IMG/VR virus record: IMGVR_UViG_3300046787_000604 | Span: 1,752-65,751 of that record | Direction: 5' to 3' (one strand) | Length of the DNA stretch: 64,000 nucleotides | Origin: a virus | Taxonomy: Duplodnaviria > Caudoviricetes | Shown here: one piece after another, positions 1 to 64,000 of the stretch | Position numbering within the stretch: the stretch's first letter is position 1 | Layout: each line of letters opens with the position of its first letter | Made by a program: the position numbers and the translations under genes | The notes under the pieces: generated by a model | Seen by the model: the letters and a program-made list of their open reading frames with translations, nothing else | Databases searched by the model: none | What the model was told of the DNA's origin: nothing

Positions 1-2998
1 CACCCTGTATAAATTGAAAGGTTGCCAATACATTTTCAGCATTTAATGTTTTCCAAAAACTAGGACCGGTTGTCCCTGTAGAACCCGGAACGGAATACTG
101 TGATTGTCCATTAACAATTGTTTTAGTAATAGTAATCGCAGTTAATACTTGATAATATTCAATATCAGATGGATAAATATAGTTTTGACAAGCAATACCG
201 TAAGTTACCGCAGAATATTCCGCAGTCCCTCCGGTATTTGTTAAATCAATACAATCAAGATTTGTGATACCCGTGGTTAACGGAAATTCAGGACTAATAA
301 TTCCTAAAGGATTACTAATTGTCGGTGTTTGGCCTGTAAATGATATAGTTACTTTTGAACCCGGACAAGTTCGATACGTTACGGTTCCCGGTTCGGTTAT
401 ATCAATAACTACACTTCTCACACACTCAGAAGGATATGCGGGTATATCATATAGAGTAGACCCTGAAGTAGTTTGGGTAAGAGCGTAACGAACATCTGCA
501 GTAAATGATGTTGACTTAAGAACACCATTAATACCATTAACTTTATAACCCCCTGATACAGTGGTCGCTGAATATAAATAATTTTTATCTTTAGTTTTCT
601 TTGGGTCAACGAACGTTAATAACGTACCCGGCTCCAAATCAAGACTAGATAACACAGTTAATGTATTATCAAAGTGACTCTTAGTACCATTTGTGGGCAA
701 TGAAAAAGTAACTTTAATTTTATTTACATTATCAAAGTATTTTTTTCGAGTATTATAAATATTAACTCTTTCCCCCGGAGGAAGTGTAAATCCGTCAGCA
801 AGTGAGTTACTTTGATTTGGATATGTATAAACATTTGACGTATTAATTTTAAATTTTGTTGGACTTTTTGGTCTACCTAAATTACCTGCAACTGCTTGAG
901 CCTGCATAGCAGCCTCCATTTCAAAATATGTATCATAGTCCGGATTATCCTGACCAATTCCAGGCCACACACGATTCGGTATTGATGTATCAGAAATTTG
1001 ATTATTTTCATAATATAAACCGGAATTAGATAACTGAGATAATACTCCAGGTGCTGGTGATGATTCATCGGTCTCATCATCTCCACCCGGTTGAGTACTT
1101 TCAGGTACACACTCACAAGACTGACAATCAGGATAAGTAATCATCGGTAATTTAATTCTTCCAAATTTATAACTAACAATTTTATCAAACTTAAGAAGTA
1201 AGAATATCCCTCCCGCAGTATACAATAAAGCCTGTGCCAAAAATCCTGCAATCATACCCGCCGTCGCACCAAAAGCTGCGGTACCGGCAATTGCCCCTCC
1301 AAATAACGACCAATAATTAACGGCATTTATACTAAAATTTAATATGAAATAAGCAATAATTAAAACCGCAAAATTATTCCATATAAACGCTAAAAAATGA
1401 TAAATTATTAAAACCGGTAAACCAATTAATTGAATAACCTGTAAAAGTATTGAGAAAATAAAAAAGAATAAATCAAAATTCCTAAATCCTTCATTTACCG
1501 GAAACTTATTAATTGTGGACGCACACTCATTATTATCAATTTCCTTAATACCTATAAACCTACCTTTAGCCCCATTTTTAAATTCATCAATAAAACCTGA
1601 AACCGTATAAACTTTGTTAAACTCAAACTGATAAAAAGTGTCTTCACAATTTATTTTTTGATTTAATATATTGTTTTTTAATTCAATACTGTTAGCAGTT
1701 ACCCCATAAAAACCTTCGGTATATCCTGACCAATCAAGACCAAAATAATAGGAACTTTTTTGTCTCATTTTATTTTGAGCACTGGCATTTGGATTAGTAG
1801 GGTCACTGTTATTCGTAGACCACCCATATTCTTTAACATTAGGGACTAAGAAATACGCACGTCTTGTTTGTTCCGATAAACTAGGAGATTGTGACCACTT
1901 AACTTTAAATCTATATTTCCCTTTAGTTGGAATACCTACCGAGGGGTCATTTGAAATTACTTTTTCACCAAATTCATTAGTTATAAAATAATCTAGATTC
2001 ATTGGTAATTCCGTTAACCAAACTCCGTTACCATCAATAATGTTACCCGACTTCTCCAATTGGAATCTCTCAAGTATTGGGTTACCGTCCGCATCATAAT
2101 TAATCGTTTGTCGTATTGCCAAAATAGACCCAGGACCCGCAGCTAATTCACATAAGTTACCCATGTCATCTTTTGGTTTAGCATTTCTCCTAAGTCTTTG
2201 AGAATCCGCAGTTGAATAAATAGACCCCATGAATACTGAGGTTGGTTGTATGTCAATATTGGCGTCATCTCTAAGGTCAAAGTCAACACGATTAACAGCA
2301 ATTTGGCAAATGTCAGGGTCACCCCACAATGGAGCAACAGATAAAGTTCTTGTTAAACTAACAATTTGAGGTAATGACGATAAATCATTTGAGGTTTTAA
2401 ATCGGTTACCAGCAACTTGACCTTCCGTTGCCAACCCCATTCTAATTAAGTCTTGAGGTGTTAAAGAAAACTCACCAATATCCGATAAGTCAACATCCAT
2501 TACTAAAGTTTGTGACCCTAATGGTACACCCATTATCATATAGTCACCACTTTCGTTTGTTTTGGTTGTATATTTGTAGTATTTGTCGTAAATCTCAACA
2601 ACAACATCATCAATTAAAGCGTCATCTCTCGTAGGTAAAGTACCTGTAGCAGCGTGTGCCGAGTATGACTTTTCATAAGGTAAAAGATTATACCTAAACC
2701 CATCTTCATTTTTATCAGTCGGAGACTTGTAAGGGTAGATGCTAGATATTAATGGATTAGATTCATCGACGGATGAGATTGGGATAAATACTGATACTCG
2801 AGCGTTCGGAATACCAAATCCGTTATTTGCGGTAACTCTTCCAACAACAACACCATATTCTGAACAGCTTCTACTATAAACGTCAGTTTGTTGTATTTTT
2901 AACGATAAGATTTCTAAGAACTCAAAATCTTGGTCTAACTGAACATTAATTGTTTTGTTAATACCTAATTCGGTTCTAATTCTATATGACTGACCCAT
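1..2998 (-). CDS. Large putative virion/baseplate-associated protein, runs off the left edge; contains an internal hydrophobic segment
   Basis: Not in the ORF track because no stop lies in the window. Manual translation from ATG 2998 gives MGQSYRIRTELGINKTINVQLDQDFEFLEILSLKIQQTDVYSRSCSEYGVVVGRVTANNGFGIPNARVSVFIP. The same frame was checked open at ~1200-1500 and ~260-490. It follows the baseplate wedge gene and has a TATTTATA motif upstream. Confidence 0.8.
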   Translation of the reverse strand, partial: MGQSYRIRTELGINKTINVQLDQDFEFLEILSLKIQQTDVYSRSCSEYGVVVGRVTANNGFGIPNARVSVFIPISSVDESNPLISSIYPYKSPTDKNEDGFRYNLLPYEKSYSAHAATGTLPTRDDALIDDVVVEIYDKYYKYTTKTNESGDYMIMGVPLGSQTLVMDVDLSDIGEFSLTPQDLIRMGLATEGQVAGNRFKTSNDLSSLPQIVSLTRTLSVAPLWGDPDICQIAVNRVDFDLRDDANIDIQPTSVFMGSIYSTADSQRLRRNAKPKDDMGNLCELAAGPGSILAIRQTINYDADGNPILERFQLEKSGNIIDGNGVWLTELPMNLDYFITNEFGEKVISNDPSVGIPTKGKYRFKVKWSQSPSLSEQTRRAYFLVPNVKEYGWSTNNSDPTNPNASAQNKMRQKSSYYFGLDWSGYTEGFYGVTANSIELKNNILNQKINCEDTFYQFEFNKVYTVSGFIDEFKNGAKGRFIGIKEIDNNECASTINKFPVNEGFRNFDLFFFIFSILLQVIQLIGLPVLIIYHFLAFIWNNFAVLIIAYFILNFSINAVNYWSLFGGAIAGTAAFGATAGMIAGFLAQALLYTAGGIFLLLKFDKIVSYKFGRIKLPMITYPDCQSCECVPESTQPGGDDETDESSPAPGVLSQLSNSGLYYENNQISDTSIPNRVWPGIGQDNPDYDTYFEMEAAMQAQAVAGNLGRPKSPTKFKINTSNVYTYPNQSNSLADGFTLPPGERVNIYNTRKKYFDNVNKIKVTFSLPTNGTKSHFDNTLTVLSSLDLEPGTLLTFVDPKKTKDKNYLYSATTVSGGYKVNGINGVLKSTSFTADVRYALTQTTSGSTLYDIPAYPSECVRSVVIDITEPGTVTYRTCPGSKVTISFTGQTPTISNPLGIISPEFPLTTGITNLDCIDLTNTGGTAEYSAVTYGIACQNYIYPSDIEYYQVLTAITITKTIVNGQSQYSVPGSTGTTGPSFWKTLNAENVLATFQFIQG

Positions 2999-3093
2999 TC
3001 AATTCTTTTAATTTATAAATAGTTTATGTGTGATTTTTCAAGTTAACACACACCATATTTAATTATAAACTAGTTAAGCCAGAAATAAACCTG

Positions 3094-4932
3094 TTAAGAG
3101 AAGGTAACTGATTGGAAATTTTTAACCGATACTCTAATATCTTTGTTAGGATATCTAACTTGATATACTTGGGATGGTTGCGCGAAGATTGTATCATCAA
3201 CTGTTGCAATTTCTTTAGTCTCAGCATTTGAATACTCCATAGATGTTTCGGCCGATGAATATTGACCTCCAACATTATTATAAACATTCAAACCTGCAAC
3301 GGTCAACACACCATTTTGATTTTGAACAATACTTTTTAATTCAGATAAATAAACATTTTGACCTAACTCTCGTGTTTGTGGATTAAAGTAAGTTGAAATT
3401 CTATCAACTACATCCGCAATAACTTGTCCTGAATTCTGAGCCGAATCTAAAACAATTTGAACATCAATACTTAAATCAATAACCTCAGCAGTAAGAATTG
3501 AAATGTAATCATTCATCATTCGATAGTTTGATAAATAATTTGCAACGTTCTGTCTTAAAGTATCCGATACAATACTTGTTAATTTTCCTGAAGTGTCATA
3601 AGACAATAATTGAATTAATATCTTATTATTATTTTCCGTAATCGAAACTTTAGCCGGAGCACCAAACTCCGCAGGCATATTTCTAATAATTGACTCATAG
3701 TCTTGAACCGTAACAGCTCTTTTTTGAGCAGAGAAATTAAACGACACATAATTCCTAATTTCCTCTAATGAAGGTACACCCGCACCACCAATAGCCGCAG
3801 TCACGTTATTACATCTTAATGAATTAACAACAGATGAATTTGTTGTTTCTGACGGTCCATTCACAAAGAAGTTTACCGTACCAATCTGATTAATAACATT
3901 TGTACCTAAATTTGTTGCTAATCCACCACCAACTCTATATTGAATGAATAATGTTGAGTTAGGTGTTAATGCAGACCCTAATGAGAAATTGTTTGAGTAT
4001 CTTTGTAAATCAATTGTAGCACCAACTGTAGTAAATTGGTCTAAAGCATCTTGGGCAGTATTAGTACCACCACCAAATGTCATTTTCTTAAATCCTTCCG
4101 GAGTATATTCCGTTATAAATCTATTGGAAGTTTGAATATATTTCCCAACTTTAATACCAGGTTGGTCCGAAACTTTCGTTGGGTCTTCGATGAATACTCG
4201 GTCTTCCGCAAGTGCATCCACCTCATACCATTTATTTTCTGCACCTAAAAACTCAGCCGTGGACGGAACATTAGTGTACTCAGTACCACTTTTTAATAAA
4301 ACACTGGTAATTCCTAACACATTTTTCTCAGGTAAAAATAATTCAAAGAATGGTTTAACATCATTTGGTGTTATCACTCTTTTGAACACCTTAGTAATAC
4401 CATTAACAACCAACTCTCGTTTTGTAATGGTGTAGTTAATAAGAACATTATTAGAGTTAAAGTTTGGTATTTTTAAACGGTTTGGGAATCCTTGGGCATT
4501 ATAAGGTGACGTAAAATCAACATCATATATGTTTTCAAATACAATACCAGCCCCAACAACTTGAGAACCTCTAGTTAAAGTCCCTAAATATCTCTCATCC
4601 TCTTTATCTCCAAAAGCAGGAACCGTTATTGAAAAATCAACTAAAGACACTGATGGTCTTTGTCCCGGTAATTTTAAACCATAAGTTCGAGCTATGTTAT
4701 AAATAGAAGACCTTTGTTGTGCGTATTGTAAAACTGTCTCTTGAATACTTCTATCAATATGGTAGTGTAAGTTATCCGCAACCGCAGCATTCAAGTCTAA
4801 GAACACAGAGAACACAGAAGCGTCGTTGAAGTCCTGTATTAATTCAGGGTAGTAAGTTCTTACATAGTTTAATAATTCAGTTCTTATCCCTTGATAATCT
4901 CTTGTAGTATACGATATATTACGATTTGCCAT
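3094..4932 (-). CDS. Baseplate wedge protein (T4 gp6 / baseplate J-like)
   Basis: N-terminal YTTRDYQGIRTELLNY, YRVGGG, and GG...SLEEIR...AQKRAVTVQDYE motifs typical of gp6/J; adjacent to a gp25-like gene. Confidence 0.9.
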   Translation of the reverse strand: MANRNISYTTRDYQGIRTELLNYVRTYYPELIQDFNDASVFSVFLDLNAAVADNLHYHIDRSIQETVLQYAQQRSSIYNIARTYGLKLPGQRPSVSLVDFSITVPAFGDKEDERYLGTLTRGSQVVGAGIVFENIYDVDFTSPYNAQGFPNRLKIPNFNSNNVLINYTITKRELVVNGITKVFKRVITPNDVKPFFELFLPEKNVLGITSVLLKSGTEYTNVPSTAEFLGAENKWYEVDALAEDRVFIEDPTKVSDQPGIKVGKYIQTSNRFITEYTPEGFKKMTFGGGTNTAQDALDQFTTVGATIDLQRYSNNFSLGSALTPNSTLFIQYRVGGGLATNLGTNVINQIGTVNFFVNGPSETTNSSVVNSLRCNNVTAAIGGAGVPSLEEIRNYVSFNFSAQKRAVTVQDYESIIRNMPAEFGAPAKVSITENNNKILIQLLSYDTSGKLTSIVSDTLRQNVANYLSNYRMMNDYISILTAEVIDLSIDVQIVLDSAQNSGQVIADVVDRISTYFNPQTRELGQNVYLSELKSIVQNQNGVLTVAGLNVYNNVGGQYSSAETSMEYSNAETKEIATVDDTIFAQPSQVYQVRYPNKDIRVSVKNFQSVTFS

Positions 4933-4938
4933 ACAATA

Positions 4939-5409
4939 TTAAATATTAATGATAACGAAATCACTCGGACCAAAAGTCGTATTATTGGTTGAGTAATCTA
5001 TTTTTATTTTTGCTGTGTATTCTGATGTTCCTTTTCCCGGAAACCTATAAATTGACGACTCACTACTCCCCACCGTTGCAGTACCCATTGCTAAATCAAC
5101 TTCCTCCATTGGGTCAGCAGGTGTAATGGATATTTGATTTAATAGTAAATTAGGCATAAACGTACCGACAGCCTCTCTAATATCAGACTCAATCGCATCA
5201 AAAGTTAAACCATCAAATGGTTCAAATAAGAACTCATAAAGTCTTGTACCAAATGTTGGTAAGTAATACCTTGACCCTTTTCGAGTTAGAAGTAAATGAA
5301 TTAAATCTGCTTTGATTTCCTGTGACTCATACTCAGTAAGTTGTAGATAGTCACCCTTTACTGAATCTCTAAAAGGAAAATTAATACCATATGTTGTTCC
5401 GTCTGCCAT
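4939..5409 (-). CDS. Baseplate wedge / sheath initiator (T4 gp25-like)
   Basis: GINFPF...IKADLIHLLLTRKGSRYYLPTFGTRLYEFLFEP is the gp25/GPW signature. Confidence 0.9.
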   Translation of the reverse strand: MADGTTYGINFPFRDSVKGDYLQLTEYESQEIKADLIHLLLTRKGSRYYLPTFGTRLYEFLFEPFDGLTFDAIESDIREAVGTFMPNLLLNQISITPADPMEEVDLAMGTATVGSSESSIYRFPGKGTSEYTAKIKIDYSTNNTTFGPSDFVIINI

Positions 5410-5450
5410 ATCTATAATTATAGTCTTATGATTATTTCTTATAAATACCT

Positions 5451-5481
5451 AAAAATAAAAAATCCCGACATTGCCGGGATT
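5451..5481 (-). terminator. Rho-independent terminator after nrdA
   Basis: Minus strand AATCCCGGC-AAT-GTCGGGATT followed by TTTTATTTTT. Confidence 0.8.
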
Positions 5482-5502
5482 AATATAATTATTCGTATTT
5501 TA

Positions 5503-7929
5503 TTATGAACCACATCCAAAACATTCAAATTCTGAATCTGTTGGTTTTGTTGTAGGGTCAACAAGATTTACTTTTGGTTTCTCTTGTTTAACCGTTGGTT
5601 GATTTACTTTCGAAATGTCCACAGCTAAGTGTTTAGCCCCTGTTGATATCGCCTTAGTTCTAACATAATAACAAAGAGTTTTCAACCCTTTACCCCATGA
5701 ATGGAAGTGTGATGATGAAATTTTTGATAATGTTGGTTCTGACATATAGATATTCATCGATTGTGATTGGTCAATAAATGGAGCTCTGTCGGCTGCCATA
5801 TCAATTAATTCTCTTTGAGAAATTTCCCAAATTGTTTTATATTTTGGAATTAAATGTTCAATTCGTTTAACTTTCTTGTTGTAGTTTTTATCTTCAACAT
5901 CAAGGTATTGATTGAAATTAATGTTTTGAATAGACCCTTCATTCATAATGATTTCATTTTTCAAATCTTCACTCCAAACACCTAATTTTTCAAAATCATT
6001 AATTAAGTACTTGTTCACGATAAGAATTTCACCTCCAACAACACGTCTGTTAAATAACGCCGAGTGAGCTGGTTCAGTCATTTCAAATGAACCTGTAATC
6101 TTAGCCGAAGATGCCACCGGCATTTGAGCAGTGAATAATGAGTTACAAACACCATACTCAGCGACTTTATCTTTCAATCCAATCCAATCCCAACGACCTG
6201 ATAAATTATCTTCATTCATTCCCCACATATCAAATTGGAAAACTCCTTGAGACATTGGTGACCCTTTGAAAAATTTATATGGTTGATATAAACCTTGTTG
6301 ACATAAGTATGAACTCTCTGTAATCGCAGCAAAATAGATAGTTTCAAAAATATCTTTATTCAATTTTTTCGCCTCTTCTGATGTGAAAATAAAGTCCATC
6401 AAATAGAAAACATCTGCAAGTCCTTGAGTTCCAATAGCAATAGCTCTTTGTTCAAGACCTCCTTTTCTACCTTGTTCAGTAGAATAACTATTAATATCAA
6501 CAACCTTATTAAGAGCTCTTACCACTTTTCTAACTTCATTATAAAGTAAATTAAAATCAAACTCACCTTTAAGAATAAAGTTTTTCAATACCATAGAAGA
6601 TAATGTACATATCGCAGTCGTATCCTCATCTGTGTATTGGTAAATTTCATTACATAAGTTAGATTGTTTAATCACACCTATATTTTGGTGATTAGTTTTT
6701 CTATTAGCACTATCTTTAGAACATAAATAAGGAACCCCTGTTTCAACCTGTGACTCGATAATTTTATTCCAAATAGTTTGAGCTTTCACTTTCTTACCAA
6801 GACCCAACTCAACAGCTTTATTATAAGTTTCCTCATACTCATCACCATAAGTTTCTTGTAATGGTTTAAGACCCGCCTTTAAAATATCGTTAGGACAAAA
6901 CAAATACCAATCTGAATTGTCTTTAACCGCATTCATGAAATTATCCGGTAACCAAATTGAAGTGAATAAATCCCTTGCTCTCAACTCTTCAGCACCTGTA
7001 TTCTTTTTCAAGTCCAATAAATCAAAGATGTCTTTGTGCCATGGTTCGATGTAAATAGCTGCACTACCTGGTCTTCTTCCTTGTTGATTAAAGAATCTCA
7101 ACCCTTCATTAACAATCTTTAGGTATTTCAATAATCCACCTGCAAACCCACCTGATGAGTTAATACGACTCTCTTTACTACGAACGTTAGACATACATAA
7201 TCCAATACCCGCAGCATCAGATGAATATGTCGAAATGTCGTTGAATGTTTGTAATAACCCTTCTCTTGAATCCCCGTGATTGTATTTCAACACACAAGAC
7301 GCTAATTGAGGTGTTTTAGTTCCCGCATTAATCATAATTGGTGTTGCCGGTGAAATAAGTTGGTTTGATAATGAATTATAGTATTCTACCGCCTCTTCAA
7401 ATGATTTTGTCACCCAAAGAGCAACTCTCATATACATATGCTGAGGTCTTTCAACCACTTTACCTTCCGGAGTTTTCAATAAATACATTTCTTGTAATGA
7501 ACGCCAAGCAAAATAATCAAAATTGTAATCATTTTCGTGATTAATTACAGAATCAATATTTTCCTCACCATATTCTTTAATTGTTGCAATCAAATCAGTG
7601 TGAATAACACCTAATTCGTACAAATTTAAAATAGTATTAGAAAAACTTGCATCAGTTTCTTTATGGTAAGATGAGATAGCAACTGAAGATGCTAATCTTG
7701 AGTAGTCATGATGACTACCAGTGTAAGACGCTGCAATTTCATAAACCAATTTATCTAATTCTTTTGTAGTGATAAACCCTTCGGTCGGAACTGAAGTTAT
7801 TACCTTAATAAAAATTTCATCCGAGTTTACATTTAACCCTTTAGCCGCACGTTTAACTCTATTGTAAATTTTTTGAGGGTTGAATGAAACTTCATCTCCC
7901 CCTCTTTTTTTAATCTTTAATGACATCAT
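5503..7929 (-). CDS. nrdA: Ribonucleotide reductase class Ia alpha subunit with N-terminal ATP cone
   Basis: ATP cone (IKKRGG...FNPQKI), SPATP, LASC, SNLCNEI, AQMPVASS, and C-terminal CFGCGS redox pair. Confidence 0.97.
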   Translation of the reverse strand: MMSLKIKKRGGDEVSFNPQKIYNRVKRAAKGLNVNSDEIFIKVITSVPTEGFITTKELDKLVYEIAASYTGSHHDYSRLASSVAISSYHKETDASFSNTILNLYELGVIHTDLIATIKEYGEENIDSVINHENDYNFDYFAWRSLQEMYLLKTPEGKVVERPQHMYMRVALWVTKSFEEAVEYYNSLSNQLISPATPIMINAGTKTPQLASCVLKYNHGDSREGLLQTFNDISTYSSDAAGIGLCMSNVRSKESRINSSGGFAGGLLKYLKIVNEGLRFFNQQGRRPGSAAIYIEPWHKDIFDLLDLKKNTGAEELRARDLFTSIWLPDNFMNAVKDNSDWYLFCPNDILKAGLKPLQETYGDEYEETYNKAVELGLGKKVKAQTIWNKIIESQVETGVPYLCSKDSANRKTNHQNIGVIKQSNLCNEIYQYTDEDTTAICTLSSMVLKNFILKGEFDFNLLYNEVRKVVRALNKVVDINSYSTEQGRKGGLEQRAIAIGTQGLADVFYLMDFIFTSEEAKKLNKDIFETIYFAAITESSYLCQQGLYQPYKFFKGSPMSQGVFQFDMWGMNEDNLSGRWDWIGLKDKVAEYGVCNSLFTAQMPVASSAKITGSFEMTEPAHSALFNRRVVGGEILIVNKYLINDFEKLGVWSEDLKNEIIMNEGSIQNINFNQYLDVEDKNYNKKVKRIEHLIPKYKTIWEISQRELIDMAADRAPFIDQSQSMNIYMSEPTLSKISSSHFHSWGKGLKTLCYYVRTKAISTGAKHLAVDISKVNQPTVKQEKPKVNLVDPTTKPTDSEFECFGCGS

Positions 7930-7939
7930 ATGTTTTTAA

Positions 7940-8890
7940 TTAGAAATCTTCCGTGAATGTTAATGACTCACCTAATTTAGCCTTTTGGTATTCCATAGTT
8001 CTTGATTCAAAGAAGTTACCCTTTGTCTCAACAGCAATTTGTTCCATAAATTTAAATGGTTGGTCAACATTAAATTGTTTTTTACATCCAAACTTAACCA
8101 ATAACCCATCAGTTACAAATTCCAAATATTGTTTCATCAAATTAGAATTCATACCGATTAAAGATACAGGTAAAGATTCTGTAATAAACTCTTTTTCAAT
8201 CTCTAATGCAGATAATAGAATTTCTCTAATTCTTTTTTCACTTGGTTTATTCTCTAAGTGGTTGTTAACTAAGTGGATTGCAAAATCACAATGTAAGTTT
8301 TCATCTTTAAAGATTAAAGAATTTGCATTACATAAACCTTGCATAATACCTCTTGATTTTAACCAAAAGATTGAACAGAAAGACCCTGAGAAGAAAATCC
8401 CCTCAACCGCAGCAAAAGCGACTAATCTTTCTTGGAAAGATGAATTCTCAATCCAATCAAGAGCCCATTTAGCCTTCTTTTGAACCGCTGGTAATCTATC
8501 AATAGCGTGGAAACATTCATCTTTTTCCACTTCATCAGAAACATACGTGTCAATCAATAATGAATACATTAATGAATGAATATTTTCCATCATAACTTGG
8601 AATCCGTAGAAGAATTTCGCCTCAGCATATTGAACTTCTTTTAAGAAATTCTCAGCCAAGTTTTCATTTACAATACCATCAGACGCTGCAAAAAACGCTA
8701 ATATGTTTTTAAGGAAATACTTCTCATTATCTGATAAATTTTCCCAATCTCTAATATCGTTTGATAAATCAACTTCTTCAGCAGTCCAAAACGCTGCTTG
8801 GTGTTGTTTATAAAATTCCCATATATCATTATGTTCAATAGGGAAAATGACAAATCTGTCATTATTTGGTTCTAATATTTTTTCGTTCAT
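7940..8890 (-). CDS. nrdB: Ribonucleotide reductase class Ia beta subunit
   Basis: [41 protein letters not shown] and DENLH di-iron motifs. Confidence 0.97.
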
Positions 8891-8898
8891 GTTTTTAA

Positions 8899-10284
8899 TT
8901 AAATTTGTTGTTGACCTTGTTGTTCTCTTTGTTTTCTTTTCTCTAATAGTTCTTTAACTCTATCTCTTTTTCTATCTTCTTGTTGTTCTTCGAACCCTAA
9001 GAATGTTACTGAGCTTTCTGTGTCGATTTCAAGTAATTCATTATTGAATTTACAATTCTCAAACACAACTCCATCTTGACCTAAACGACTTTTAGTAATC
9101 GCAATGGTTGCAAGACCCATTTCTTTTTGTTGTAGTGTTTTTGCCACGGAAATAATTACGTGACCTACTTGAGCCTTTTTAATTGACCCACCCATTTGGT
9201 CTGTAGTTACAACCTCAGCTGAGATTGAAGACCTATTACCTTGTGTTGCTGTCCAACCAACTAAATCAAGTTCGTGACACATAGCCTCAAAACCTCTCAT
9301 TACAGACCCTTCGGCTTTCCACTCATCTTTACTACTTGATTCCGGTAATACACAATCAATATAATCCAATAAAACCATATCAATCTTAATACCATCCGCA
9401 ATCATTTTTCTAACCTGATTTTTAATTTGACTCATAGTCATCGTATCTGACGCTAATTTTTTCAAAACCAATCTGTTTTGCATTGTTTCCTTAATCTCAG
9501 TAATTTTACCCATCACCTCTTCTTTGTTAAGAACTAAGTTATCCGGTTCAATTCCTGTCCACATCGTAAAGTGTTTTCTTTGAATAATCTTTGGGTTATC
9601 CTCAAAAAATATTTGAAGAACGTTGTACCCAAGATTAAATGCTGAATTGGCTATCTTAGATAAAATAGTTGTCTTACCAACCCCTGTTGGCGCCAATATA
9701 ACACCAATCTCACCTTTAGCCAACCCACCTTTAAGTAGTTTGTCAATACCTTTAATCCCCATTGGAATTGGATGACGATAATCTTCATCAAGTACCGTAT
9801 CCAAATTGGCAAAGATATCAGTTTGACCTTTATCTATTTCTCCAACCTGTAATGCGTCTCTCACAAGTCCTTCTACCTTATCATAAGATTCGAAATCCCC
9901 TTGAGTAATTATCTTTTGAGCTTTGTCCATAGCCTTTTGAAGTTCTTGTTGTTTACAGAACTTCAAGGCTTTCTCCTGAACGAAAGTGGTTCCTTCAAAT
10001 GGAGCCTCTTTAACTTGAGTTAATGTGTCCAAAACAATCTTGGCAACCATCTCTTGGGAGATTTCAGACTTAACTATCTGCTCAAGAGTATCGAAATTAG
10101 GTGTAGATTCATATTTCTTGTGATACTCTTTTGTCATTTGTAAAATGATTTTAAAGTACTTGTTGTCGAAATAGATTGGCTCAATAACATCCATAATTGA
10201 AGATGAAAAGTCCTTATCTAATATAATCTGATTCAGTAATTGTAATTGAAATGTGTTCCCTAAATAATCGAAATTTTTGTTCAT
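8899..10284 (-). CDS. dnaB: Replicative helicase, DnaB / T4 gp41-like
   Basis: Walker [10 protein letters not shown], Walker B LLDYID, TATQGNR motif and KSRLG arginine finger. Confidence 0.93.
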
Positions 10285-10321
10285 AAATTGTTTTAAAAGT
10301 TACCCTTGTATTATTAAATAC

Positions 10322-10774
10322 TTACTTACTCAAGTCAAGTTCCAAATAATTGTAACTTAATTTTTTATCTGAAAAAATGTCAGTTAACCCTCGAAGAGTT
10401 TCCTTCAAGAAAGGTCTTACATCGACAGTATAACGAACTTTTGGTGGATAAAATTTTCCGTCAAAAATTCTATGACAAATTGTCTGTTCACCTAATTTGA
10501 TGATAATGTTAAACACTTCCGGTCCATCAGTGAACGATGTGTCCATAATACTTGGGTCGTGAATGATAGAATCTTTATTATCCATCATATAGACCAAAGT
10601 CTTCATTTTCAAGTATTCTTGAAGTTCTTCTTTGAACTCACCTACGAATTCATATAGTTCAACAGAACTTTTTGCTTTTGGGTTAAACCCTCTTACGTTA
10701 AAGAATCTTTGGACTACGATGTTATCGTTTAATGTCAATAAAAATTCCATCTTAGTGCTTTCTTGCTCTCTCAT
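10322..10774 (-). CDS. Hypothetical protein in the replication block
   Basis: 150-aa ORF tightly packed and co-oriented between the Tad1-like gene and the helicase; no recognised motif. Confidence 0.7.
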   Translation of the reverse strand: MREQESTKMEFLLTLNDNIVVQRFFNVRGFNPKAKSSVELYEFVGEFKEELQEYLKMKTLVYMMDNKDSIIHDPSIMDTSFTDGPEVFNIIIKLGEQTICHRIFDGKFYPPKVRYTVDVRPFLKETLRGLTDIFSDKKLSYNYLELDLSK

Positions 10775-10798
10775 AAATTTAAGTTTGTTTGTGTTTAA

Positions 10799-11113
10799 TT
10801 ATACGATTTGTTTACCTTCAACATTTCTTTTTATTCTGTCTGAAGTTCTTTTATTTAACCATAAAAGCGCCTCATCTAATTTCGTAATTGCGATTGCGTT
10901 TTCACGACATGGGAATTTACTTTGTAAGTAATTCATACGGTCTAACAACATCTCAATTAATTCTTCGTTTGTTGTCCCGTCGGCAATTGTTTTTAATTCA
11001 GTTGAACCCTCATTTACCGGTTCTTTTTGAATGAACTGTAATGTTTGTCCTTGTTCATCTTTGTTTTCAAAATTTGACAACTCATACTTGTGTCCTTCTA
11101 CTAATACTTTCAT
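10799..11113 (-). CDS. tad1: Tad1-like anti-defence sponge protein (Thoeris/CBASS signal sequestration)
   Basis: GTTNEELIEMLLDRMNYLQSKFPCRENAIAITKLDEALLWLNKRTSDRIKRNVEG closely follows the Tad1 C-terminal consensus as recalled (NEDL...RL..FQ..F.CRENA.AITKLEEALLWL.KR...R..RGVEG). Confidence 0.85.
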   Translation of the reverse strand: MKVLVEGHKYELSNFENKDEQGQTLQFIQKEPVNEGSTELKTIADGTTNEELIEMLLDRMNYLQSKFPCRENAIAITKLDEALLWLNKRTSDRIKRNVEGKQIV

Positions 11114-11115
11114 TT

Positions 11116-12117
11116 TTAATTTTTGTTTGTGTTACGTTTTTCTTTTCTTGTTAATTTCATAAATGGTCTTAGGAAGTTTACCCAAGCCTCATCATTTTTT
11201 GGAAGATATTTGAAGAGTCCGTCCTCCATCATCATCCTCATTAAGTTTTTGTATCCCCTATCGGTAGGGTCAATCGTGTCAGTGATAATTTGTTCAACTA
11301 ATTCTTTTCCATCGTCAGTTATTAAAGGGTTAGATAAATCAACTATTTTTTTGTTTGTAGTATAAAACTCCTCACCAAGTATACCATTTTTACTTTTACC
11401 GGTCAAAATATTCTCCAAAACTTTTGATTTTTTTACTTGCGTGAGATTCCCAGCACTAACACGTATTTCGTCAATAGTGCATGGTTTAACCTGCATTGAA
11501 GGGAATAATTTAACCAAAGTTTTTTCACCTAAACCTTCAATACCATTAATATTGTCAGAATTATCCCCTGTAAGAATTTTACAAGTTAAGACATTATAAT
11601 GCGGTATTTGAACTTTATTGATGGTAATCATATCACCCTGTTTAAAGTATTGTTTTGAGTTTGGTGAGTAAACGGACACATTGTCCGAGATAAGTTGTGT
11701 AAGGTCCTTATCTGATGAAAATATGATGATTTCTTCATCAATCGCCTTTTGACAATAATAAGCAATAAGGTCATCCGCCTCATTATAAACCATCTCAACT
11801 TGTCTAATAAAGACTTCTTCAAGATATTCTTTAATACGAGCATTTTGTTCAAGATATGATTCAAGTTTATACTCGTTCATATCGTTCTTCCTATTTCCTT
11901 TATATTGTGGATATAATTCTTTCCGAGCCGCAGAACTATTTTCAGCATCCCAAAAAACAACAACCTTATCGTGGTTATGTTCCTCAAGGAATTTTCTAAT
12001 GGTATTGATAAAGTGGTAAATAGCCCCTAAGTGACTTCCGTCACTATAGAGGTCTTTTACTCCGTGGAATCCAATCTTCATTAAGTTGGACCCGTCTACT
12101 AATAATGTTTTAATCAC
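11116..12117 (-). CDS. 5'-3' exonuclease / flap endonuclease (T4 RNase H / Pol I N-terminal-like)
   Basis: LLVDGSN, YKGNR, EADDLIA, SSDKDLTQL and GDNSDNINGIEGLGEKT (H3TH) motifs. Confidence 0.93.
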   Translation of the reverse strand: MIKTLLVDGSNLMKIGFHGVKDLYSDGSHLGAIYHFINTIRKFLEEHNHDKVVVFWDAENSSAARKELYPQYKGNRKNDMNEYKLESYLEQNARIKEYLEEVFIRQVEMVYNEADDLIAYYCQKAIDEEIIIFSSDKDLTQLISDNVSVYSPNSKQYFKQGDMITINKVQIPHYNVLTCKILTGDNSDNINGIEGLGEKTLVKLFPSMQVKPCTIDEIRVSAGNLTQVKKSKVLENILTGKSKNGILGEEFYTTNKKIVDLSNPLITDDGKELVEQIITDTIDPTDRGYKNLMRMMMEDGLFKYLPKNDEAWVNFLRPFMKLTRKEKRNTNKN

Positions 12118-12144
12118 ATTGGTGATTTAGAGGTGAATAATATT

Positions 12145-13146
12145 TTAAGCTTCTTTTTCTTCTGTTAAGTCAAAGTCCCCATCAGTTCCGATGATGTCTT
12201 TCCAATAATCAGCATATTCCTTTTTGTATTTTTCCAATGAAGCCTTTTCTTCAGTTGAATCTTTACCACCGATGAATCCGTGAGGTGTAACAATAATCTT
12301 TCCGTCATCATAACCTAATCCGTTGATGTGGTTTTTCATAACTGAAACTTTTGTTCTTGAAGCAAATTTAATTGTTCTCTTGTCTTTTGTTGCAGTAATT
12401 TTAGTTGTTCCAGCACCTTTTTGGTTTCCAAATAAATAAACTAATGAAGAGTTCAACCAAATTGCCTCACCACCTTTAGCTTTAATCTTCGGTTGTCCAA
12501 AAGGATTATCCGGTAATTCAACCCATGGTTGATTAACAATGATTAAAGTGTTTTCATATTTTGAATCCGCTTTACGAGACCCTGAAATTCTTTGGTTAAT
12601 ACCCATACCAATTTTATCCGCTAACGTGGATGCATTGTGTTGTTTACCACCTTTACCTTCATAAGTCATCTTACAAGGAACTGAACCAACAGAATCCCAC
12701 ATAAAACATAAACTATAGTCCAAGTTCCCTTTTTCTTGTTCGTCTAACAAATTATTAATATAATCTGTAATCTGTTCAATGTAGTCAAAATTGTTATTGA
12801 AGATGTAAAAACCATCCCATTCCAATTCTCCTGTTTCTTCATCAACAACTTCCTCACAATCAAATCCCATCAACTTGGCGTGTTCAAAAGACCATTTCTG
12901 CTCCGTGATGATAAACACCGGAAGAATTCCCTTTTTCTGAGCATCTACCGCAGTTTTCACAAGAGCAGTTGTTTTACCCGTATCCGAGTGACCCAAGAAC
13001 ATATTCAAATGTCCAATCGCCGGTCCCGGTAATCCCACAGCATCCAAGAAGTCCGGACCTAAGTCAAAAAATCTTTGTGGTTTGTATTTTGCGGATGTTG
13101 AGAATTTATCTTTAATTGATTTGAAATCGTTTTTCTTAATCGCCAT
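12145..13146 (-). CDS. uvsX: RecA/UvsX-like recombinase
   Basis: Walker A GHSDTGKTT, WDSVGS, IIVNQ, KGGEAI and KNHI; lies between the SSB and exonuclease genes. Confidence 0.88.
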   Translation of the reverse strand: MAIKKNDFKSIKDKFSTSAKYKPQRFFDLGPDFLDAVGLPGPAIGHLNMFLGHSDTGKTTALVKTAVDAQKKGILPVFIITEQKWSFEHAKLMGFDCEEVVDEETGELEWDGFYIFNNNFDYIEQITDYINNLLDEQEKGNLDYSLCFMWDSVGSVPCKMTYEGKGGKQHNASTLADKIGMGINQRISGSRKADSKYENTLIIVNQPWVELPDNPFGQPKIKAKGGEAIWLNSSLVYLFGNQKGAGTTKITATKDKRTIKFASRTKVSVMKNHINGLGYDDGKIIVTPHGFIGGKDSTEEKASLEKYKKEYADYWKDIIGTDGDFDLTEEKEA

Positions 13147-13432
13147 TTTCTATTCTTTTAATGTGTGGTAATTTATTTGCTTTTCGTCTCTTGTAAACTG
13201 AACTATCTTCTTCGTAAAGAGTATCAATCTCTTCCTCATGAAAGGTAATCAATTTATAATTTGACATTTCTTCTTCGTCATTCTTTTCGTACAACATTCC
13301 AAATAAAACACTATCACCGATTTGTTTACTTCTCCCTGAGAAGTATGTCTTATCTTTTAGTTGACTCAAAATCTCATAAGACAACATTTTATTGTCCCTC
13401 AATTGTAAATCAATTTCTTCCTTAAACGTCAT
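13136..13432 (-). CDS. Hypothetical protein
   Basis: 98-aa ORF overlapping the recombinase start; co-oriented. Confidence 0.6.
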   Translation of the reverse strand: MTFKEEIDLQLRDNKMLSYEILSQLKDKTYFSGRSKQIGDSVLFGMLYEKNDEEEMSNYKLITFHEEEIDTLYEEDSSVYKRRKANKLPHIKRIENGD

Positions 13433-13447
13433 ATGATAATATTATTA

Positions 13448-13484
13448 AAACTTGGACACTTAGTCGGACCAAATGTCCAAGTTT
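13448..13484 (-). other. Long intergenic hairpin after ssb (terminator or processing site)
   Basis: AAACTTGGACA...TGTCCAAGTTT is an 11-bp perfect inverted repeat that can extend inward with G-U pairs; the U-tract is only short. Confidence 0.55.
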
Positions 13485-13496
13485 AATTAGTTTTTA

Positions 13497-14351
13497 TTAG
13501 AAAGGTAAATCCTCGTCCGGAATGTCATTCGCTTGAGGGTCAACCGGTGCAGAAGATTGAGATTTTCCACCACCAAATGATTCTGTATTTACTGAATCAC
13601 TTTCGTAAAGATATCCACCTTTTTCTGAATCCCATCTTGGAGTTTCCCCACGAGCAATCGCTTCAAGATATTCAACCGGTTTTTTAGAGTAAACGTCTAA
13701 CCAAGTTAATTCGTCAGTAATCCACTCATTAGCCTGAGCCGGGTCAGTATGTACCGGACCTTGGTCTTCATACATAATTGTAGATACAGTTGTGTATTCT
13801 TTTCCTTTTGGAGTTTTCGCCTTAGTCAATTCAATGATTAAGTCTCTACCGATTTGAGCGTCAGTAACATCTCCTTTGTTTCTCCAAATTGGGATGATTT
13901 TATCTAAGATACCATCATTTTTGTAGTTGTGTTTGAATCTCCAAAATTTTGGTCCGTCTTCTTCTCTGTCTCGGTCAATTACTTTTACAATGTAAAATTT
14001 ACGAGAACGGTATTGAGCCGCCAATTGTTTGTCTGATTCTTTTCCGGTTGAGATTAACTCCTCGTAAACCTCATTCAAAGGTGAACGTTCGTTATCATTT
14101 TTTCCCGGGTCATAGAATTTTTGCCATTGTCCACCAACTTGAATCTCATGATACCAAGCCTCTTTGAATGGCGATGAACCGTCACCCGTAGGTAAGATTC
14201 TAACTCTTCTTTGTCCAGATTGCTCCTTATCACCTAAGATAAGTGCAAAATATTTTTTCATTCTTTCGTCTTGCGACATTTTTCCTTGGGCCCCGCCCCC
14301 TGATTGTTTTGAATTTTCGTACTGTGCCAATACGGCGTCTAATGAACTCAT
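13497..14351 (-). CDS. ssb: Single-stranded DNA-binding protein (T4 gp32-like)
   Basis: RVRILP...PF...WYH, FYIVKVIDR...GPKFWRF, GRDLII and an acidic C-terminal tail ending DEDLPF. Confidence 0.85.
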   Translation of the reverse strand: MSSLDAVLAQYENSKQSGGGAQGKMSQDERMKKYFALILGDKEQSGQRRVRILPTGDGSSPFKEAWYHEIQVGGQWQKFYDPGKNDNERSPLNEVYEELISTGKESDKQLAAQYRSRKFYIVKVIDRDREEDGPKFWRFKHNYKNDGILDKIIPIWRNKGDVTDAQIGRDLIIELTKAKTPKGKEYTTVSTIMYEDQGPVHTDPAQANEWITDELTWLDVYSKKPVEYLEAIARGETPRWDSEKGGYLYESDSVNTESFGGGKSQSSAPVDPQANDIPDEDLPF

Positions 14352-14386
14352 GTGTTAAAAATTAAGATTAATTAAATTGTTAGATA

Positions 14387-14415
14387 AAGATAAGTGATAA
14401 AACTAGTGAAGTCAA
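14387..14415 (-). promoter_or_regulatory. Sigma70-type promoter for the ssb/recombination/replication operon
   Basis: Minus strand TTGACT-N17-TATCTT, directly after a terminator and ~35 nt before the ssb ATG. Confidence 0.65.
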
Positions 14416-14445
14416 ATAAAAAAAGGTGTCCGTTAAGACACCTTT
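14416..14445 (-). terminator. Rho-independent terminator
   Basis: Minus strand AAAGGTGTC-TTAACG-GACACCTTT followed by TTTTATTT. Confidence 0.8.
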
Positions 14446-14458
14446 GAATTTTCTATTA

Positions 14459-15160
14459 TCATTTGAATGATGAACCGAACTCATCTTCCTGAGAACCAGG
14501 TTGGAATGAATTTTTAATATCATTCACATTAATATCTTCAACTTCGTCTGAAGTTAAAACATAATCATTTTTTCCGGTTTTTTCCATCTCATCTTGTTTG
14601 TCGTCAAAGAATTGAGATAGTTTTTGGTTGAATGGGTATGAATCGTAACTTCTCAACTCTAATTTTTCTTGAGGAGTTTTTTCACGATACTTCTCAATTT
14701 TATTTTCAAGTGAATTTAATTTGTTCATTACGTTATCCATCTCACCTAATTTAGATTCCAAATTAGAAAGTTGATTAAACAAGTTTTCAAAATACTCCTC
14801 TTGTTTTGTCTCAATGCTTTTTTGAGATGTAACCAAGTCAGTAATATCAAGTTCTTCAGACTCTTCACCTTCAGTTCCTTTTTCTTCAGATTGTCCTTCA
14901 TCGTCAATTTTCTCAACGTCAGGGTCATTTGCAACATCAATTGGTTCTGGTGTTGTCGGTGCAACCTCTCCTCCCGGTGGGGGTGGTGGTACCGCTTCTG
15001 ATGGTGCCGGTGCTGCCGGAACATCTCCTCCTGCCGGTGGAGCTAAAGCCCCTAAGGTATCTTCTAATGGTGCATCAACCTCTTCAGCTTGCTCCATAAT
15101 ATAGTTATTGATATTATGATATCTTGCAATTTCTTGTATTAATTTTTTGTCTAAAGCCAT
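14459..15160 (-). CDS. Acidic, Pro-rich, coiled-coil protein (possible scaffold or internal head protein)
   Basis: 233 aa with LIQE/IMEQ N-terminal motifs, an A/P-rich linker, an acidic stretch and heptad repeats (LSNLESKLGEMDNVMNKLNSLENKIEK). Confidence 0.6.
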   Translation of the reverse strand: MALDKKLIQEIARYHNINNYIMEQAEEVDAPLEDTLGALAPPAGGDVPAAPAPSEAVPPPPPGGEVAPTTPEPIDVANDPDVEKIDDEGQSEEKGTEGEESEELDITDLVTSQKSIETKQEEYFENLFNQLSNLESKLGEMDNVMNKLNSLENKIEKYREKTPQEKLELRSYDSYPFNQKLSQFFDDKQDEMEKTGKNDYVLTSDEVEDINVNDIKNSFQPGSQEDEFGSSFK

Positions 15161-15165
15161 TTTAA

Positions 15166-15390
15166 TTATCCGTTTAATAATTGTTTAATTCCTCCTGCCG
15201 TCTCAACTCTAACTTTTCTGTTAATAGTTGTTTGATGACCTGCTCTCTCAATAAGACCATCTCTTTCTCTGATTGTATAACAATCTCCTGTGTCTAAATC
15301 ACAAACTTGTTGTGTTCCGTCACCGTTATCTGTTTGAGAAACTCTAGTTGATTTCCCAAGATAGTTGTCTAATGCTGATTTTATGTTCAT
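15166..15390 (-). CDS. Small hypothetical protein (CDLDTGDC motif)
   Basis: 74-aa ORF with its own TATTTATA motif at 15405-15412. Confidence 0.7.
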   Translation of the reverse strand: MNIKSALDNYLGKSTRVSQTDNGDGTQQVCDLDTGDCYTIRERDGLIERAGHQTTINRKVRVETAGGIKQLLNG

Positions 15391-15422
15391 AAAATTGTTT
15401 TTATTATAAATATATCGTTATG

Positions 15423-18400
15423 TTATAAAGTGAAATTAGGTGATGTCGCAGTACCCCTCGTAGATTCTGATGTGTACCCAACTTGCAATTGGAACACCCC
15501 TAAATTACTAACTTCGATAACGTTTGTATATTTCGTACCTGAATTATTTGTTATTGTAATATTTTGTTTAGCAGACCCAGGCGTAGAATACACTTCAGGA
15601 CTTGACTTAGAAATTAGTTTCTCACAAGTAAATTGATATGTAATATATCCTCCCGCCGGTTTCTTAATATTATAATAGTCAACACCATTAAAATTCGGTA
15701 ATTCACCGCTTGAGGTTTCAGAAACTTTGGTTAGTGTACCCGGTGGTGTTTTTATTTCCGCTGCCGACACAGGGTCCCCCGCCTTTTTATCAGTTAAATA
15801 CACGTTAAACTTATAACTTAAAATAACATCCTTAGGATTCGCAACTCTATCAACAGGTCTAGCATATAAACTAATTGTGAAATAACCCCTAACATTATCC
15901 TCATCATAATCCTTTAACGTAAATTCATTAATCATTTGAGACTCTGTTATTGAGAACACTTGTTGGTCAGGTGAAACAAACCCTACAATTCTATCTCCCT
16001 TCCCACTTGAAAATACATCCTCAACGTACTTGTTATTTGGACCAGGTTCAATATTAACAAGTATAAAGTCTACATCCGGTTGAGGGTCTATTTTCCAAGC
16101 CCCCGCCTCAGGATTAACTTTAACGGTTAATAAAGTAGTACTTCCATTTGGACCCTTAACGTTTTCTGTTTCAATAAGAGTAATAGGTCCTGTTGTTTGT
16201 GGATTAGTATTCGCATTATTCGCAGGAACCGCATTTGTTGTTTGGTTTTCCGGATTTTGGAAACCACCCGGAGATGACGCTTCAGACGCCACTATTGACG
16301 GGTCAAATGTGTATTTACCTGAACTTGTTGCAGAACCATAATTAGTCGTAACAACAATATCACCTTTAGACACTACTTTACCAGTACCTATTTCAGGAGT
16401 AACAAATCTTAAGGTTGAATCATCAAATACCGTAACACCCGAAGGTAGAACCGTAACCCCATTAACCACAACTGAAGATAAACCATTCAAATTATATCCA
16501 TTAACTTGAACAATAGTTCCTGTATTTCCGGATAGTGGTGAGAATGAACTAATTACAGGTGGAGGACAAGTTTGACCTGGTAATGGTGTCGCCCCAACAG
16601 GTGTTGGTGTCGCATTAGGACTTGATTTACCATTTTTCTTACTCTCAGTAATTGTATTTTTCAAATCATCAACAATAGCTTTAGTTGCAACCCCAACCGT
16701 TAACGCCGATTTCAACGATGCGTCAACAGTCAAACCTAATTGTTTATATTCGTCAAGATGTGTATCAAAATATGTTGATAGTTTATTATCTTTTGGCCAA
16801 TAACAAACATAATATTTTAATAAACCAATTTCTGAAATTTGACCAATTCTTTGAATTAATCTATCTCTCATGAAAATAATATAACTTTCAAGACTTGCAA
16901 AATTCGCAAATGGTAATGATTCCGTTGTTGATGGGTTTGATGTCACATTTACACAAGAATACTTAGGTAAGAACGCAATACTTGATTCACCCCAATCCAT
17001 ATCTAATGTTATCGCGGCTAAGTTATTATCCCACCCATCAAATTTACCTGACTTATTATTATTGTATTTTTGGAATGATGAAATATATGATAAACTATAA
17101 ATAATCGTCTGTAATATTGGAAGATTAGGTATAAGTCTTTTAAGTTCATTCGCAAATGTTTTTTCAGTAATGTTTGATTGTGTCGCCCCTGTCGCAACAA
17201 ATCCGTAATTACTTGCGTATGATGGTAATAATTTTGCACTACACGTATTTGTTGCAGCCTTTGTCGTATCCGATTTTTGTGGAATTTTATTTGATTTAGT
17301 CGCATCAGTGGTTGCACCTAACACATTAACAGTATCTTTCTTAATCTTAAGTAACGCCTCAACTTTAGTTAATAAGTTTTGGTTAATACTTTGAATGAAA
17401 GTGTCAATTGCCGGTAAATCGTAAATCCCTTGTCTAATTCCCGTTATTGTTGTTTGGAATTGACCCGGAGTAATTGCATGGTCAACTTGTTGTATCAAAT
17501 AAGGACCGTTAAACATCGGTACGTGTCTCAAGTTAAAATACATCGTTGGTTGTAATAACGCATTCCCTAATGAAACAACCTGACAGGTATAACTTCTTTG
17601 TTTATACAAATTGTATAACCCAACATTTTGAGTTGAGGTATTTTTACCTGTTGACTGGTCAACCATATTAACCATGGTGTTAATAGATTCAGAAGTCGCC
17701 TTTCCATTATCTTGAGAAACATTGAATGAATGGAATACCCCTTGATTTCTTGTCCCAATATCAACATTGAATCCAACACATTTGTTAGAGACAGCCCAAT
17801 CTTTTTTACCTGATTGATTTTCAATTAATGGGTTTTCAGAAGCACGTCTCATTTCAAATGAATCATCACGGAAACGAGAACTAACTTTAGGTAATGCCAA
17901 ATATTGTGATGGTTTTCCCACATAGAAACAAACCATTTTAGAACTAGACTTTCTATAATCAACATCTAAAAACGTACCCCATAAACTATTTGCCATTGCC
18001 AAAGACCCTTCTGTCCTATTTGGTATTGTAGTACCATCAACATCTTGAACATTATAGAAATTAACATATGCCGGTAAATTCATTACCGTGAAGTTATTTT
18101 TAATTAAAATTCCACTAACAAACGTAAAAACACTCATCGCCTGATTTAACGAATTAGTACTAAACATATTCTTCAAATCAAAAATGTCTAATAAGATAGT
18201 ATCACCAATATTTCTTGACGCTCTATCTAAAAACAACATATCTTCAAATAATGTCTTACTTTTGTAATCACCACCAGCAATCCATTTATCATTAAGTGCC
18301 TTAAATACCTCATAATTTTCAACTTTACTCTGTTGTCCATCAATAGCACTTTGTATCGTTTTTTCAGGTAATTGTTGTTGGTTCGGAAGAGCCTTTCTCA

Positions 18401-21400
18401 CCCCCGATAAAACAAGATTCAAAAAGTTATCTTGTAAGACACTTTCATTTGTCAAATATTGAACGATTTGATTTTGGAATTGAGCAACCGTATTATTTGG
18501 ATTTCTAAGCAACTGAGTAGCATACATTTTAATAATCGGCGCCAATAACACAACATTATTCACACTAAATTCAATATTATTATCAATAAAGAAATCTGTA
18601 ATATATGAACCATTACTACTATATTCAACATTACGAATTGTTGAAAATCCTACCTCCGTTTCAAGAGCAATCCAAGCGTTTGGATTTAATAATTTAGATT
18701 GACCAAGAGTTAACGAACTATCTTTACTTGGCAACGTATTTTGCACATACGGTAAAAACTTAATTGGGTCTGTAACTCTCGGTGTATTGTTGTGAGATAA
18801 ATACGAATCAAAAACTCTCCTTTGATAATTTGAAGGGTTTCCATACCTAAATAAGATATCGTAATTCATAAATGATGTAATACCATTTTGAAATACCTCA
18901 TATTGATTTCCAATAGCGTTGTTAAAATATTCAATGTTAGTTTCCTTACTCTTTTGAGCCGGTATCGTCATTAAACTCTTAAATAATGATTGGAAGTTTC
19001 TATACACCGCCTCACCATTAACCGTAGATTCATTAATTCCAACAGGATTTGTTCCCGAGTCAATATCAGTAATTGGTTTACAAAAATTCAAAAACTCTTG
19101 TTCAAATGAATCTAATATCTTTTTCTCAAATACCGAGAATACTTCCTCAATTTTACTGTACTTATCAACATTTGACAAATACATTGGTGATTGAGTTTCT
19201 CCACTATTGATGAAATTCAAATAAGAATCCGGTTGTGGATATTTGATTTGGTCAGCATCAAAATAACCATAGTTAGGTGCCGACCATAATGTTCTAACAG
19301 AACCGTTATAGACTGCGTTATTTGAACTAACATTAACTTTAGTTGTTTGTATTGTTGAGAAGTTATCCAAACAAGCATTATTAATTTGATTCACACTATT
19401 ACCAAAAGACGGAACGATAAAATAATCAACCCCTTTAGTATTATTTGTAGGGTTACAATTAATATCACTTCCATAATCAACATCTTGTAATAAAACAGAA
19501 TATGTTTGTAAAGTTAAATCTTTTGTGTCTTGTTTTGCACCAGTAATATTTGAATCTTGGAAATTGTGTATTTTCATCCCACCATTAATACTTTGTTGAA
19601 TCTCGTCACTCGTATACCCACTATACAATTCATACCCATTATAAAACACATTAAAATCGTTAACCACTTTTGGGTAAAACCCAATTTGCATATTAACACT
19701 TGTTGTTGTTTCATTTTGAAGAGTTATTGATAATGGAACACTGTCAAACTTAACATCATAAGTTTGAGTAATTGAACTTAAAATTGGACTATAGTTAGTC
19801 GTATAATTAAAGTTTTTCCAAGCACTTGATAAAATATCTACATTTGACTCTTTATACTTTTTGTATCTATACCATACCGAACCATACTTTAACACCCATG
19901 CGTAAGGTATTTTATGAATTGCACCAAATTTCTTAAAACAAGACGCAATATAATCTAATTCCTCTACAAAAGTATCATTCTTAGTTTTATATCTCTCCCT
20001 TAATGACGCTAGTGGTAATGAATTCAAAAATAAATAAGCGGATTGAACATATGGATATGGGTCACTTGTTCTCGTATTTTGAACACCATTTTGAATAGAA
20101 TTAACAAAATAAGGAGTATTCAATATTGAGGTTGTTGTTCTAAACGGTAATTCCCCTGTTGGTGTGATATATTCACAATAACCCTCAGTTGCAGTAAAAT
20201 TACTTGGTAACCTTGTCGTATAAAATGCCCCTAACCCAAACACACCTGTTGAATTTTTCAACACATTAGTCGGATTTGAATTATCCAAATATGAGAAATT
20301 AGTCACCGGTCTATTTGTTGTATAATCATATACATCATTAAAATTCGCAATGATTTTTCTATTTTCAAAAACTTTTAGAGTTTTCTTAGTATCATAGACA
20401 TTAAACCCAATAGATTTATTACTTGAACTTAAATTATTTAATGACCACGACGAATCAGTAAATGGGAGAGTATCCACAACTAAGGGCTCATTTGAAGCAT
20501 TTTTGATTAATTGTAATAAGGCATCTGATTTTGTACTTACTTGAGGTATTTTACCAATATCTAAGATATTCATAATACTATAAGAATTTTCTGTTAAATT
20601 CTTAATATAAGGAGTTACAAAGAAATCTCTAATATAATCTTGATAAGCTCTACCAGTTCCTGAATTAGAAATTGTTTTTAAGAAATTTGGATAACTATTT
20701 GCAGTTATATCGTAATTTTTAAGTTTCAAACTTAAATAAGGAGAACTAACATTAATACTTTGTACAATATTGTTAACTTCAGTCTCACTATTTAATTTTA
20801 TTAACGAATCAATTTGATTTTGATTAGCTCGATTTAATCCTGAATAATGTGAAGTAAGAAATTGTCTTTCCCATATTTCATAAAAGAATTTAATCTCCTC
20901 TTTATTAGTATATGCAGCACCTGTCGAAGGGAATTCAATCGCATTAATATTGATAACATTTGTATATTTGTCGCTATCTAATGGTGGAGGCGATGATGGT
21001 TGGTTAAATTTTCTAGTTAACCCTTTCATATATTCCTCAACAAATTCAACTTCAGGCCATTTAGCATAATTCCACCCTTGAGTTAAATCAACTACGGTTG
21101 GGTCTGCAATATATTTTAATTCAAACCTACCTTTTTTATCATCAGGAGATTCAACAAAAAATTGTGGCCATGGATAAACAGGTTCTTTTGAATTACTTAG
21201 TCCTGTGTTGGATTGTTGAGCACTATTGGAAATAACAACATCTTGTCTTGACTCAGTACTAGGTGCCGATGATGGATTATCTAATATCGCGTTTTTTCTT
21301 ACGGGGTCATATTTCACATCCCAAGCATTTGTATGAACGTCATCTAATAAACGAAGGAACGCTTCCGCAGATGCCATAACAACCGCAATCATATTTCTAA

Positions 21401-23102
21401 CAGTAGGCTTAAATCCTAATCCTGTCGCTTTATCTTCAATTTTTCTTAATAACTCCGCAGATATTGATGTTTCATAATCAGACAATTTTTTATTCGCTTG
21501 GGTTTCCAATGAAGACATTTCTTTATCATATCTACCATTACCCTCAAAAATAAAGAAATTTGGTTTTACCGTAACTCGGCTTGTTCTACCATTTAATTCA
21601 ACCTCATTAAATAGTGGTTTTTTAATTTGATAAATTAACGCTTTAATTTGTTCAATGTCATCAGCAGTCGGAGCAACTTTACCCGTTTGTAATCTAATTG
21701 TTTCTTCCCAATCAATATTCCCATCATTTGGAACATCAATCTCAATCATATTATATTTAATTGGGTTTGGTATTGGTGAAGGTCCTCCAACCCCTAAAGT
21801 ACCGTTTTCAGCCAATGCTTTATTGAATTTTGTAATATAATCTTTTAATTGAGTAATTGCGGTTTCTTTCGCCCCTTGGTCTAAATTAGCCTTAAAAATA
21901 TAAACCTTGTCTTTACCCCCCTTTAGCATAATAGGTTTTGGGTCCAAGTACTTTACAAACCATGAAGAATTTCCTGACCTAACATTTTCAAAATATTGTT
22001 TTAATACTTCTTTATAATTTCTCACATTTGTTAGTGGCTCTACTTTCGCAGGAGGAAACGATGCCATTACGGTATTTTCAAATGTTTGTAATTTGTTCAT
22101 TAACTGATACAAACTAAGTTCCGGTAAATCCACAGGGATTAAACCTTTTGATTTGTATTCACTATAAACTTCAACAATTTTTTGATAACCCTTTTCTGAC
22201 ATAATTTGAGTCACAACAGCATCTTGACTTTGAGCGTTATTTTTAGATGCAACACCCTCAACTTTAGATTGGCTTTCAGCACCTTTATTAGATTCCTGAA
22301 CACCACCCGGAGTTGTTGTTATATCAAAAGTTTGACCATACATATGGGGAACAGCCAATAAGTGCCCCATCGACACTTCATTAAGTACATTAAACTTGAA
22401 ACCCTTGAAAGTTAAACTTATCACATAATTCCCACTGTAAGTATTAAACGCCGCGTGAAATTTCTCCAAATTTAATTGGTATCTAATCGCTTGTCCATAA
22501 TACCCTTTAAGTGTTAAATAAAATGGTGGGTATGGTAAATTAAAAAATGCTGCATAAGGAGAATTTTCGCCTAATTGGAATAACGCCTTACCTTGTACAT
22601 CCTCTAATTTTATTTCAACTGATGGTATAAACGAACTATTTGTAGTAACATTAATACTTGTAATGCCTAACAATCCATTGTCAAAAACTCCCGCTAGATT
22701 ATCCGGAGTATCAAAAGTGTATGCTTGAGTACCATTACCACCTGATGTGGTTTTTTGTTGCATTTGATTGCTTCCATTAAACTTGGTTGAATCATTACCT
22801 GTTAATTCATCATAATACCCAACACCTAAAAACGTATCTTTAGTCGGCTTTAAGAAATTCATCTTAGCAACTGAAATTGTTTTAATCCTATCTTCAGGAC
22901 TTCCTCCAACCGCAAGTTTAGTTCTTGGTAAAACATCTGCCTCTAAATTAGCATACATCACCAAACTCTCATGGTCAATTAATCTTTCTTGGATTTTACC
23001 CGCAGAGTCAATGGTCTTATTTGGGTCAACTACAATAATGTTATTGTAATCAAATTCTACAAGAATGTCTCCGTTGTTGTCTGCCGTTAAGTTACCTGCC
23101 AT
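15423..23102 (-). CDS. Giant baseplate hub-like protein (gp27/late-control-D-type motifs) with C-terminal IPT/TIG Ig domain
   Basis: 2559 aa. N-terminal LGITSINV...VEIKLEDVQG; hub motif GNALLQPTMYFNL...FNGPYLIQQVDHAITPGQFQTTITGIR; IPT motif PVISSFSPLSGNTGTIVQVNGYNL. Lies after the gp53-like gene. Confidence 0.7.
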   Translation of the reverse strand: MAGNLTADNNGDILVEFDYNNIIVVDPNKTIDSAGKIQERLIDHESLVMYANLEADVLPRTKLAVGGSPEDRIKTISVAKMNFLKPTKDTFLGVGYYDELTGNDSTKFNGSNQMQQKTTSGGNGTQAYTFDTPDNLAGVFDNGLLGITSINVTTNSSFIPSVEIKLEDVQGKALFQLGENSPYAAFFNLPYPPFYLTLKGYYGQAIRYQLNLEKFHAAFNTYSGNYVISLTFKGFKFNVLNEVSMGHLLAVPHMYGQTFDITTTPGGVQESNKGAESQSKVEGVASKNNAQSQDAVVTQIMSEKGYQKIVEVYSEYKSKGLIPVDLPELSLYQLMNKLQTFENTVMASFPPAKVEPLTNVRNYKEVLKQYFENVRSGNSSWFVKYLDPKPIMLKGGKDKVYIFKANLDQGAKETAITQLKDYITKFNKALAENGTLGVGGPSPIPNPIKYNMIEIDVPNDGNIDWEETIRLQTGKVAPTADDIEQIKALIYQIKKPLFNEVELNGRTSRVTVKPNFFIFEGNGRYDKEMSSLETQANKKLSDYETSISAELLRKIEDKATGLGFKPTVRNMIAVVMASAEAFLRLLDDVHTNAWDVKYDPVRKNAILDNPSSAPSTESRQDVVISNSAQQSNTGLSNSKEPVYPWPQFFVESPDDKKGRFELKYIADPTVVDLTQGWNYAKWPEVEFVEEYMKGLTRKFNQPSSPPPLDSDKYTNVININAIEFPSTGAAYTNKEEIKFFYEIWERQFLTSHYSGLNRANQNQIDSLIKLNSETEVNNIVQSINVSSPYLSLKLKNYDITANSYPNFLKTISNSGTGRAYQDYIRDFFVTPYIKNLTENSYSIMNILDIGKIPQVSTKSDALLQLIKNASNEPLVVDTLPFTDSSWSLNNLSSSNKSIGFNVYDTKKTLKVFENRKIIANFNDVYDYTTNRPVTNFSYLDNSNPTNVLKNSTGVFGLGAFYTTRLPSNFTATEGYCEYITPTGELPFRTTTSILNTPYFVNSIQNGVQNTRTSDPYPYVQSAYLFLNSLPLASLRERYKTKNDTFVEELDYIASCFKKFGAIHKIPYAWVLKYGSVWYRYKKYKESNVDILSSAWKNFNYTTNYSPILSSITQTYDVKFDSVPLSITLQNETTTSVNMQIGFYPKVVNDFNVFYNGYELYSGYTSDEIQQSINGGMKIHNFQDSNITGAKQDTKDLTLQTYSVLLQDVDYGSDINCNPTNNTKGVDYFIVPSFGNSVNQINNACLDNFSTIQTTKVNVSSNNAVYNGSVRTLWSAPNYGYFDADQIKYPQPDSYLNFINSGETQSPMYLSNVDKYSKIEEVFSVFEKKILDSFEQEFLNFCKPITDIDSGTNPVGINESTVNGEAVYRNFQSLFKSLMTIPAQKSKETNIEYFNNAIGNQYEVFQNGITSFMNYDILFRYGNPSNYQRRVFDSYLSHNNTPRVTDPIKFLPYVQNTLPSKDSSLTLGQSKLLNPNAWIALETEVGFSTIRNVEYSSNGSYITDFFIDNNIEFSVNNVVLLAPIIKMYATQLLRNPNNTVAQFQNQIVQYLTNESVLQDNFLNLVLSGVRKALPNQQQLPEKTIQSAIDGQQSKVENYEVFKALNDKWIAGGDYKSKTLFEDMLFLDRASRNIGDTILLDIFDLKNMFSTNSLNQAMSVFTFVSGILIKNNFTVMNLPAYVNFYNVQDVDGTTIPNRTEGSLAMANSLWGTFLDVDYRKSSSKMVCFYVGKPSQYLALPKVSSRFRDDSFEMRRASENPLIENQSGKKDWAVSNKCVGFNVDIGTRNQGVFHSFNVSQDNGKATSESINTMVNMVDQSTGKNTSTQNVGLYNLYKQRSYTCQVVSLGNALLQPTMYFNLRHVPMFNGPYLIQQVDHAITPGQFQTTITGIRQGIYDLPAIDTFIQSINQNLLTKVEALLKIKKDTVNVLGATTDATKSNKIPQKSDTTKAATNTCSAKLLPSYASNYGFVATGATQSNITEKTFANELKRLIPNLPILQTIIYSLSYISSFQKYNNNKSGKFDGWDNNLAAITLDMDWGESSIAFLPKYSCVNVTSNPSTTESLPFANFASLESYIIFMRDRLIQRIGQISEIGLLKYYVCYWPKDNKLSTYFDTHLDEYKQLGLTVDASLKSALTVGVATKAIVDDLKNTITESKKNGKSSPNATPTPVGATPLPGQTCPPPVISSFSPLSGNTGTIVQVNGYNLNGLSSVVVNGVTVLPSGVTVFDDSTLRFVTPEIGTGKVVSKGDIVVTTNYGSATSSGKYTFDPSIVASEASSPGGFQNPENQTTNAVPANNANTNPQTTGPITLIETENVKGPNGSTTLLTVKVNPEAGAWKIDPQPDVDFILVNIEPGPNNKYVEDVFSSGKGDRIVGFVSPDQQVFSITESQMINEFTLKDYDEDNVRGYFTISLYARPVDRVANPKDVILSYKFNVYLTDKKAGDPVSAAEIKTPPGTLTKVSETSSGELPNFNGVDYYNIKKPAGGYITYQFTCEKLISKSSPEVYSTPGSAKQNITITNNSGTKYTNVIEVSNLGVFQLQVGYTSESTRGTATSPNFTL

Positions 23103-23415
23103 AATAATAAAAATGATTTTCTAATGCCGCTTTATAGTCTTGTATAGATGGTAGTAGCGGAAATGGAATAATCAACACAGCACCATCATATATGTTATTT
23201 TCTAACCCTCCAAATTCAGGATTAGCTTGGAGTATTAACCAACTGAAATATGGTGAGTTATAATACTCTTGAGATACCATATCCAATCTACTTCTAGCGA
23301 CTTTATATATGTAAGCCTTATCTGTCGTTTTTTGAGGTAATGACACATAAGGTACTACGGTTTGTTCACCGTTAATTAAAAATTCACTATATCTGTTCCA
23401 ATATTGAAATGCCAT
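23092..23415 (-). CDS. LysM-like baseplate wedge protein (T4 gp53 / tail X-like)
   Basis: RLDMVSQEYYNSPYFSWLILQANP...GAVLIIP pattern. Confidence 0.8.
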   Translation of the reverse strand: MAFQYWNRYSEFLINGEQTVVPYVSLPQKTTDKAYIYKVARSRLDMVSQEYYNSPYFSWLILQANPEFGGLENNIYDGAVLIIPFPLLPSIQDYKAALENHFYYYGR

Positions 23416-26400
23416 TAATTAAGTTTTACTTTTGAAATAAGTGCCGTTGAAGATACCCCATCCGGTGAATTCCATTTATTATTATCGTTGTTTGCGTTTG
23501 TTGATGCCCCCAAACCAATTATCATATTTTTTTGAGATTTTTTATTATTCTCACTCACATTACCCTGTGTTGTGAATGTAAATTCTCTTGTTTTTTTATC
23601 AAATGGAGTGTAAATAATAAAATCTTTTAATTTGGTTTTTTCCATATTATCTATGAAAGATTTTGTAATATTATTCTCACTCTCAAATAAAGGTTTTGCA
23701 ACTCCAATCCAATACTCATCAAATCGTTTTTCTACTTCATCCGAACCATTACCGATTAGACCTTTATTGTTAATAATATTACCAATCATCAAAGTCTTAA
23801 ATGTTTGATATTTTTTGTCATCAACAATATCATCAGAAATTATCATATAAACTCGTCTGAAAATATTATCACTAAATTCAGGTTTCATTGTAAATGGAAC
23901 AAAAACATTTTCAGGTGTTGTATAGTTCGACTTACCCTTAGTATCAACTTGCATTAGAAACACACCTTTATACTCTTTACTATCACCCGGATAAACAAAG
24001 GCATTTTCCGAAAATACTACTTCATTAAACCCTTTAATACCTAAATGAATTTTATGTATATCATCCACAAGTTCATTAAGAGTATTTGTCGCCCCACTTG
24101 AGGTTATATTTACGTTACTGGTACCACTTGTATTATATATTGTAACAGGACCTGTCTTAGTTTGATACCCATCAGTACCATTATTATCACTTAATCCAGC
24201 AAAAATAAGTAAATTAGCTCGACCCAATGTTTGAATATAAGTCTGTTCCATGTTAACTACGTCTTGTGTTATTTTAGTAACCGCATTTTGGAATGTACCT
24301 CTTTTATTTTTAACTAAATTACCATAATTATCCTTAACTTGTCTAATTACTTTATTTGAAAACGCAAATACCGGTGAAGACATCCATTTAACAAACCCTT
24401 CATTACCACTAACAATATCCTCTCCAAGTGTTTTGAAAATAGTATTGAATCTATTTTCAACATTGTTTGGTTTACCAAACAATTCAGTCACATTACTAGT
24501 TGTTGCAATATCCCCTTGAGTATATAAACGCTCTAACATCCATTGTTGACGAACCGCATTATTATATTGGTTAGAAGTCTCTTTTGTTTTATTAATTATT
24601 GTTTGGAAATATGTTTGAGTTTCTTGAACTACTTTAACCATAAAATCAGAATAATTAATTGTACCTGAATCACCCTCAGTTGTTGCACTATTTGAAGTAA
24701 CAACCCCAATCGGACTATTATTATTTTGCCCACTATTTGGTACCGCTTGATTAAGTGTTGGTACTGATGGTGGTGGGGCCATTTTCAAAAATTCTTGGTC
24801 TAATGTTTTCGCATAATTCTCTTGAGAGGTAACATCCGCTCTATCATCCCAAATTTCAGTATTCGCATAATAATTAAATGTTAATGAATTTTGTAATTTA
24901 TCAATAGATTGTTTTAATCCGCTACCACCAACAAACTTAAATCCTAATGTTACATTTGCAATCATTGGTTGAATACCTATACCTTCAGGATTAATGTCTA
25001 ACATCTCATAAGTTATGTTCAAACTATCCGGAATGATTTTGGTATTATAGAAATCCCCAACTCGTAACACTAACACCGGTGGTGCACCAAACGCAGTATT
25101 AGTCGCATTATCAAACTGTAACGTCTGTGAACCTCCAACATCTTTAACTGTAGGGATTGTATCACCAGGTCTCATACATTGTTGTAAAAACGTTAAACGA
25201 GAGTTTAACCCTTCGGGTGTTGTTGAATGAAATGCCGGTTGGAAAAACTTCAACTTATCTTTAAGGTTATCAAAAACCATTGGTGTTTCCGCTTTGATTG
25301 TTTCAAAATAATCACATTCCGACAACAACGCTCTTAACACACGTTTAGTTATATTATCTTTTGGTTTGTATTCTTGGGTGACAACATCTTCTTTAACCGT
25401 TTTAATTACTTTATTTCCTTCAAGAATTGTTTGTGTCTCAGGGACGGTATTATCAACAGGAGCATTTAGATTTGAGTTAATTTTTGAAATATATGCTCTT
25501 CTACACGCCATCGCTTGATACGTAAAAATATCTTTAGAACCCGATTGAGTATCCCCGCCATCAACATTTTGGTCTTTATCAGTACAGGTAACTGATTTAC
25601 CCGGAGTTAAGGTATACGGAGTACTTGTTGTTGTTGCAACTAATGGAGATGATGTTGCAACCTCACCTAAAGCACCCGCACCGGTTGTTGTATCTTCAAC
25701 TACGGTTAATCGTTTATCACTAACATATTTTGCAGTGTTTGGATTTTCCGCAAAAAACCGAATTGTTGACGCGATTCTTCGTTTAGATAATTCAAGATTG
25801 TACCCTACCGTTGCCGGAGCGGAACAACTAGAACTAATATTAATGGTAATCGTACCAGTATTTTGCCCTAATTGTTTTGCCAAGTCAGCAGCCAACTCAT
25901 TCATCACATTATAGTTTGGTGTAACTACTGTATCAAAAAAATTACTTGTAGCCCCTGAGTTTGGTTTTGACTTATAATAGTTCTTATTTGATTCACTTGT
26001 ATAACGATTATACTCGGTAGTATAATTTATTGTTGTATTTGGTTTTGGATAATCATTCCCAAAGTAAAAACCTGTTTGAACATATTTCTCAAAATAATCT
26101 GTCGGAGTCGCCTGAGCAACTTGAGGTACTGTTTGAACCGTTTTTTTAATAAACTCAATTTGTTCTTTACTAACATCTTTAGATGTAATGGCCTCTTGTA
26201 ATTGATATAAATCGTTTGGATTAACCGTATAATATTTTTTAGCTAATTCATATAAATCATATTTTCTACATCCGGCAAAGAATGATTCTAAAATACTATC
26301 AACTCTAGCTTTATTTGTTTCATTATTAAGAACTTTATTAACAACCACATTCAATGATGATGGATGGTCAACAACCACTTTCCAACTCAATGAACCAGTA

Positions 26401-28439
26401 CGAGAAGTATTTTTATAAGTGTAAATTGGTTCCGGTCTACCTAAGAATGCAGTCTCATTCCATCCCGCACTAACAGTTTCACTAAAGGTTAAACCGTAAG
26501 GTGCGAACCACATAACCCTACCACCATTAGGACCTCTCTCACAAACAGCCAAGTCTGAAACAGAATACCCCGGAGTATTTGATGTTCTCCACGCCAAATT
26601 TTCTAATGAAAACATATATTTCTTAGCGTGTCCATTATTCATCCCACCAATTAAGTTTGTTGAATCTTGTCCACCTTCCATTTTATTAGGTGCAATGTTA
26701 AGATTGTAAGTATTATCAAACACAGAATCAGAAAATCTTCTTCCACTTGTTGTAATACCATCCATCTTTTGAAGGTCATTATATTGTAGATATGGTAAAT
26801 CTTTAGCAAAAACCCTACAATATTCAGTCCCAACCTCTTGCCCGATAGCACCTGTGTATTTATAAACCCTTGAACCTTTGGTTAATTCTTTATACCCATC
26901 ATGGAATATTTTACTAACTTGGTCAATAGCGTTACCAACGTGTTGTAATCTTCTACCACCTTGTGGTTGACTATCAATGATTCTTTGTGTTTGGTCTAAT
27001 ATAGACCCACCCTTAAAGGTTCTTTCTGTTGATTCAGTTGAGTTATAAGATGAAGGTCTAAAATCCTCATCTTGATTTGTAATCTCACCACCAATACCAA
27101 CTTTTTTACCAGCATTACCTTTATACTTTGGCGAAACCCATGTGAATCCACCTTCAATACCACCACCATTACTATATGTTGGACCGTTAGCACCTAATCT
27201 AATATCCTTACTTGGACCCTCATACAATTGAGCAAGTTCTTGAGGACCATAAACCGGAGATTGTAATTCTCTTGCAAATTGGTCAACAGGTAAATCACCA
27301 CCTGGTGAGAAGATTCTTGAAGGATTTGAAGTTAAATTACCAACATAGTAGTTACTATTATCGGATACCGTACCCGTTAATACACCGGCAACTCTATCAA
27401 ATACACCTCTCTCTAAATTTGGCTTGTACTTGTTATAATCAATGTTTTTGAATAAACGAGATTTTTGACCAGCCCCTGTATTGTTATAAAATATTTGAGA
27501 CCCTGTCTGAGTACCCCCTAATAATTGATTAAAGAATTTACCAACACCCGTTTGTTTGAAAGCGTTAGTAATTTGTTGAATCGTTGTTGGCATTCCCGGA
27601 TTAATACTGGTGTCAAAATATGACCCGGGTATCAAAGAAACCGGTAATACACTACCCCCTAATCTAAGTGCAAAATCCGCAGCAGCCGTTATTGGATTGG
27701 CAGGAATTGTTATTTGCCAATTTGGTTCTAAAATTGGAACTTGTCCTGATAATATATTAACTAAATCAGTACCACTAGTTACGTTTAGAATATTTGCCCT
27801 CCCAAGAGTTTCTTTCCTAATTTGAGTGGCTATTCTTTCTTGGAAATCACTTCTAAGTTGTTGTGCACCTAATCTAACAATAAATGAGTCATCACTTAAA
27901 CTACCTCTACTACCTGTAGGATTTGCCGAAAGTAAAATAGATAATGGATTATATGTTGAAGCAACCATTCCCGCAGGATATGGTTGTCCATTACCTTCTC
28001 TGTCTTGGTCAGGTCTAACTGTTTCTAAACTTGAAAAAGATTCTGCGGAGTCAAAAACATTTAACCCGTCAGCATAAGCATTTAATGGTCTCCATAACCT
28101 TACAGCATCATATCCCTCGTCAATAATATGAGCGTTTTGTTGTCCCGGCCCATATTCACCTTGATTTGAAATAGAATTTGTTAAACTTCCTGGGTCCGGA
28201 ACTTGTTCGTAACCACCATCATGCCCATATCTGTTTAACGGATATAACTTATTTGCAAATGATGATTCATCAATTAGTTGGTCCGGAGTATCCACTACCG
28301 AAGCATCTGATTGTATGTATTCATAATTGGTTTGGACAGAAGGTCTACTTGGAGATTTAGCATAAGGTACTAAATTCCTTGTAATAAGTTTTTTTCTGAA
28401 ACCATCCGAGCTTATGAAATCTAATGGACTATTTGACAT
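23415..28439 (-). CDS. Large baseplate / tail-tube initiator-like protein with inserted OmpA-like domain
   Basis: 1674 aa. Tube-initiator-like FSETVSAGWNETAFLGRPEPIYTYKNTSRTGSLSW and PPVLVLRVGDFYNTKIIPDSLNITY flank FYFGND...SSSCSAPATVGYNLELSKRRIAS...CRRAYI. Follows the tape measure gene. Confidence 0.7.
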   Translation of the reverse strand: MSNSPLDFISSDGFRKKLITRNLVPYAKSPSRPSVQTNYEYIQSDASVVDTPDQLIDESSFANKLYPLNRYGHDGGYEQVPDPGSLTNSISNQGEYGPGQQNAHIIDEGYDAVRLWRPLNAYADGLNVFDSAESFSSLETVRPDQDREGNGQPYPAGMVASTYNPLSILLSANPTGSRGSLSDDSFIVRLGAQQLRSDFQERIATQIRKETLGRANILNVTSGTDLVNILSGQVPILEPNWQITIPANPITAAADFALRLGGSVLPVSLIPGSYFDTSINPGMPTTIQQITNAFKQTGVGKFFNQLLGGTQTGSQIFYNNTGAGQKSRLFKNIDYNKYKPNLERGVFDRVAGVLTGTVSDNSNYYVGNLTSNPSRIFSPGGDLPVDQFARELQSPVYGPQELAQLYEGPSKDIRLGANGPTYSNGGGIEGGFTWVSPKYKGNAGKKVGIGGEITNQDEDFRPSSYNSTESTERTFKGGSILDQTQRIIDSQPQGGRRLQHVGNAIDQVSKIFHDGYKELTKGSRVYKYTGAIGQEVGTEYCRVFAKDLPYLQYNDLQKMDGITTSGRRFSDSVFDNTYNLNIAPNKMEGGQDSTNLIGGMNNGHAKKYMFSLENLAWRTSNTPGYSVSDLAVCERGPNGGRVMWFAPYGLTFSETVSAGWNETAFLGRPEPIYTYKNTSRTGSLSWKVVVDHPSSLNVVVNKVLNNETNKARVDSILESFFAGCRKYDLYELAKKYYTVNPNDLYQLQEAITSKDVSKEQIEFIKKTVQTVPQVAQATPTDYFEKYVQTGFYFGNDYPKPNTTINYTTEYNRYTSESNKNYYKSKPNSGATSNFFDTVVTPNYNVMNELAADLAKQLGQNTGTITINISSSCSAPATVGYNLELSKRRIASTIRFFAENPNTAKYVSDKRLTVVEDTTTGAGALGEVATSSPLVATTTSTPYTLTPGKSVTCTDKDQNVDGGDTQSGSKDIFTYQAMACRRAYISKINSNLNAPVDNTVPETQTILEGNKVIKTVKEDVVTQEYKPKDNITKRVLRALLSECDYFETIKAETPMVFDNLKDKLKFFQPAFHSTTPEGLNSRLTFLQQCMRPGDTIPTVKDVGGSQTLQFDNATNTAFGAPPVLVLRVGDFYNTKIIPDSLNITYEMLDINPEGIGIQPMIANVTLGFKFVGGSGLKQSIDKLQNSLTFNYYANTEIWDDRADVTSQENYAKTLDQEFLKMAPPPSVPTLNQAVPNSGQNNNSPIGVVTSNSATTEGDSGTINYSDFMVKVVQETQTYFQTIINKTKETSNQYNNAVRQQWMLERLYTQGDIATTSNVTELFGKPNNVENRFNTIFKTLGEDIVSGNEGFVKWMSSPVFAFSNKVIRQVKDNYGNLVKNKRGTFQNAVTKITQDVVNMEQTYIQTLGRANLLIFAGLSDNNGTDGYQTKTGPVTIYNTSGTSNVNITSSGATNTLNELVDDIHKIHLGIKGFNEVVFSENAFVYPGDSKEYKGVFLMQVDTKGKSNYTTPENVFVPFTMKPEFSDNIFRRVYMIISDDIVDDKKYQTFKTLMIGNIINNKGLIGNGSDEVEKRFDEYWIGVAKPLFESENNITKSFIDNMEKTKLKDFIIYTPFDKKTREFTFTTQGNVSENNKKSQKNMIIGLGASTNANNDNNKWNSPDGVSSTALISKVKLN

Positions 28440-28479
28440 CTATGACTTTTATTTATAAATAGATTAAGGATAATTTTTA

Positions 28480-30309
28480 TTAAGAGTAAACTCCGGTTAT
28501 TGGTTGTTTTGTTGGATTTTCCGGTGTAACCATCTTAACAATATTATCTTTGAATTGAGGACTATTGAATATATCCGCAATAAATTTGGTTTGGTCTTGA
28601 GTCGGTACACCAATTGGTGTTGTCAAATCAACTTTTATTGTACCTGAAACATCCATAGTATTTTTAGTATTCATACTAGTTGGTGCTGTTTGTGTTGATT
28701 GTTGGAGTAATTCAGTATTTGTTCTGTTTGATGATATTGGTTCTCTATTCACTTTATTACTTTCAATAGCATTAACAGCAGCCCCTGAAACATTTTTCAA
28801 CCCTCTTTCTAACATACTTTTATCTGTAAAAGTATTAGACATATCTCTTAACGCACCAGTACCTTCTCTTCCCAATGTTGTTTTGAACTCTTGTAAAATA
28901 CCACCTAATTTACTCGCGACACTTGAAATTGATTCTCCGAGTGTTTTATTCCCCTCACTATAATCTTTAATCGCATCACCTATAGTATCTAAAGTTTTTT
29001 CAGTAGGCTCCCTAAACATTTTACTTGAAACTCTTTTAGCAATTGCCTCTGTCGGAACTGATGCTGCTCTTGCAATTGATACGGTACCCCCTCTAACTTG
29101 TTTAGAGCCTGCAATTCCGGTTAAAACGGCATTTTTAATTGCCGTAACATCATTAGATATTTTAGTTTGAACATCCATTTGGGAACGAGCAATTTCTTCA
29201 ACACCTTTTGGTTGATTTTTTTGTTCTTCAATAAGATTTCTCATCTCTTCTTGAGTAACTTCACTTAAGTCTTTATAAACTTTTTCACCTTTAGCATCAG
29301 TAACTTGAACTTGATATTTTCCATCTTTCATTGACGCAATGTTTGATAGATATTGCTTATCATCTTCATTATCAAATTTAATTGACGGATTGATTGATGA
29401 AAGTCTCTTATCCATTTCCGCAGCAGCCAATCCCATTTTACTTAAAGTTCCACTAGCGATTCCCGCTTGTTGTTCCATCTCTCTAAGAGTTAAAACCCCT
29501 TGAGGATTAATTTTGAATGTTTTCGTCTCCTCATCAAAATAAGTGAATTGTTTGGAAACTTCCGCTAAACTTTTTTGAAGACCTGATGGGTCATTAATAG
29601 ATTGATTCATTAATTGGAATGGGTCCGCTAAATTTCCAACTGAAACACCCAATCTTTGGAAAGCAGATGCAACATCAATTGCTTTTTCAGGTGAATATAA
29701 TTCATCCGCAAAATTTAGAGTAGCACTCATGTCAACCCTTAACATAGACGCCTGAGCAGCCATTTTAGTTAAACCTTGAACCCCACCTTGAAATTGATAT
29801 CGGTTCATTTGGTCCATGTTGTCCTGAACACTTTTCATTACAGTTTTGGCATTTCCACCAATACTTCTAATATAATTGTACGAATCTTCAAATTGTTTTG
29901 GGATTTGTTCTAACCCAATCCCAACATTAAGAAAACTATTACTAATAGATTCAACTGTAGTATCTAAAAGTTCCGCACTCGCGAATACTTTACTTAAAGT
30001 TTCACTATCTGCGGTAACATTACGTCTTGACGCCTCAGCAATTCCTGACATTGCCTTCTGAACATCAGCCATTGACCCACCCAAACGATTAAATCTAGGT
30101 GTTGCGTCAGTTAATGTTCCCATTAACTCAGTTAATCGTTGTTGACTCTGACCAAAAGTTTTATTAATCTCAACCGAATATTTGTACATATCCGTAATAG
30201 TCTTACCTAAACCCGCAGCGCTTAGCTCAATTTTTTCATTTGCTTTTTCCGTCGCTTCAGCGGCATCTTTCAATTTTTTAGCTTCGTCATCAGTATTTCC
30301 TGTTGCCAT
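28480..30309 (-). CDS. Tail tape measure protein
   Basis: 609-aa helical Ala/Ser/Met/Gln-rich protein directly after the tail chaperone and tube genes. Confidence 0.7.
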   Translation of the reverse strand: MATGNTDDEAKKLKDAAEATEKANEKIELSAAGLGKTITDMYKYSVEINKTFGQSQQRLTELMGTLTDATPRFNRLGGSMADVQKAMSGIAEASRRNVTADSETLSKVFASAELLDTTVESISNSFLNVGIGLEQIPKQFEDSYNYIRSIGGNAKTVMKSVQDNMDQMNRYQFQGGVQGLTKMAAQASMLRVDMSATLNFADELYSPEKAIDVASAFQRLGVSVGNLADPFQLMNQSINDPSGLQKSLAEVSKQFTYFDEETKTFKINPQGVLTLREMEQQAGIASGTLSKMGLAAAEMDKRLSSINPSIKFDNEDDKQYLSNIASMKDGKYQVQVTDAKGEKVYKDLSEVTQEEMRNLIEEQKNQPKGVEEIARSQMDVQTKISNDVTAIKNAVLTGIAGSKQVRGGTVSIARAASVPTEAIAKRVSSKMFREPTEKTLDTIGDAIKDYSEGNKTLGESISSVASKLGGILQEFKTTLGREGTGALRDMSNTFTDKSMLERGLKNVSGAAVNAIESNKVNREPISSNRTNTELLQQSTQTAPTSMNTKNTMDVSGTIKVDLTTPIGVPTQDQTKFIADIFNSPQFKDNIVKMVTPENPTKQPITGVYS

Positions 30310-30337
30310 AATTCAAAAAGGTATTTACATATAAATA

Positions 30338-30364
30338 CAAAAGGACTGAGTTTTCAGTCCTTTG
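30338..30364 (-). terminator. Hairpin terminator overlapping the stop of the frameshift extension
   Basis: AAAGGACTGA-GTTT-TCAGTCCTTT inverted repeat with T-runs on both sides. Confidence 0.7.
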
Positions 30365-30509
30365 TGTTGTCTTCAATCCATTTATCTAACAAATATTTTC
30401 TAACAAAGAGAGGCATCTCTTGGAAATCTTTATATGTTATGTTCATTAATTTGTTCAAATAATAAAATTCGTCAAGTTGTCCTTTTCTATAATCAGAAGA
30501 AAGGACGAA
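30354..30509 (-). CDS. Putative +1 frameshift extension of the tail assembly chaperone (G/GT-type second segment)
   Basis: +1 frame is open from the TTT_TTT_CGT site: FVLSSDYRKGQLDEFYYLNKLMNITYKDFQEMPLFVRKYLLDKWIEDNTKD*. It fills the gap before the tape measure gene. Confidence 0.7.
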   Translation of the reverse strand, partial: FVLSSDYRKGQLDEFYYLNKLMNITYKDFQEMPLFVRKYLLDKWIEDNTKD

Positions 30510-31236
30510 AAAACTCAACCCCAAATCCGACATTAACTGTCATCTTTTCTCCTGATGGGGTGATTATAACTCGACTCATGTCTAATCTTGGTTCATTCTC
30601 ATCCATAAATTTTCTTATGTGTTTTGAATCCGCGATTGGCATTTGTTCTATGAACTTGGCAATTTCTGATTTATCGGTACTTCCATTAACCTCTATAATT
30701 TCTTTTTGTAATCTCCAAGTAACCTTTGGTACAACTCTACCTTGGGGATATGTATCCGCCATTCTATTAATCTCAGTAATTTCACCATAAGATAATGGTT
30801 TTAATTTAACTGTTGCTTGCGATTTTGGTAATGCTGTAATAAATGTACCATCCTCATTTGGAGTTTGCCCATTAATAATTGATAAAGAATCAAGTAATAC
30901 CGTAGTTTTGAATGGGATTCTTGTTACAGGGTCTGTCAAATTTAAGTTCATTTCAGGACCAAACGCAGTATTTCTTAAGAAAATTAAAATAGCTTCAACA
31001 TCCCCTTCCAACATATCCTCAATTCGGATATCCGGTTCGTACACTTTGGTTCTTAATAAATTTGTCGTCATATCGGCACCACCAGCCATTAAGATATTCT
31101 CATCATTAGCCGTTAGATAACCTACTTTGATAGATTTCTTTTTGTTTTTATAAAATATTCCTCCCGATGGTAGTGGAACTACATCGTGTGGTAACGTAAA
31201 ATTTTGTTGTCCGTATTCTGCTGATTGGTTTTCCAT
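30493..31236 (-). CDS. Tail assembly chaperone / baseplate hub assembly protein (T4 gp26-like)
   Basis: VPLPSGGIFY, YLTANDENIL, GDVEAILIFLRNTAFG and terminal FFRPFF; lies between tube and tape measure genes. Confidence 0.8.
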   Translation of the reverse strand: MENQSAEYGQQNFTLPHDVVPLPSGGIFYKNKKKSIKVGYLTANDENILMAGGADMTTNLLRTKVYEPDIRIEDMLEGDVEAILIFLRNTAFGPEMNLNLTDPVTRIPFKTTVLLDSLSIINGQTPNEDGTFITALPKSQATVKLKPLSYGEITEINRMADTYPQGRVVPKVTWRLQKEIIEVNGSTDKSEIAKFIEQMPIADSKHIRKFMDENEPRLDMSRVIITPSGEKMTVNVGFGVEFFRPFF

Positions 31237-31239
31237 ATA

Positions 31240-31274
31240 AAAAAATAACCGTAAAGTTTATGTCTTTACGGTTA
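31240..31274 (-). terminator. Terminator between tail tube and chaperone genes
   Basis: Minus strand TAACCGTAAAG-ACATAAA-CTTTACGGTTA followed by a T-run, ending just before the chaperone ATG. Confidence 0.75.
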
Positions 31275-31307
31275 AATATAATTAGTATTGATTTTTTATA
31301 AATAGTA

Positions 31308-31796
31308 TTAGTAAACTAACACACATCTATCCATTCTCAAAGTCGCTGTAATATCAGCAAGAGCATCAGTATTGTAAGCCAATGAACCAAAGTTAACCCC
31401 TGTTAAGAATGTACCATATAAAATCCATTTCTCAACAACAACTCCTGTTGGGTCTAACATTTCTAAGTCAATATCTTTTTTATAACCTGCAGCATATCCC
31501 ATACGTCCTGTAACAGATTCCGCGTGTAAACGAACCCACTCCATAAGAGCTTGAGAAGCAGAAGGTCCAATCGGGTCTCTAAATTTAACACTTATTTCAT
31601 CCCAGTTGAATCTACCCGCAACATATGTTGAAGTGTTCAAAAATTGTATCTCAGTAGAAGCAATTTTAATTGAAGGTCTTGAAGCACTCTCCACGAACCA
31701 TTCGTTAATCCCTAAACTTGATGGAAACCTTACAATGAATCGGTTCTGTCTTTTCGGTTCGTAAGGAATCGGCATTTTCATCAATAAATCAGCCAT
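31308..31796 (-). CDS. Tail tube protein (T4 gp19-like)
   Basis: YEPKRQNRF, SASRPS, YVAGRFNWDEISVKFRD, YKKDIDLEMLDPTGVVVEKWILYG and ITATLRMDRC. Confidence 0.92.
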   Translation of the reverse strand: MADLLMKMPIPYEPKRQNRFIVRFPSSLGINEWFVESASRPSIKIASTEIQFLNTSTYVAGRFNWDEISVKFRDPIGPSASQALMEWVRLHAESVTGRMGYAAGYKKDIDLEMLDPTGVVVEKWILYGTFLTGVNFGSLAYNTDALADITATLRMDRCVLVY

Positions 31797-31860
31797 ATTA
31801 TTTTAATTTTGTTTTTCTTAGTTTATTATCATAAATATCTTCATTTGGAAAATATTTTTC

Positions 31861-31889
31861 TTGACTAACCAAATTTAATTTACTATAAT
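31861..31889 (+). promoter_or_regulatory. Near-consensus sigma70-type promoter, antisense to the flanking genes
   Basis: TTGACT-N17-TATAAT on the plus strand, pointing into the CTAGTT repeat array. Confidence 0.6.
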
Positions 31890-31900
31890 TATAATCCAGT

Positions 31901-31976
31901 CTAGTTTATTTAATTCTAGTTCTTAATTACTAGTTTTTTTATTTAATTATTTAATACTAGTTCTTTATTACTAGTT
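31901..31976. repeat. AT-rich array of five CTAGTT repeats with ~14-nt periodicity
   Basis: CTAGTT starts at 31901, 31916, 31930, 31957 and 31971, separated by nearly pure A/T spacers. Confidence 0.8.
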
Positions 31977-32805
31977 AATATTCTTTTTTTATTCCTCCAG
32001 CTGTTGAATAAGTTTTTACAATATTGTCTGGCTTATCTTTGAAGTGTTTACTCATAACCTCCACGTTTCGGATATCGTCATCAGAAAAACCAATTGTAGG
32101 TTTTGATGGAACAAAATTATTACTCACATCCTTTTTAAGAAACGCTCTCTTATTTAATGTTGACGCAATATTTTTAATATAATCCACAAATTTTTCCATT
32201 GCACGAACCTTAGCCTCTTCAGGATTTGCAGCACCTTCCACATCATTATAAGAAACGGGGTGAAATCTACACATATCTAAATAAGTTTTGATTAATTCAT
32301 CATCACTCATCTCATCATCACCAGAAATACTTCTATATTTCTTTAAGTTTTTAATTAACTCATTTTTATCAATACCATTAAACCCGTCAATAATATAATT
32401 GTAAACGGCTTGTTTTAAGGTGTTAGGATTATGTCCACGAGCGGTTATGATGGAAAAGATAGAACCTCCGTTAATAGCCTCTCTAAAGTCGTCAAACGCT
32501 GGTCCTAGTTTGGCTCTCATCGCATCGATAAGAAAGTCTTTGTCACCCGGAGTTTGGAAATTCTTAAATGGTTCGTTTCCATAACCAACAACAGTCTCAC
32601 CGTTATACTCAAAAGGTTCTTTACCTAATTGATGTCTGTATTCCGCAAAATCATCAGTACTCATACCAATTTCATCTCCGTCTTCGGTCTTAACCATAAT
32701 TTTTGTTGGCATATGAACTACGTTATCATCCCAGTCAAATGCATAATATTTCATGTCAGGTGTACCCTGTTCATTAATCCCTTCAAGTATTGTAATTTTT
32801 TTCAT
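31975..32805 (-). CDS. HAD-superfamily phosphatase-like protein
   Basis: Motif I FDWDDN, motif II ITARGH, Lys motif EEAKV and motif IV GFSDDD. Confidence 0.75.
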   Translation of the reverse strand: MKKITILEGINEQGTPDMKYYAFDWDDNVVHMPTKIMVKTEDGDEIGMSTDDFAEYRHQLGKEPFEYNGETVVGYGNEPFKNFQTPGDKDFLIDAMRAKLGPAFDDFREAINGGSIFSIITARGHNPNTLKQAVYNYIIDGFNGIDKNELIKNLKKYRSISGDDEMSDDELIKTYLDMCRFHPVSYNDVEGAANPEEAKVRAMEKFVDYIKNIASTLNKRAFLKKDVSNNFVPSKPTIGFSDDDIRNVEVMSKHFKDKPDNIVKTYSTAGGIKKEY

Positions 32806-32813
32806 AATTGGCT

Positions 32814-32838
32814 AAAAAGTGGGGACGAATCCCCACTT
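32814..32838 (-). terminator. Rho-independent terminator (UUCG loop) after the sheath gene
   Basis: Minus strand AAGTGGGGA-TTCG-TCCCCACTT-TTT. Confidence 0.85.
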
Positions 32839-32850
32839 ATGGTTTTAATA

Positions 32851-35800
32851 TTAGATATTTTCAAACGAAGCTCCTGTTGGAGTAATGAAGAATTCAATAT
32901 CAATGAACTCTAACGCTTTCGTTGGTTTTAAGTAGATTTTACCTACTAATCTATTAGCATCTAAATCTTCAGGTGTAGAAGAAACTGTTACACGGAAATC
33001 GTATAAACCTCTATCTCTTCTAATTGAGTCTAAGATTGGGTTAACACTGTCTAAGAATTGTTGTCTAACGATTTGGTCGTTTTGTTCGAACAATAATCTT
33101 ACCGCCACCGCTGAAATCAACTTACGAGCTTGAAGTAATAATCTTCTTACGTTCAATCTGTTAAGAGCTGTGTCTGCAACTTGTAACGTTTTGTTACCCC
33201 AAATTACAGTTCCCACATCTGAGAAAGTTGCGATAGGGTTAATTCTACCTTGGTAAAGTGTATCTCTATCTTCTTGAGTCAACTTACGTCTCGCTTTGAT
33301 TGAGTTAACAAGACCTCTTGTGTAACCCGCTGACGCGAACCATGGGAATGCAATGTTATCTGTCAATGCTAAGTTTCTACAAACCTCACCTGTTGGTGGT
33401 AAGTAAATTTGAGTATTGTTTACAGTATCTCTTGTCAAAATCCAAGGGTAGTAAGTTGCTGTATAGTTAGAGTCAATTCCTGTGTTATCCAAGTTGTCAA
33501 CAGCCTCTTGTGCGTAAATCACATCTAATTGGTTTGTTGAATCCGGAGTATACATTCTATAATCAGGAGTTGTTGTAATATATACTGAGTCAGCTCTTTG
33601 ATATTGAACCATGTCAATCGCGCCTTCAACTAAGTTAGAGTTGTTAACATAATCAATACTTGCAGTTGCAAATACGTTAATGTTAGTTGCCTCAGGGTTA
33701 GAGAATGATAAAATTCCAAGTAAGTAAGCGTAATAGTCAGTGTTAGCAAAATCTTGAGTATTGTTTTGAACAACAATTCTTTTGAATAAACCTTCACCTG
33801 TCGCATTAGGGTATCTTGTTGATGGAGAAGTTCCCGCTAAGAAACCTGATGCTCCTAATTGGAATCTATCCTCATTTGTACGATACTCTCTGTAGATATC
33901 CCAACCGTCAAATCCACCTGCAAAACATACAGTATATTTTCTTGAGTAGATGAAGTAGTATGGGTTCTCTTGAGTTTCAGGGTCTGTTCTAAATTCTGCA
34001 GAACCACATTCAAATGCCGTTTGTCCACTTGTTAATGAAGTGTTCGCAATACTAACAACTGTTGCACCTGAGTCCATGTGGAAACCTTTACTTACATAAT
34101 TCCAAGCCGCTCCCTCAATAGGTGCCGCTGAATTAACCCAATTTACAGGGTTTTGTTTACCTTTATAACTTAAGAATGACTCATCAATTCCAAATTGAGT
34201 TGAGAAACCTAAGTAACTTCTTCTAACAACATCTCCCGGAGATTCTACTAAATTGTTACCACCTGTTGACGCCCCAAACGGAGGGTTAGCAATTGTTTCA
34301 CCAGGATAGTAATATTTTGTTTTGAATTGTGGTACCGGTGATGGGTTATCAGTGTTTGCGTATTCTCTTTGAGTGTATCCGTAGAATCCACAAGGAATTG
34401 CATCAAACGGAGCCTCATCCGCTAACTCAATCATAATATATTTTGAAAGTAATGCGTATTCACCGTTTGCGGTACCGATTTTCTTAGCAACGAAGTTGTT
34501 AGATGCAGGGTCCATAGTACAGTTAGTGAATTTTTCAATAACAACAGGATTTGCATCCGTATCAAAGAAATTTCTTACCAACACATCAAAAGTCATATTA
34601 TTGAATGATAAATTCGCAATTGACACTTTAACCTCAACATTCGCAGCATCCCCATCAGAGATTGAAACGAATTTGAATAATTTATAAACTTGATTACCTC
34701 TAAGTTCAGACACTAAAAATGGTGTACTTGGAGATTGATATTGTTCAAGGTTGTAAGCAATAGATGAAGGGTCTTGAGTTCTCGCCTCAGGTAATGCCAC
34801 CAATTCAGGGTTAAGACCTTTAATATAACCTTGGTTATATGCGTAAGCCAATGAACTTGGGTAAATTTCTTCTACAAACAAAGGAACTTCGAATCTTGAT
34901 TTTCCAAAGTTATCAATACCTAAAACTTTAGTAATATATTTAGATGATGTTGCAGAAAGATTAGCCTCAAATGAAAAATTATTACCATCTTTAGTTACAC
35001 CTGACAATGAGAATGTCTCAAATGGTGATTTAGATGTAGTAGTATCATGGTCAGTAGTTTCAATGATTACGTTATCTAAGTCATTTACTTCATAAGTTTG
35101 TCCGTGTTCATCACTAGATGAACTATTAACATATAATGAGATACCTCTTGAACGAAGTGTTGCAACTACCATGTTATTGTATTCTGTATAAGCAGTACCA
35201 ATAAATGAATAGTAATTACCTGTTACTTCTCCTGAGAAACTATCACCTGTTACCTCTAATTCAGAAACAACATAATAGAATGAATATCCTGAGTAAGCGT
35301 TACCTGTATAGTTGTTAAAGTTAGCGTAGTACCAAGAATCATTATCACCCGCAGATAAATCATTATCCGCTAAGTCATTAGTTTGAACACCATAAACGTT
35401 CTGTGGGTCAGTGTAAGTACCAACTAAAGACCAATAATCCCCTTCAGGAATTGCCCCGTAGATTTCAGCAGTTGTTGCAGATAATGTTGTATCACCAACA
35501 AAACTTAAAATTGTTGACGTGAAATCATCATTTAATGTTGATACACTACCATCAGATAATCGGTATTGAGAATAGAAGTTCTCAACCACCGCGTCCGGTA
35601 ACTCTCCACCAATAAAGTTAACAGTACCCGCACTTGTTGAACCTGTAAAGGTTGCTGAGAACGAAGTTGAACCTGTCGGACTTTGGATTATAGTAGTAGG
35701 GTCTACGTTAGCCGTAACTCTAATACTCCAAGATGGACCTGCGTCATATCCTGATAAACCTAAGATTCTTGTAACAAACAATTGATTTGATTGTTGCAAG

Positions 35801-36060
35801 TAAGATTTAGCGATGTAAGCCGCTTCATATTTAGGGATTTGTGTGTTAACAAATTTGGTTGGTTCTGTTCCTCCGAAAAAGGCTTGGAATTCGTCGTAGT
35901 TTGTTATGAATACCGGTTCAAAAGCAGGACCTTTAATTGTCTCACCTACTAAACCTAGGGTAGTAACACCCACACTTTGTGCTACGAATGATAAGTCAGT
36001 TTCAGAAGTGTATACACCCGGTGAAACGAAAACTTTTTGATTTGCTTGTGCTGTTGCCAT
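32851..36060 (-). CDS. Tail sheath protein (T4 gp18-like)
   Basis: SPGVYTSETDLS, GETIKGPAFEP, PWFASAGYTRG, LYQGRINPI, IWGNKT and LNVRRLLL...LEFIDIEF. Confidence 0.96.
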   Translation of the reverse strand: MATAQANQKVFVSPGVYTSETDLSFVAQSVGVTTLGLVGETIKGPAFEPVFITNYDEFQAFFGGTEPTKFVNTQIPKYEAAYIAKSYLQQSNQLFVTRILGLSGYDAGPSWSIRVTANVDPTTIIQSPTGSTSFSATFTGSTSAGTVNFIGGELPDAVVENFYSQYRLSDGSVSTLNDDFTSTILSFVGDTTLSATTAEIYGAIPEGDYWSLVGTYTDPQNVYGVQTNDLADNDLSAGDNDSWYYANFNNYTGNAYSGYSFYYVVSELEVTGDSFSGEVTGNYYSFIGTAYTEYNNMVVATLRSRGISLYVNSSSSDEHGQTYEVNDLDNVIIETTDHDTTTSKSPFETFSLSGVTKDGNNFSFEANLSATSSKYITKVLGIDNFGKSRFEVPLFVEEIYPSSLAYAYNQGYIKGLNPELVALPEARTQDPSSIAYNLEQYQSPSTPFLVSELRGNQVYKLFKFVSISDGDAANVEVKVSIANLSFNNMTFDVLVRNFFDTDANPVVIEKFTNCTMDPASNNFVAKKIGTANGEYALLSKYIMIELADEAPFDAIPCGFYGYTQREYANTDNPSPVPQFKTKYYYPGETIANPPFGASTGGNNLVESPGDVVRRSYLGFSTQFGIDESFLSYKGKQNPVNWVNSAAPIEGAAWNYVSKGFHMDSGATVVSIANTSLTSGQTAFECGSAEFRTDPETQENPYYFIYSRKYTVCFAGGFDGWDIYREYRTNEDRFQLGASGFLAGTSPSTRYPNATGEGLFKRIVVQNNTQDFANTDYYAYLLGILSFSNPEATNINVFATASIDYVNNSNLVEGAIDMVQYQRADSVYITTTPDYRMYTPDSTNQLDVIYAQEAVDNLDNTGIDSNYTATYYPWILTRDTVNNTQIYLPPTGEVCRNLALTDNIAFPWFASAGYTRGLVNSIKARRKLTQEDRDTLYQGRINPIATFSDVGTVIWGNKTLQVADTALNRLNVRRLLLQARKLISAVAVRLLFEQNDQIVRQQFLDSVNPILDSIRRDRGLYDFRVTVSSTPEDLDANRLVGKIYLKPTKALEFIDIEFFITPTGASFENI

Positions 36061-36161
36061 TATCTAATTATTCTATTGCAGATTTATTTTATAGATAAAT
36101 ATTCAATAGAATATCAAAAAACTTTACTTTTAGATATCTATTTGTAAAGAGTATGAATTAA

Positions 36162-36180
36162 TTCTACCTTTTTTCTACCT
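36162..36180 (+). promoter_or_regulatory. TTCTACCT direct repeat (candidate RHH operator)
   Basis: TTCTACCT at 36162-36169 and 36173-36180, 11 nt apart and abutting the ATG of the RHH-like gene. Confidence 0.4.
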
Positions 36181-36342
36181 ATGAAACAGACAAAAGAAAT
36201 CAAGAATATTAAAATAGACCCCGCCGTCCACGAGATACTAAAAAAGTACTGTGAAAAGCGAGGATTAAAAATTTATAAGTTTTTAGAAAAATTAATTGTA
36301 GAAACCTGTAAAGAGAAAAGAGATATCTACGGAGAGGATTAA
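36181..36342 (+). CDS. Small ribbon-helix-helix-like DNA-binding protein (53 aa, below the ORF-track cutoff)
   Basis: Manual translation MKQTKEIKNIKIDPAVHEILKKYCEKRGLKIYKFLEKLIVETCKEKRDIYGED shows an alternating beta strand followed by helix-Gly-helix. Confidence 0.75.
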   Translation: MKQTKEIKNIKIDPAVHEILKKYCEKRGLKIYKFLEKLIVETCKEKRDIYGED

Positions 36343-37379
36343 ACTAATAGGTTATCGAACTGAATTGTGGCCTCTTGTTCGTCGTCAATTTTAACAACAT
36401 CTATTCGTAAAATATCGTTTGTTGTTATCTGAATGTTTTGGACATCTGTCCCAAAATAATCATCATTGATATACACATCGTATGTGTTAATATTCGATGA
36501 AGTTAGGAACGATAGATTTGCCGTGTAAGCAACGATATCATTTAGTGTGTCATTCCCAATAACAAACAAATAATTCTCCAAAAATTCATTTGGATTTTTT
36601 GGATATTTCTGTCTTTTCTTATTTGGTGTTCTTGAATCCAACTCCATAATTTGAGCAACCCTTGAAATTGCCGGTTTAACCTCAAATTCATCTTCATCAA
36701 TCAAATAACCTAACATTGTAAAGTCATAACTTTGAACATAATACTTTCTTGAATCTAAACTCATTTGTGATTCATCAGAGATATTATTCATAATGATTGG
36801 AACATACTGACCCTTAATAAAGGTGTACGCTTGTCTTGAAGAAAACTTTTGTAATATAATCTTATTCAATTCGTTGAGCTCTCTCATACGATTACAAATA
36901 ATCTTGACACTATAATTGATATCCACTGGAACCGGTTGAGGTATTGTGTAGATATCCATCCCCTGTTCGTTTCCGTTCCAAGTCGGAACTGATGCGTAGT
37001 AGAATTGTTTTCTATTTGGAATTGTATATTGTAATGACGGATTGGTACCAAATTTAACTTCGGGACTTCTAACTACCGTGATAAAGGGCGGGGAAGGGTT
37101 ATAATCTAAATCAACGAATAATGCGGTCTCAACATATTGAGACCAGTTTTGTGTTGTGATTATAATATCCACCATTGGGACTGTCTTCCCAGCAGTAACC
37201 ACCTTCAAATCTTCTTTAACAAAATCTAACATTCCTCTGTCCAAATCGGCGTGTAATACTGATTTCGGTAAATAAGTTCCGTCCTCGTTAATATATTCCA
37301 ATAGTTGTTCTCTACGAGCAGACAACGTTTTCTTTGGAACTAACGGTAATGTTGGTATAACTTTTTTTGGTAATGGCAT
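36339..37379 (-). CDS. Tail terminator / sheath stabiliser (T4 gp15-like)
   Basis: QPVPVDINYSVKIICNRMRELNELNKIILQKF resembles the gp15 PVP...ILPYF pattern; lies upstream of the sheath gene. Confidence 0.65.
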   Translation of the reverse strand: MPLPKKVIPTLPLVPKKTLSARREQLLEYINEDGTYLPKSVLHADLDRGMLDFVKEDLKVVTAGKTVPMVDIIITTQNWSQYVETALFVDLDYNPSPPFITVVRSPEVKFGTNPSLQYTIPNRKQFYYASVPTWNGNEQGMDIYTIPQPVPVDINYSVKIICNRMRELNELNKIILQKFSSRQAYTFIKGQYVPIIMNNISDESQMSLDSRKYYVQSYDFTMLGYLIDEDEFEVKPAISRVAQIMELDSRTPNKKRQKYPKNPNEFLENYLFVIGNDTLNDIVAYTANLSFLTSSNINTYDVYINDDYFGTDVQNIQITTNDILRIDVVKIDDEQEATIQFDNLLV

Positions 37380-37380
37380 T

Positions 37381-37917
37381 TTATTTCTTAACTACAAATA
37401 ATTTATTTTGTGAATTTATCATATCAACTTCAGTTGCGTGATAAACCGGTTCACCTGTTGATTTATAAACAAACGAATCGTACTTGTATGGGTTGTAAGT
37501 AACAACCATATCTGACGGTGGATTTGGAATATTATCACATGGATATTCACAAAAATCCATTAAATCACCAATAACAAATGCGTGAACATTTTTTGATTTT
37601 TCCGTTCTAACACGGTCTTTACCACCTTTTCTAACTCTAAATTCAACATCACCTAATTTAACATAATCAGCGTGCATAATGACTTTAGATTTATATGTAA
37701 CAGAAAATGTGTGTTTGTGAAGGTTATAGTACACCATAACTCTTTTCCCGATATGATTTTCTCCGGAATTGTCATGACCACATTTATGACAGATGTAAGG
37801 GTCGTCACCACCATCAGTCAAATCCCATGACCAACCACACTTGTCACAAATTACTTCTTTATTTGTGACAATTTCTAATATTCTTTTTAATTGAGATTCT
37901 GTTACTAAAACTTTCAT
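37381..37917 (-). CDS. Hypothetical protein with VTESQLKRILE leader, zinc ribbon and a phage-type C-terminal domain
   Basis: CDKCGWSW...ICHKCGH, then YYNLHK...KNVHAFV.G...YNPYKY. Confidence 0.7.
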   Translation of the reverse strand: MKVLVTESQLKRILEIVTNKEVICDKCGWSWDLTDGGDDPYICHKCGHDNSGENHIGKRVMVYYNLHKHTFSVTYKSKVIMHADYVKLGDVEFRVRKGGKDRVRTEKSKNVHAFVIGDLMDFCEYPCDNIPNPPSDMVVTYNPYKYDSFVYKSTGEPVYHATEVDMINSQNKLFVVKK

Positions 37918-37919
37918 TG

Positions 37920-38312
37920 TTAATAATGTACTGATAGGGTGTTAACCGGTAAGTTTATATTATCTTGGAACCATTTTTCCATTGATTCTTGCCAATGTAC
38001 TCCAAACATATTATCTAAATGTTCCGCGTATCCACCCATAACCTCTAAAATTGGTGCGTTATTTTTGAAAGATTTTGAACTCGCCTCGTCTCCATAATAT
38101 TCTTTTGTGAAATAATTAAAAACAATATCGGAATCATCTTCCCCATCCCAATCTCCTTTATAAAAAATTATAAAGTTTTCATCTTCTTCATATTCACCAT
38201 TTTCATCAAAATCCATTCCGTGAGTCCAATTAAGTTCATTTGGTTTCAAATATTCATCAAGATACTGATAAATGGCGTTATTTAATTTACTTTCTGTTAT
38301 TACGTATTTCAT
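37920..38312 (-). CDS. Acidic hypothetical protein with ITESKL leader
   Basis: 130-aa ORF starting MKYVITESKL, translationally coupled to the upstream gene. Confidence 0.7.
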   Translation of the reverse strand: MKYVITESKLNNAIYQYLDEYLKPNELNWTHGMDFDENGEYEEDENFIIFYKGDWDGEDDSDIVFNYFTKEYYGDEASSKSFKNNAPILEVMGGYAEHLDNMFGVHWQESMEKWFQDNINLPVNTLSVHY

Positions 38313-38824
38313 TATATTCCTCTAAATTCGTTTTCACTTACATAAGTTGCAACAATACTTCGGTAGAATGGTTTATACCCACCATAAGTGTGTTTATTAT
38401 CCGACCTAACATATCCATCGTCACTCACCACATAATACCTAACTCTATCTTCAGTTTCATAATACCCAAGATAATCTCCTTGATATATTTCAACACCTAA
38501 TTCATCAAGAGTTTTTTGATATAATGAGAATTTCATATTACCCGGTTCTTGCAATTCAACTCGTGAATTACCATAATTTTTAGATGATGGCGCCATCACC
38601 TGAACCAAACCTTGTAATTCAACAGGGGCCATGAATTGGATACCATCTTCGCTCACCTCACCATAAACATCGTCTGTTTTGGTTTTATATCTGTCGATAC
38701 GATAAAGGATTACTGTGAAATTCATATCACCTAATAACCACTCCTCACCCATACCGATGTCTAAAGCGTAATCCTCCGCTCCGAAGAATTTACCTAATCT
38801 TGTAATTGGAACTAATTTTTGCAT
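38312..38824 (-). CDS. Putative head-closure / neck protein (gp14-like)
   Basis: VILYRID...DDVYGE...F.APVEL and LDELGVEIYQGDYLGY; lies in the neck/tail-terminator region. Confidence 0.55.
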   Translation of the reverse strand: MQKLVPITRLGKFFGAEDYALDIGMGEEWLLGDMNFTVILYRIDRYKTKTDDVYGEVSEDGIQFMAPVELQGLVQVMAPSSKNYGNSRVELQEPGNMKFSLYQKTLDELGVEIYQGDYLGYYETEDRVRYYVVSDDGYVRSDNKHTYGGYKPFYRSIVATYVSENEFRGI

Positions 38825-38879
38825 ATATTGATAAATACTTCAATATCAACTATATTTAATTCAAATATTTTTTGTATAG

Positions 38880-40631
38880 ATGGATGTAAGTCTCGAGTCA
38901 AAAGCATTGTCCCTATTGGAAACCTATGAAGGTGGTAATAATTACCTGATTGAACTGAAACGAAAGTCTCAATTAAATAGAAAGTTTTATCCAACAAGGA
39001 GTCAATCAGAATACATTATTAACAATCACGATAAACAACCCAAAGTCGCTAAGAAATGGGTAATTCTTGATGCCTACTTCGCACAGAAACTTGCGGATGA
39101 TAAACTATACACCGAAATTCCTCAAAAAGTTTGGGTTGAAAAACTATTGTCCGATAAGGAAAAAGCATTCCATATTTGGGGTAGAGTGTTTGAGACTGAG
39201 GAACTACATCACTTTTGGTTACCTAAAGCTGCAATCATCAAAGACAACACAGTTAAAGATGTTGTGATTGATTACACCAAATATTCCAACCGACCACCAC
39301 TTGACCATCAAAAAGAAGCAATCCAAAAATTAGTTGAGAATAAAAAGTTTATCCTTGCCGATGATATGGGTCTTGGTAAAACAACATCAACTATTATTGC
39401 AGCGTTAGAGACCGGTGCTAAAAAGATTTTAATTATTTGCCCGGCAACCTTAAAAATTAACTGGAAAAGAGAGATTGAAAACTATTCCGACCGACCAATT
39501 TTTATCTCAGAAGGAAAACAATTTAGTACGGAACATGATTTTGTTATTGTAAATTACGATATCATGAAGAATTTTCACGACCCAAAAAAGAAAGACGAAT
39601 CATTAATATTAATGTCAAAATTTGATTTGGTTATTATTGATGAAGCTCATTATATTAAGAATGCCCAAGCACAACGAACAAAACTCATCAACGATATTAC
39701 AAAGAGTGTTGATAGATTATGGTTGTTAACCGGTACACCGATGACATCCCGTCCAATAGATTATTTTAACTTACTTAGTTTGATTGATTCACCTGTTGCC
39801 AAGAATTGGATGGCTTATGTTATTCGTTATTGTGCCGGTTTTCAATTCAAAGTCGGACCAAGAAAAATTTGGAATGTTCAAGGTGCGTCAAACCTTGAAG
39901 AATTACGAGATAGAACTGCTGGTCTTACTTTGAGGAGATTGAAAGAAAATGTTTTAGATTTGCCGGACAAAATTATCACACCTGTTTATTTGAGATTAAA
40001 ATCAAAAGTGTATGAAGAGGTGATGGGAGACTACTACAATTGGTATGAAAAAAATCCTGAGGAATCAAAATCACTTACGGTTCAGTTCACCAAGTTAACC
40101 AAAGTTCGTCAAATTATTGCTGATGAGAAAATATCACAGACTATTGAGATTGCAGAAAATATTATTGAACAGGATAAAAAAGTAATCATCTTTTGTAATT
40201 TTACCGATTCGTTAAATAAAATTACGGAACACTTCGGAAAATCGGCGGTTAAGCTTGATGGGTCTATGTCAAAACATGAGAGACAATTTAGTGTTGACCA
40301 ATTCCAAGAGAATGATAAAATAAAAGTGTTTGTCGGTAATATTAAAGCTGCCGGTGTCGGAATTACATTAACCTCTGCGGAGGCGGTAATCTTCAACGAC
40401 TTATCATTTTTACCGTCTGACCACGCACAAGCTGAAGACCGAGCATACCGATACGGTCAAAAAAATAATGTATTAGTTTATTACCCAATTTTTGAGAACA
40501 CTATTGAAGGAATTATTTACGACATACTTCACAATAAGAAACAAGTTATTGCAACTGTTATGGGTGATAATCAAAATACTGCCGATGCTGCGGAAGAAAT
40601 TCTAAAGAGAATTAATGAAATGCGTCGTTAA
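38880..40631 (+). CDS. SNF2-family helicase (SMARCAL1/HARP-like)
   Basis: LADDMGLGKT, IIDEAH, LLTGTP, AAGVGITLT and QAEDRAYRYGQ. Confidence 0.93.
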   Translation: MDVSLESKALSLLETYEGGNNYLIELKRKSQLNRKFYPTRSQSEYIINNHDKQPKVAKKWVILDAYFAQKLADDKLYTEIPQKVWVEKLLSDKEKAFHIWGRVFETEELHHFWLPKAAIIKDNTVKDVVIDYTKYSNRPPLDHQKEAIQKLVENKKFILADDMGLGKTTSTIIAALETGAKKILIICPATLKINWKREIENYSDRPIFISEGKQFSTEHDFVIVNYDIMKNFHDPKKKDESLILMSKFDLVIIDEAHYIKNAQAQRTKLINDITKSVDRLWLLTGTPMTSRPIDYFNLLSLIDSPVAKNWMAYVIRYCAGFQFKVGPRKIWNVQGASNLEELRDRTAGLTLRRLKENVLDLPDKIITPVYLRLKSKVYEEVMGDYYNWYEKNPEESKSLTVQFTKLTKVRQIIADEKISQTIEIAENIIEQDKKVIIFCNFTDSLNKITEHFGKSAVKLDGSMSKHERQFSVDQFQENDKIKVFVGNIKAAGVGITLTSAEAVIFNDLSFLPSDHAQAEDRAYRYGQKNNVLVYYPIFENTIEGIIYDILHNKKQVIATVMGDNQNTADAAEEILKRINEMRR

Positions 40632-40673
40632 ACCAATTTTTGATTATTTATATGTAATGGTTAAACCAAACAT

Positions 40674-42206
40674 ATGAAAAAAATAGAAACTAAAATTCAA
40701 CAGATTGAAACAAAAATCCTTGAAAACAAAATCACAAAGGAAAAAAATCTGTTAATTACCGAAATGAAGAAAATTGGGATTGAGAAACTTCCATATTCTT
40801 ACACAGCCTTGAAACAATTCATTGACCCTGAGACAATGGAATTTCACTACAACAAACACTATAAGGGTTATGTTGATAAATTGAATGACGCACTCTCAAA
40901 GAAAAAGTACGGGGATTTAGAATTAGAACAAATCATCAAAACAATCAGCCGATTCGATAAAACAATCCGAAATAATGCCGGTGGTGCTTTTAACCACGCA
41001 TTGTTTTGGAATATGTTATCACCAAAAACAACAAAACTTAAAGGGGAATTATTAAAGAAAATTACCAAACAATATGGTAGTTTCCCAACGTTCAAAAAAG
41101 AATTTGAGAAAATTGCAAAAGAACGTTTTGGGTCCGGATGGGTATGGTTAGTCCTAACTTCAAGAAATACCTTGAAAATTATGTCCACACCAAATCAAGA
41201 CAATCCTTTAATGAATGTAATTGAAGGTGGTGGATTCCCACTATTAGGTTTAGATTTATGGGAACACGCTTATTATCTTAAGTATAGAAACAAAAGAGAC
41301 GAATACATCACCAACTTTTGGAAAGTAGTGAATTGGGATTTTGTTTCCAAATTATATGAAATGAAGACTGAGACAAAACTTCTTGAGTCTACTAAATTAA
41401 GAGAAATATTGAGTGAGGGAAAATCGGAAATGTGCTCATCATCCGAAAACGAATTTTACAGAACATTATTTAACACCAACCAAGATGTTAAATGGATTTA
41501 CATGAACGGAATTAATAAAATAATGAGAGAAGTATTCTCCGAGAATTTTATTGAAAAACCGGGTAATAACCAAATGTCCGGTGTTTATGACTTAGAAGGC
41601 CCGGGTAGGTCAGTGATTAATAAATTGAATACGAACTACACATCATTCTGTATTTTACTTAACGATTTGAATAAAGTCATTAAAAAATTAACAAAGAGAC
41701 AACCTATTAACTTTAGAGATAAGAATACGGAAGAACAAAAGAAAGAAGCGTCAAGATTTATATCGGCAATTGAGTATTATAAATTCCAAATCTTCAATAA
41801 AGAGAGTGCAACATTCCAAAACTTATTGAGAGTTTTAATTGAAAAGAATGCCGCAGGTTCAAAACGAGAAGAAATCACGGCAGCAATATTAAGAAGATAT
41901 CTTGGTAGAGATTATAAAGTTGATATTGTTGGAGAACTCGGGAGTAAGAAAGATGCAATCAGTGGTGTTGATTTAGAAATAACTAAAGATGGGATTACAA
42001 AAACTGCACAGGTTAAACCTTTCAGAAATAAAGTAATCACCGATGATGGGATATTACTTGAAGGTACTGCTAGCGTAAAAATTTATAAAACAGACTTGAT
42101 GGTTTTCCAAAAAGGTAAAAATGTTTTAGTTTTTGATAAAAAACCGATAATAGTTAATGGTAATTTTCTTTTCCCATTAGACTCATTATTATATGATATA
42201 CAATAA
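40674..42206 (+). CDS. sodA: Fe/Mn superoxide dismutase fused to a C-terminal PD-(D/E)xK-like domain
   Basis: SOD ligands in FHYNKH, FNHALFW and DLWEHAYY, plus FGSGWVWL and NQDNPL. The C-terminal region has GSKREE...GVDL...TAQVKP. Confidence 0.85.
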   Translation: MKKIETKIQQIETKILENKITKEKNLLITEMKKIGIEKLPYSYTALKQFIDPETMEFHYNKHYKGYVDKLNDALSKKKYGDLELEQIIKTISRFDKTIRNNAGGAFNHALFWNMLSPKTTKLKGELLKKITKQYGSFPTFKKEFEKIAKERFGSGWVWLVLTSRNTLKIMSTPNQDNPLMNVIEGGGFPLLGLDLWEHAYYLKYRNKRDEYITNFWKVVNWDFVSKLYEMKTETKLLESTKLREILSEGKSEMCSSSENEFYRTLFNTNQDVKWIYMNGINKIMREVFSENFIEKPGNNQMSGVYDLEGPGRSVINKLNTNYTSFCILLNDLNKVIKKLTKRQPINFRDKNTEEQKKEASRFISAIEYYKFQIFNKESATFQNLLRVLIEKNAAGSKREEITAAILRRYLGRDYKVDIVGELGSKKDAISGVDLEITKDGITKTAQVKPFRNKVITDDGILLEGTASVKIYKTDLMVFQKGKNVLVFDKKPIIVNGNFLFPLDSLLYDIQ

Positions 42207-42229
42207 CATTTAACAATATATTTATAGTT

Positions 42230-43354
42230 ATGGCAGTTATACCGGAACCAGAAAGAAGTAAAATATATACGAGAGTCAAACATCAATTAGGAGCACCACT
42301 TAGAAGTGTTGAACTTGAAGATGAAATGATGGACTCGTTAATGGAATTATCTATTGGAGATTACGAAGAATACATTCTTCAGTGGTTAATAGATAGTCAA
42401 TGGGTTAATTTAGTTAACCTAAACATGAATGAAAAATCTGTGGCCAAAGCGTTGGTTACTAGAACGATGGACTTTGAACAACAATTTAGTTATTCATATT
42501 CAAAAATTGTTGGTTTACAAACCGAAGGTCCTTGGGTGTTGAAGAAAGATTATTTTGTTTTAAGTGCTAACACTCAAACTTACGAAATCCCTGCAGGTCG
42601 TGAGGTTAATGAACTATTATGGTTTAGTGACCAAGCGTGGTCAGCATTTGGATTAGGTGGTATGGCCGGAGGATTCGGTGGTGTTGGATTAGGTGCTAAT
42701 GAGGCGGGATTTGCACAAATGGGTTATCAAGGTTCATACTTCATGATGTCAGGTTTTGATTACTTGATTAGAATGCAAGAGGCCAATATTCTTAACAGAA
42801 TTTTAGGTGGTTCATTAACTTATAGAATTACCGGTTTACCTGATGGTAAGAAAAACATTCACTTATACAACACACCGGGTGGTAAATTCAACTGGTCTAA
42901 TTATAATGCTTATGTTGGTAAAGCGGTGTGGTATTGGTATTATGATGTGACACCTGATAATAGAGCGGATTGTTTGAAAAATAACCCGGATATTATCAAA
43001 TTACCAACAGATGTACCATTGGAAGAATTGACTTGGGAAGAATTAAATGTACCGGGACAACAATGGGTTAGAAGATGGTTTACAGCGTATTGTAAAGAAA
43101 CTTTAGCGAGAGTTAGAGGAAAATATAGTGGTAACCTTAAAACACCTGACAGTGAATTAACCATGGACTATCAATCTTTGGCAACTGAAGCAAAAGATGA
43201 AAAATCAAAATTAATTGAAGAATTGACAGGGGCTGAAGGATGGTTAACAAGAATGAGACCCGAGAAAGTAATGGAACGTGAAGCATTAATTGCGGAAAAC
43301 TTAAACAAACAAATGAAATTTAGAGCAATGCCTCGTCAAATTTACGTAATATAA
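42230..43354 (+). CDS. Neck / head-tail adaptor protein (T4 gp13-like)
   Basis: LGAPLRSVELEDEMMD and WVRRWFTAYCKETLARVRGKYSG...LTMDY match the gp13 pattern. Confidence 0.8.
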   Translation: MAVIPEPERSKIYTRVKHQLGAPLRSVELEDEMMDSLMELSIGDYEEYILQWLIDSQWVNLVNLNMNEKSVAKALVTRTMDFEQQFSYSYSKIVGLQTEGPWVLKKDYFVLSANTQTYEIPAGREVNELLWFSDQAWSAFGLGGMAGGFGGVGLGANEAGFAQMGYQGSYFMMSGFDYLIRMQEANILNRILGGSLTYRITGLPDGKKNIHLYNTPGGKFNWSNYNAYVGKAVWYWYYDVTPDNRADCLKNNPDIIKLPTDVPLEELTWEELNVPGQQWVRRWFTAYCKETLARVRGKYSGNLKTPDSELTMDYQSLATEAKDEKSKLIEELTGAEGWLTRMRPEKVMEREALIAENLNKQMKFRAMPRQIYVI

Positions 43355-43358
43355 GAAT

Positions 43359-43694
43359 ATGGCAATAGTAAAAACAATACCATCAAGAAAAATTATAAAT
43401 GGAATATCAATCAACACATCTGAAATTTCAGTCGTGTCGGAAACAAATTATAAAACTAACGGAGAAAGTTGTATCATCGTCAGAGGTGTTACTCAATCAA
43501 CGGTAATTTTAGATTCTACAACAACAGACCACGTAGTTATTAAATCAATGACCAGTATTACAATTAGACCTGATGTTGGTAAAATTGATGAAGATTATGA
43601 TGAAATAGTTGCCGACCAATACGCCTGTATTGAATTTAGATTTGTGTCCGGAAATTGGTACATTCTTTCATCCGATGGATTGAAACAATCATAA
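43359..43694 (+). CDS. Small beta-rich putative virion protein
   Basis: 111 aa ending YACIEFRFVSGNWYI, resembling tail-fibre repeat domains; coupled to the neck gene. Confidence 0.6.
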   Translation: MAIVKTIPSRKIINGISINTSEISVVSETNYKTNGESCIIVRGVTQSTVILDSTTTDHVVIKSMTSITIRPDVGKIDEDYDEIVADQYACIEFRFVSGNWYILSSDGLKQS

Positions 43695-43726
43695 AAAACA
43701 AAAGTGGTCTTATGACCACTTTTTTT
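43693..43726. terminator. Bidirectional terminator between convergent genes
   Basis: AAAAGTGGTC-TTAT-GACCACTTTT with A- and T-runs on either side. Confidence 0.85.
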
Positions 43727-46451
43727 ATACCATTACCCCTAATTTTTCTTCCCAACCCTCTTCGGCTAAGTCGTACATATAATCAGGTGATAATCCTCGT
43801 TTTTCCCAATATTTTAATTCTTGTTCCGTAACGTCAAGAACATCTTCCTGTAATCTATCTTGAGACCCTTCATCTAATGGATGTCCATTAATCAACTCAC
43901 ATTGAGATTTTGTAAAGATACCTCTCTTTTCAGGTTCATTAACCAATAAATTATTTCTAACCTCGTCTTGGAAAACCACCATCAATGGTTGTAATTTTTT
44001 ATTAAATGTTGTCACAGCTCTCGCAACGTTGTAATCACCTTTCAAATCAGGATTATCGTCTAAAATATTCTTGTCTAACATATAACAGTTTAATTGTAAT
44101 CCGTCACCCTTTTTCTGTACATCACCATGAGATGCTCTAAGTCCATTATTCACATACATAATAACATCACCCAAGTTAACTTTTAAGTTTTCCTGTAATG
44201 CCAATTCCATGTGAGCCATTCTTGACATACTGTTACCCGCCTTTGTTTTCGTATTCAAACGTTTTTGGTAATCCTCTAATGATAATTTAACTCTCGCTCT
44301 CTGAGCAATTTTACTTAAAGAAATCTCTTTATCGTAAATCTTTTGTAAGTACTCATAGTAGTATTCCACAAATGATTGCCCATCACCCTGAAGTAATAAT
44401 TTAATTCCTTTATCCAAAAACTCCTCAATATATAACGGAAGTTTCTTAGACTTAATACTATTACCCGTCAATTTGATTTTACCTTTAGAATCCATAACCG
44501 CATAATTCTTACGTGCTAAGTTAATGGTTGATGGCCAAACACCATCGGTATCAAGAGCCATCTCACCTCTCATAAACACGTCGTTATATTCCGCAACATC
44601 CGCCTCAGGTCCGTAATATTCTTTACCCTCCTTAACTTTCCAATTCAGACCACGACCAACATATACTCGGTCATTTGCTTCATCTGGTGTGGAAAAGTTG
44701 ACACCATCCGTATCCATAACCAAAGGAACATATCCTTTTGCCATGAAGAATTTAATCATCTGACGAAGATATTGTCTACCGGTACAAGTAATTTGTTCTC
44801 CCATATACATATCACCCCAAGCATATACCTGTGGTGCGGATAACGCACCGAACATTGAGTTGATGAAAATCTTAATTGGTAATTGTTTATTACCGTATGA
44901 TTCTGATTTTGCCCTGTCTGTTTCGTAAAACTCCTCCGCTAATTGTTTGTACTTGATACGGGTATTACGGAAATAGGTTAACATACCTTTCATTGCTCCC
45001 GTAACATCACAATCAGGGAATACATCGTGCACCAACTGAATTGAGGGGTATAGGGAACTAAAGTCAAGTTTTAGTACATTCTTACTATAACCAACTTTTA
45101 AGAGTCTTGAGAGGCCCCCTACGAAGTCAGTCTTAGCTTCTTTAGCAGGAATCGCCAATCCATTTTTGTATGACCAAGCTAACATTAACATTTTCCATAA
45201 TGTTGCGGTACCCATGGTTGAAACCCTTTCGTATGTTGTCGGAATCATTGCCGCCAACAAGAACGAACCTTGGTTGAACTCTTGGTCCACCTTAAGGGTT
45301 TCATCTAAGTCATCGTCAAGATACATCTCAACTAACTTATCTCCGGTAATTTTTTCATAAGTGTCAGTTCGTCTTTCACAGATTTCATCAATCTTAGGGT
45401 CAACACCAACTTTCTTATAATTACCGTTGGTGGTATTCAACCAAAAATCTTCTTTATTTGCATAGAATGGACCAATATCTAAATGGTCAATATAAACACG
45501 ACTTGGTGACTCTGCGTTAATGAACTTGGTAATGTATTTCAAACCAGCCGCTTTAATACTTGAGTTAATCGCTTGGGCTCTACGAACCGCGTGGATAATA
45601 TCAATTACATTATAACCCCAAATAGAAGTTTGGGTATATGTTTCAACCTCATTAGCCAATTTTAACATGCCATCTTTACGAGTGTAAGAATGGTTAGGGT
45701 TTAATGACTTACAAACTTTTTTCAAATCAATACCTAAGATTCTACTTCTCTCAAATATCCAATGCCAGTCAAAGTTTGCCGAGTTATATCCACCAATGAT
45801 AGATGGTTTGAGGTCGTTAATTACTTTGAAGAACTCGATGATTGCACCTTTCTCTTCGTTTTCATCTGTACACTCAATAACTCTATGGAATCCTTTATTG
45901 GTTTTGATTCCAATCATGAAGATACGACCGTCCTTTGGTTCAAGAGCGGTCGTCTCCAAGTCATATACCATTCGGGTTACTTCGTTATAATTTTCAAACC
46001 CCTTAAATAATCGTTTTTCTTTGGAAACAAGGTATTGTTCCACCGGAGGTAGAATAGTTATCTTATCCTTGGTTTTATCACCCCATGGGTCACATCCACC
46101 ATCTCTAAAGAAACTAATAAGTTCTCGGTAGCCCTTCATTGATTTAACCATATAGGTCAATCCTTTCTCAAGACGTTCGTTTCCGTGGGTTTCTAATTTT
46201 TCAATCATAATCCCGTACTTGGTCATCGCCTCTTTCTGAGCCGCCTTTGAGTCGTTATAAAATTTTAGATTTCTTAAATCACCTACCCACGCGAATGGGG
46301 TAAATGTGTCTTTACGGATTTCTTTCCCTTTACCGGGAATCTCCTTAACTTTGTAGATACAGTTGTCTCGGTAGTCATACTCGATAGCAACTATAAATTC
46401 TTCCGGGTCATTTCCATGTAGGAATGACTCAATTTCTTCACTGTTAATCAT
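43725..46451 (-). CDS. polB: Family B DNA polymerase with 3'-5' exonuclease
   Basis: Exonuclease motifs YDLETT and YNSANFDW; polymerase motifs DFSSLYPS, KIFINSMFG, MDTDG and KNYA. Confidence 0.96.
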   Translation of the reverse strand: MINSEEIESFLHGNDPEEFIVAIEYDYRDNCIYKVKEIPGKGKEIRKDTFTPFAWVGDLRNLKFYNDSKAAQKEAMTKYGIMIEKLETHGNERLEKGLTYMVKSMKGYRELISFFRDGGCDPWGDKTKDKITILPPVEQYLVSKEKRLFKGFENYNEVTRMVYDLETTALEPKDGRIFMIGIKTNKGFHRVIECTDENEEKGAIIEFFKVINDLKPSIIGGYNSANFDWHWIFERSRILGIDLKKVCKSLNPNHSYTRKDGMLKLANEVETYTQTSIWGYNVIDIIHAVRRAQAINSSIKAAGLKYITKFINAESPSRVYIDHLDIGPFYANKEDFWLNTTNGNYKKVGVDPKIDEICERRTDTYEKITGDKLVEMYLDDDLDETLKVDQEFNQGSFLLAAMIPTTYERVSTMGTATLWKMLMLAWSYKNGLAIPAKEAKTDFVGGLSRLLKVGYSKNVLKLDFSSLYPSIQLVHDVFPDCDVTGAMKGMLTYFRNTRIKYKQLAEEFYETDRAKSESYGNKQLPIKIFINSMFGALSAPQVYAWGDMYMGEQITCTGRQYLRQMIKFFMAKGYVPLVMDTDGVNFSTPDEANDRVYVGRGLNWKVKEGKEYYGPEADVAEYNDVFMRGEMALDTDGVWPSTINLARKNYAVMDSKGKIKLTGNSIKSKKLPLYIEEFLDKGIKLLLQGDGQSFVEYYYEYLQKIYDKEISLSKIAQRARVKLSLEDYQKRLNTKTKAGNSMSRMAHMELALQENLKVNLGDVIMYVNNGLRASHGDVQKKGDGLQLNCYMLDKNILDDNPDLKGDYNVARAVTTFNKKLQPLMVVFQDEVRNNLLVNEPEKRGIFTKSQCELINGHPLDEGSQDRLQEDVLDVTEQELKYWEKRGLSPDYMYDLAEEGWEEKLGVMV

Positions 46452-46519
46452 ATGTTTTATTTAGGAGTGGTTTATTAGCAATCACTTAATTGTGAAGTTC
46501 GCCTTACTCATCGTAAATA

Positions 46520-46547
46520 AATATAATTAAATTATGTCAATAGTCAA
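46520..46547 (-). promoter_or_regulatory. Sigma70-type promoter upstream of polB
   Basis: Minus strand TTGACT-N16-TATATT, overlapping a TATTTAT motif. Confidence 0.45.
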
Positions 46548-46548
46548 A

Positions 46549-46926
46549 TTAGCAACAAGCAGTTTCAGAAATAAAACTTGGTTGAATGTTAATATACAAT
46601 TCCTCTCTAATTGGAAGAATTAAATTACCTTCATCATTCTTAATTAAGAATTGACCTTCGTATCTACCCGGAGTGTTAGTGTCTCTTGAAGTGAACTTGA
46701 AGTAGATGTAATATTCAGGGTCGGCACCTTCGGGTAAAATTAGATTTACGATTTCGGCGGGAGCGGATACAATTTTAGGTATACCCGTCTCCACGTCAAT
46801 CATTGTAAAAAATATTGTAGATACCTCTAAATCACGCATTAGTTGTTGATATCCGGCTCTACCGTCTTTAACAACTTGCATTTTTAGTACAGGTAATGTT
46901 GCGTTTTGTTTAATAAAGAATTCCAT
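46549..46926 (-). CDS. BppU-like baseplate/fibre adaptor protein (start revised to MEFFIKQ)
   Basis: FFIKQNATLPVLKMQV...YFKFTSRDTNTPGRYEGQF; a TATTTATT motif lies 3 nt upstream of ATG 46926. Confidence 0.6.
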   Translation of the reverse strand: MEFFIKQNATLPVLKMQVVKDGRAGYQQLMRDLEVSTIFFTMIDVETGIPKIVSAPAEIVNLILPEGADPEYYIYFKFTSRDTNTPGRYEGQFLIKNDEGNLILPIREELYINIQPSFISETACC

Positions 46927-46942
46927 AACAATAAATATATCG

Positions 46943-48622
46943 TTATGACTCTTTACGTAAATTACTATTATAATGTTCAAATCTATCGTGTTCCGTTGGT
47001 GTTAGAAGTAATAAACCGGGGTGTAATTCTTCTTTTTTAACCAATTGGTACATATGACTCATCCAAGTTTGTTCAAATGGATGTCCCCACGTAGTATCTA
47101 AAAACATCTTTTTATTACCCGGTCTACTAACAATTTGAGGCCAGTTACAATAGTAAACCTCACCAAACGTATATGGTAATCCTTTGTGGGATAACACCGC
47201 AGTGTATTTTGTTTTAGGAGCATTAGGGTCTAATCCCATCTCAGGTAATCTTGGCTTGTCCGGCCAAAATTCAGACCTTACACTTTGAGGGACATTATAC
47301 CACGACCATTGAGTTCCATTATCCCCATAAAATTCAGAATAATTGAGTTTTAAGAAATCAAAATTTTCTTTTTTAATTATCTCTAAAGATTTTGAATATA
47401 AATTTGGAACATATCTATTGAATCCATTTCTACAAACAGTCCCTTCATTCGGGAAGAAAAACATATCATCTTCAAAGAATAGGTAGTAATCCAAATCTGT
47501 TGTTTCAAAATGTTCTGCAATCCATTGTCTACCACCACAAATTCCAAGGTTCTCTTTTTTAATATGTTCAAACCCATGTTCTTCACATAATTTCAAATAT
47601 TCCTCGGTTGTTCCTAAATCTGTTGAATTATCTAAAAGATATTTTGTTGTTTTTAACAAATAATCATTGTCGTAAGCCTGCATTGATTTAATCAATGTTC
47701 TAAACTGATTAGGACTATTAAATGTTAAAACGTAAAGACCTACTTTGTTGGTGTCCAAACTATTACTAGTATCAAACTTGGATTCGTTTTTAACTTTAAG
47801 TTCGTCATTTTTCAAATCCTCAAAAAATTTCCCAACTAATCCGTTAGATTCAATCTCAAAATAATTAATTAAATCAGAATGTTTATAACTCATAATACTG
47901 AAGATAGATTCTTCAGTTCCCATATAACCATCCTCTAATGTTGATTTTAGTAATCCGTAATAAATCCCATTAATATCCCCAATTGTATGAATCGGCCCAC
48001 CAAAAAACCCACCACGGGCAACTTTGTTCACTTTACTACCCGCAAGTGAATTTAATTTGGGATAATTAAACCCATGTATTTCAGCCTCAGCATCATAAGG
48101 GAACGATATGAATGAGAATTTAGAGATGTATTTTGATAAATTATTAAAGACTTTATCGTGAGTGAAATACCCCGGATGAACTGTATTGGTTAATCCACCA
48201 TCAATCCAAAACATATATTCTGAGTTGAATTGGTCCATAATCTTGGCATCGTGTAATAAAAATACTTTAGACATAACCAATGGGTTATAGTTATCTAATC
48301 GGGCTTGAGTTGATTCTCTTAACCACCCAACCTGATTATACCAATCAGGATTAGTTCTAATCTTTTGAATCATTGGGAAGAATTCAGATTCGGTAAACCA
48401 ACTTAATGGTCTTAAAATAAATTGAGTATTTTCATGGTTTCTTTTTTGGAAAACAAACTCTCTTAATTCTTCATCACCAAAGATTATCATATTCTCTTCA
48501 GCATCTAATAATTGACTAAATTTATCTAAATAGTGTTGGTATGGTCGTGACCAACCTTCAGTTAAATCATTTCTCCCAATATCCCAAATACCGGTAACCA
48601 ATGTAATATTATTTGAACTCAT
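46943..48622 (-). CDS. Two-domain glycosyltransferase: HtrL/YibB-like N-terminal domain plus GT-A (GT2-like) C-terminal domain
   Basis: ITLVTGIWDIGR...WSR..Y, FWIDGG, GGFFGG and GTEE; second domain YVLTFNSP...LLDNS...NLGICGGR...LFFEDD. Confidence 0.75.
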   Translation of the reverse strand: MSSNNITLVTGIWDIGRNDLTEGWSRPYQHYLDKFSQLLDAEENMIIFGDEELREFVFQKRNHENTQFILRPLSWFTESEFFPMIQKIRTNPDWYNQVGWLRESTQARLDNYNPLVMSKVFLLHDAKIMDQFNSEYMFWIDGGLTNTVHPGYFTHDKVFNNLSKYISKFSFISFPYDAEAEIHGFNYPKLNSLAGSKVNKVARGGFFGGPIHTIGDINGIYYGLLKSTLEDGYMGTEESIFSIMSYKHSDLINYFEIESNGLVGKFFEDLKNDELKVKNESKFDTSNSLDTNKVGLYVLTFNSPNQFRTLIKSMQAYDNDYLLKTTKYLLDNSTDLGTTEEYLKLCEEHGFEHIKKENLGICGGRQWIAEHFETTDLDYYLFFEDDMFFFPNEGTVCRNGFNRYVPNLYSKSLEIIKKENFDFLKLNYSEFYGDNGTQWSWYNVPQSVRSEFWPDKPRLPEMGLDPNAPKTKYTAVLSHKGLPYTFGEVYYCNWPQIVSRPGNKKMFLDTTWGHPFEQTWMSHMYQLVKKEELHPGLLLLTPTEHDRFEHYNSNLRKES

Positions 48623-48623
48623 C

Positions 48624-49484
48624 TTATAATGTTATTATTTTTTTTAATAAGTTGTACTCCTTGAAGTATCTTTCTTTTATTTTTCTTGCTCCGGTTATTT
48701 TTTGATTATAAATTTCTTCAGAGTTTTCATTGATATGATGTAAAGTTTTCTCAATCCCATCAAAATCGTTAATATCGTCAATTAAGATATACCCATCTTC
48801 CGGATAGATATCTTTAATGTTTTTACATCCAAAATAAATTGGGATAGTATCAGTTAATATACTATCGTAAAATTTCTCGGTAATCCAATTATTTTGATGT
48901 TCATTCTCAACAGCAATGTTAAATCTATAATCAATTAACGCATCGTGTCTTTTTGGACTACAATTACCTCCACCAAAAAAATCAACAAATGGAAGTTCTT
49001 GAGTCATCTTTGATATTATGTGTCTTTGAGGATATAAACAAGTTTCACCCATATTATCCTTCAAATCAGTAATGGAACATGAAATTCCCTTAGTTTTATC
49101 AAATGTTTTATCTTTCAAATTATCATAACACCAAAATTCAATTGGGTCAACCCAAGGACCTCTACCTCCGTAAAACGTATGTGCTAATGTCTCAAGACAA
49201 TTACCTTCGTATAATTTTTCATCAAACCCTAAAACGGTTGTACCATCTCTAAAGTTTTTTTGATGAGTCCCTGACCAACTTGGTTCATGTGGAAAAACAA
49301 ATGACCTTGCACCACTTTTAATTTCCATATTAACGTGATTGAAGAATACGATAATATCGTACGATTCGTCATAAACAAATTCAATATCGGTTAAATCAAT
49401 TTCAGGTGTCTTAAATTCTTTAATAACCCTCTCAGTTAATTTTTCCGAAGTGTCCCAATTTGCAGATATTCTAATTTTCTTCAT
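48624..49484 (-). CDS. GT10-family alpha-1,3/4-fucosyltransferase-like protein
   Basis: YRFNIAVEN...WITEKFYDSILTDTIPIYFG is the GT10 alpha-1,3-FucT motif. Confidence 0.85.
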   Translation of the reverse strand: MKKIRISANWDTSEKLTERVIKEFKTPEIDLTDIEFVYDESYDIIVFFNHVNMEIKSGARSFVFPHEPSWSGTHQKNFRDGTTVLGFDEKLYEGNCLETLAHTFYGGRGPWVDPIEFWCYDNLKDKTFDKTKGISCSITDLKDNMGETCLYPQRHIISKMTQELPFVDFFGGGNCSPKRHDALIDYRFNIAVENEHQNNWITEKFYDSILTDTIPIYFGCKNIKDIYPEDGYILIDDINDFDGIEKTLHHINENSEEIYNQKITGARKIKERYFKEYNLLKKIITL

Positions 49485-50428
49485 TAATCCTGAATTAATT
49501 TTCTAAACTTATCCATTACTATCTCAGGTGAGAATTGTAGATAAGGTTCGTAATAATCATCATACTTAATATAATTCTTCAAATTGTTAAATATGTCGTA
49601 TAAATCTTCAAAACCTTTATAATAAATTCCTCTCTCACCTAAAATCTCAATATGACTTCTTTCTCCGGATAACTCATAAGTTATTACAGGCTTGTTTGAT
49701 AACGCAAATTCAGAAACGGCTAAACCAAATGTTTCACCACCACTTCTTGCGTGTATCATAGCATCACAAGCATTAACAAACGATGATTTCTCATACAAAT
49801 CATAAGACCCATCTAAAAATATCACCGATGGATGGTCAACAAATTTATTAACATTCATAAAAATGAATTTCAAATCATTTCTCTCGGTAACAATTCTTCT
49901 AATAACCTCTTTAACAAATTCTATATTAAACTCTGTTGAACCTCCGTAATACCCAAAAACAGTACAACTATCATCAATGTTTAATTTCTCCCTCAAACTA
50001 TATTTTGGTTCAGGTAGTTTCTCACAAATATGAGGTAATGAATGAGTTTCAATAGGATACCCTTGGTCTTTACATAACCAGTCTGAAACATAAAAATATT
50101 TATGTCCGTGAGGTTCGTTATATCTAAACACGGCATGAACTAATGTTGGAACACTATTAACAGTATACCCATCGTTACTACCCATTTTTAGTAGATATAA
50201 GTAATCAAAATCATTTTCCTTCAAATAGGATTCATATTCCCAAAAATGTCTTAATTGAACCTCAAATCGTTCTTGGAACTTTGGCAATGCGTCTAAGTTT
50301 CCGTTAGGTGAACTAAAGATTACACTTTTATTACCTAAAATCTCTTCGTTATATTTTGCATAAGCATATAACGCAATCTCGGTACCTCTTAACGATAGTT
50401 GATTACTATGGAACGCAATCTTCTTCAT
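49484..50428 (-). CDS. GT-B (GT4-like) glycosyltransferase
   Basis: RGTEIALYAYA at the N-terminus; CDAMIHARSGGETFGLAVSEF...KPVIT contains the E-x7-E motif. Confidence 0.85.
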   Translation of the reverse strand: MKKIAFHSNQLSLRGTEIALYAYAKYNEEILGNKSVIFSSPNGNLDALPKFQERFEVQLRHFWEYESYLKENDFDYLYLLKMGSNDGYTVNSVPTLVHAVFRYNEPHGHKYFYVSDWLCKDQGYPIETHSLPHICEKLPEPKYSLREKLNIDDSCTVFGYYGGSTEFNIEFVKEVIRRIVTERNDLKFIFMNVNKFVDHPSVIFLDGSYDLYEKSSFVNACDAMIHARSGGETFGLAVSEFALSNKPVITYELSGERSHIEILGERGIYYKGFEDLYDIFNNLKNYIKYDDYYEPYLQFSPEIVMDKFRKLIQD

Positions 50429-50431
50429 AAA

Positions 50432-51214
50432 TTATATTTTAACTTTTTCCCAATTATTGTGGTTAAATCCTACCTTAAGAATTTCATTTTGGTTTTGCCA
50501 CCCCATTTCACCCATATTATATCCAGCCAATTTCGCAGATACTCCAATCTCAAACGCCTCCATATCAAAAGTGATAATGTTGTTTGGGTCTTGAGTTTCA
50601 AACAACGTACAGAATCTTTCAAATTCGTAAGCCATTTTTTCTAACTTGTCATCATTCTTAATTAACAAGATGTGTTCACTTGGTAATTTAGAACCTTTCC
50701 ATTCAGGGTGTAGTCCATAGAATCTAAATTTAGCATCAAATAATTTACTATGAGTACCATTATTAACACTGTCCAAATATTCTATTTCAGCCCAATCGTA
50801 AGTTGCATCAGTTCTAAGTGCCACCATATCAAACCCTTGAGATTCCCAAAAATCAATTTGTCTCTCTAACGCGTCAACATCAATCGGTCCCGTAAATCCA
50901 GCATCACAATCAAGGTATAAAACCCAATCATATTTTTTATCAATCCCTTTGATTGCATTAAATTTTAATAACTGATTAAATGCACCAACATGGGTTTTAT
51001 GGTTTTCTAACTTTTCGTGTCTTATCGTAACTCTTTCATTATTCTGTTGGATAACATCACTGAAGTTGTCAATATTGTTCGTATTTACCAATACATCGTA
51101 TGGTGTTTTAGTTAGTACATCATCTACCAATCTTTTGGCAAATGTCGCGTAAATTTCTGAACCTTGTTTAGTGTTGTTCACAAATGAAATTGTTGATACT
51201 AATATATTTCTCAT
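50432..51214 (-). CDS. Putative GT-A fold glycosyltransferase
   Basis: FNQLLKF...YDWVLYLDCDAG DxD motif; lies within the GT cluster. Confidence 0.65.
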   Translation of the reverse strand: MRNILVSTISFVNNTKQGSEIYATFAKRLVDDVLTKTPYDVLVNTNNIDNFSDVIQQNNERVTIRHEKLENHKTHVGAFNQLLKFNAIKGIDKKYDWVLYLDCDAGFTGPIDVDALERQIDFWESQGFDMVALRTDATYDWAEIEYLDSVNNGTHSKLFDAKFRFYGLHPEWKGSKLPSEHILLIKNDDKLEKMAYEFERFCTLFETQDPNNIITFDMEAFEIGVSAKLAGYNMGEMGWQNQNEILKVGFNHNNWEKVKI

Positions 51215-51217
51215 GTT

Positions 51218-51943
51218 TTAAGACCATCTTGGATGGTAATATGTTGTTTGTTTATTTGTTATTCTATAATAATTATTTGTGATTAAATAAGAATAGACTC
51301 GTTTTTCAAAAGAGTCCCCCGCATAGTCCGGATAATGTAAATTAGCGAATGGGTGTTGAGTATTATAAATCCTTTCTTTGAAGACCTTTGGTTGAATTAA
51401 AAAACATTGGTCCGAAAATCCTCTACCGTACCACCATTCATCATTCTTAAGATAAGATTTAAGTTCAATCTCTTGTCTTTCCGCATTCACCGAATCATTA
51501 TTCCATAAAGGATTCACAATTTTAATGTCAGAATTAGATGATAACATCCCAATTCCTTTGGAAATCCAATCCACATTACTCTTTTCAACTAAAGAATCTG
51601 CAGTTTGATAAACCATATAATCAGTGTCACAAAGATAAACCGATAATAATGGGGCTATTGAGTACCAATAACCACCATTAAACGATTCTTTCTGTATGTC
51701 AAAATGAGATAAGACTTTGTCGGAATAATCATCAGTAAAATAATAACCATCAATAATATTTTTGGATATTAAATTTTTAGCCGAGTTTTCAACAATTTCA
51801 CGATTATTAACATTTGTAATTATTAATATCTTCTTATCAAAATGATGATTTAGATTTTCAAGTTTCTTCTCTAAACCTCCTTGGTTAATAATAATATTCC
51901 AATCTCCCTCCCAACATTGAGTGAAAAATGTAATATTACTCAT
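51218..51943 (-). CDS. Putative GT-A (GT2-like) glycosyltransferase
   Basis: N-terminal beta strand ITFFTQCWEGD, DYMVYQTADS, GFSDQCFL and YYHP; coupled within the GT cluster. Confidence 0.55.
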   Translation of the reverse strand: MSNITFFTQCWEGDWNIIINQGGLEKKLENLNHHFDKKILIITNVNNREIVENSAKNLISKNIIDGYYFTDDYSDKVLSHFDIQKESFNGGYWYSIAPLLSVYLCDTDYMVYQTADSLVEKSNVDWISKGIGMLSSNSDIKIVNPLWNNDSVNAERQEIELKSYLKNDEWWYGRGFSDQCFLIQPKVFKERIYNTQHPFANLHYPDYAGDSFEKRVYSYLITNNYYRITNKQTTYYHPRWS

Positions 51944-53208
51944 TAACTAACGTGATTATGTGTTAATCTACCTGTAATTCTATCACACCAACCTTTTGAT
52001 GTTGAGAACGGCCAAACAACCCAATACGATGGTAATTCATCCGTTTGAAATTCTCTCCATACTTTACAATATTTGTCAGGGTCATTTAACATACCTCTAA
52101 TTTCATTTGCATCCGCATCTTTTCTAAATAAAGTCTCATCTTTATCGTTATGGAATGCAACAACCCAAAACTCATAATCTTTTTCAGGAACTTGAGAATA
52201 CCCGATATCAATACAATGTTTGAACATCATACAGAAACTATCTTTCCATTCTTGTTCAGTCTCAAAATTGTAAGGGTTTGGTGGGTATTGTTTATCTAAA
52301 GTATATTTGTCAATTGCTCGTTTCTCAAAAAGAATTCCCGCATATTTTTCGTAGTCAGTTAAAGTTCTAACCGTACCAAATCCAAATGGACCATCATGAC
52401 CTTCTTGAGTTTCACCATCCATACCAAATAACTTTCTATTAGTTAAATGTGAATGAGAATTCTTTTGTCCCCAGGTTTTGTCATCATCCCATTGTTTAGT
52501 TCTACCCTTACGAGTGTATTCGTGGAAAACAACCGGAAGATGTGGGTGAAATAAATCATAACCCCAAGTGTAAGCTCTCGCAGCTATTGAAATTTCTTCT
52601 CCATGAAAATAGTATTCCGGGTTATGTTGAACCTCAGTTGAGAATTCTCCAAGTGTGAAACAGAAGTGGGCAGAATAAAATCTTGAAGGAACCGGTTTTG
52701 TCATTTCTCTCCATCCCGGAATTGTTTCAGGTAAAAAGAAAACAGCACCTTCAGGGATAAATCGGTCAAACGACATTCTCCACGCCTCATTAACTCTTCC
52801 TGCTGGGTCATTTTCAGGGTCAAAGGATGGGACATAACCCGTAAGTAGAGGCTTCTTGTATCCATCCTTTTGTAACCCCTTAACCATTTTGATTAGAATA
52901 TCATCCCAATCTTTGGCAAATCTCATGTGAGAATCAATTTGAAGTGTATAGGTTTCACCGCTATACAACTGTTGGGTTAAATTACGTGCCCAACAAACTC
53001 CTTTTGATTCTTCATAAGGAATATCTAAGATTCTAAATCTTTTGTCTTTTCTATAATCTTCTAATTTATCAAACCCGTCTTCCTCACTAAATTGTCTTGC
53101 AATTCCAAATGTGATGTTTTTGGGTTTCTTGGCATTCTCTAACATATCTTTAATTGTTAGCTCTAATTGTGGGTCTCTATACGACGCGATTTGAACAAAT
53201 ATTTTCAT
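51943..53208 (-). CDS. GT60-family polypeptide alpha-N-acetylglucosaminyltransferase-like protein (Skp1 Gnt1-like)
   Basis: IFVQIASYRDP, SKGVCWAR, LQIDSHMRF..WD (DxH), FHGEEISIAARAYTWGYDLF and HEY.R. Confidence 0.88.
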   Translation of the reverse strand: MKIFVQIASYRDPQLELTIKDMLENAKKPKNITFGIARQFSEEDGFDKLEDYRKDKRFRILDIPYEESKGVCWARNLTQQLYSGETYTLQIDSHMRFAKDWDDILIKMVKGLQKDGYKKPLLTGYVPSFDPENDPAGRVNEAWRMSFDRFIPEGAVFFLPETIPGWREMTKPVPSRFYSAHFCFTLGEFSTEVQHNPEYYFHGEEISIAARAYTWGYDLFHPHLPVVFHEYTRKGRTKQWDDDKTWGQKNSHSHLTNRKLFGMDGETQEGHDGPFGFGTVRTLTDYEKYAGILFEKRAIDKYTLDKQYPPNPYNFETEQEWKDSFCMMFKHCIDIGYSQVPEKDYEFWVVAFHNDKDETLFRKDADANEIRGMLNDPDKYCKVWREFQTDELPSYWVVWPFSTSKGWCDRITGRLTHNHVS

Positions 53209-53232
53209 ACTAATACTTTTTAGTGTAAAAAT

Positions 53233-53262
53233 AAAAAACCCTCCGTAAAAGTGGAGGGTTTT
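53233..53262 (-). terminator. Terminator between the Thr/Pro fibre genes and the GT cluster
   Basis: AAAACCCTCC-N8-GGAGGGTTTT inverted repeat with a T-run on the minus strand. Confidence 0.8.
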
Positions 53263-53283
53263 ATTAAGTTATTTTATATTAAT

Positions 53284-54270
53284 TTAACAAGAGGTTGGTC
53301 CACTTTGGATACCACTTGAATTATAAACGTATGAAACAGTACCGTTAGAAACGAATCCATCATATGAGAATGGAGTTGATAATTCTGAATCAGTGTAAAT
53401 AAAGTCTCCGTTTTCTAACGCTCCGAAAATTTTACTTGTGTAATAAATTGTACCACCTGTTGTGTAATTAGAACAAGACGCCGCATATGCCATAATATCA
53501 GTACCTAAATAAGTTTCAAATAATATTTGACTTGGTGAAGGAGTATTTGTTGGTGTTGGGGTTGGTGTTGCGGTTTCAGTGTTAGTCGGTGTTGGAGTTG
53601 GAGTACTGGTTGGAGTACTTGTTGGTGTACTTGTTGGGGTTGGAGTTGGCCCACACATACCATAAACACTTAATGTCGAACCTGTAGTACAACCCGGTCC
53701 ACAACCTGTCGATGCCTCATAAACAATTCCATCAACAACATACCATCCTACTGCGTCACCGGTATTCGGACCTGTTGGGTCTGAGAATATCACAGTACTT
53801 GCACTGAACGAAGGATTATTTGTCCAAACTGTTGCAACACCCGGACAATCACAAGCATCCTCCCCATCAGATTCATCATGACAAATATCTTCAAAAATAT
53901 ATCTAATAGGTTCCGTTGGAGACGGTGTATTAGTTGGTGTGTTAGTTGGTGTGTTAGTTGGTGTACCTGTCGGAGTTTGAGTTTGAGTTGCAGTTACCGA
54001 TGGTGTAGGTGTTGTTGTAGTTGTTGGGGTCGGTGTAGGTGTCGGAGTTTGCGACGCACTAACTACTGGAAATATACCGGTATTAACTAAGTCAACCGAA
54101 GTTCTAAACGCCGGTGCAATTGAATATGTGTTATCAATCAACCAAATATTCTTAGTTTGATTTGGTGCCAATTCAACCTGATACTCCCACATAGAGTCAT
54201 CACATCGTCTATAATTAAAGTTCACATATGTTGAACCAGTGTTTGTTAAAATATATTTACTACATGCCAT
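53284..54270 (-). CDS. Modular Cys-containing virion protein with two mucin-like (TP)n linkers
   Basis: Small Cys/beta domains separated by [17 protein letters not shown]... and PTPTPTSTPTSTPT... tracts. Confidence 0.75.
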   Translation of the reverse strand: MACSKYILTNTGSTYVNFNYRRCDDSMWEYQVELAPNQTKNIWLIDNTYSIAPAFRTSVDLVNTGIFPVVSASQTPTPTPTPTTTTTPTPSVTATQTQTPTGTPTNTPTNTPTNTPSPTEPIRYIFEDICHDESDGEDACDCPGVATVWTNNPSFSASTVIFSDPTGPNTGDAVGWYVVDGIVYEASTGCGPGCTTGSTLSVYGMCGPTPTPTSTPTSTPTSTPTPTPTNTETATPTPTPTNTPSPSQILFETYLGTDIMAYAASCSNYTTGGTIYYTSKIFGALENGDFIYTDSELSTPFSYDGFVSNGTVSYVYNSSGIQSGPTSC

Positions 54271-54336
54271 GTTATTTCTGTTTTATATATAAATACTACG
54301 ATTTATTCTAATTTTTTAATTTCGTTTTTATTTTTT

Positions 54337-56433
54337 TTATACTATTATCGGTTGAACTGTAAATGTTCCTCCACTTAAGAAAGTTACATATGCCTCACCA
54401 TCTAACGCATCTCTTGTAACGTCTACTGTTATATCGGTATATAGTATTGGATTTCCACCAGTACCACCGGATAATGTTAAATCATCGTTAAATGAGGTAA
54501 ACGTAAAATTATTATTTCTACATTGACCTGATGAATCAAAATTCGCAAATGTCGTACTATACATTCCGTAAGAAATTTTATTATTTATAAAAAAATCAGG
54601 AATTACATTAAAATTAACTCGGTCACCGATTGTGTTGTCGTAGAAATATTCTCCAATGGTATTACTTTGGAATCCATTACCAATTACATTACCTCTATAG
54701 TTTCCTCCACCATAACCAAAATCACTTGCAATCGTATTACTTGTGAAATAATCACCAATTTGGTTATACGAGAAATTTGTTGAGATTGTGTTATTATTAA
54801 AGTAATACCCAACTTTATTATATTGTGTATTACCGGTAAAAGTGTTTCCTCCGCACTCACCCTGAAATGAATTGTAGTCAAAAATAAAAGCTTGAAGCTG
54901 GCTCTCATTACCTATGTTGTTATTATAGAAATTAGAACCTAAATTATTTGTTGTTACAACATTGTAAAAGTTATTTCCGTAAACAAGTGGTCCACCAGTG
55001 TTTGTTGTAAAATCCCCATAGAAATTATTTTGATAAACATTTTCTCCAAGTACATTATTAGTAAAAAGTTCTTTAATTTCATTAGTACTAAACCCAGCTC
55101 CAATTTGATTATTATCAAAATTATCATACATTATATTATTATCGAATGATTGAACATTGTTATAATTAAAGCTATTTAATATTTTGTTAAATGAAAAATT
55201 TCCATTTATTGTGTTATATCGAAAAGTATCATACCCAGTATAAAAATTACCGTTGAATGCTCCGTTTATTGTATTATCAGCAAAAAAGGTTCCGTCATCG
55301 TTACCTAAATTATTATAATTAAAGTTATTTTGTACGTAGTTGTCATTAAAGGCAACAACAATCATATTATCATTAAAATTTGATGTGATAATATTATTAT
55401 CAAAATCATTATCAATTACGTTATTATAGAAACGGTATTTAATTGAATTACCTGTACAGTCATCGTTAAATGTATTATTTCTAAAATCACTTCCAAATGT
55501 GTTATCAATGTACGGGCCACTCCTAAAAACGTTATTAGATAAAATGAAAGTATACTCTTCATATAATGTAAATGACGTTGTATTTCCACAGGTGTTGTTA
55601 AAACAACTGTCGTAACTTGTAAAAGTGTTATATTCGGTAAATCCCGTATTAGAAATAATATTACTTTGTTTATAAGACATACCACTCTCATTTGTTGAGG
55701 GTGTATACAAAGTATTAGTGATAGAATTAAATGAATGTCCGGTAACCGTCATAACCGTATCTGAATCAATAGAAACAACTTGATAAAAATCTACCCCGTA
55801 TGGTCTATTTGGGTTCACAATACCAATAACGTTTTCTACTGAAGTCGTATTTGTAAATAATGTTCCAACACCTGTAACATTACCTGAACCATCAATACTA
55901 ACGGTGCCACCATAAAAATTATTTGCACTGTAGGTGTTATATCTCTTGAATAAAACTTCTCTAAAGTCATAGTCAAACGCATTTCCTTTATCATCAATCC
56001 TATACGTAATTCTACCAAACGCCTCTCCACCTGTAACTTCAGTGACTGAGAAATATGGGTCGTAATAAATCGTATCACCCGAATATTGAGGTTGATAAGC
56101 AAATTGAGAAATTGTGTCTACCCCTGTTGCCAACACAAGTATTGGTGAAACACTACCTTGTTTGTAATTACCGGTTGTGATTGTGCCACCATATACGTCA
56201 TAATCAGGTTGGTCATAACAAGTCTTGAAATCTGTAATTAAGTAGTATTGTCCCACTATTAGTTGACCTACATTCATTAAAAATGTTAATCCCGAATATA
56301 CAATTTCAGTATGGTTTATCCCCGAAAAAGGAATGTGATAAGTAGTGCCCGCCTCCTCAACCGGAATCAAAAGGGTGTTTGTGGTATAATCTAATGCGGT
56401 TAATTCGCCAATAGTTTTTCCTGTTAGTGCCAT
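54337..56433 (-). CDS. Putative fibre/spike with an Asn-rich parallel beta-helix
   Basis: N-terminal GKTIGELTAL; LIVGQYYLITDF, GRITYRIDDKGN..YDF, then many F.NN.I.. repeats. Confidence 0.7.
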   Translation of the reverse strand: MALTGKTIGELTALDYTTNTLLIPVEEAGTTYHIPFSGINHTEIVYSGLTFLMNVGQLIVGQYYLITDFKTCYDQPDYDVYGGTITTGNYKQGSVSPILVLATGVDTISQFAYQPQYSGDTIYYDPYFSVTEVTGGEAFGRITYRIDDKGNAFDYDFREVLFKRYNTYSANNFYGGTVSIDGSGNVTGVGTLFTNTTSVENVIGIVNPNRPYGVDFYQVVSIDSDTVMTVTGHSFNSITNTLYTPSTNESGMSYKQSNIISNTGFTEYNTFTSYDSCFNNTCGNTTSFTLYEEYTFILSNNVFRSGPYIDNTFGSDFRNNTFNDDCTGNSIKYRFYNNVIDNDFDNNIITSNFNDNMIVVAFNDNYVQNNFNYNNLGNDDGTFFADNTINGAFNGNFYTGYDTFRYNTINGNFSFNKILNSFNYNNVQSFDNNIMYDNFDNNQIGAGFSTNEIKELFTNNVLGENVYQNNFYGDFTTNTGGPLVYGNNFYNVVTTNNLGSNFYNNNIGNESQLQAFIFDYNSFQGECGGNTFTGNTQYNKVGYYFNNNTISTNFSYNQIGDYFTSNTIASDFGYGGGNYRGNVIGNGFQSNTIGEYFYDNTIGDRVNFNVIPDFFINNKISYGMYSTTFANFDSSGQCRNNNFTFTSFNDDLTLSGGTGGNPILYTDITVDVTRDALDGEAYVTFLSGGTFTVQPIIV

Positions 56434-56454
56434 AGTTATTATTTTTTTTTGTTG

Positions 56455-56961
56455 TTAATTAAATTCTAAATATTCATTATCCCCCACACTCAAATATTCA
56501 TTTTCGCCCATTAAGACGGCATTAATTAATATTTCTTGAGTTGATGTTGGAGTGTTGGTTGGAGTTGGTGTAGAAGTCTCAGTATTCGTAGGTGTCTGAG
56601 TTGGTGTCTCTGTATTTGTCGGAGTTACCGTTTGAGTTGGTGTTTCAGTTGGTGTTGGTGTTTGAGTCTCAGTTGTAGTATTTGTAGGTGTGGGTGTTGA
56701 TGTTGTTGTTGGAGTCATTGTAGGTGTTTCCGTAGGAGTGGGTGTTGGTGTGGGGGTAACACTTGCAACAACAATGGTGAATGTACTATTATATGTTGGG
56801 ACATAACAACTGTATGTTCCGTAATAATAATCCTCAACATATTCAAATGGAAAAGTCTGAACCCCCAAGTTAATCGTACCTCCCGTTTCAGGATAGAACG
56901 TAACTTCGGTTGTTAACCCACTTAAACTATTACTTGAAATTATTACACCACAATCTGCCAT
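56455..56961 (-). CDS. Small virion protein with a long (TP)n mucin-like tract
   Basis: About 70-aa Thr/Pro tract between an N-terminal beta domain and the C-terminal peptide ENEYLSVGDNEYLEF. Confidence 0.75.
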   Translation of the reverse strand: MADCGVIISSNSLSGLTTEVTFYPETGGTINLGVQTFPFEYVEDYYYGTYSCYVPTYNSTFTIVVASVTPTPTPTPTETPTMTPTTTSTPTPTNTTTETQTPTPTETPTQTVTPTNTETPTQTPTNTETSTPTPTNTPTSTQEILINAVLMGENEYLSVGDNEYLEFN

Positions 56962-56989
56962 GTTAATAAATACTTAAAAATTTTATTGT

Positions 56990-57559
56990 TTAACATACAC
57001 CAACATTGATGATGAGATTTCCACTAAGTTGAATGAATCTTCCTCCATTCGAAATCGTAAAATTAGCTCCAACAGGAGGAATGGTTAATGTTGCATTACC
57101 ATATACGTAATCACCAACCACTAAATCTTCAAATGGTTTTGGAATATAGATTGTTACGTTTGCGGGATTTGCAATCATATTAACAGAATCACAAACATTT
57201 TGGTACCATCCACCTGTTCGTAGATTGTACTTATAAAATGTCGTTGGCGTGAGAGTTGGTGTTGATGTGGGAGTTGGCGTTATTGGAGTTGATGTTGGTG
57301 TTGGTGTTATCGGTGTTGATGTTGGTGTCGGAGTAGTTGTTGGGGTCGGTGTATTTGAAGGACATAACCCCACAAATGTTATGTCTAATGGCGCACTGTA
57401 ACTTTCAACGGATACGTCTTTTGCACAAAGGTATTCAGTTTCCAACGGATTGATAGTACTAACACTAATAATGTCAGTACATCCTGTCCACTTATAATAC
57501 CCTTCTTGAGTATTATTATAATTGGTTATCCTAAAATAGTTACAGTCTGTTGTATACAT
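56990..57559 (-). CDS. Two-domain Cys-containing virion protein with (TP)n linker
   Basis: N-terminal domain resembles that of 53284..54270; the TPTPTSTPITPTP linker is followed by a VGDYVY..ATLT.P domain. Confidence 0.75.
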   Translation of the reverse strand: MYTTDCNYFRITNYNNTQEGYYKWTGCTDIISVSTINPLETEYLCAKDVSVESYSAPLDITFVGLCPSNTPTPTTTPTPTSTPITPTPTSTPITPTPTSTPTLTPTTFYKYNLRTGGWYQNVCDSVNMIANPANVTIYIPKPFEDLVVGDYVYGNATLTIPPVGANFTISNGGRFIQLSGNLIINVGVC

Positions 57560-58476
57560 TAATAAATTTTATTTAAGACAAAAATATCTGAATAGATAGA
57601 GTTTCCAGTGTTATTAGACCCCCACTCTACGGTAATATCTAAAGTATTACTAACCGTAGTATCAAAAGTTGAGTTGTTCACAGTATTAAAAGAGAATCCT
57701 TCAACAGTTCCATTACTTGTTTTTGTATAATGGAATGCACCTAAAGTTACAATTGACGCAATACCAGGTCCCCCAATCTGTCTTATTGTGAAATTAATCG
57801 ATAATCCCCAAATATCGTTAGTTATATTTGTTATTGCCTGAGTACCACTATCTAATAATATTACTGAACCAGCCTTAACCCTAATTCTAATTGTTTGATT
57901 ATTACCGACATTCAACACTCCCGCCATATCAACCCTAAAACTGTCTCCAACTGTAAATCCACTTGCGGGTACGGATAAAGTTCCAACACCTCCGTCAATT
58001 AAAGTTGATTCAGTTGTTGTCCCGCTAACAGTAATACTATTCCCTGTTTGAGAAAATAACCCATAGACAAATGGGTATGGTGGTGTTGGAGCCGATGTTC
58101 CACTTGTTCCTGATGTTCCGTCAATTCCGCTCGTTCCTGAAGTTCCATCAATTCCACTTGTTCCTGATGTTCCGCTTGTTCCTGATGTTCCTGATGTTCC
58201 TGATGTTCCGTCAATTCCGCTCGTTCCTGAAGTTCCATCAATTCCGCTTGTTCCTGATGTTCCGTCAATTCCGCTTGTTCCTGATGTTCCGTCAATTCCG
58301 CTCGTTCCTGAAGTTCCACTAGTTCCTGTTGAACCTGAAAACTGTTCAGTTAATGCTGAAAAATATATTTTATTAGTTATTCCTGATGGGTCTACATCAT
58401 AGTTCACAATAGCCATCCAAGATTCTGGTTGTCCTGATATTGCTAATGGTAATTGGGATATTGGTAAATTTGGCAT
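57559..58476 (-). CDS. Collagen-like (Gly-Thr-Ser/Gly-Ile-Asp) fibre protein with C-terminal beta-sandwich
   Basis: N-terminal LPISQLP, about 27 uninterrupted G-X-Y triplets, then a ~175-aa beta-rich head. Confidence 0.8.
   Translation of the reverse strand: MPNLPISQLPLAISGQPESWMAIVNYDVDPSGITNKIYFSALTEQFSGSTGTSGTSGTSGIDGTSGTSGIDGTSGTSGIDGTSGTSGIDGTSGTSGTSGTSGTSGTSGIDGTSGTSGIDGTSGTSGTSAPTPPYPFVYGLFSQTGNSITVSGTTTESTLIDGGVGTLSVPASGFTVGDSFRVDMAGVLNVGNNQTIRIRVKAGSVILLDSGTQAITNITNDIWGLSINFTIRQIGGPGIASIVTLGAFHYTKTSNGTVEGFSFNTVNNSTFDTTVSNTLDITVEWGSNNTGNSIYSDIFVLNKIY
58093..58335 (-). repeat. 9/27-nt coding tandem repeat (GTS/GID triplets)
   Basis: Repeating plus-strand units such as gttcctgat / gttccgtcaattccgct. 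Confidence 0.9.
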
Positions 58477-58502
58477 TTTCTTTTTATTTTATAAATATGT
58501 TT

Positions 58503-61500
58503 TTATAGTCCGTATTTGGATTTATCTGCGTTGAAGTTTTGTAATACTTGGGATGAAGTAAGAGCTGAGTTATACAAACGTGTTATACCAATTTTTCCAT
58601 CAAACCATTGAGAGTACTCCCCTCCATTATAACTACCTATGTAAAGTGGTCTAACAGTATTTAATATACTTGGTAAACTATGACTTACAGTTCCAATACT
58701 CACACCATTAACAAAAGTTTGGAGTGTGTTTGCCGTAATATTTGTAAACACATAAACTATTTGGTACCACGTACCAATTGTTCCGACTTTAAGTGAGCTG
58801 TCAATATATAAAGATGACCCAGAACCACTACCCGAACCTAATTGAGCGTAGTAAGTGGTATTAGTTGTTCTAATACTGTAACTAACATCTTGAGTTAACC
58901 CACCATTATCAAACTTTCCAAGTACTACGTCATTACCCAATACAGATTGGTTAACCCAAACCTCCATTGTCCAGTCACCACTTCCTGGTTCTAATAGCGT
59001 ATTATCAGCAATTTGGATTTGTGATGAGGTTCCATTATATGTGAAGTATGGTGATGTAAATGTAATGTTGGACATTGTTCCATTTAATCCATTACCCGAC
59101 AAGTCATTTATTACAGTACCAGTTCCTGAATATGAACTTGAATTACTTGGGTCATAATAAAGAACTAAATTACTTAAAACGGGTGACGAAGTTGCGGTAG
59201 ATGTTGGCGTAGTCGTTGTTGTAGGTGTTACGGTTGGAGTTGAAGTTTGAGTTGTAGTGACTGTAGGTGTTGGAGTTGGGGTAGGTACTTCGATATAAAG
59301 ACCATACCCGTCTTCCTGTAATAACATGAAGTAATCCTCTTGTAACAAGAAGTTATTGTCAGGTAAGGTTGGTGTTGGAGTAGATGTTTCTGTCGGAGTT
59401 GGTGTAGGCGTTTCACTCTCAGTTGGAGTAACCGTTGGTGTTGAAGTTTGAGTCACAGTAGGACTTGGTGTTGGAGTTGAGGTTTCCGTATTTGTAGGTG
59501 TTGTGGTAGGTGTTTCAGTTGGGGTTGAGGTCGAAGTTGTGGTAGGTGTTGGGGTTGGAGTCTCAGTTTCGGTATTAGTTGGGGTATTAGTTGGAGTTTC
59601 TGTCGGTGTCTCGGTTGGTGTTGGGGTTTGAGTTGCGGTTGCAGTCGGAGTTAACCCTTCAGTAGCTGTCACACTTGGAGTTGGAGTTTGAGTTGCTGTT
59701 TCCGTATTTGTTGGTGTTGGAGTTGAGTTTTCCGTATTTGTAGGTGTTGGTGTCTCAGTACTTGTAGGGGTTGGAGTCGCGGTTTCCGTATTTGTTGGCG
59801 TTGACGTTTGAGTATTTGTTGGGGTTGGTGTTTCAGTACTTGTAGGGGTTGGAGTTGACGTTTGTGTTAAGGTGGGAGTTGGAGTCGATGTTTGTGTTGA
59901 CGTTTGAGTCGGCGTTTGAGTTGCCGTTTCGGTATTAGTTGGTGTATTAGTCGGAGTATTAGTTGGAGTTGTTGTAGGCGTAACTGTTGGGCAAGGATAG
60001 AAATTATAAGTTAAATCATTATTAGGTATTAAGATTCTACAATTAACACAATTAGGGTCTAATAGGTCGTATTTGTTTTTTAATAATCTAAAGTTGTGTT
60101 TAATTTGTGAAGCATTTAATGGTTCGGTATACATTCTAAATGCACTGATGTCACCAATCATACTACCACCAAAAATTTCTTCTAATCTAATATTAGTGGT
60201 AAGTCCTGAATATTCTGTATGGTCAAGGTCGTTAGTTGTTAAACATTCCGGGTCTTGTTGATAAACCATATCATTCAAGTCCACAGGGCATCCACCTGAA
60301 AATGTTAAGTTATCATGAAGTCCTTGGGTCCCCCCACCTAATGAAATATTATACCCAACCCCAATTTGTTTTTCTTTTGGAGTGTTAAGTAATCTTGGGA
60401 TAATTTCTTCAAAGTTTTCCGCAACCAAGAACAATTTACCATTCACATAGAATTTCATTGTCCCTAATCTAAACTTTTCTTCAGCAGTCCAATTATCATT
60501 AAAGGTAACCACTTCGGTTGTTGCTGGGTCATATTTCTCTTGATGAGTTGTTGGTGGTTCAATTAAACTAATACTATTATTTGCAGTTGTTGCAGTATAA
60601 ACATCTTTTACTAGTAGACCTAATCCACCCATATTGTATAGTTCACAAGTATCAAACCATTCGTTTCTTTGGAATACAGCATCAATCTGAGCCCAATGTT
60701 CAACATTTGAATAAGTTGTACCACTACAGTCATCAAAAATCCCCCTTGTTGAGCACCATTCTGTTACTGATGTTCCGGTAGTATAAGTAATCCCTGTTAA
60801 ACAAGTTCCTGTAGTCTCACATCCACCAGTAATTCTATACGTCTTAACACATAATCTTGGACTTCCGGTATCACCACTTAATCTTAAAGATAACGCATTT
60901 GAAACACCGTCATATAATGGGTCTGTTTCCGGGTATTGTGCAGTAACCGCACAAGAACAAGGACACCCACAACTACAATTATATGATGTACCACCCGATT
61001 GTTGATAAACTTTCAAACAATCGTGAGGATTACTATCCAATAAACCACAAGCACAAGTATCCATACAAGTTAAACCTGAAGTAACTCTTGTATAACCCGA
61101 ATCTTGTTTTGGAGAACCATCCGGATAATGATAAAATTTGTTCTCGGCTCTCGCACCCATATAAAAGAAAGTTCCTTTATTTTCCGGGTATCTAACATTT
61201 AGACCAACTGAGGTATCCCCTGTCCATCGATATCTCAACATAAATTCGGCACTCCAACCTAAATTTGGTCTTTGTGGGAATACTTGGTAATCATAACCAG
61301 CAACTTTGTAAAATCCTTGGAAAAACCCACCACTCAAATTCGCAACGTATCCAATATCACCTCCAATATTTGAGTAAGATAAATCGTATGAATAAGAGTT
61401 ATCATCCCATAATCTATTTTCTGATGTTGTGAACCCTGTGATTGGGTGCATCTTCATCCTTCTATCATATTTGTATCTACTAAACTTATCCAAATCATCT

Positions 61501-61889
61501 TCGTAAAGACCTGTATTGATTTGAATTGTTTCTCCGGACATATTTTGAACAAGTCCATTGTCTATACCCGTTAAACCAACATCGCATAAATCAGTGATGA
61601 TTGGACAAAAGTTTGGGTCAATGTTATCAGGATTCCAATAATTTTCTGAAACAATAGTATCATTATCAAAATCACAAGAACCATCTTGACATCTTGTTGT
61701 TCCTGAACTATTAAAATTAAACTTGAACGGCATACGATTACCGTCATCCTCACCAATCAATAACGGTGAGAATACAACCTCTTGGTCATAGTCTTTTTCG
61801 TCTGAAGCAAGACAAATATCGGTGATTTCATTCGCCGGTTTTAGACCCCATCGTCTAAAATTATACTGATTAATGTTTTGATATGCCAT
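58503..61889 (-). CDS. Large virion protein: Cys-rich LamG-like region, long mucin-like Thr/Pro stalk, C-terminal LamG/ConA lectin domain
   Basis: Start revised to ATG 61889. [23 protein letters not shown] marks the first LamG end; C-terminal [13 protein letters not shown]...[24 protein letters not shown]. Confidence 0.8.
59185..59990 (-). repeat. Low-complexity coding repeat for (TP/TN/TE/TQ)n tract
   Basis: About 260 codons dominated by ACN/CCN, interrupted once by [14 protein letters not shown]. Confidence 0.9.
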
Positions 61890-61897
61890 ATACAATT

Positions 61898-61926
61898 GAT
61901 AAATACCTTCATTCGTAGTATTTATA
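61898..61926. promoter_or_regulatory. Back-to-back TATTTAT motifs for divergent genes (representative of the recurrent late-promoter-like motif)
   Basis: Minus strand TATTTATC (61898-61905) precedes ATG 61889; plus strand TATTTATA (61919-61926) precedes ATG 61941. Confidence 0.7.
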
Positions 61927-61940
61927 GTTAAAAAGAATAG

Positions 61941-62756
61941 ATGATTACCGTAGACACAGAATTTTTTTCATCACCGTATTATTTTCTTCTTAGAGATAAA
62001 GGAGACAAATATTCCTTGTATTTCTCTGCAGAGGAGACTTTAACCGAGGCTCGTAAAAAAGATGAGGTTATCCACTTTGATAAAAAGAAGGGTAAAAAGG
62101 TTAAAAATTATTTGGAAAAAACCGTAAAAGATAAAAAAAAGAAATCCACTAAAACAATTAAAACTGATTTGGAAGAATTGGTTAATGCTGATGGTGCGAT
62201 GTCTAACTCAGCAATTCCAATTCTTGACCCAAAACTTCACCCAAAGAAAACAATGGACCAAACCGTTTCAATGGCTCGTATTACTAATGACCCAATTTCT
62301 CGTGGTTATAGAAGTTATTATGGTGAGTCTGTTGAAGAAGAAGTTACTGAAATTGATATGTCAGGAGCTTTTGGTTATGAAGAAACTGAAGATATGGATG
62401 GACCGGAAACGTACAAATATTTTGTTGAAAAATTAGGTATGGAAGAAGAAGACGCAAAAGAAAGAGTTAAGCAACAAGGTAAAGATTGGACAGGTAAGAA
62501 AGACAAAAACTCTGAATATTCTGAAGACCCGAATTTTATCACAAGAGCAACTCTTTCAGAAATCCAAAAACAAAAAGCGATTAAAGTTGTTGAGGATTTA
62601 TTGGTTAAGAAAAAATCATCTGATAATGCCGATGTCACAAAGAAAGACCTTGAAACATCAAGAATGTTGAAAAGGAATTTATCAGTGTTAAAAAAACAAG
62701 CAGAGAAAGAAGGTATTTCAGTTGCTGAATTAATTAAAATGTTGAAAAGTGAATAA
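61941..62756 (+). CDS. Charged hypothetical protein (possible internal head protein)
   Basis: 271-aa Lys/Glu-rich ORF with LTE/VTE/LSE motifs, downstream of TATTTATA. Confidence 0.7.
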
Positions 62757-63225
62757 AGACCTATATAACTCATCCAAAGGTGAAATTGAATTCCCAAAAG
62801 ACAAACAGGAACATATGAAAAAATGTTTCCATATGGTTAAGGGCGCCGATGAAAACACTGAAGGATTCAACCGTAATAAAGAATTACAAACCAAAAATTA
62901 TATTGATTACAAACAATTAAAAAGGATTAAAAACTTTTTTGATAATTTCATTGGAAATCAAAATGAACCTTCATTTATATTGAATGGTGGTGTCTTAATT
63001 AAAAATTGGGTTAATGATGAATTACGTAAGATGAGAGAATACGGTCACTTAACTAAGAAAAATAAAATGGATGCCGGTATGCAAAACGCATTCATCAAAC
63101 CTCACGAGAAAAAAGATTTTACAAATGTGAGAAAATCTCAAGAACACTCAAAAACTGTTGAACGATATGATGAAGCGGTTATGGAGAGTTTGAAAAGAAT
63201 AAATGAAATAATGATTAAACTATAA
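62749..63225 (+). CDS. Hypothetical protein
   Basis: 158-aa ORF overlapping the previous gene; ends VMESLKRINEIMIKL. Confidence 0.7.
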   Translation: MNKDLYNSSKGEIEFPKDKQEHMKKCFHMVKGADENTEGFNRNKELQTKNYIDYKQLKRIKNFFDNFIGNQNEPSFILNGGVLIKNWVNDELRKMREYGHLTKKNKMDAGMQNAFIKPHEKKDFTNVRKSQEHSKTVERYDEAVMESLKRINEIMIKL

Positions 63226-63227
63226 CC

Positions 63228-63527
63228 ATGGCTAACGAAATTACAATTGATTTATCACAAAATGTTGATAATAGTCTTACGGCAATTGCCGATATGGAAA
63301 GAGCAAAATTAATACCTAAGAACGATTTTAATGCTGTAGGTAACCAATACTCGGCAGTAAATAAAGACGCAACATCTGACGGTGATTCTATGGGTAGAGG
63401 TACTGGTGTTTTTCTTGATGTTTATAATACATCTGCAGGAACATCTGACGATGTCCTTGAAAGAAAAAATGAAATTAAGATTAATAAATTCAACCCATCA
63501 AAACCATACCCTAACTTTCAAGCTTAA
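63228..63527 (+). CDS. Hypothetical protein
   Basis: 99-aa ORF, coupled by TAATG overlap to the next gene. Confidence 0.7.
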   Translation: MANEITIDLSQNVDNSLTAIADMERAKLIPKNDFNAVGNQYSAVNKDATSDGDSMGRGTGVFLDVYNTSAGTSDDVLERKNEIKINKFNPSKPYPNFQA

Positions 63528-64000
63528 TGAAATTACAAGAATCTCTTAAAGGTTTAATTTTAGAAATTGCTTCTATTGAAAGTGTCGTTGACTCAATCAA
63601 AAAGAAACAAGTTGTCGTATTATATTATACCGGTGACGCTCCGGGTGGAGATGGTTTAAGAACCATTGAGCCTGTATGTCTTGGTGTAAGTAAAGCCGGC
63701 AATAAAGTTTTAAGAGCTTGGGATTATGAAGGGGCATCTCATACCGCAACATTAGGGACCCAACCTTTACCGGGATGGAGACTTTTTAGATTAGACAAAA
63801 TAACTTCATACAAACCAAACGGACAAGTCTTTACTGAAATGAGACCAAATTTTAACCCTAATGGTGATAGAAGTATGGTATCAATTATTACGTTGGCAAA
63901 CTTTAACCAACCAGCACAACCTTCTGTAATACCTCAAGAATTACAACAACCTCAACAAACTCCTGAAACACCTCAACCTAATAACGACGCAATCATTGAT
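63527..64000 (+). CDS. WYL-domain protein, truncated at the right edge
   Basis: Manual translation MKLQESLKGLILEIASIESVVDSIKKKQVVVLYYTGD...RTIEPVCLG...VLRAWDYEG...GWRLFRLDKI, followed by a Q/P-rich linker. Confidence 0.8.
   Translation, partial: MKLQESLKGLILEIASIESVVDSIKKKQVVVLYYTGDAPGGDGLRTIEPVCLGVSKAGNKVLRAWDYEGASHTATLGTQPLPGWRLFRLDKITSYKPNGQVFTEMRPNFNPNGDRSMVSIITLANFNQPAQPSVIPQELQQPQQTPETPQPNNDAIID

Follow-up and report, generated by a model that had tools for sequence, protein, structure and literature searches.

A short-form Tad1-family gene carried as an optional cassette among the replication genes of a probable large, low-GC myovirus

A stretch of phage DNA of 64,000 nucleotides (the window) carries, in the midst of its replication genes, a small open reading frame (ORF) that a first-pass annotation had described as a Tad1-like sponge with a shortened N-terminus, embedded in the replication operon 2 nt past the exonuclease stop. 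The locus raises the question of whether this ORF encodes a true Tad1 protein and what its place among the replication genes means. The features of the locus are listed in Table 1. All the strings that the annotation had quoted were located in the 104-aa translation: GHKYEL at residues 7-12, LQFIQKEP at 25-32, CRENAIAITKLDEALLWLNKR at 69-89, and RNVEG at 96-100. The junction sequence also agrees with the annotation, as the exonuclease TAA (11118-11116, minus strand) is followed by 2 bases and then by the Tad1 ATG (11113-11111). The protein starts at about residue 16 of CbTad1 and is without residues 1-23 of SBSphiJ7 Tad1. Since the stop-to-stop frame of the ORF is just 110 aa, there is no space for a longer N-terminus and the shortness is not a start-codon artefact. 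On the evidence of the sequence, it was confirmed that the ORF is genuine and that its resemblance to Tad1 is far above chance.

Table 1. Features of the replication block and of the exonuclease/orf150 junction in the window
Feature	Position	Strand	Basis or remark
Terminator-like hairpin with T run	14422..14445	-	Upstream of the SSB gene
gp32-like single-strand DNA-binding protein (SSB) gene	13497..14351	-	First gene of the block; PF08804 E 1e-8; phrog_1192
UvsX/RecA-like recombinase gene	12145..13146	-	phrog_97 E 4.9e-15; Pfam RecA E 3.2e-4, under the cut-off
5'-3' exonuclease (FEN-type) gene	11116..12117	-	PF02739 E 5.5e-34; phrog_107
Left copy of the exact 12-mer AACACAAACAAA	11122..11133	-	In the last exonuclease codons, with its end 8 nt ahead of the Tad1 start codon
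Tad1-family sponge gene, short form (putative)	10799..11113	-	104 aa; Pfam, solved chains, AF2, Foldseek/VIA-align, hhalign
Right copy of the 12-mer	10784..10795	-	In the 24-nt spacer before the orf150 ATG
orf150	10322..10774	-	Conserved; right-hand neighbour of the insertion site, upstream of the helicase gene
DnaB-like replicative helicase gene	8899..10284	-	DnaB_C E 7.1e-12; phrog_19 E 2.4e-61
Ribonucleotide reductase (RNR) genes, beta 7940-8890 and alpha 5503-7929	5503..8890	-	End of the same-strand block; Pfam Ribonuc_red_lgC E 8e-163; beta matches annotated phage RNR beta genes

The family of the ORF product was assigned by several sequence comparisons. The sole Pfam family found was PF24729, the Acb2/Tad1 hairpin, which matched residues 51-88 with an E of 1.3e-6 and 29 bits against a cut-off of 27; this is a margin of 2 bits, with a model that spans the hairpin only. 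In PHROGs, the match was to phrog_2428 (function unknown) with an E of 8.4e-25. Nine solved chains were matched at E<=10 when the 104-aa ORF was used as the query, and the six best were Tad1 chains (E 2e-13 to 7.5e-12), among them CmTad1 (8kbb, E 2e-13) and CbTad1 (7uav, E 6.2e-12). A profile of the short-form clade (A1, 111 rows) was also aligned by hhalign with a profile of 40 SBSphiJ7-type Tad1 proteins (A4), one of which is named Thoeris anti-defense 1. This gave a probability of 99.7% and an E of 9.8e-27 over 104 columns, corresponding to residues 1-104. SBSphiJ7 Tad1 itself matches the ORF at 62% identity over residues 44-100. In the 'phages' collection, 34 records match at least 80% of the protein, with no cultured phage above about 45% identity.

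The predicted fold points to the same family. The AF2 model computed on A1 has a pLDDT of 96.7 and a pTM of 0.83, with strands at residues 2-5, 9-12, 23-27, 29-32, and 40-44 and helices at residues 49-66 and 70-95. This corresponds to the Tad1 fold, which is an N-terminal antiparallel beta-sheet followed by two long antiparallel helices (Li et al., 10.1101/2023.11.15.567273). Foldseek found 20 PDB matches at E<=0.001, of which all 14 shown were CbTad1 or CmTad1 chains with a TMq of 0.63-0.70, and the next match after the 20 had an E of 1.1. The top 8 entries in VIA-align were likewise all Tad1 (Z 9.8-8.4, rmsd 2.2-3.1 A, 91-98 aligned residues). In these alignments, residues 1..104 of the model pair with residues 16..124 of CbTad1, and the identity to CbTad1 and CmTad1 is 31-34%. 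The annotation had suggested a structural alignment to Tad1 as a check, and the model matches CbTad1 and CmTad1 over its whole length. In a library of viral protein models, the best matches were Acb2/Tad1 hairpin proteins. No short-form structure was present among the solved chains found by the sequence and Foldseek searches. Judged by its sequence and predicted fold, the ORF product is an unexceptional representative of Tad1, a family already known.

The annotation had singled out the short N-terminus. In a search of 1.84 billion cluster representatives, 2363 matched with E<=0.001. Among the best 150 of these, 126 have an alignment that begins no later than query residue 10, and the N-terminal overhang is at most 5 residues in 110 of the 126. 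By this measure (110 of the best 150), the short N-terminus is not new but is the norm of a large known clade. The length is also well kept, as 104 of the closest 120 database clusters are exactly 104 aa. In a quick tree, 15 SBSphiJ7-type rows fall on one side of a branch with an SH-aLRT of 99 and the window protein and the other short forms on the opposite side, with loop-insertion forms scattered among the short forms. F27 is present in 98/98 short-form rows and, in the hhalign comparison, pairs with the invariant F of the 'FQ.G' strand in long Tad1.

Compared with SBSphiJ7 Tad1 (142 aa), the founding Thoeris anti-defence 1 sponge (10.1101/2022.05.03.490397), the window protein shares the C-terminal hairpin motif but is without an internal stretch of about 22 residues in addition to the missing N-terminal residues (hhalign). 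It is 6 residues longer than the SBSphiJ7-type proteins before helix 1, where AF2 places a fifth strand (extra residues T38-I43). Compared with CbTad1 and CmTad1 (7UAV/7UAW/8SMD and 8KBB-8KBH), the predicted fold matches throughout. Since the protein begins at about CbTad1 residue 16, the arm that bears Q8 and L13 of CbTad1 is missing.

Close relatives of the short form are already present in the literature. Leavitt et al. (10.1101/2022.05.03.490397) described four major clades and horizontal transfer of Tad1, and they state that all ten tested Tad1 homologues inhibited Thoeris, with one from an Opitutaceae sp. named. The homologue of Opitutaceae sp. TAV5 in Table S1 of PMC12393519 is a 104-aa short form, and its tie to the protein tested in 2022 rests on the common organism name. 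By eye, this prophage protein has about 62/104 positions (about 60%) identical to the window protein, at the same length. Its layout as tabulated is also the same, with a GH.Y strand, a QF..K strand, a DGTTNEE loop, a PCRENAIAIT helix, and an RNVEG tail; its host lineage is different and its flanks are unrelated. The list of Tad1 homologues in Table S1 also holds an IMG/VR protein that is, by eye, 5 positions off the window protein. In Table S2 of the same source, two proteins of similar size are given as validated: #62 (101 aa), whose layout is similar to that of the window protein by eye, against type I Thoeris and Yersinia CBASS, and #46 (105 aa) against type I Thoeris and E. albertii CBASS. 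Another short form, #51 (98 aa), is without the PCREN motif and is listed as inhibiting 0/7 systems. Since near-identical proteins are already catalogued as Tad1 homologues, the window protein adds little to what Tad1 is.

The ligand sites were mapped by carrying the solved-chain HMMER alignments onto the residues named by Li et al. (10.1101/2023.11.15.567273). In that account, CbTad1 and CmTad1 are hexamers with six sites for gcADPR or cyclic dinucleotides (CDN) and two sites for cyclic trinucleotides (CTN). The trinucleotide site, which contains R90/T97 in CbTad1 and R88/T95 in CmTad1, corresponds to R70/T77 in the window protein. The gcADPR/dinucleotide pocket of CbTad1 includes F82, N92, R109, and R113 together with a C-terminal lid. 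Of these, N92, R109, and R113 align with N72, R89, and R93, the lid with the RNVEGK tail, and F82 with L63, next to Y62. The CmTad1 interface residues R88, T95, K96, Q98, E99, M102, W103, and K106 align with R70, T77, K78, D80, E81, L84, W85, and K88, of which 6/8 are identical. In the short-form rows of A1 (n=98), R89 is kept in 96, R93 in 92, N72 in 78, L63 in 89, R70 in 41, and T77 in 42. With the query excluded, R70 and T77 are both kept in 29/97 rows versus 72/97 for N72, R89, and R93, which means that sites are gained and lost within the short clade. By its sequence, the window protein is among the minority that keep both site signatures. The annotation's term 'Tad1-like sponge' thus draws support from the sequence, the predicted fold, and the conserved site residues. 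Li et al. (10.1101/2023.11.15.567273) give substitutions in 6% of their Tad1 set at the CTN site and 12% at the gcADPR/CDN site; their set and the short clade (29/97 for the CTN pair) were built differently, and a proper count is needed for a comparison.

Very probably, then, the locus holds a short-form Tad1 sponge that is carried as an accessory cassette among the replication genes of a large low-GC myovirus. Binding is expected here from the conserved residues and from the activity of relatives. After infection, the Tad1 gene would be transcribed along with the replication genes, and its product may assemble as a hexamer, a trimer of dimers, as the conserved interface residues suggest. Signals of the gcADPR type, and perhaps cyclic dinucleotides, would be held in the dimer-interface pocket by N72, R89, R93, and the RNVEG lid, and cyclic trinucleotides at the three-fold interface by R70/T77. 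Such sequestration of the signal would block activation of the effector. Counting against this explanation are the Leu (L63) at the F82 position, the absence of the Q8/L13 arm, the loop that is 6 residues longer, the inactivity of the short form #51 and of 19/84 tested sponges, and the narrow margin of the Pfam score.

Another possible explanation, although rather an unlikely one, is that the protein has the Tad1 fold with a shifted or narrowed specificity, binding some other ADPR-derived or cyclic-nucleotide signal of the host or using one site only. In CbTad1, Q8 and L13 touch the guanine of 2',3'-cGAMP (10.1101/2023.11.15.567273), and it is this arm that the window protein has lost. The missing arm, the Leu in place of F82, and the longer lid loop before helix 1 mean that the walls of the pocket differ. 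The annotation had proposed that the divergent N-terminal half may alter the ligand range; the lost arm would suit this, but the short form is usual in a known clade with members reported as active. Cyclic-dinucleotide spectra are described as varying among Tad1 homologues in the same work (10.1101/2023.11.15.567273), and the uneven retention of the two sites among the short forms (29/97 versus 72/97) could also reflect such shifts. Moreover, 19/84 of the tested sponges were inactive in the sense that none of the seven systems was hit (PMC12393519). Against this, the window protein retains both site signatures as well as W85. Short-form homologues that share this Leu, and whose N-terminus is about as short, are also reported as active against type I Thoeris; the Leu is present, by eye, in the Opitutaceae sp. 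TAV5 homologue. We therefore favor the short-form sponge with the usual Tad1 ligands.

The surroundings of the gene were considered next to its sequence. On the minus strand, the order is terminator-like hairpin, SSB, orf98, recombinase, exonuclease, Tad1, orf150, helicase, RNR beta, and RNR alpha, with inter-gene gaps of at most 64 nt. The hairpin upstream of the SSB gene is the probable upstream boundary of the transcription unit. No terminator-like site was found on the minus strand in the intergenic gaps from the SSB gene to the RNR genes, and the one other such site in this span (8406-8386) lies inside the RNR beta coding sequence. Promoter-like sites of the sigma-70 type were not above shuffles (33 vs 28.4 +/- 5.7). 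Contigs from RNA libraries bridge the junctions: a 760-nt contig covers 10714-11477 at about 93% identity, a 501-nt contig 10983-11482, and a 193-nt contig 10977-11168 with one mismatch, DNA carry-over being possible in each case. Each RNA-library run accounts for a share of the stretch of at most 0.17, and the uncovered parts mean nothing. These contigs agree with read-through transcription and show neither a single transcript nor timing. Most likely, transcription of the replication genes runs through the Tad1 gene as well, and the gene may be expressed early alongside the replisome, as the annotation proposed. Two short RNA-library contigs (X1 record 2 and X6 record 9) stop within the right repeat copy, at window positions 10782-10786, and their loose ends do not run on into the Tad1 gene; these may derive from Tad1-less relatives in the same samples.

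SBSphiJ7 tad1 also lies in a recombination and replication neighbourhood, with a RecA/UvsX-like gene on one side and, on the other, a 421-aa gene whose counterpart in SPG24 carries the annotation SSB. A position in a replication block is therefore not unusual for the family, and both the short N-terminus and the replication-operon position are ordinary for Tad1.

What is not constant is the presence of the gene. Eighty viral loci matched by a Tad1 profile were compared, and the order exonuclease, Tad1, orf150, helicase was found in 14/80. In 64/66 of the remaining loci, none of the 44 window proteins apart from the Tad1 ORF has a match (tblastn E<=1e-3), and the Tad1 identity is 55-82%. In 14 of these non-syntenic loci that were sampled, the neighbours include a DNA ligase, a UvrD helicase, a GIY-YIG endonuclease, homing endonucleases, several DNA methyltransferases, and many small ORFs without an assignment. 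A second set consisted of 80 loci with an orf150 that is 77-99% identical. The exonuclease and orf150 are present with no Tad1 gene anywhere in the locus in 71/80 of these, including all 18 in which orf150 is 96-99% identical. The exonuclease, Tad1, and orf150 are found together in 4/80, Tad1 and orf150 at a contig end in 1/80, and the other 4/80 are too short upstream to be judged. A search of the whole records of five Tad1-less relatives with the clade profile gave no match, the complete 317-kb genome included, the sole positive control for this search being the window's own hit with the Pfam model. The Tad1 gene is thus an optional accessory cassette at the exonuclease/orf150 junction, which is the new point of the present analysis. 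The claim that it is embedded in the replication operon holds as far as its position is concerned, but the gene is an optional insert that 71/80 related loci do without.

These comparisons bear on a further alternative, which is that the protein serves the phage as an accessory factor in replication or structure and has no anti-defence role. The tight same-strand block of SSB, recombinase, exonuclease, Tad1 ORF, orf150, helicase, and RNR would suit such a role, and several homologues in Bacillus phages are labelled 'putative structural protein'. Yet the sister phages with the 96-99% identical orf150 have the exonuclease directly beside orf150, and a relative whose record is 100% complete is also without the gene. 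The gene is, moreover, carried at 55-82% identity by phages that share no other window protein in its flanks, where its neighbours include methyltransferases, ligase, and homing endonucleases. An accessory role of this kind is therefore very improbable.

The least probable alternative, scarcely credible on this evidence, is an Acb2-type (anti-CBASS 2) sponge, since the hairpin domain common to both families (PF24729) accounts for the sole Pfam match and for the alignment of T4 Vs.4 (7uq2), but that alignment is limited to the hairpin (48..103, 55 residues, Z 6.4, rmsd 4.3 A), unrelated helical hairpins reach a similar Z in VIA-align, and no chain named Acb2 was among the nine solved-chain matches at E<=10. 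Acb2, too, is described as a hexameric sponge for cyclic oligonucleotides. The protomer of Acb2 and Vs.4 is small and all-helical. Residues 1-47 of the window protein, unlike Acb2 and T4 Vs.4, form a predicted sheet that aligns with that of Tad1. The sequence matches, together with a predicted fold of sheet plus hairpin, therefore identify the product as Tad1 and not Acb2.

Returning to the optional cassette, the junction itself shows how the occupied and empty sites differ. The 12-mer AACACAAACAAA was spotted by reading the junctions and was confirmed by a DNA search, which found two exact copies in the 64-kb window, one at each border of the Tad1 insert. An alignment of the two copies extends over about 20 nt. 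Empty sites in relatives have a single copy, followed by a stop codon and the orf150 ATG. The Tad1 insert thus lies between two copies of a stretch from the exonuclease 3' end, of which the right one looks like the duplicated remnant. A similar flank pattern is seen in more distant Tad1-bearing relatives (L006-L015 and L031). With one mismatch allowed, there are 4 copies, which is not above shuffles (mean 2.2), so the case for the repeat depends on the number of exact copies, which is just two, and on their positions. A repeat scan of 10700-11250 reported no direct or inverted repeat, and no attC-like hairpin was found next to the Tad1 gene. The duplication may have arisen at insertion or may serve for excision.

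The junction also receives other cargo. In the 71 Tad1-less loci, the exonuclease match and orf150 are separated by 6-9 nt in 58 cases, by 29-33 nt in 4, and by 772-798 nt in 9. The relatives with the long gap include L125, L126, L128, L134, L148, and L156. Four of the nine were inspected (L125, L128, L148, and L156) and have an ORF of 265-267 aa in the gap of about 770-800 nt. Those of L128 and L156 match the 2OG-Fe(II) oxygenase family PF13640 (E 5e-18 and 2.5e-18). The insert joins the exonuclease gene a few codons ahead of its stop. The exonuclease/orf150 junction thus looks like a hot spot for accessory cargo. Elsewhere in the block, the recombinase of the Tad1-bearing loci L006-L014 is only 58% identical and is separated from the exonuclease gene by about 1 kb, and their best helicase match begins about 1.7 kb after orf150. 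This suggests that the replication block of these loci may hold further insertions, possibly mobile elements or inteins.

The sister phages provide a natural comparison of a locus with and without the gene, since their neighbouring genes are 96-99% identical, the site is empty or occupied, and the 12-nt repeat marks both borders. Such a pair shows how a sponge gene enters, or disappears from, a conserved replication operon, which makes this polymorphism at a defined junction a modest yet clean addition. Within the short clade, the residues of the CTN site are kept far less often than those of the gcADPR pocket, a difference that could help in selecting homologues for binding studies. It is conceivable, though unlikely, that the short clade is a distinct functional subtype, with the dimer pocket retuned to signals unassigned to Tad1 and its patchiness set by a balance between escape and sponge sensing. 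The retuning could then stem from the lost N-terminal arm, the replacement of the pocket Phe by Leu, and the lengthened lid loop with its predicted strand. The patchy cassette in near-identical jumbo phages would then reflect escape from signalling defences versus hosts that sense sponges (Panoptes-type).

Few clues were obtained for the neighbour of the insertion site, orf150. It has 3615 homologues, and 114/120 among those listed are exactly 150 aa, none with a Pfam domain. No Pfam or PHROG family passed for orf150 and the Atlas gave nothing, and its AF2 model (pLDDT 48.5) is unusable. From its place directly upstream of the DnaB-like helicase gene, a role as helicase loader is only a guess. 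Two giant ORFs lie between the replication block and the tail genes, at 15423-23102 (2559 aa) and 23415-28439 (1674 aa), both on the minus strand, and neither matched a Pfam or PHROG family at the thresholds used.

The window encodes a tail sheath, a tail tube, a baseplate, and a DNA polymerase, which places the Tad1 gene in a phage. The source virus record is 65,751 bases long and 22% complete by CheckV, and the record of the relative that CheckV gives as 100% complete is 317,259 bases long. From the size of this complete relative, the phage is probably about 300 kb, and it is probably a large low-GC myovirus. No tRNA gene was found within the 64-kb window. The window has a GC content of 34%, and a Shine-Dalgarno-like motif precedes only 3/44 ORFs within 20 nt of the start, the leaders being A/T-rich. 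These two features fit a host of the Bacteroidota type, and the similarity of window DNA to genes of Tenacibaculum and Flavobacterium phages lends this weak support.
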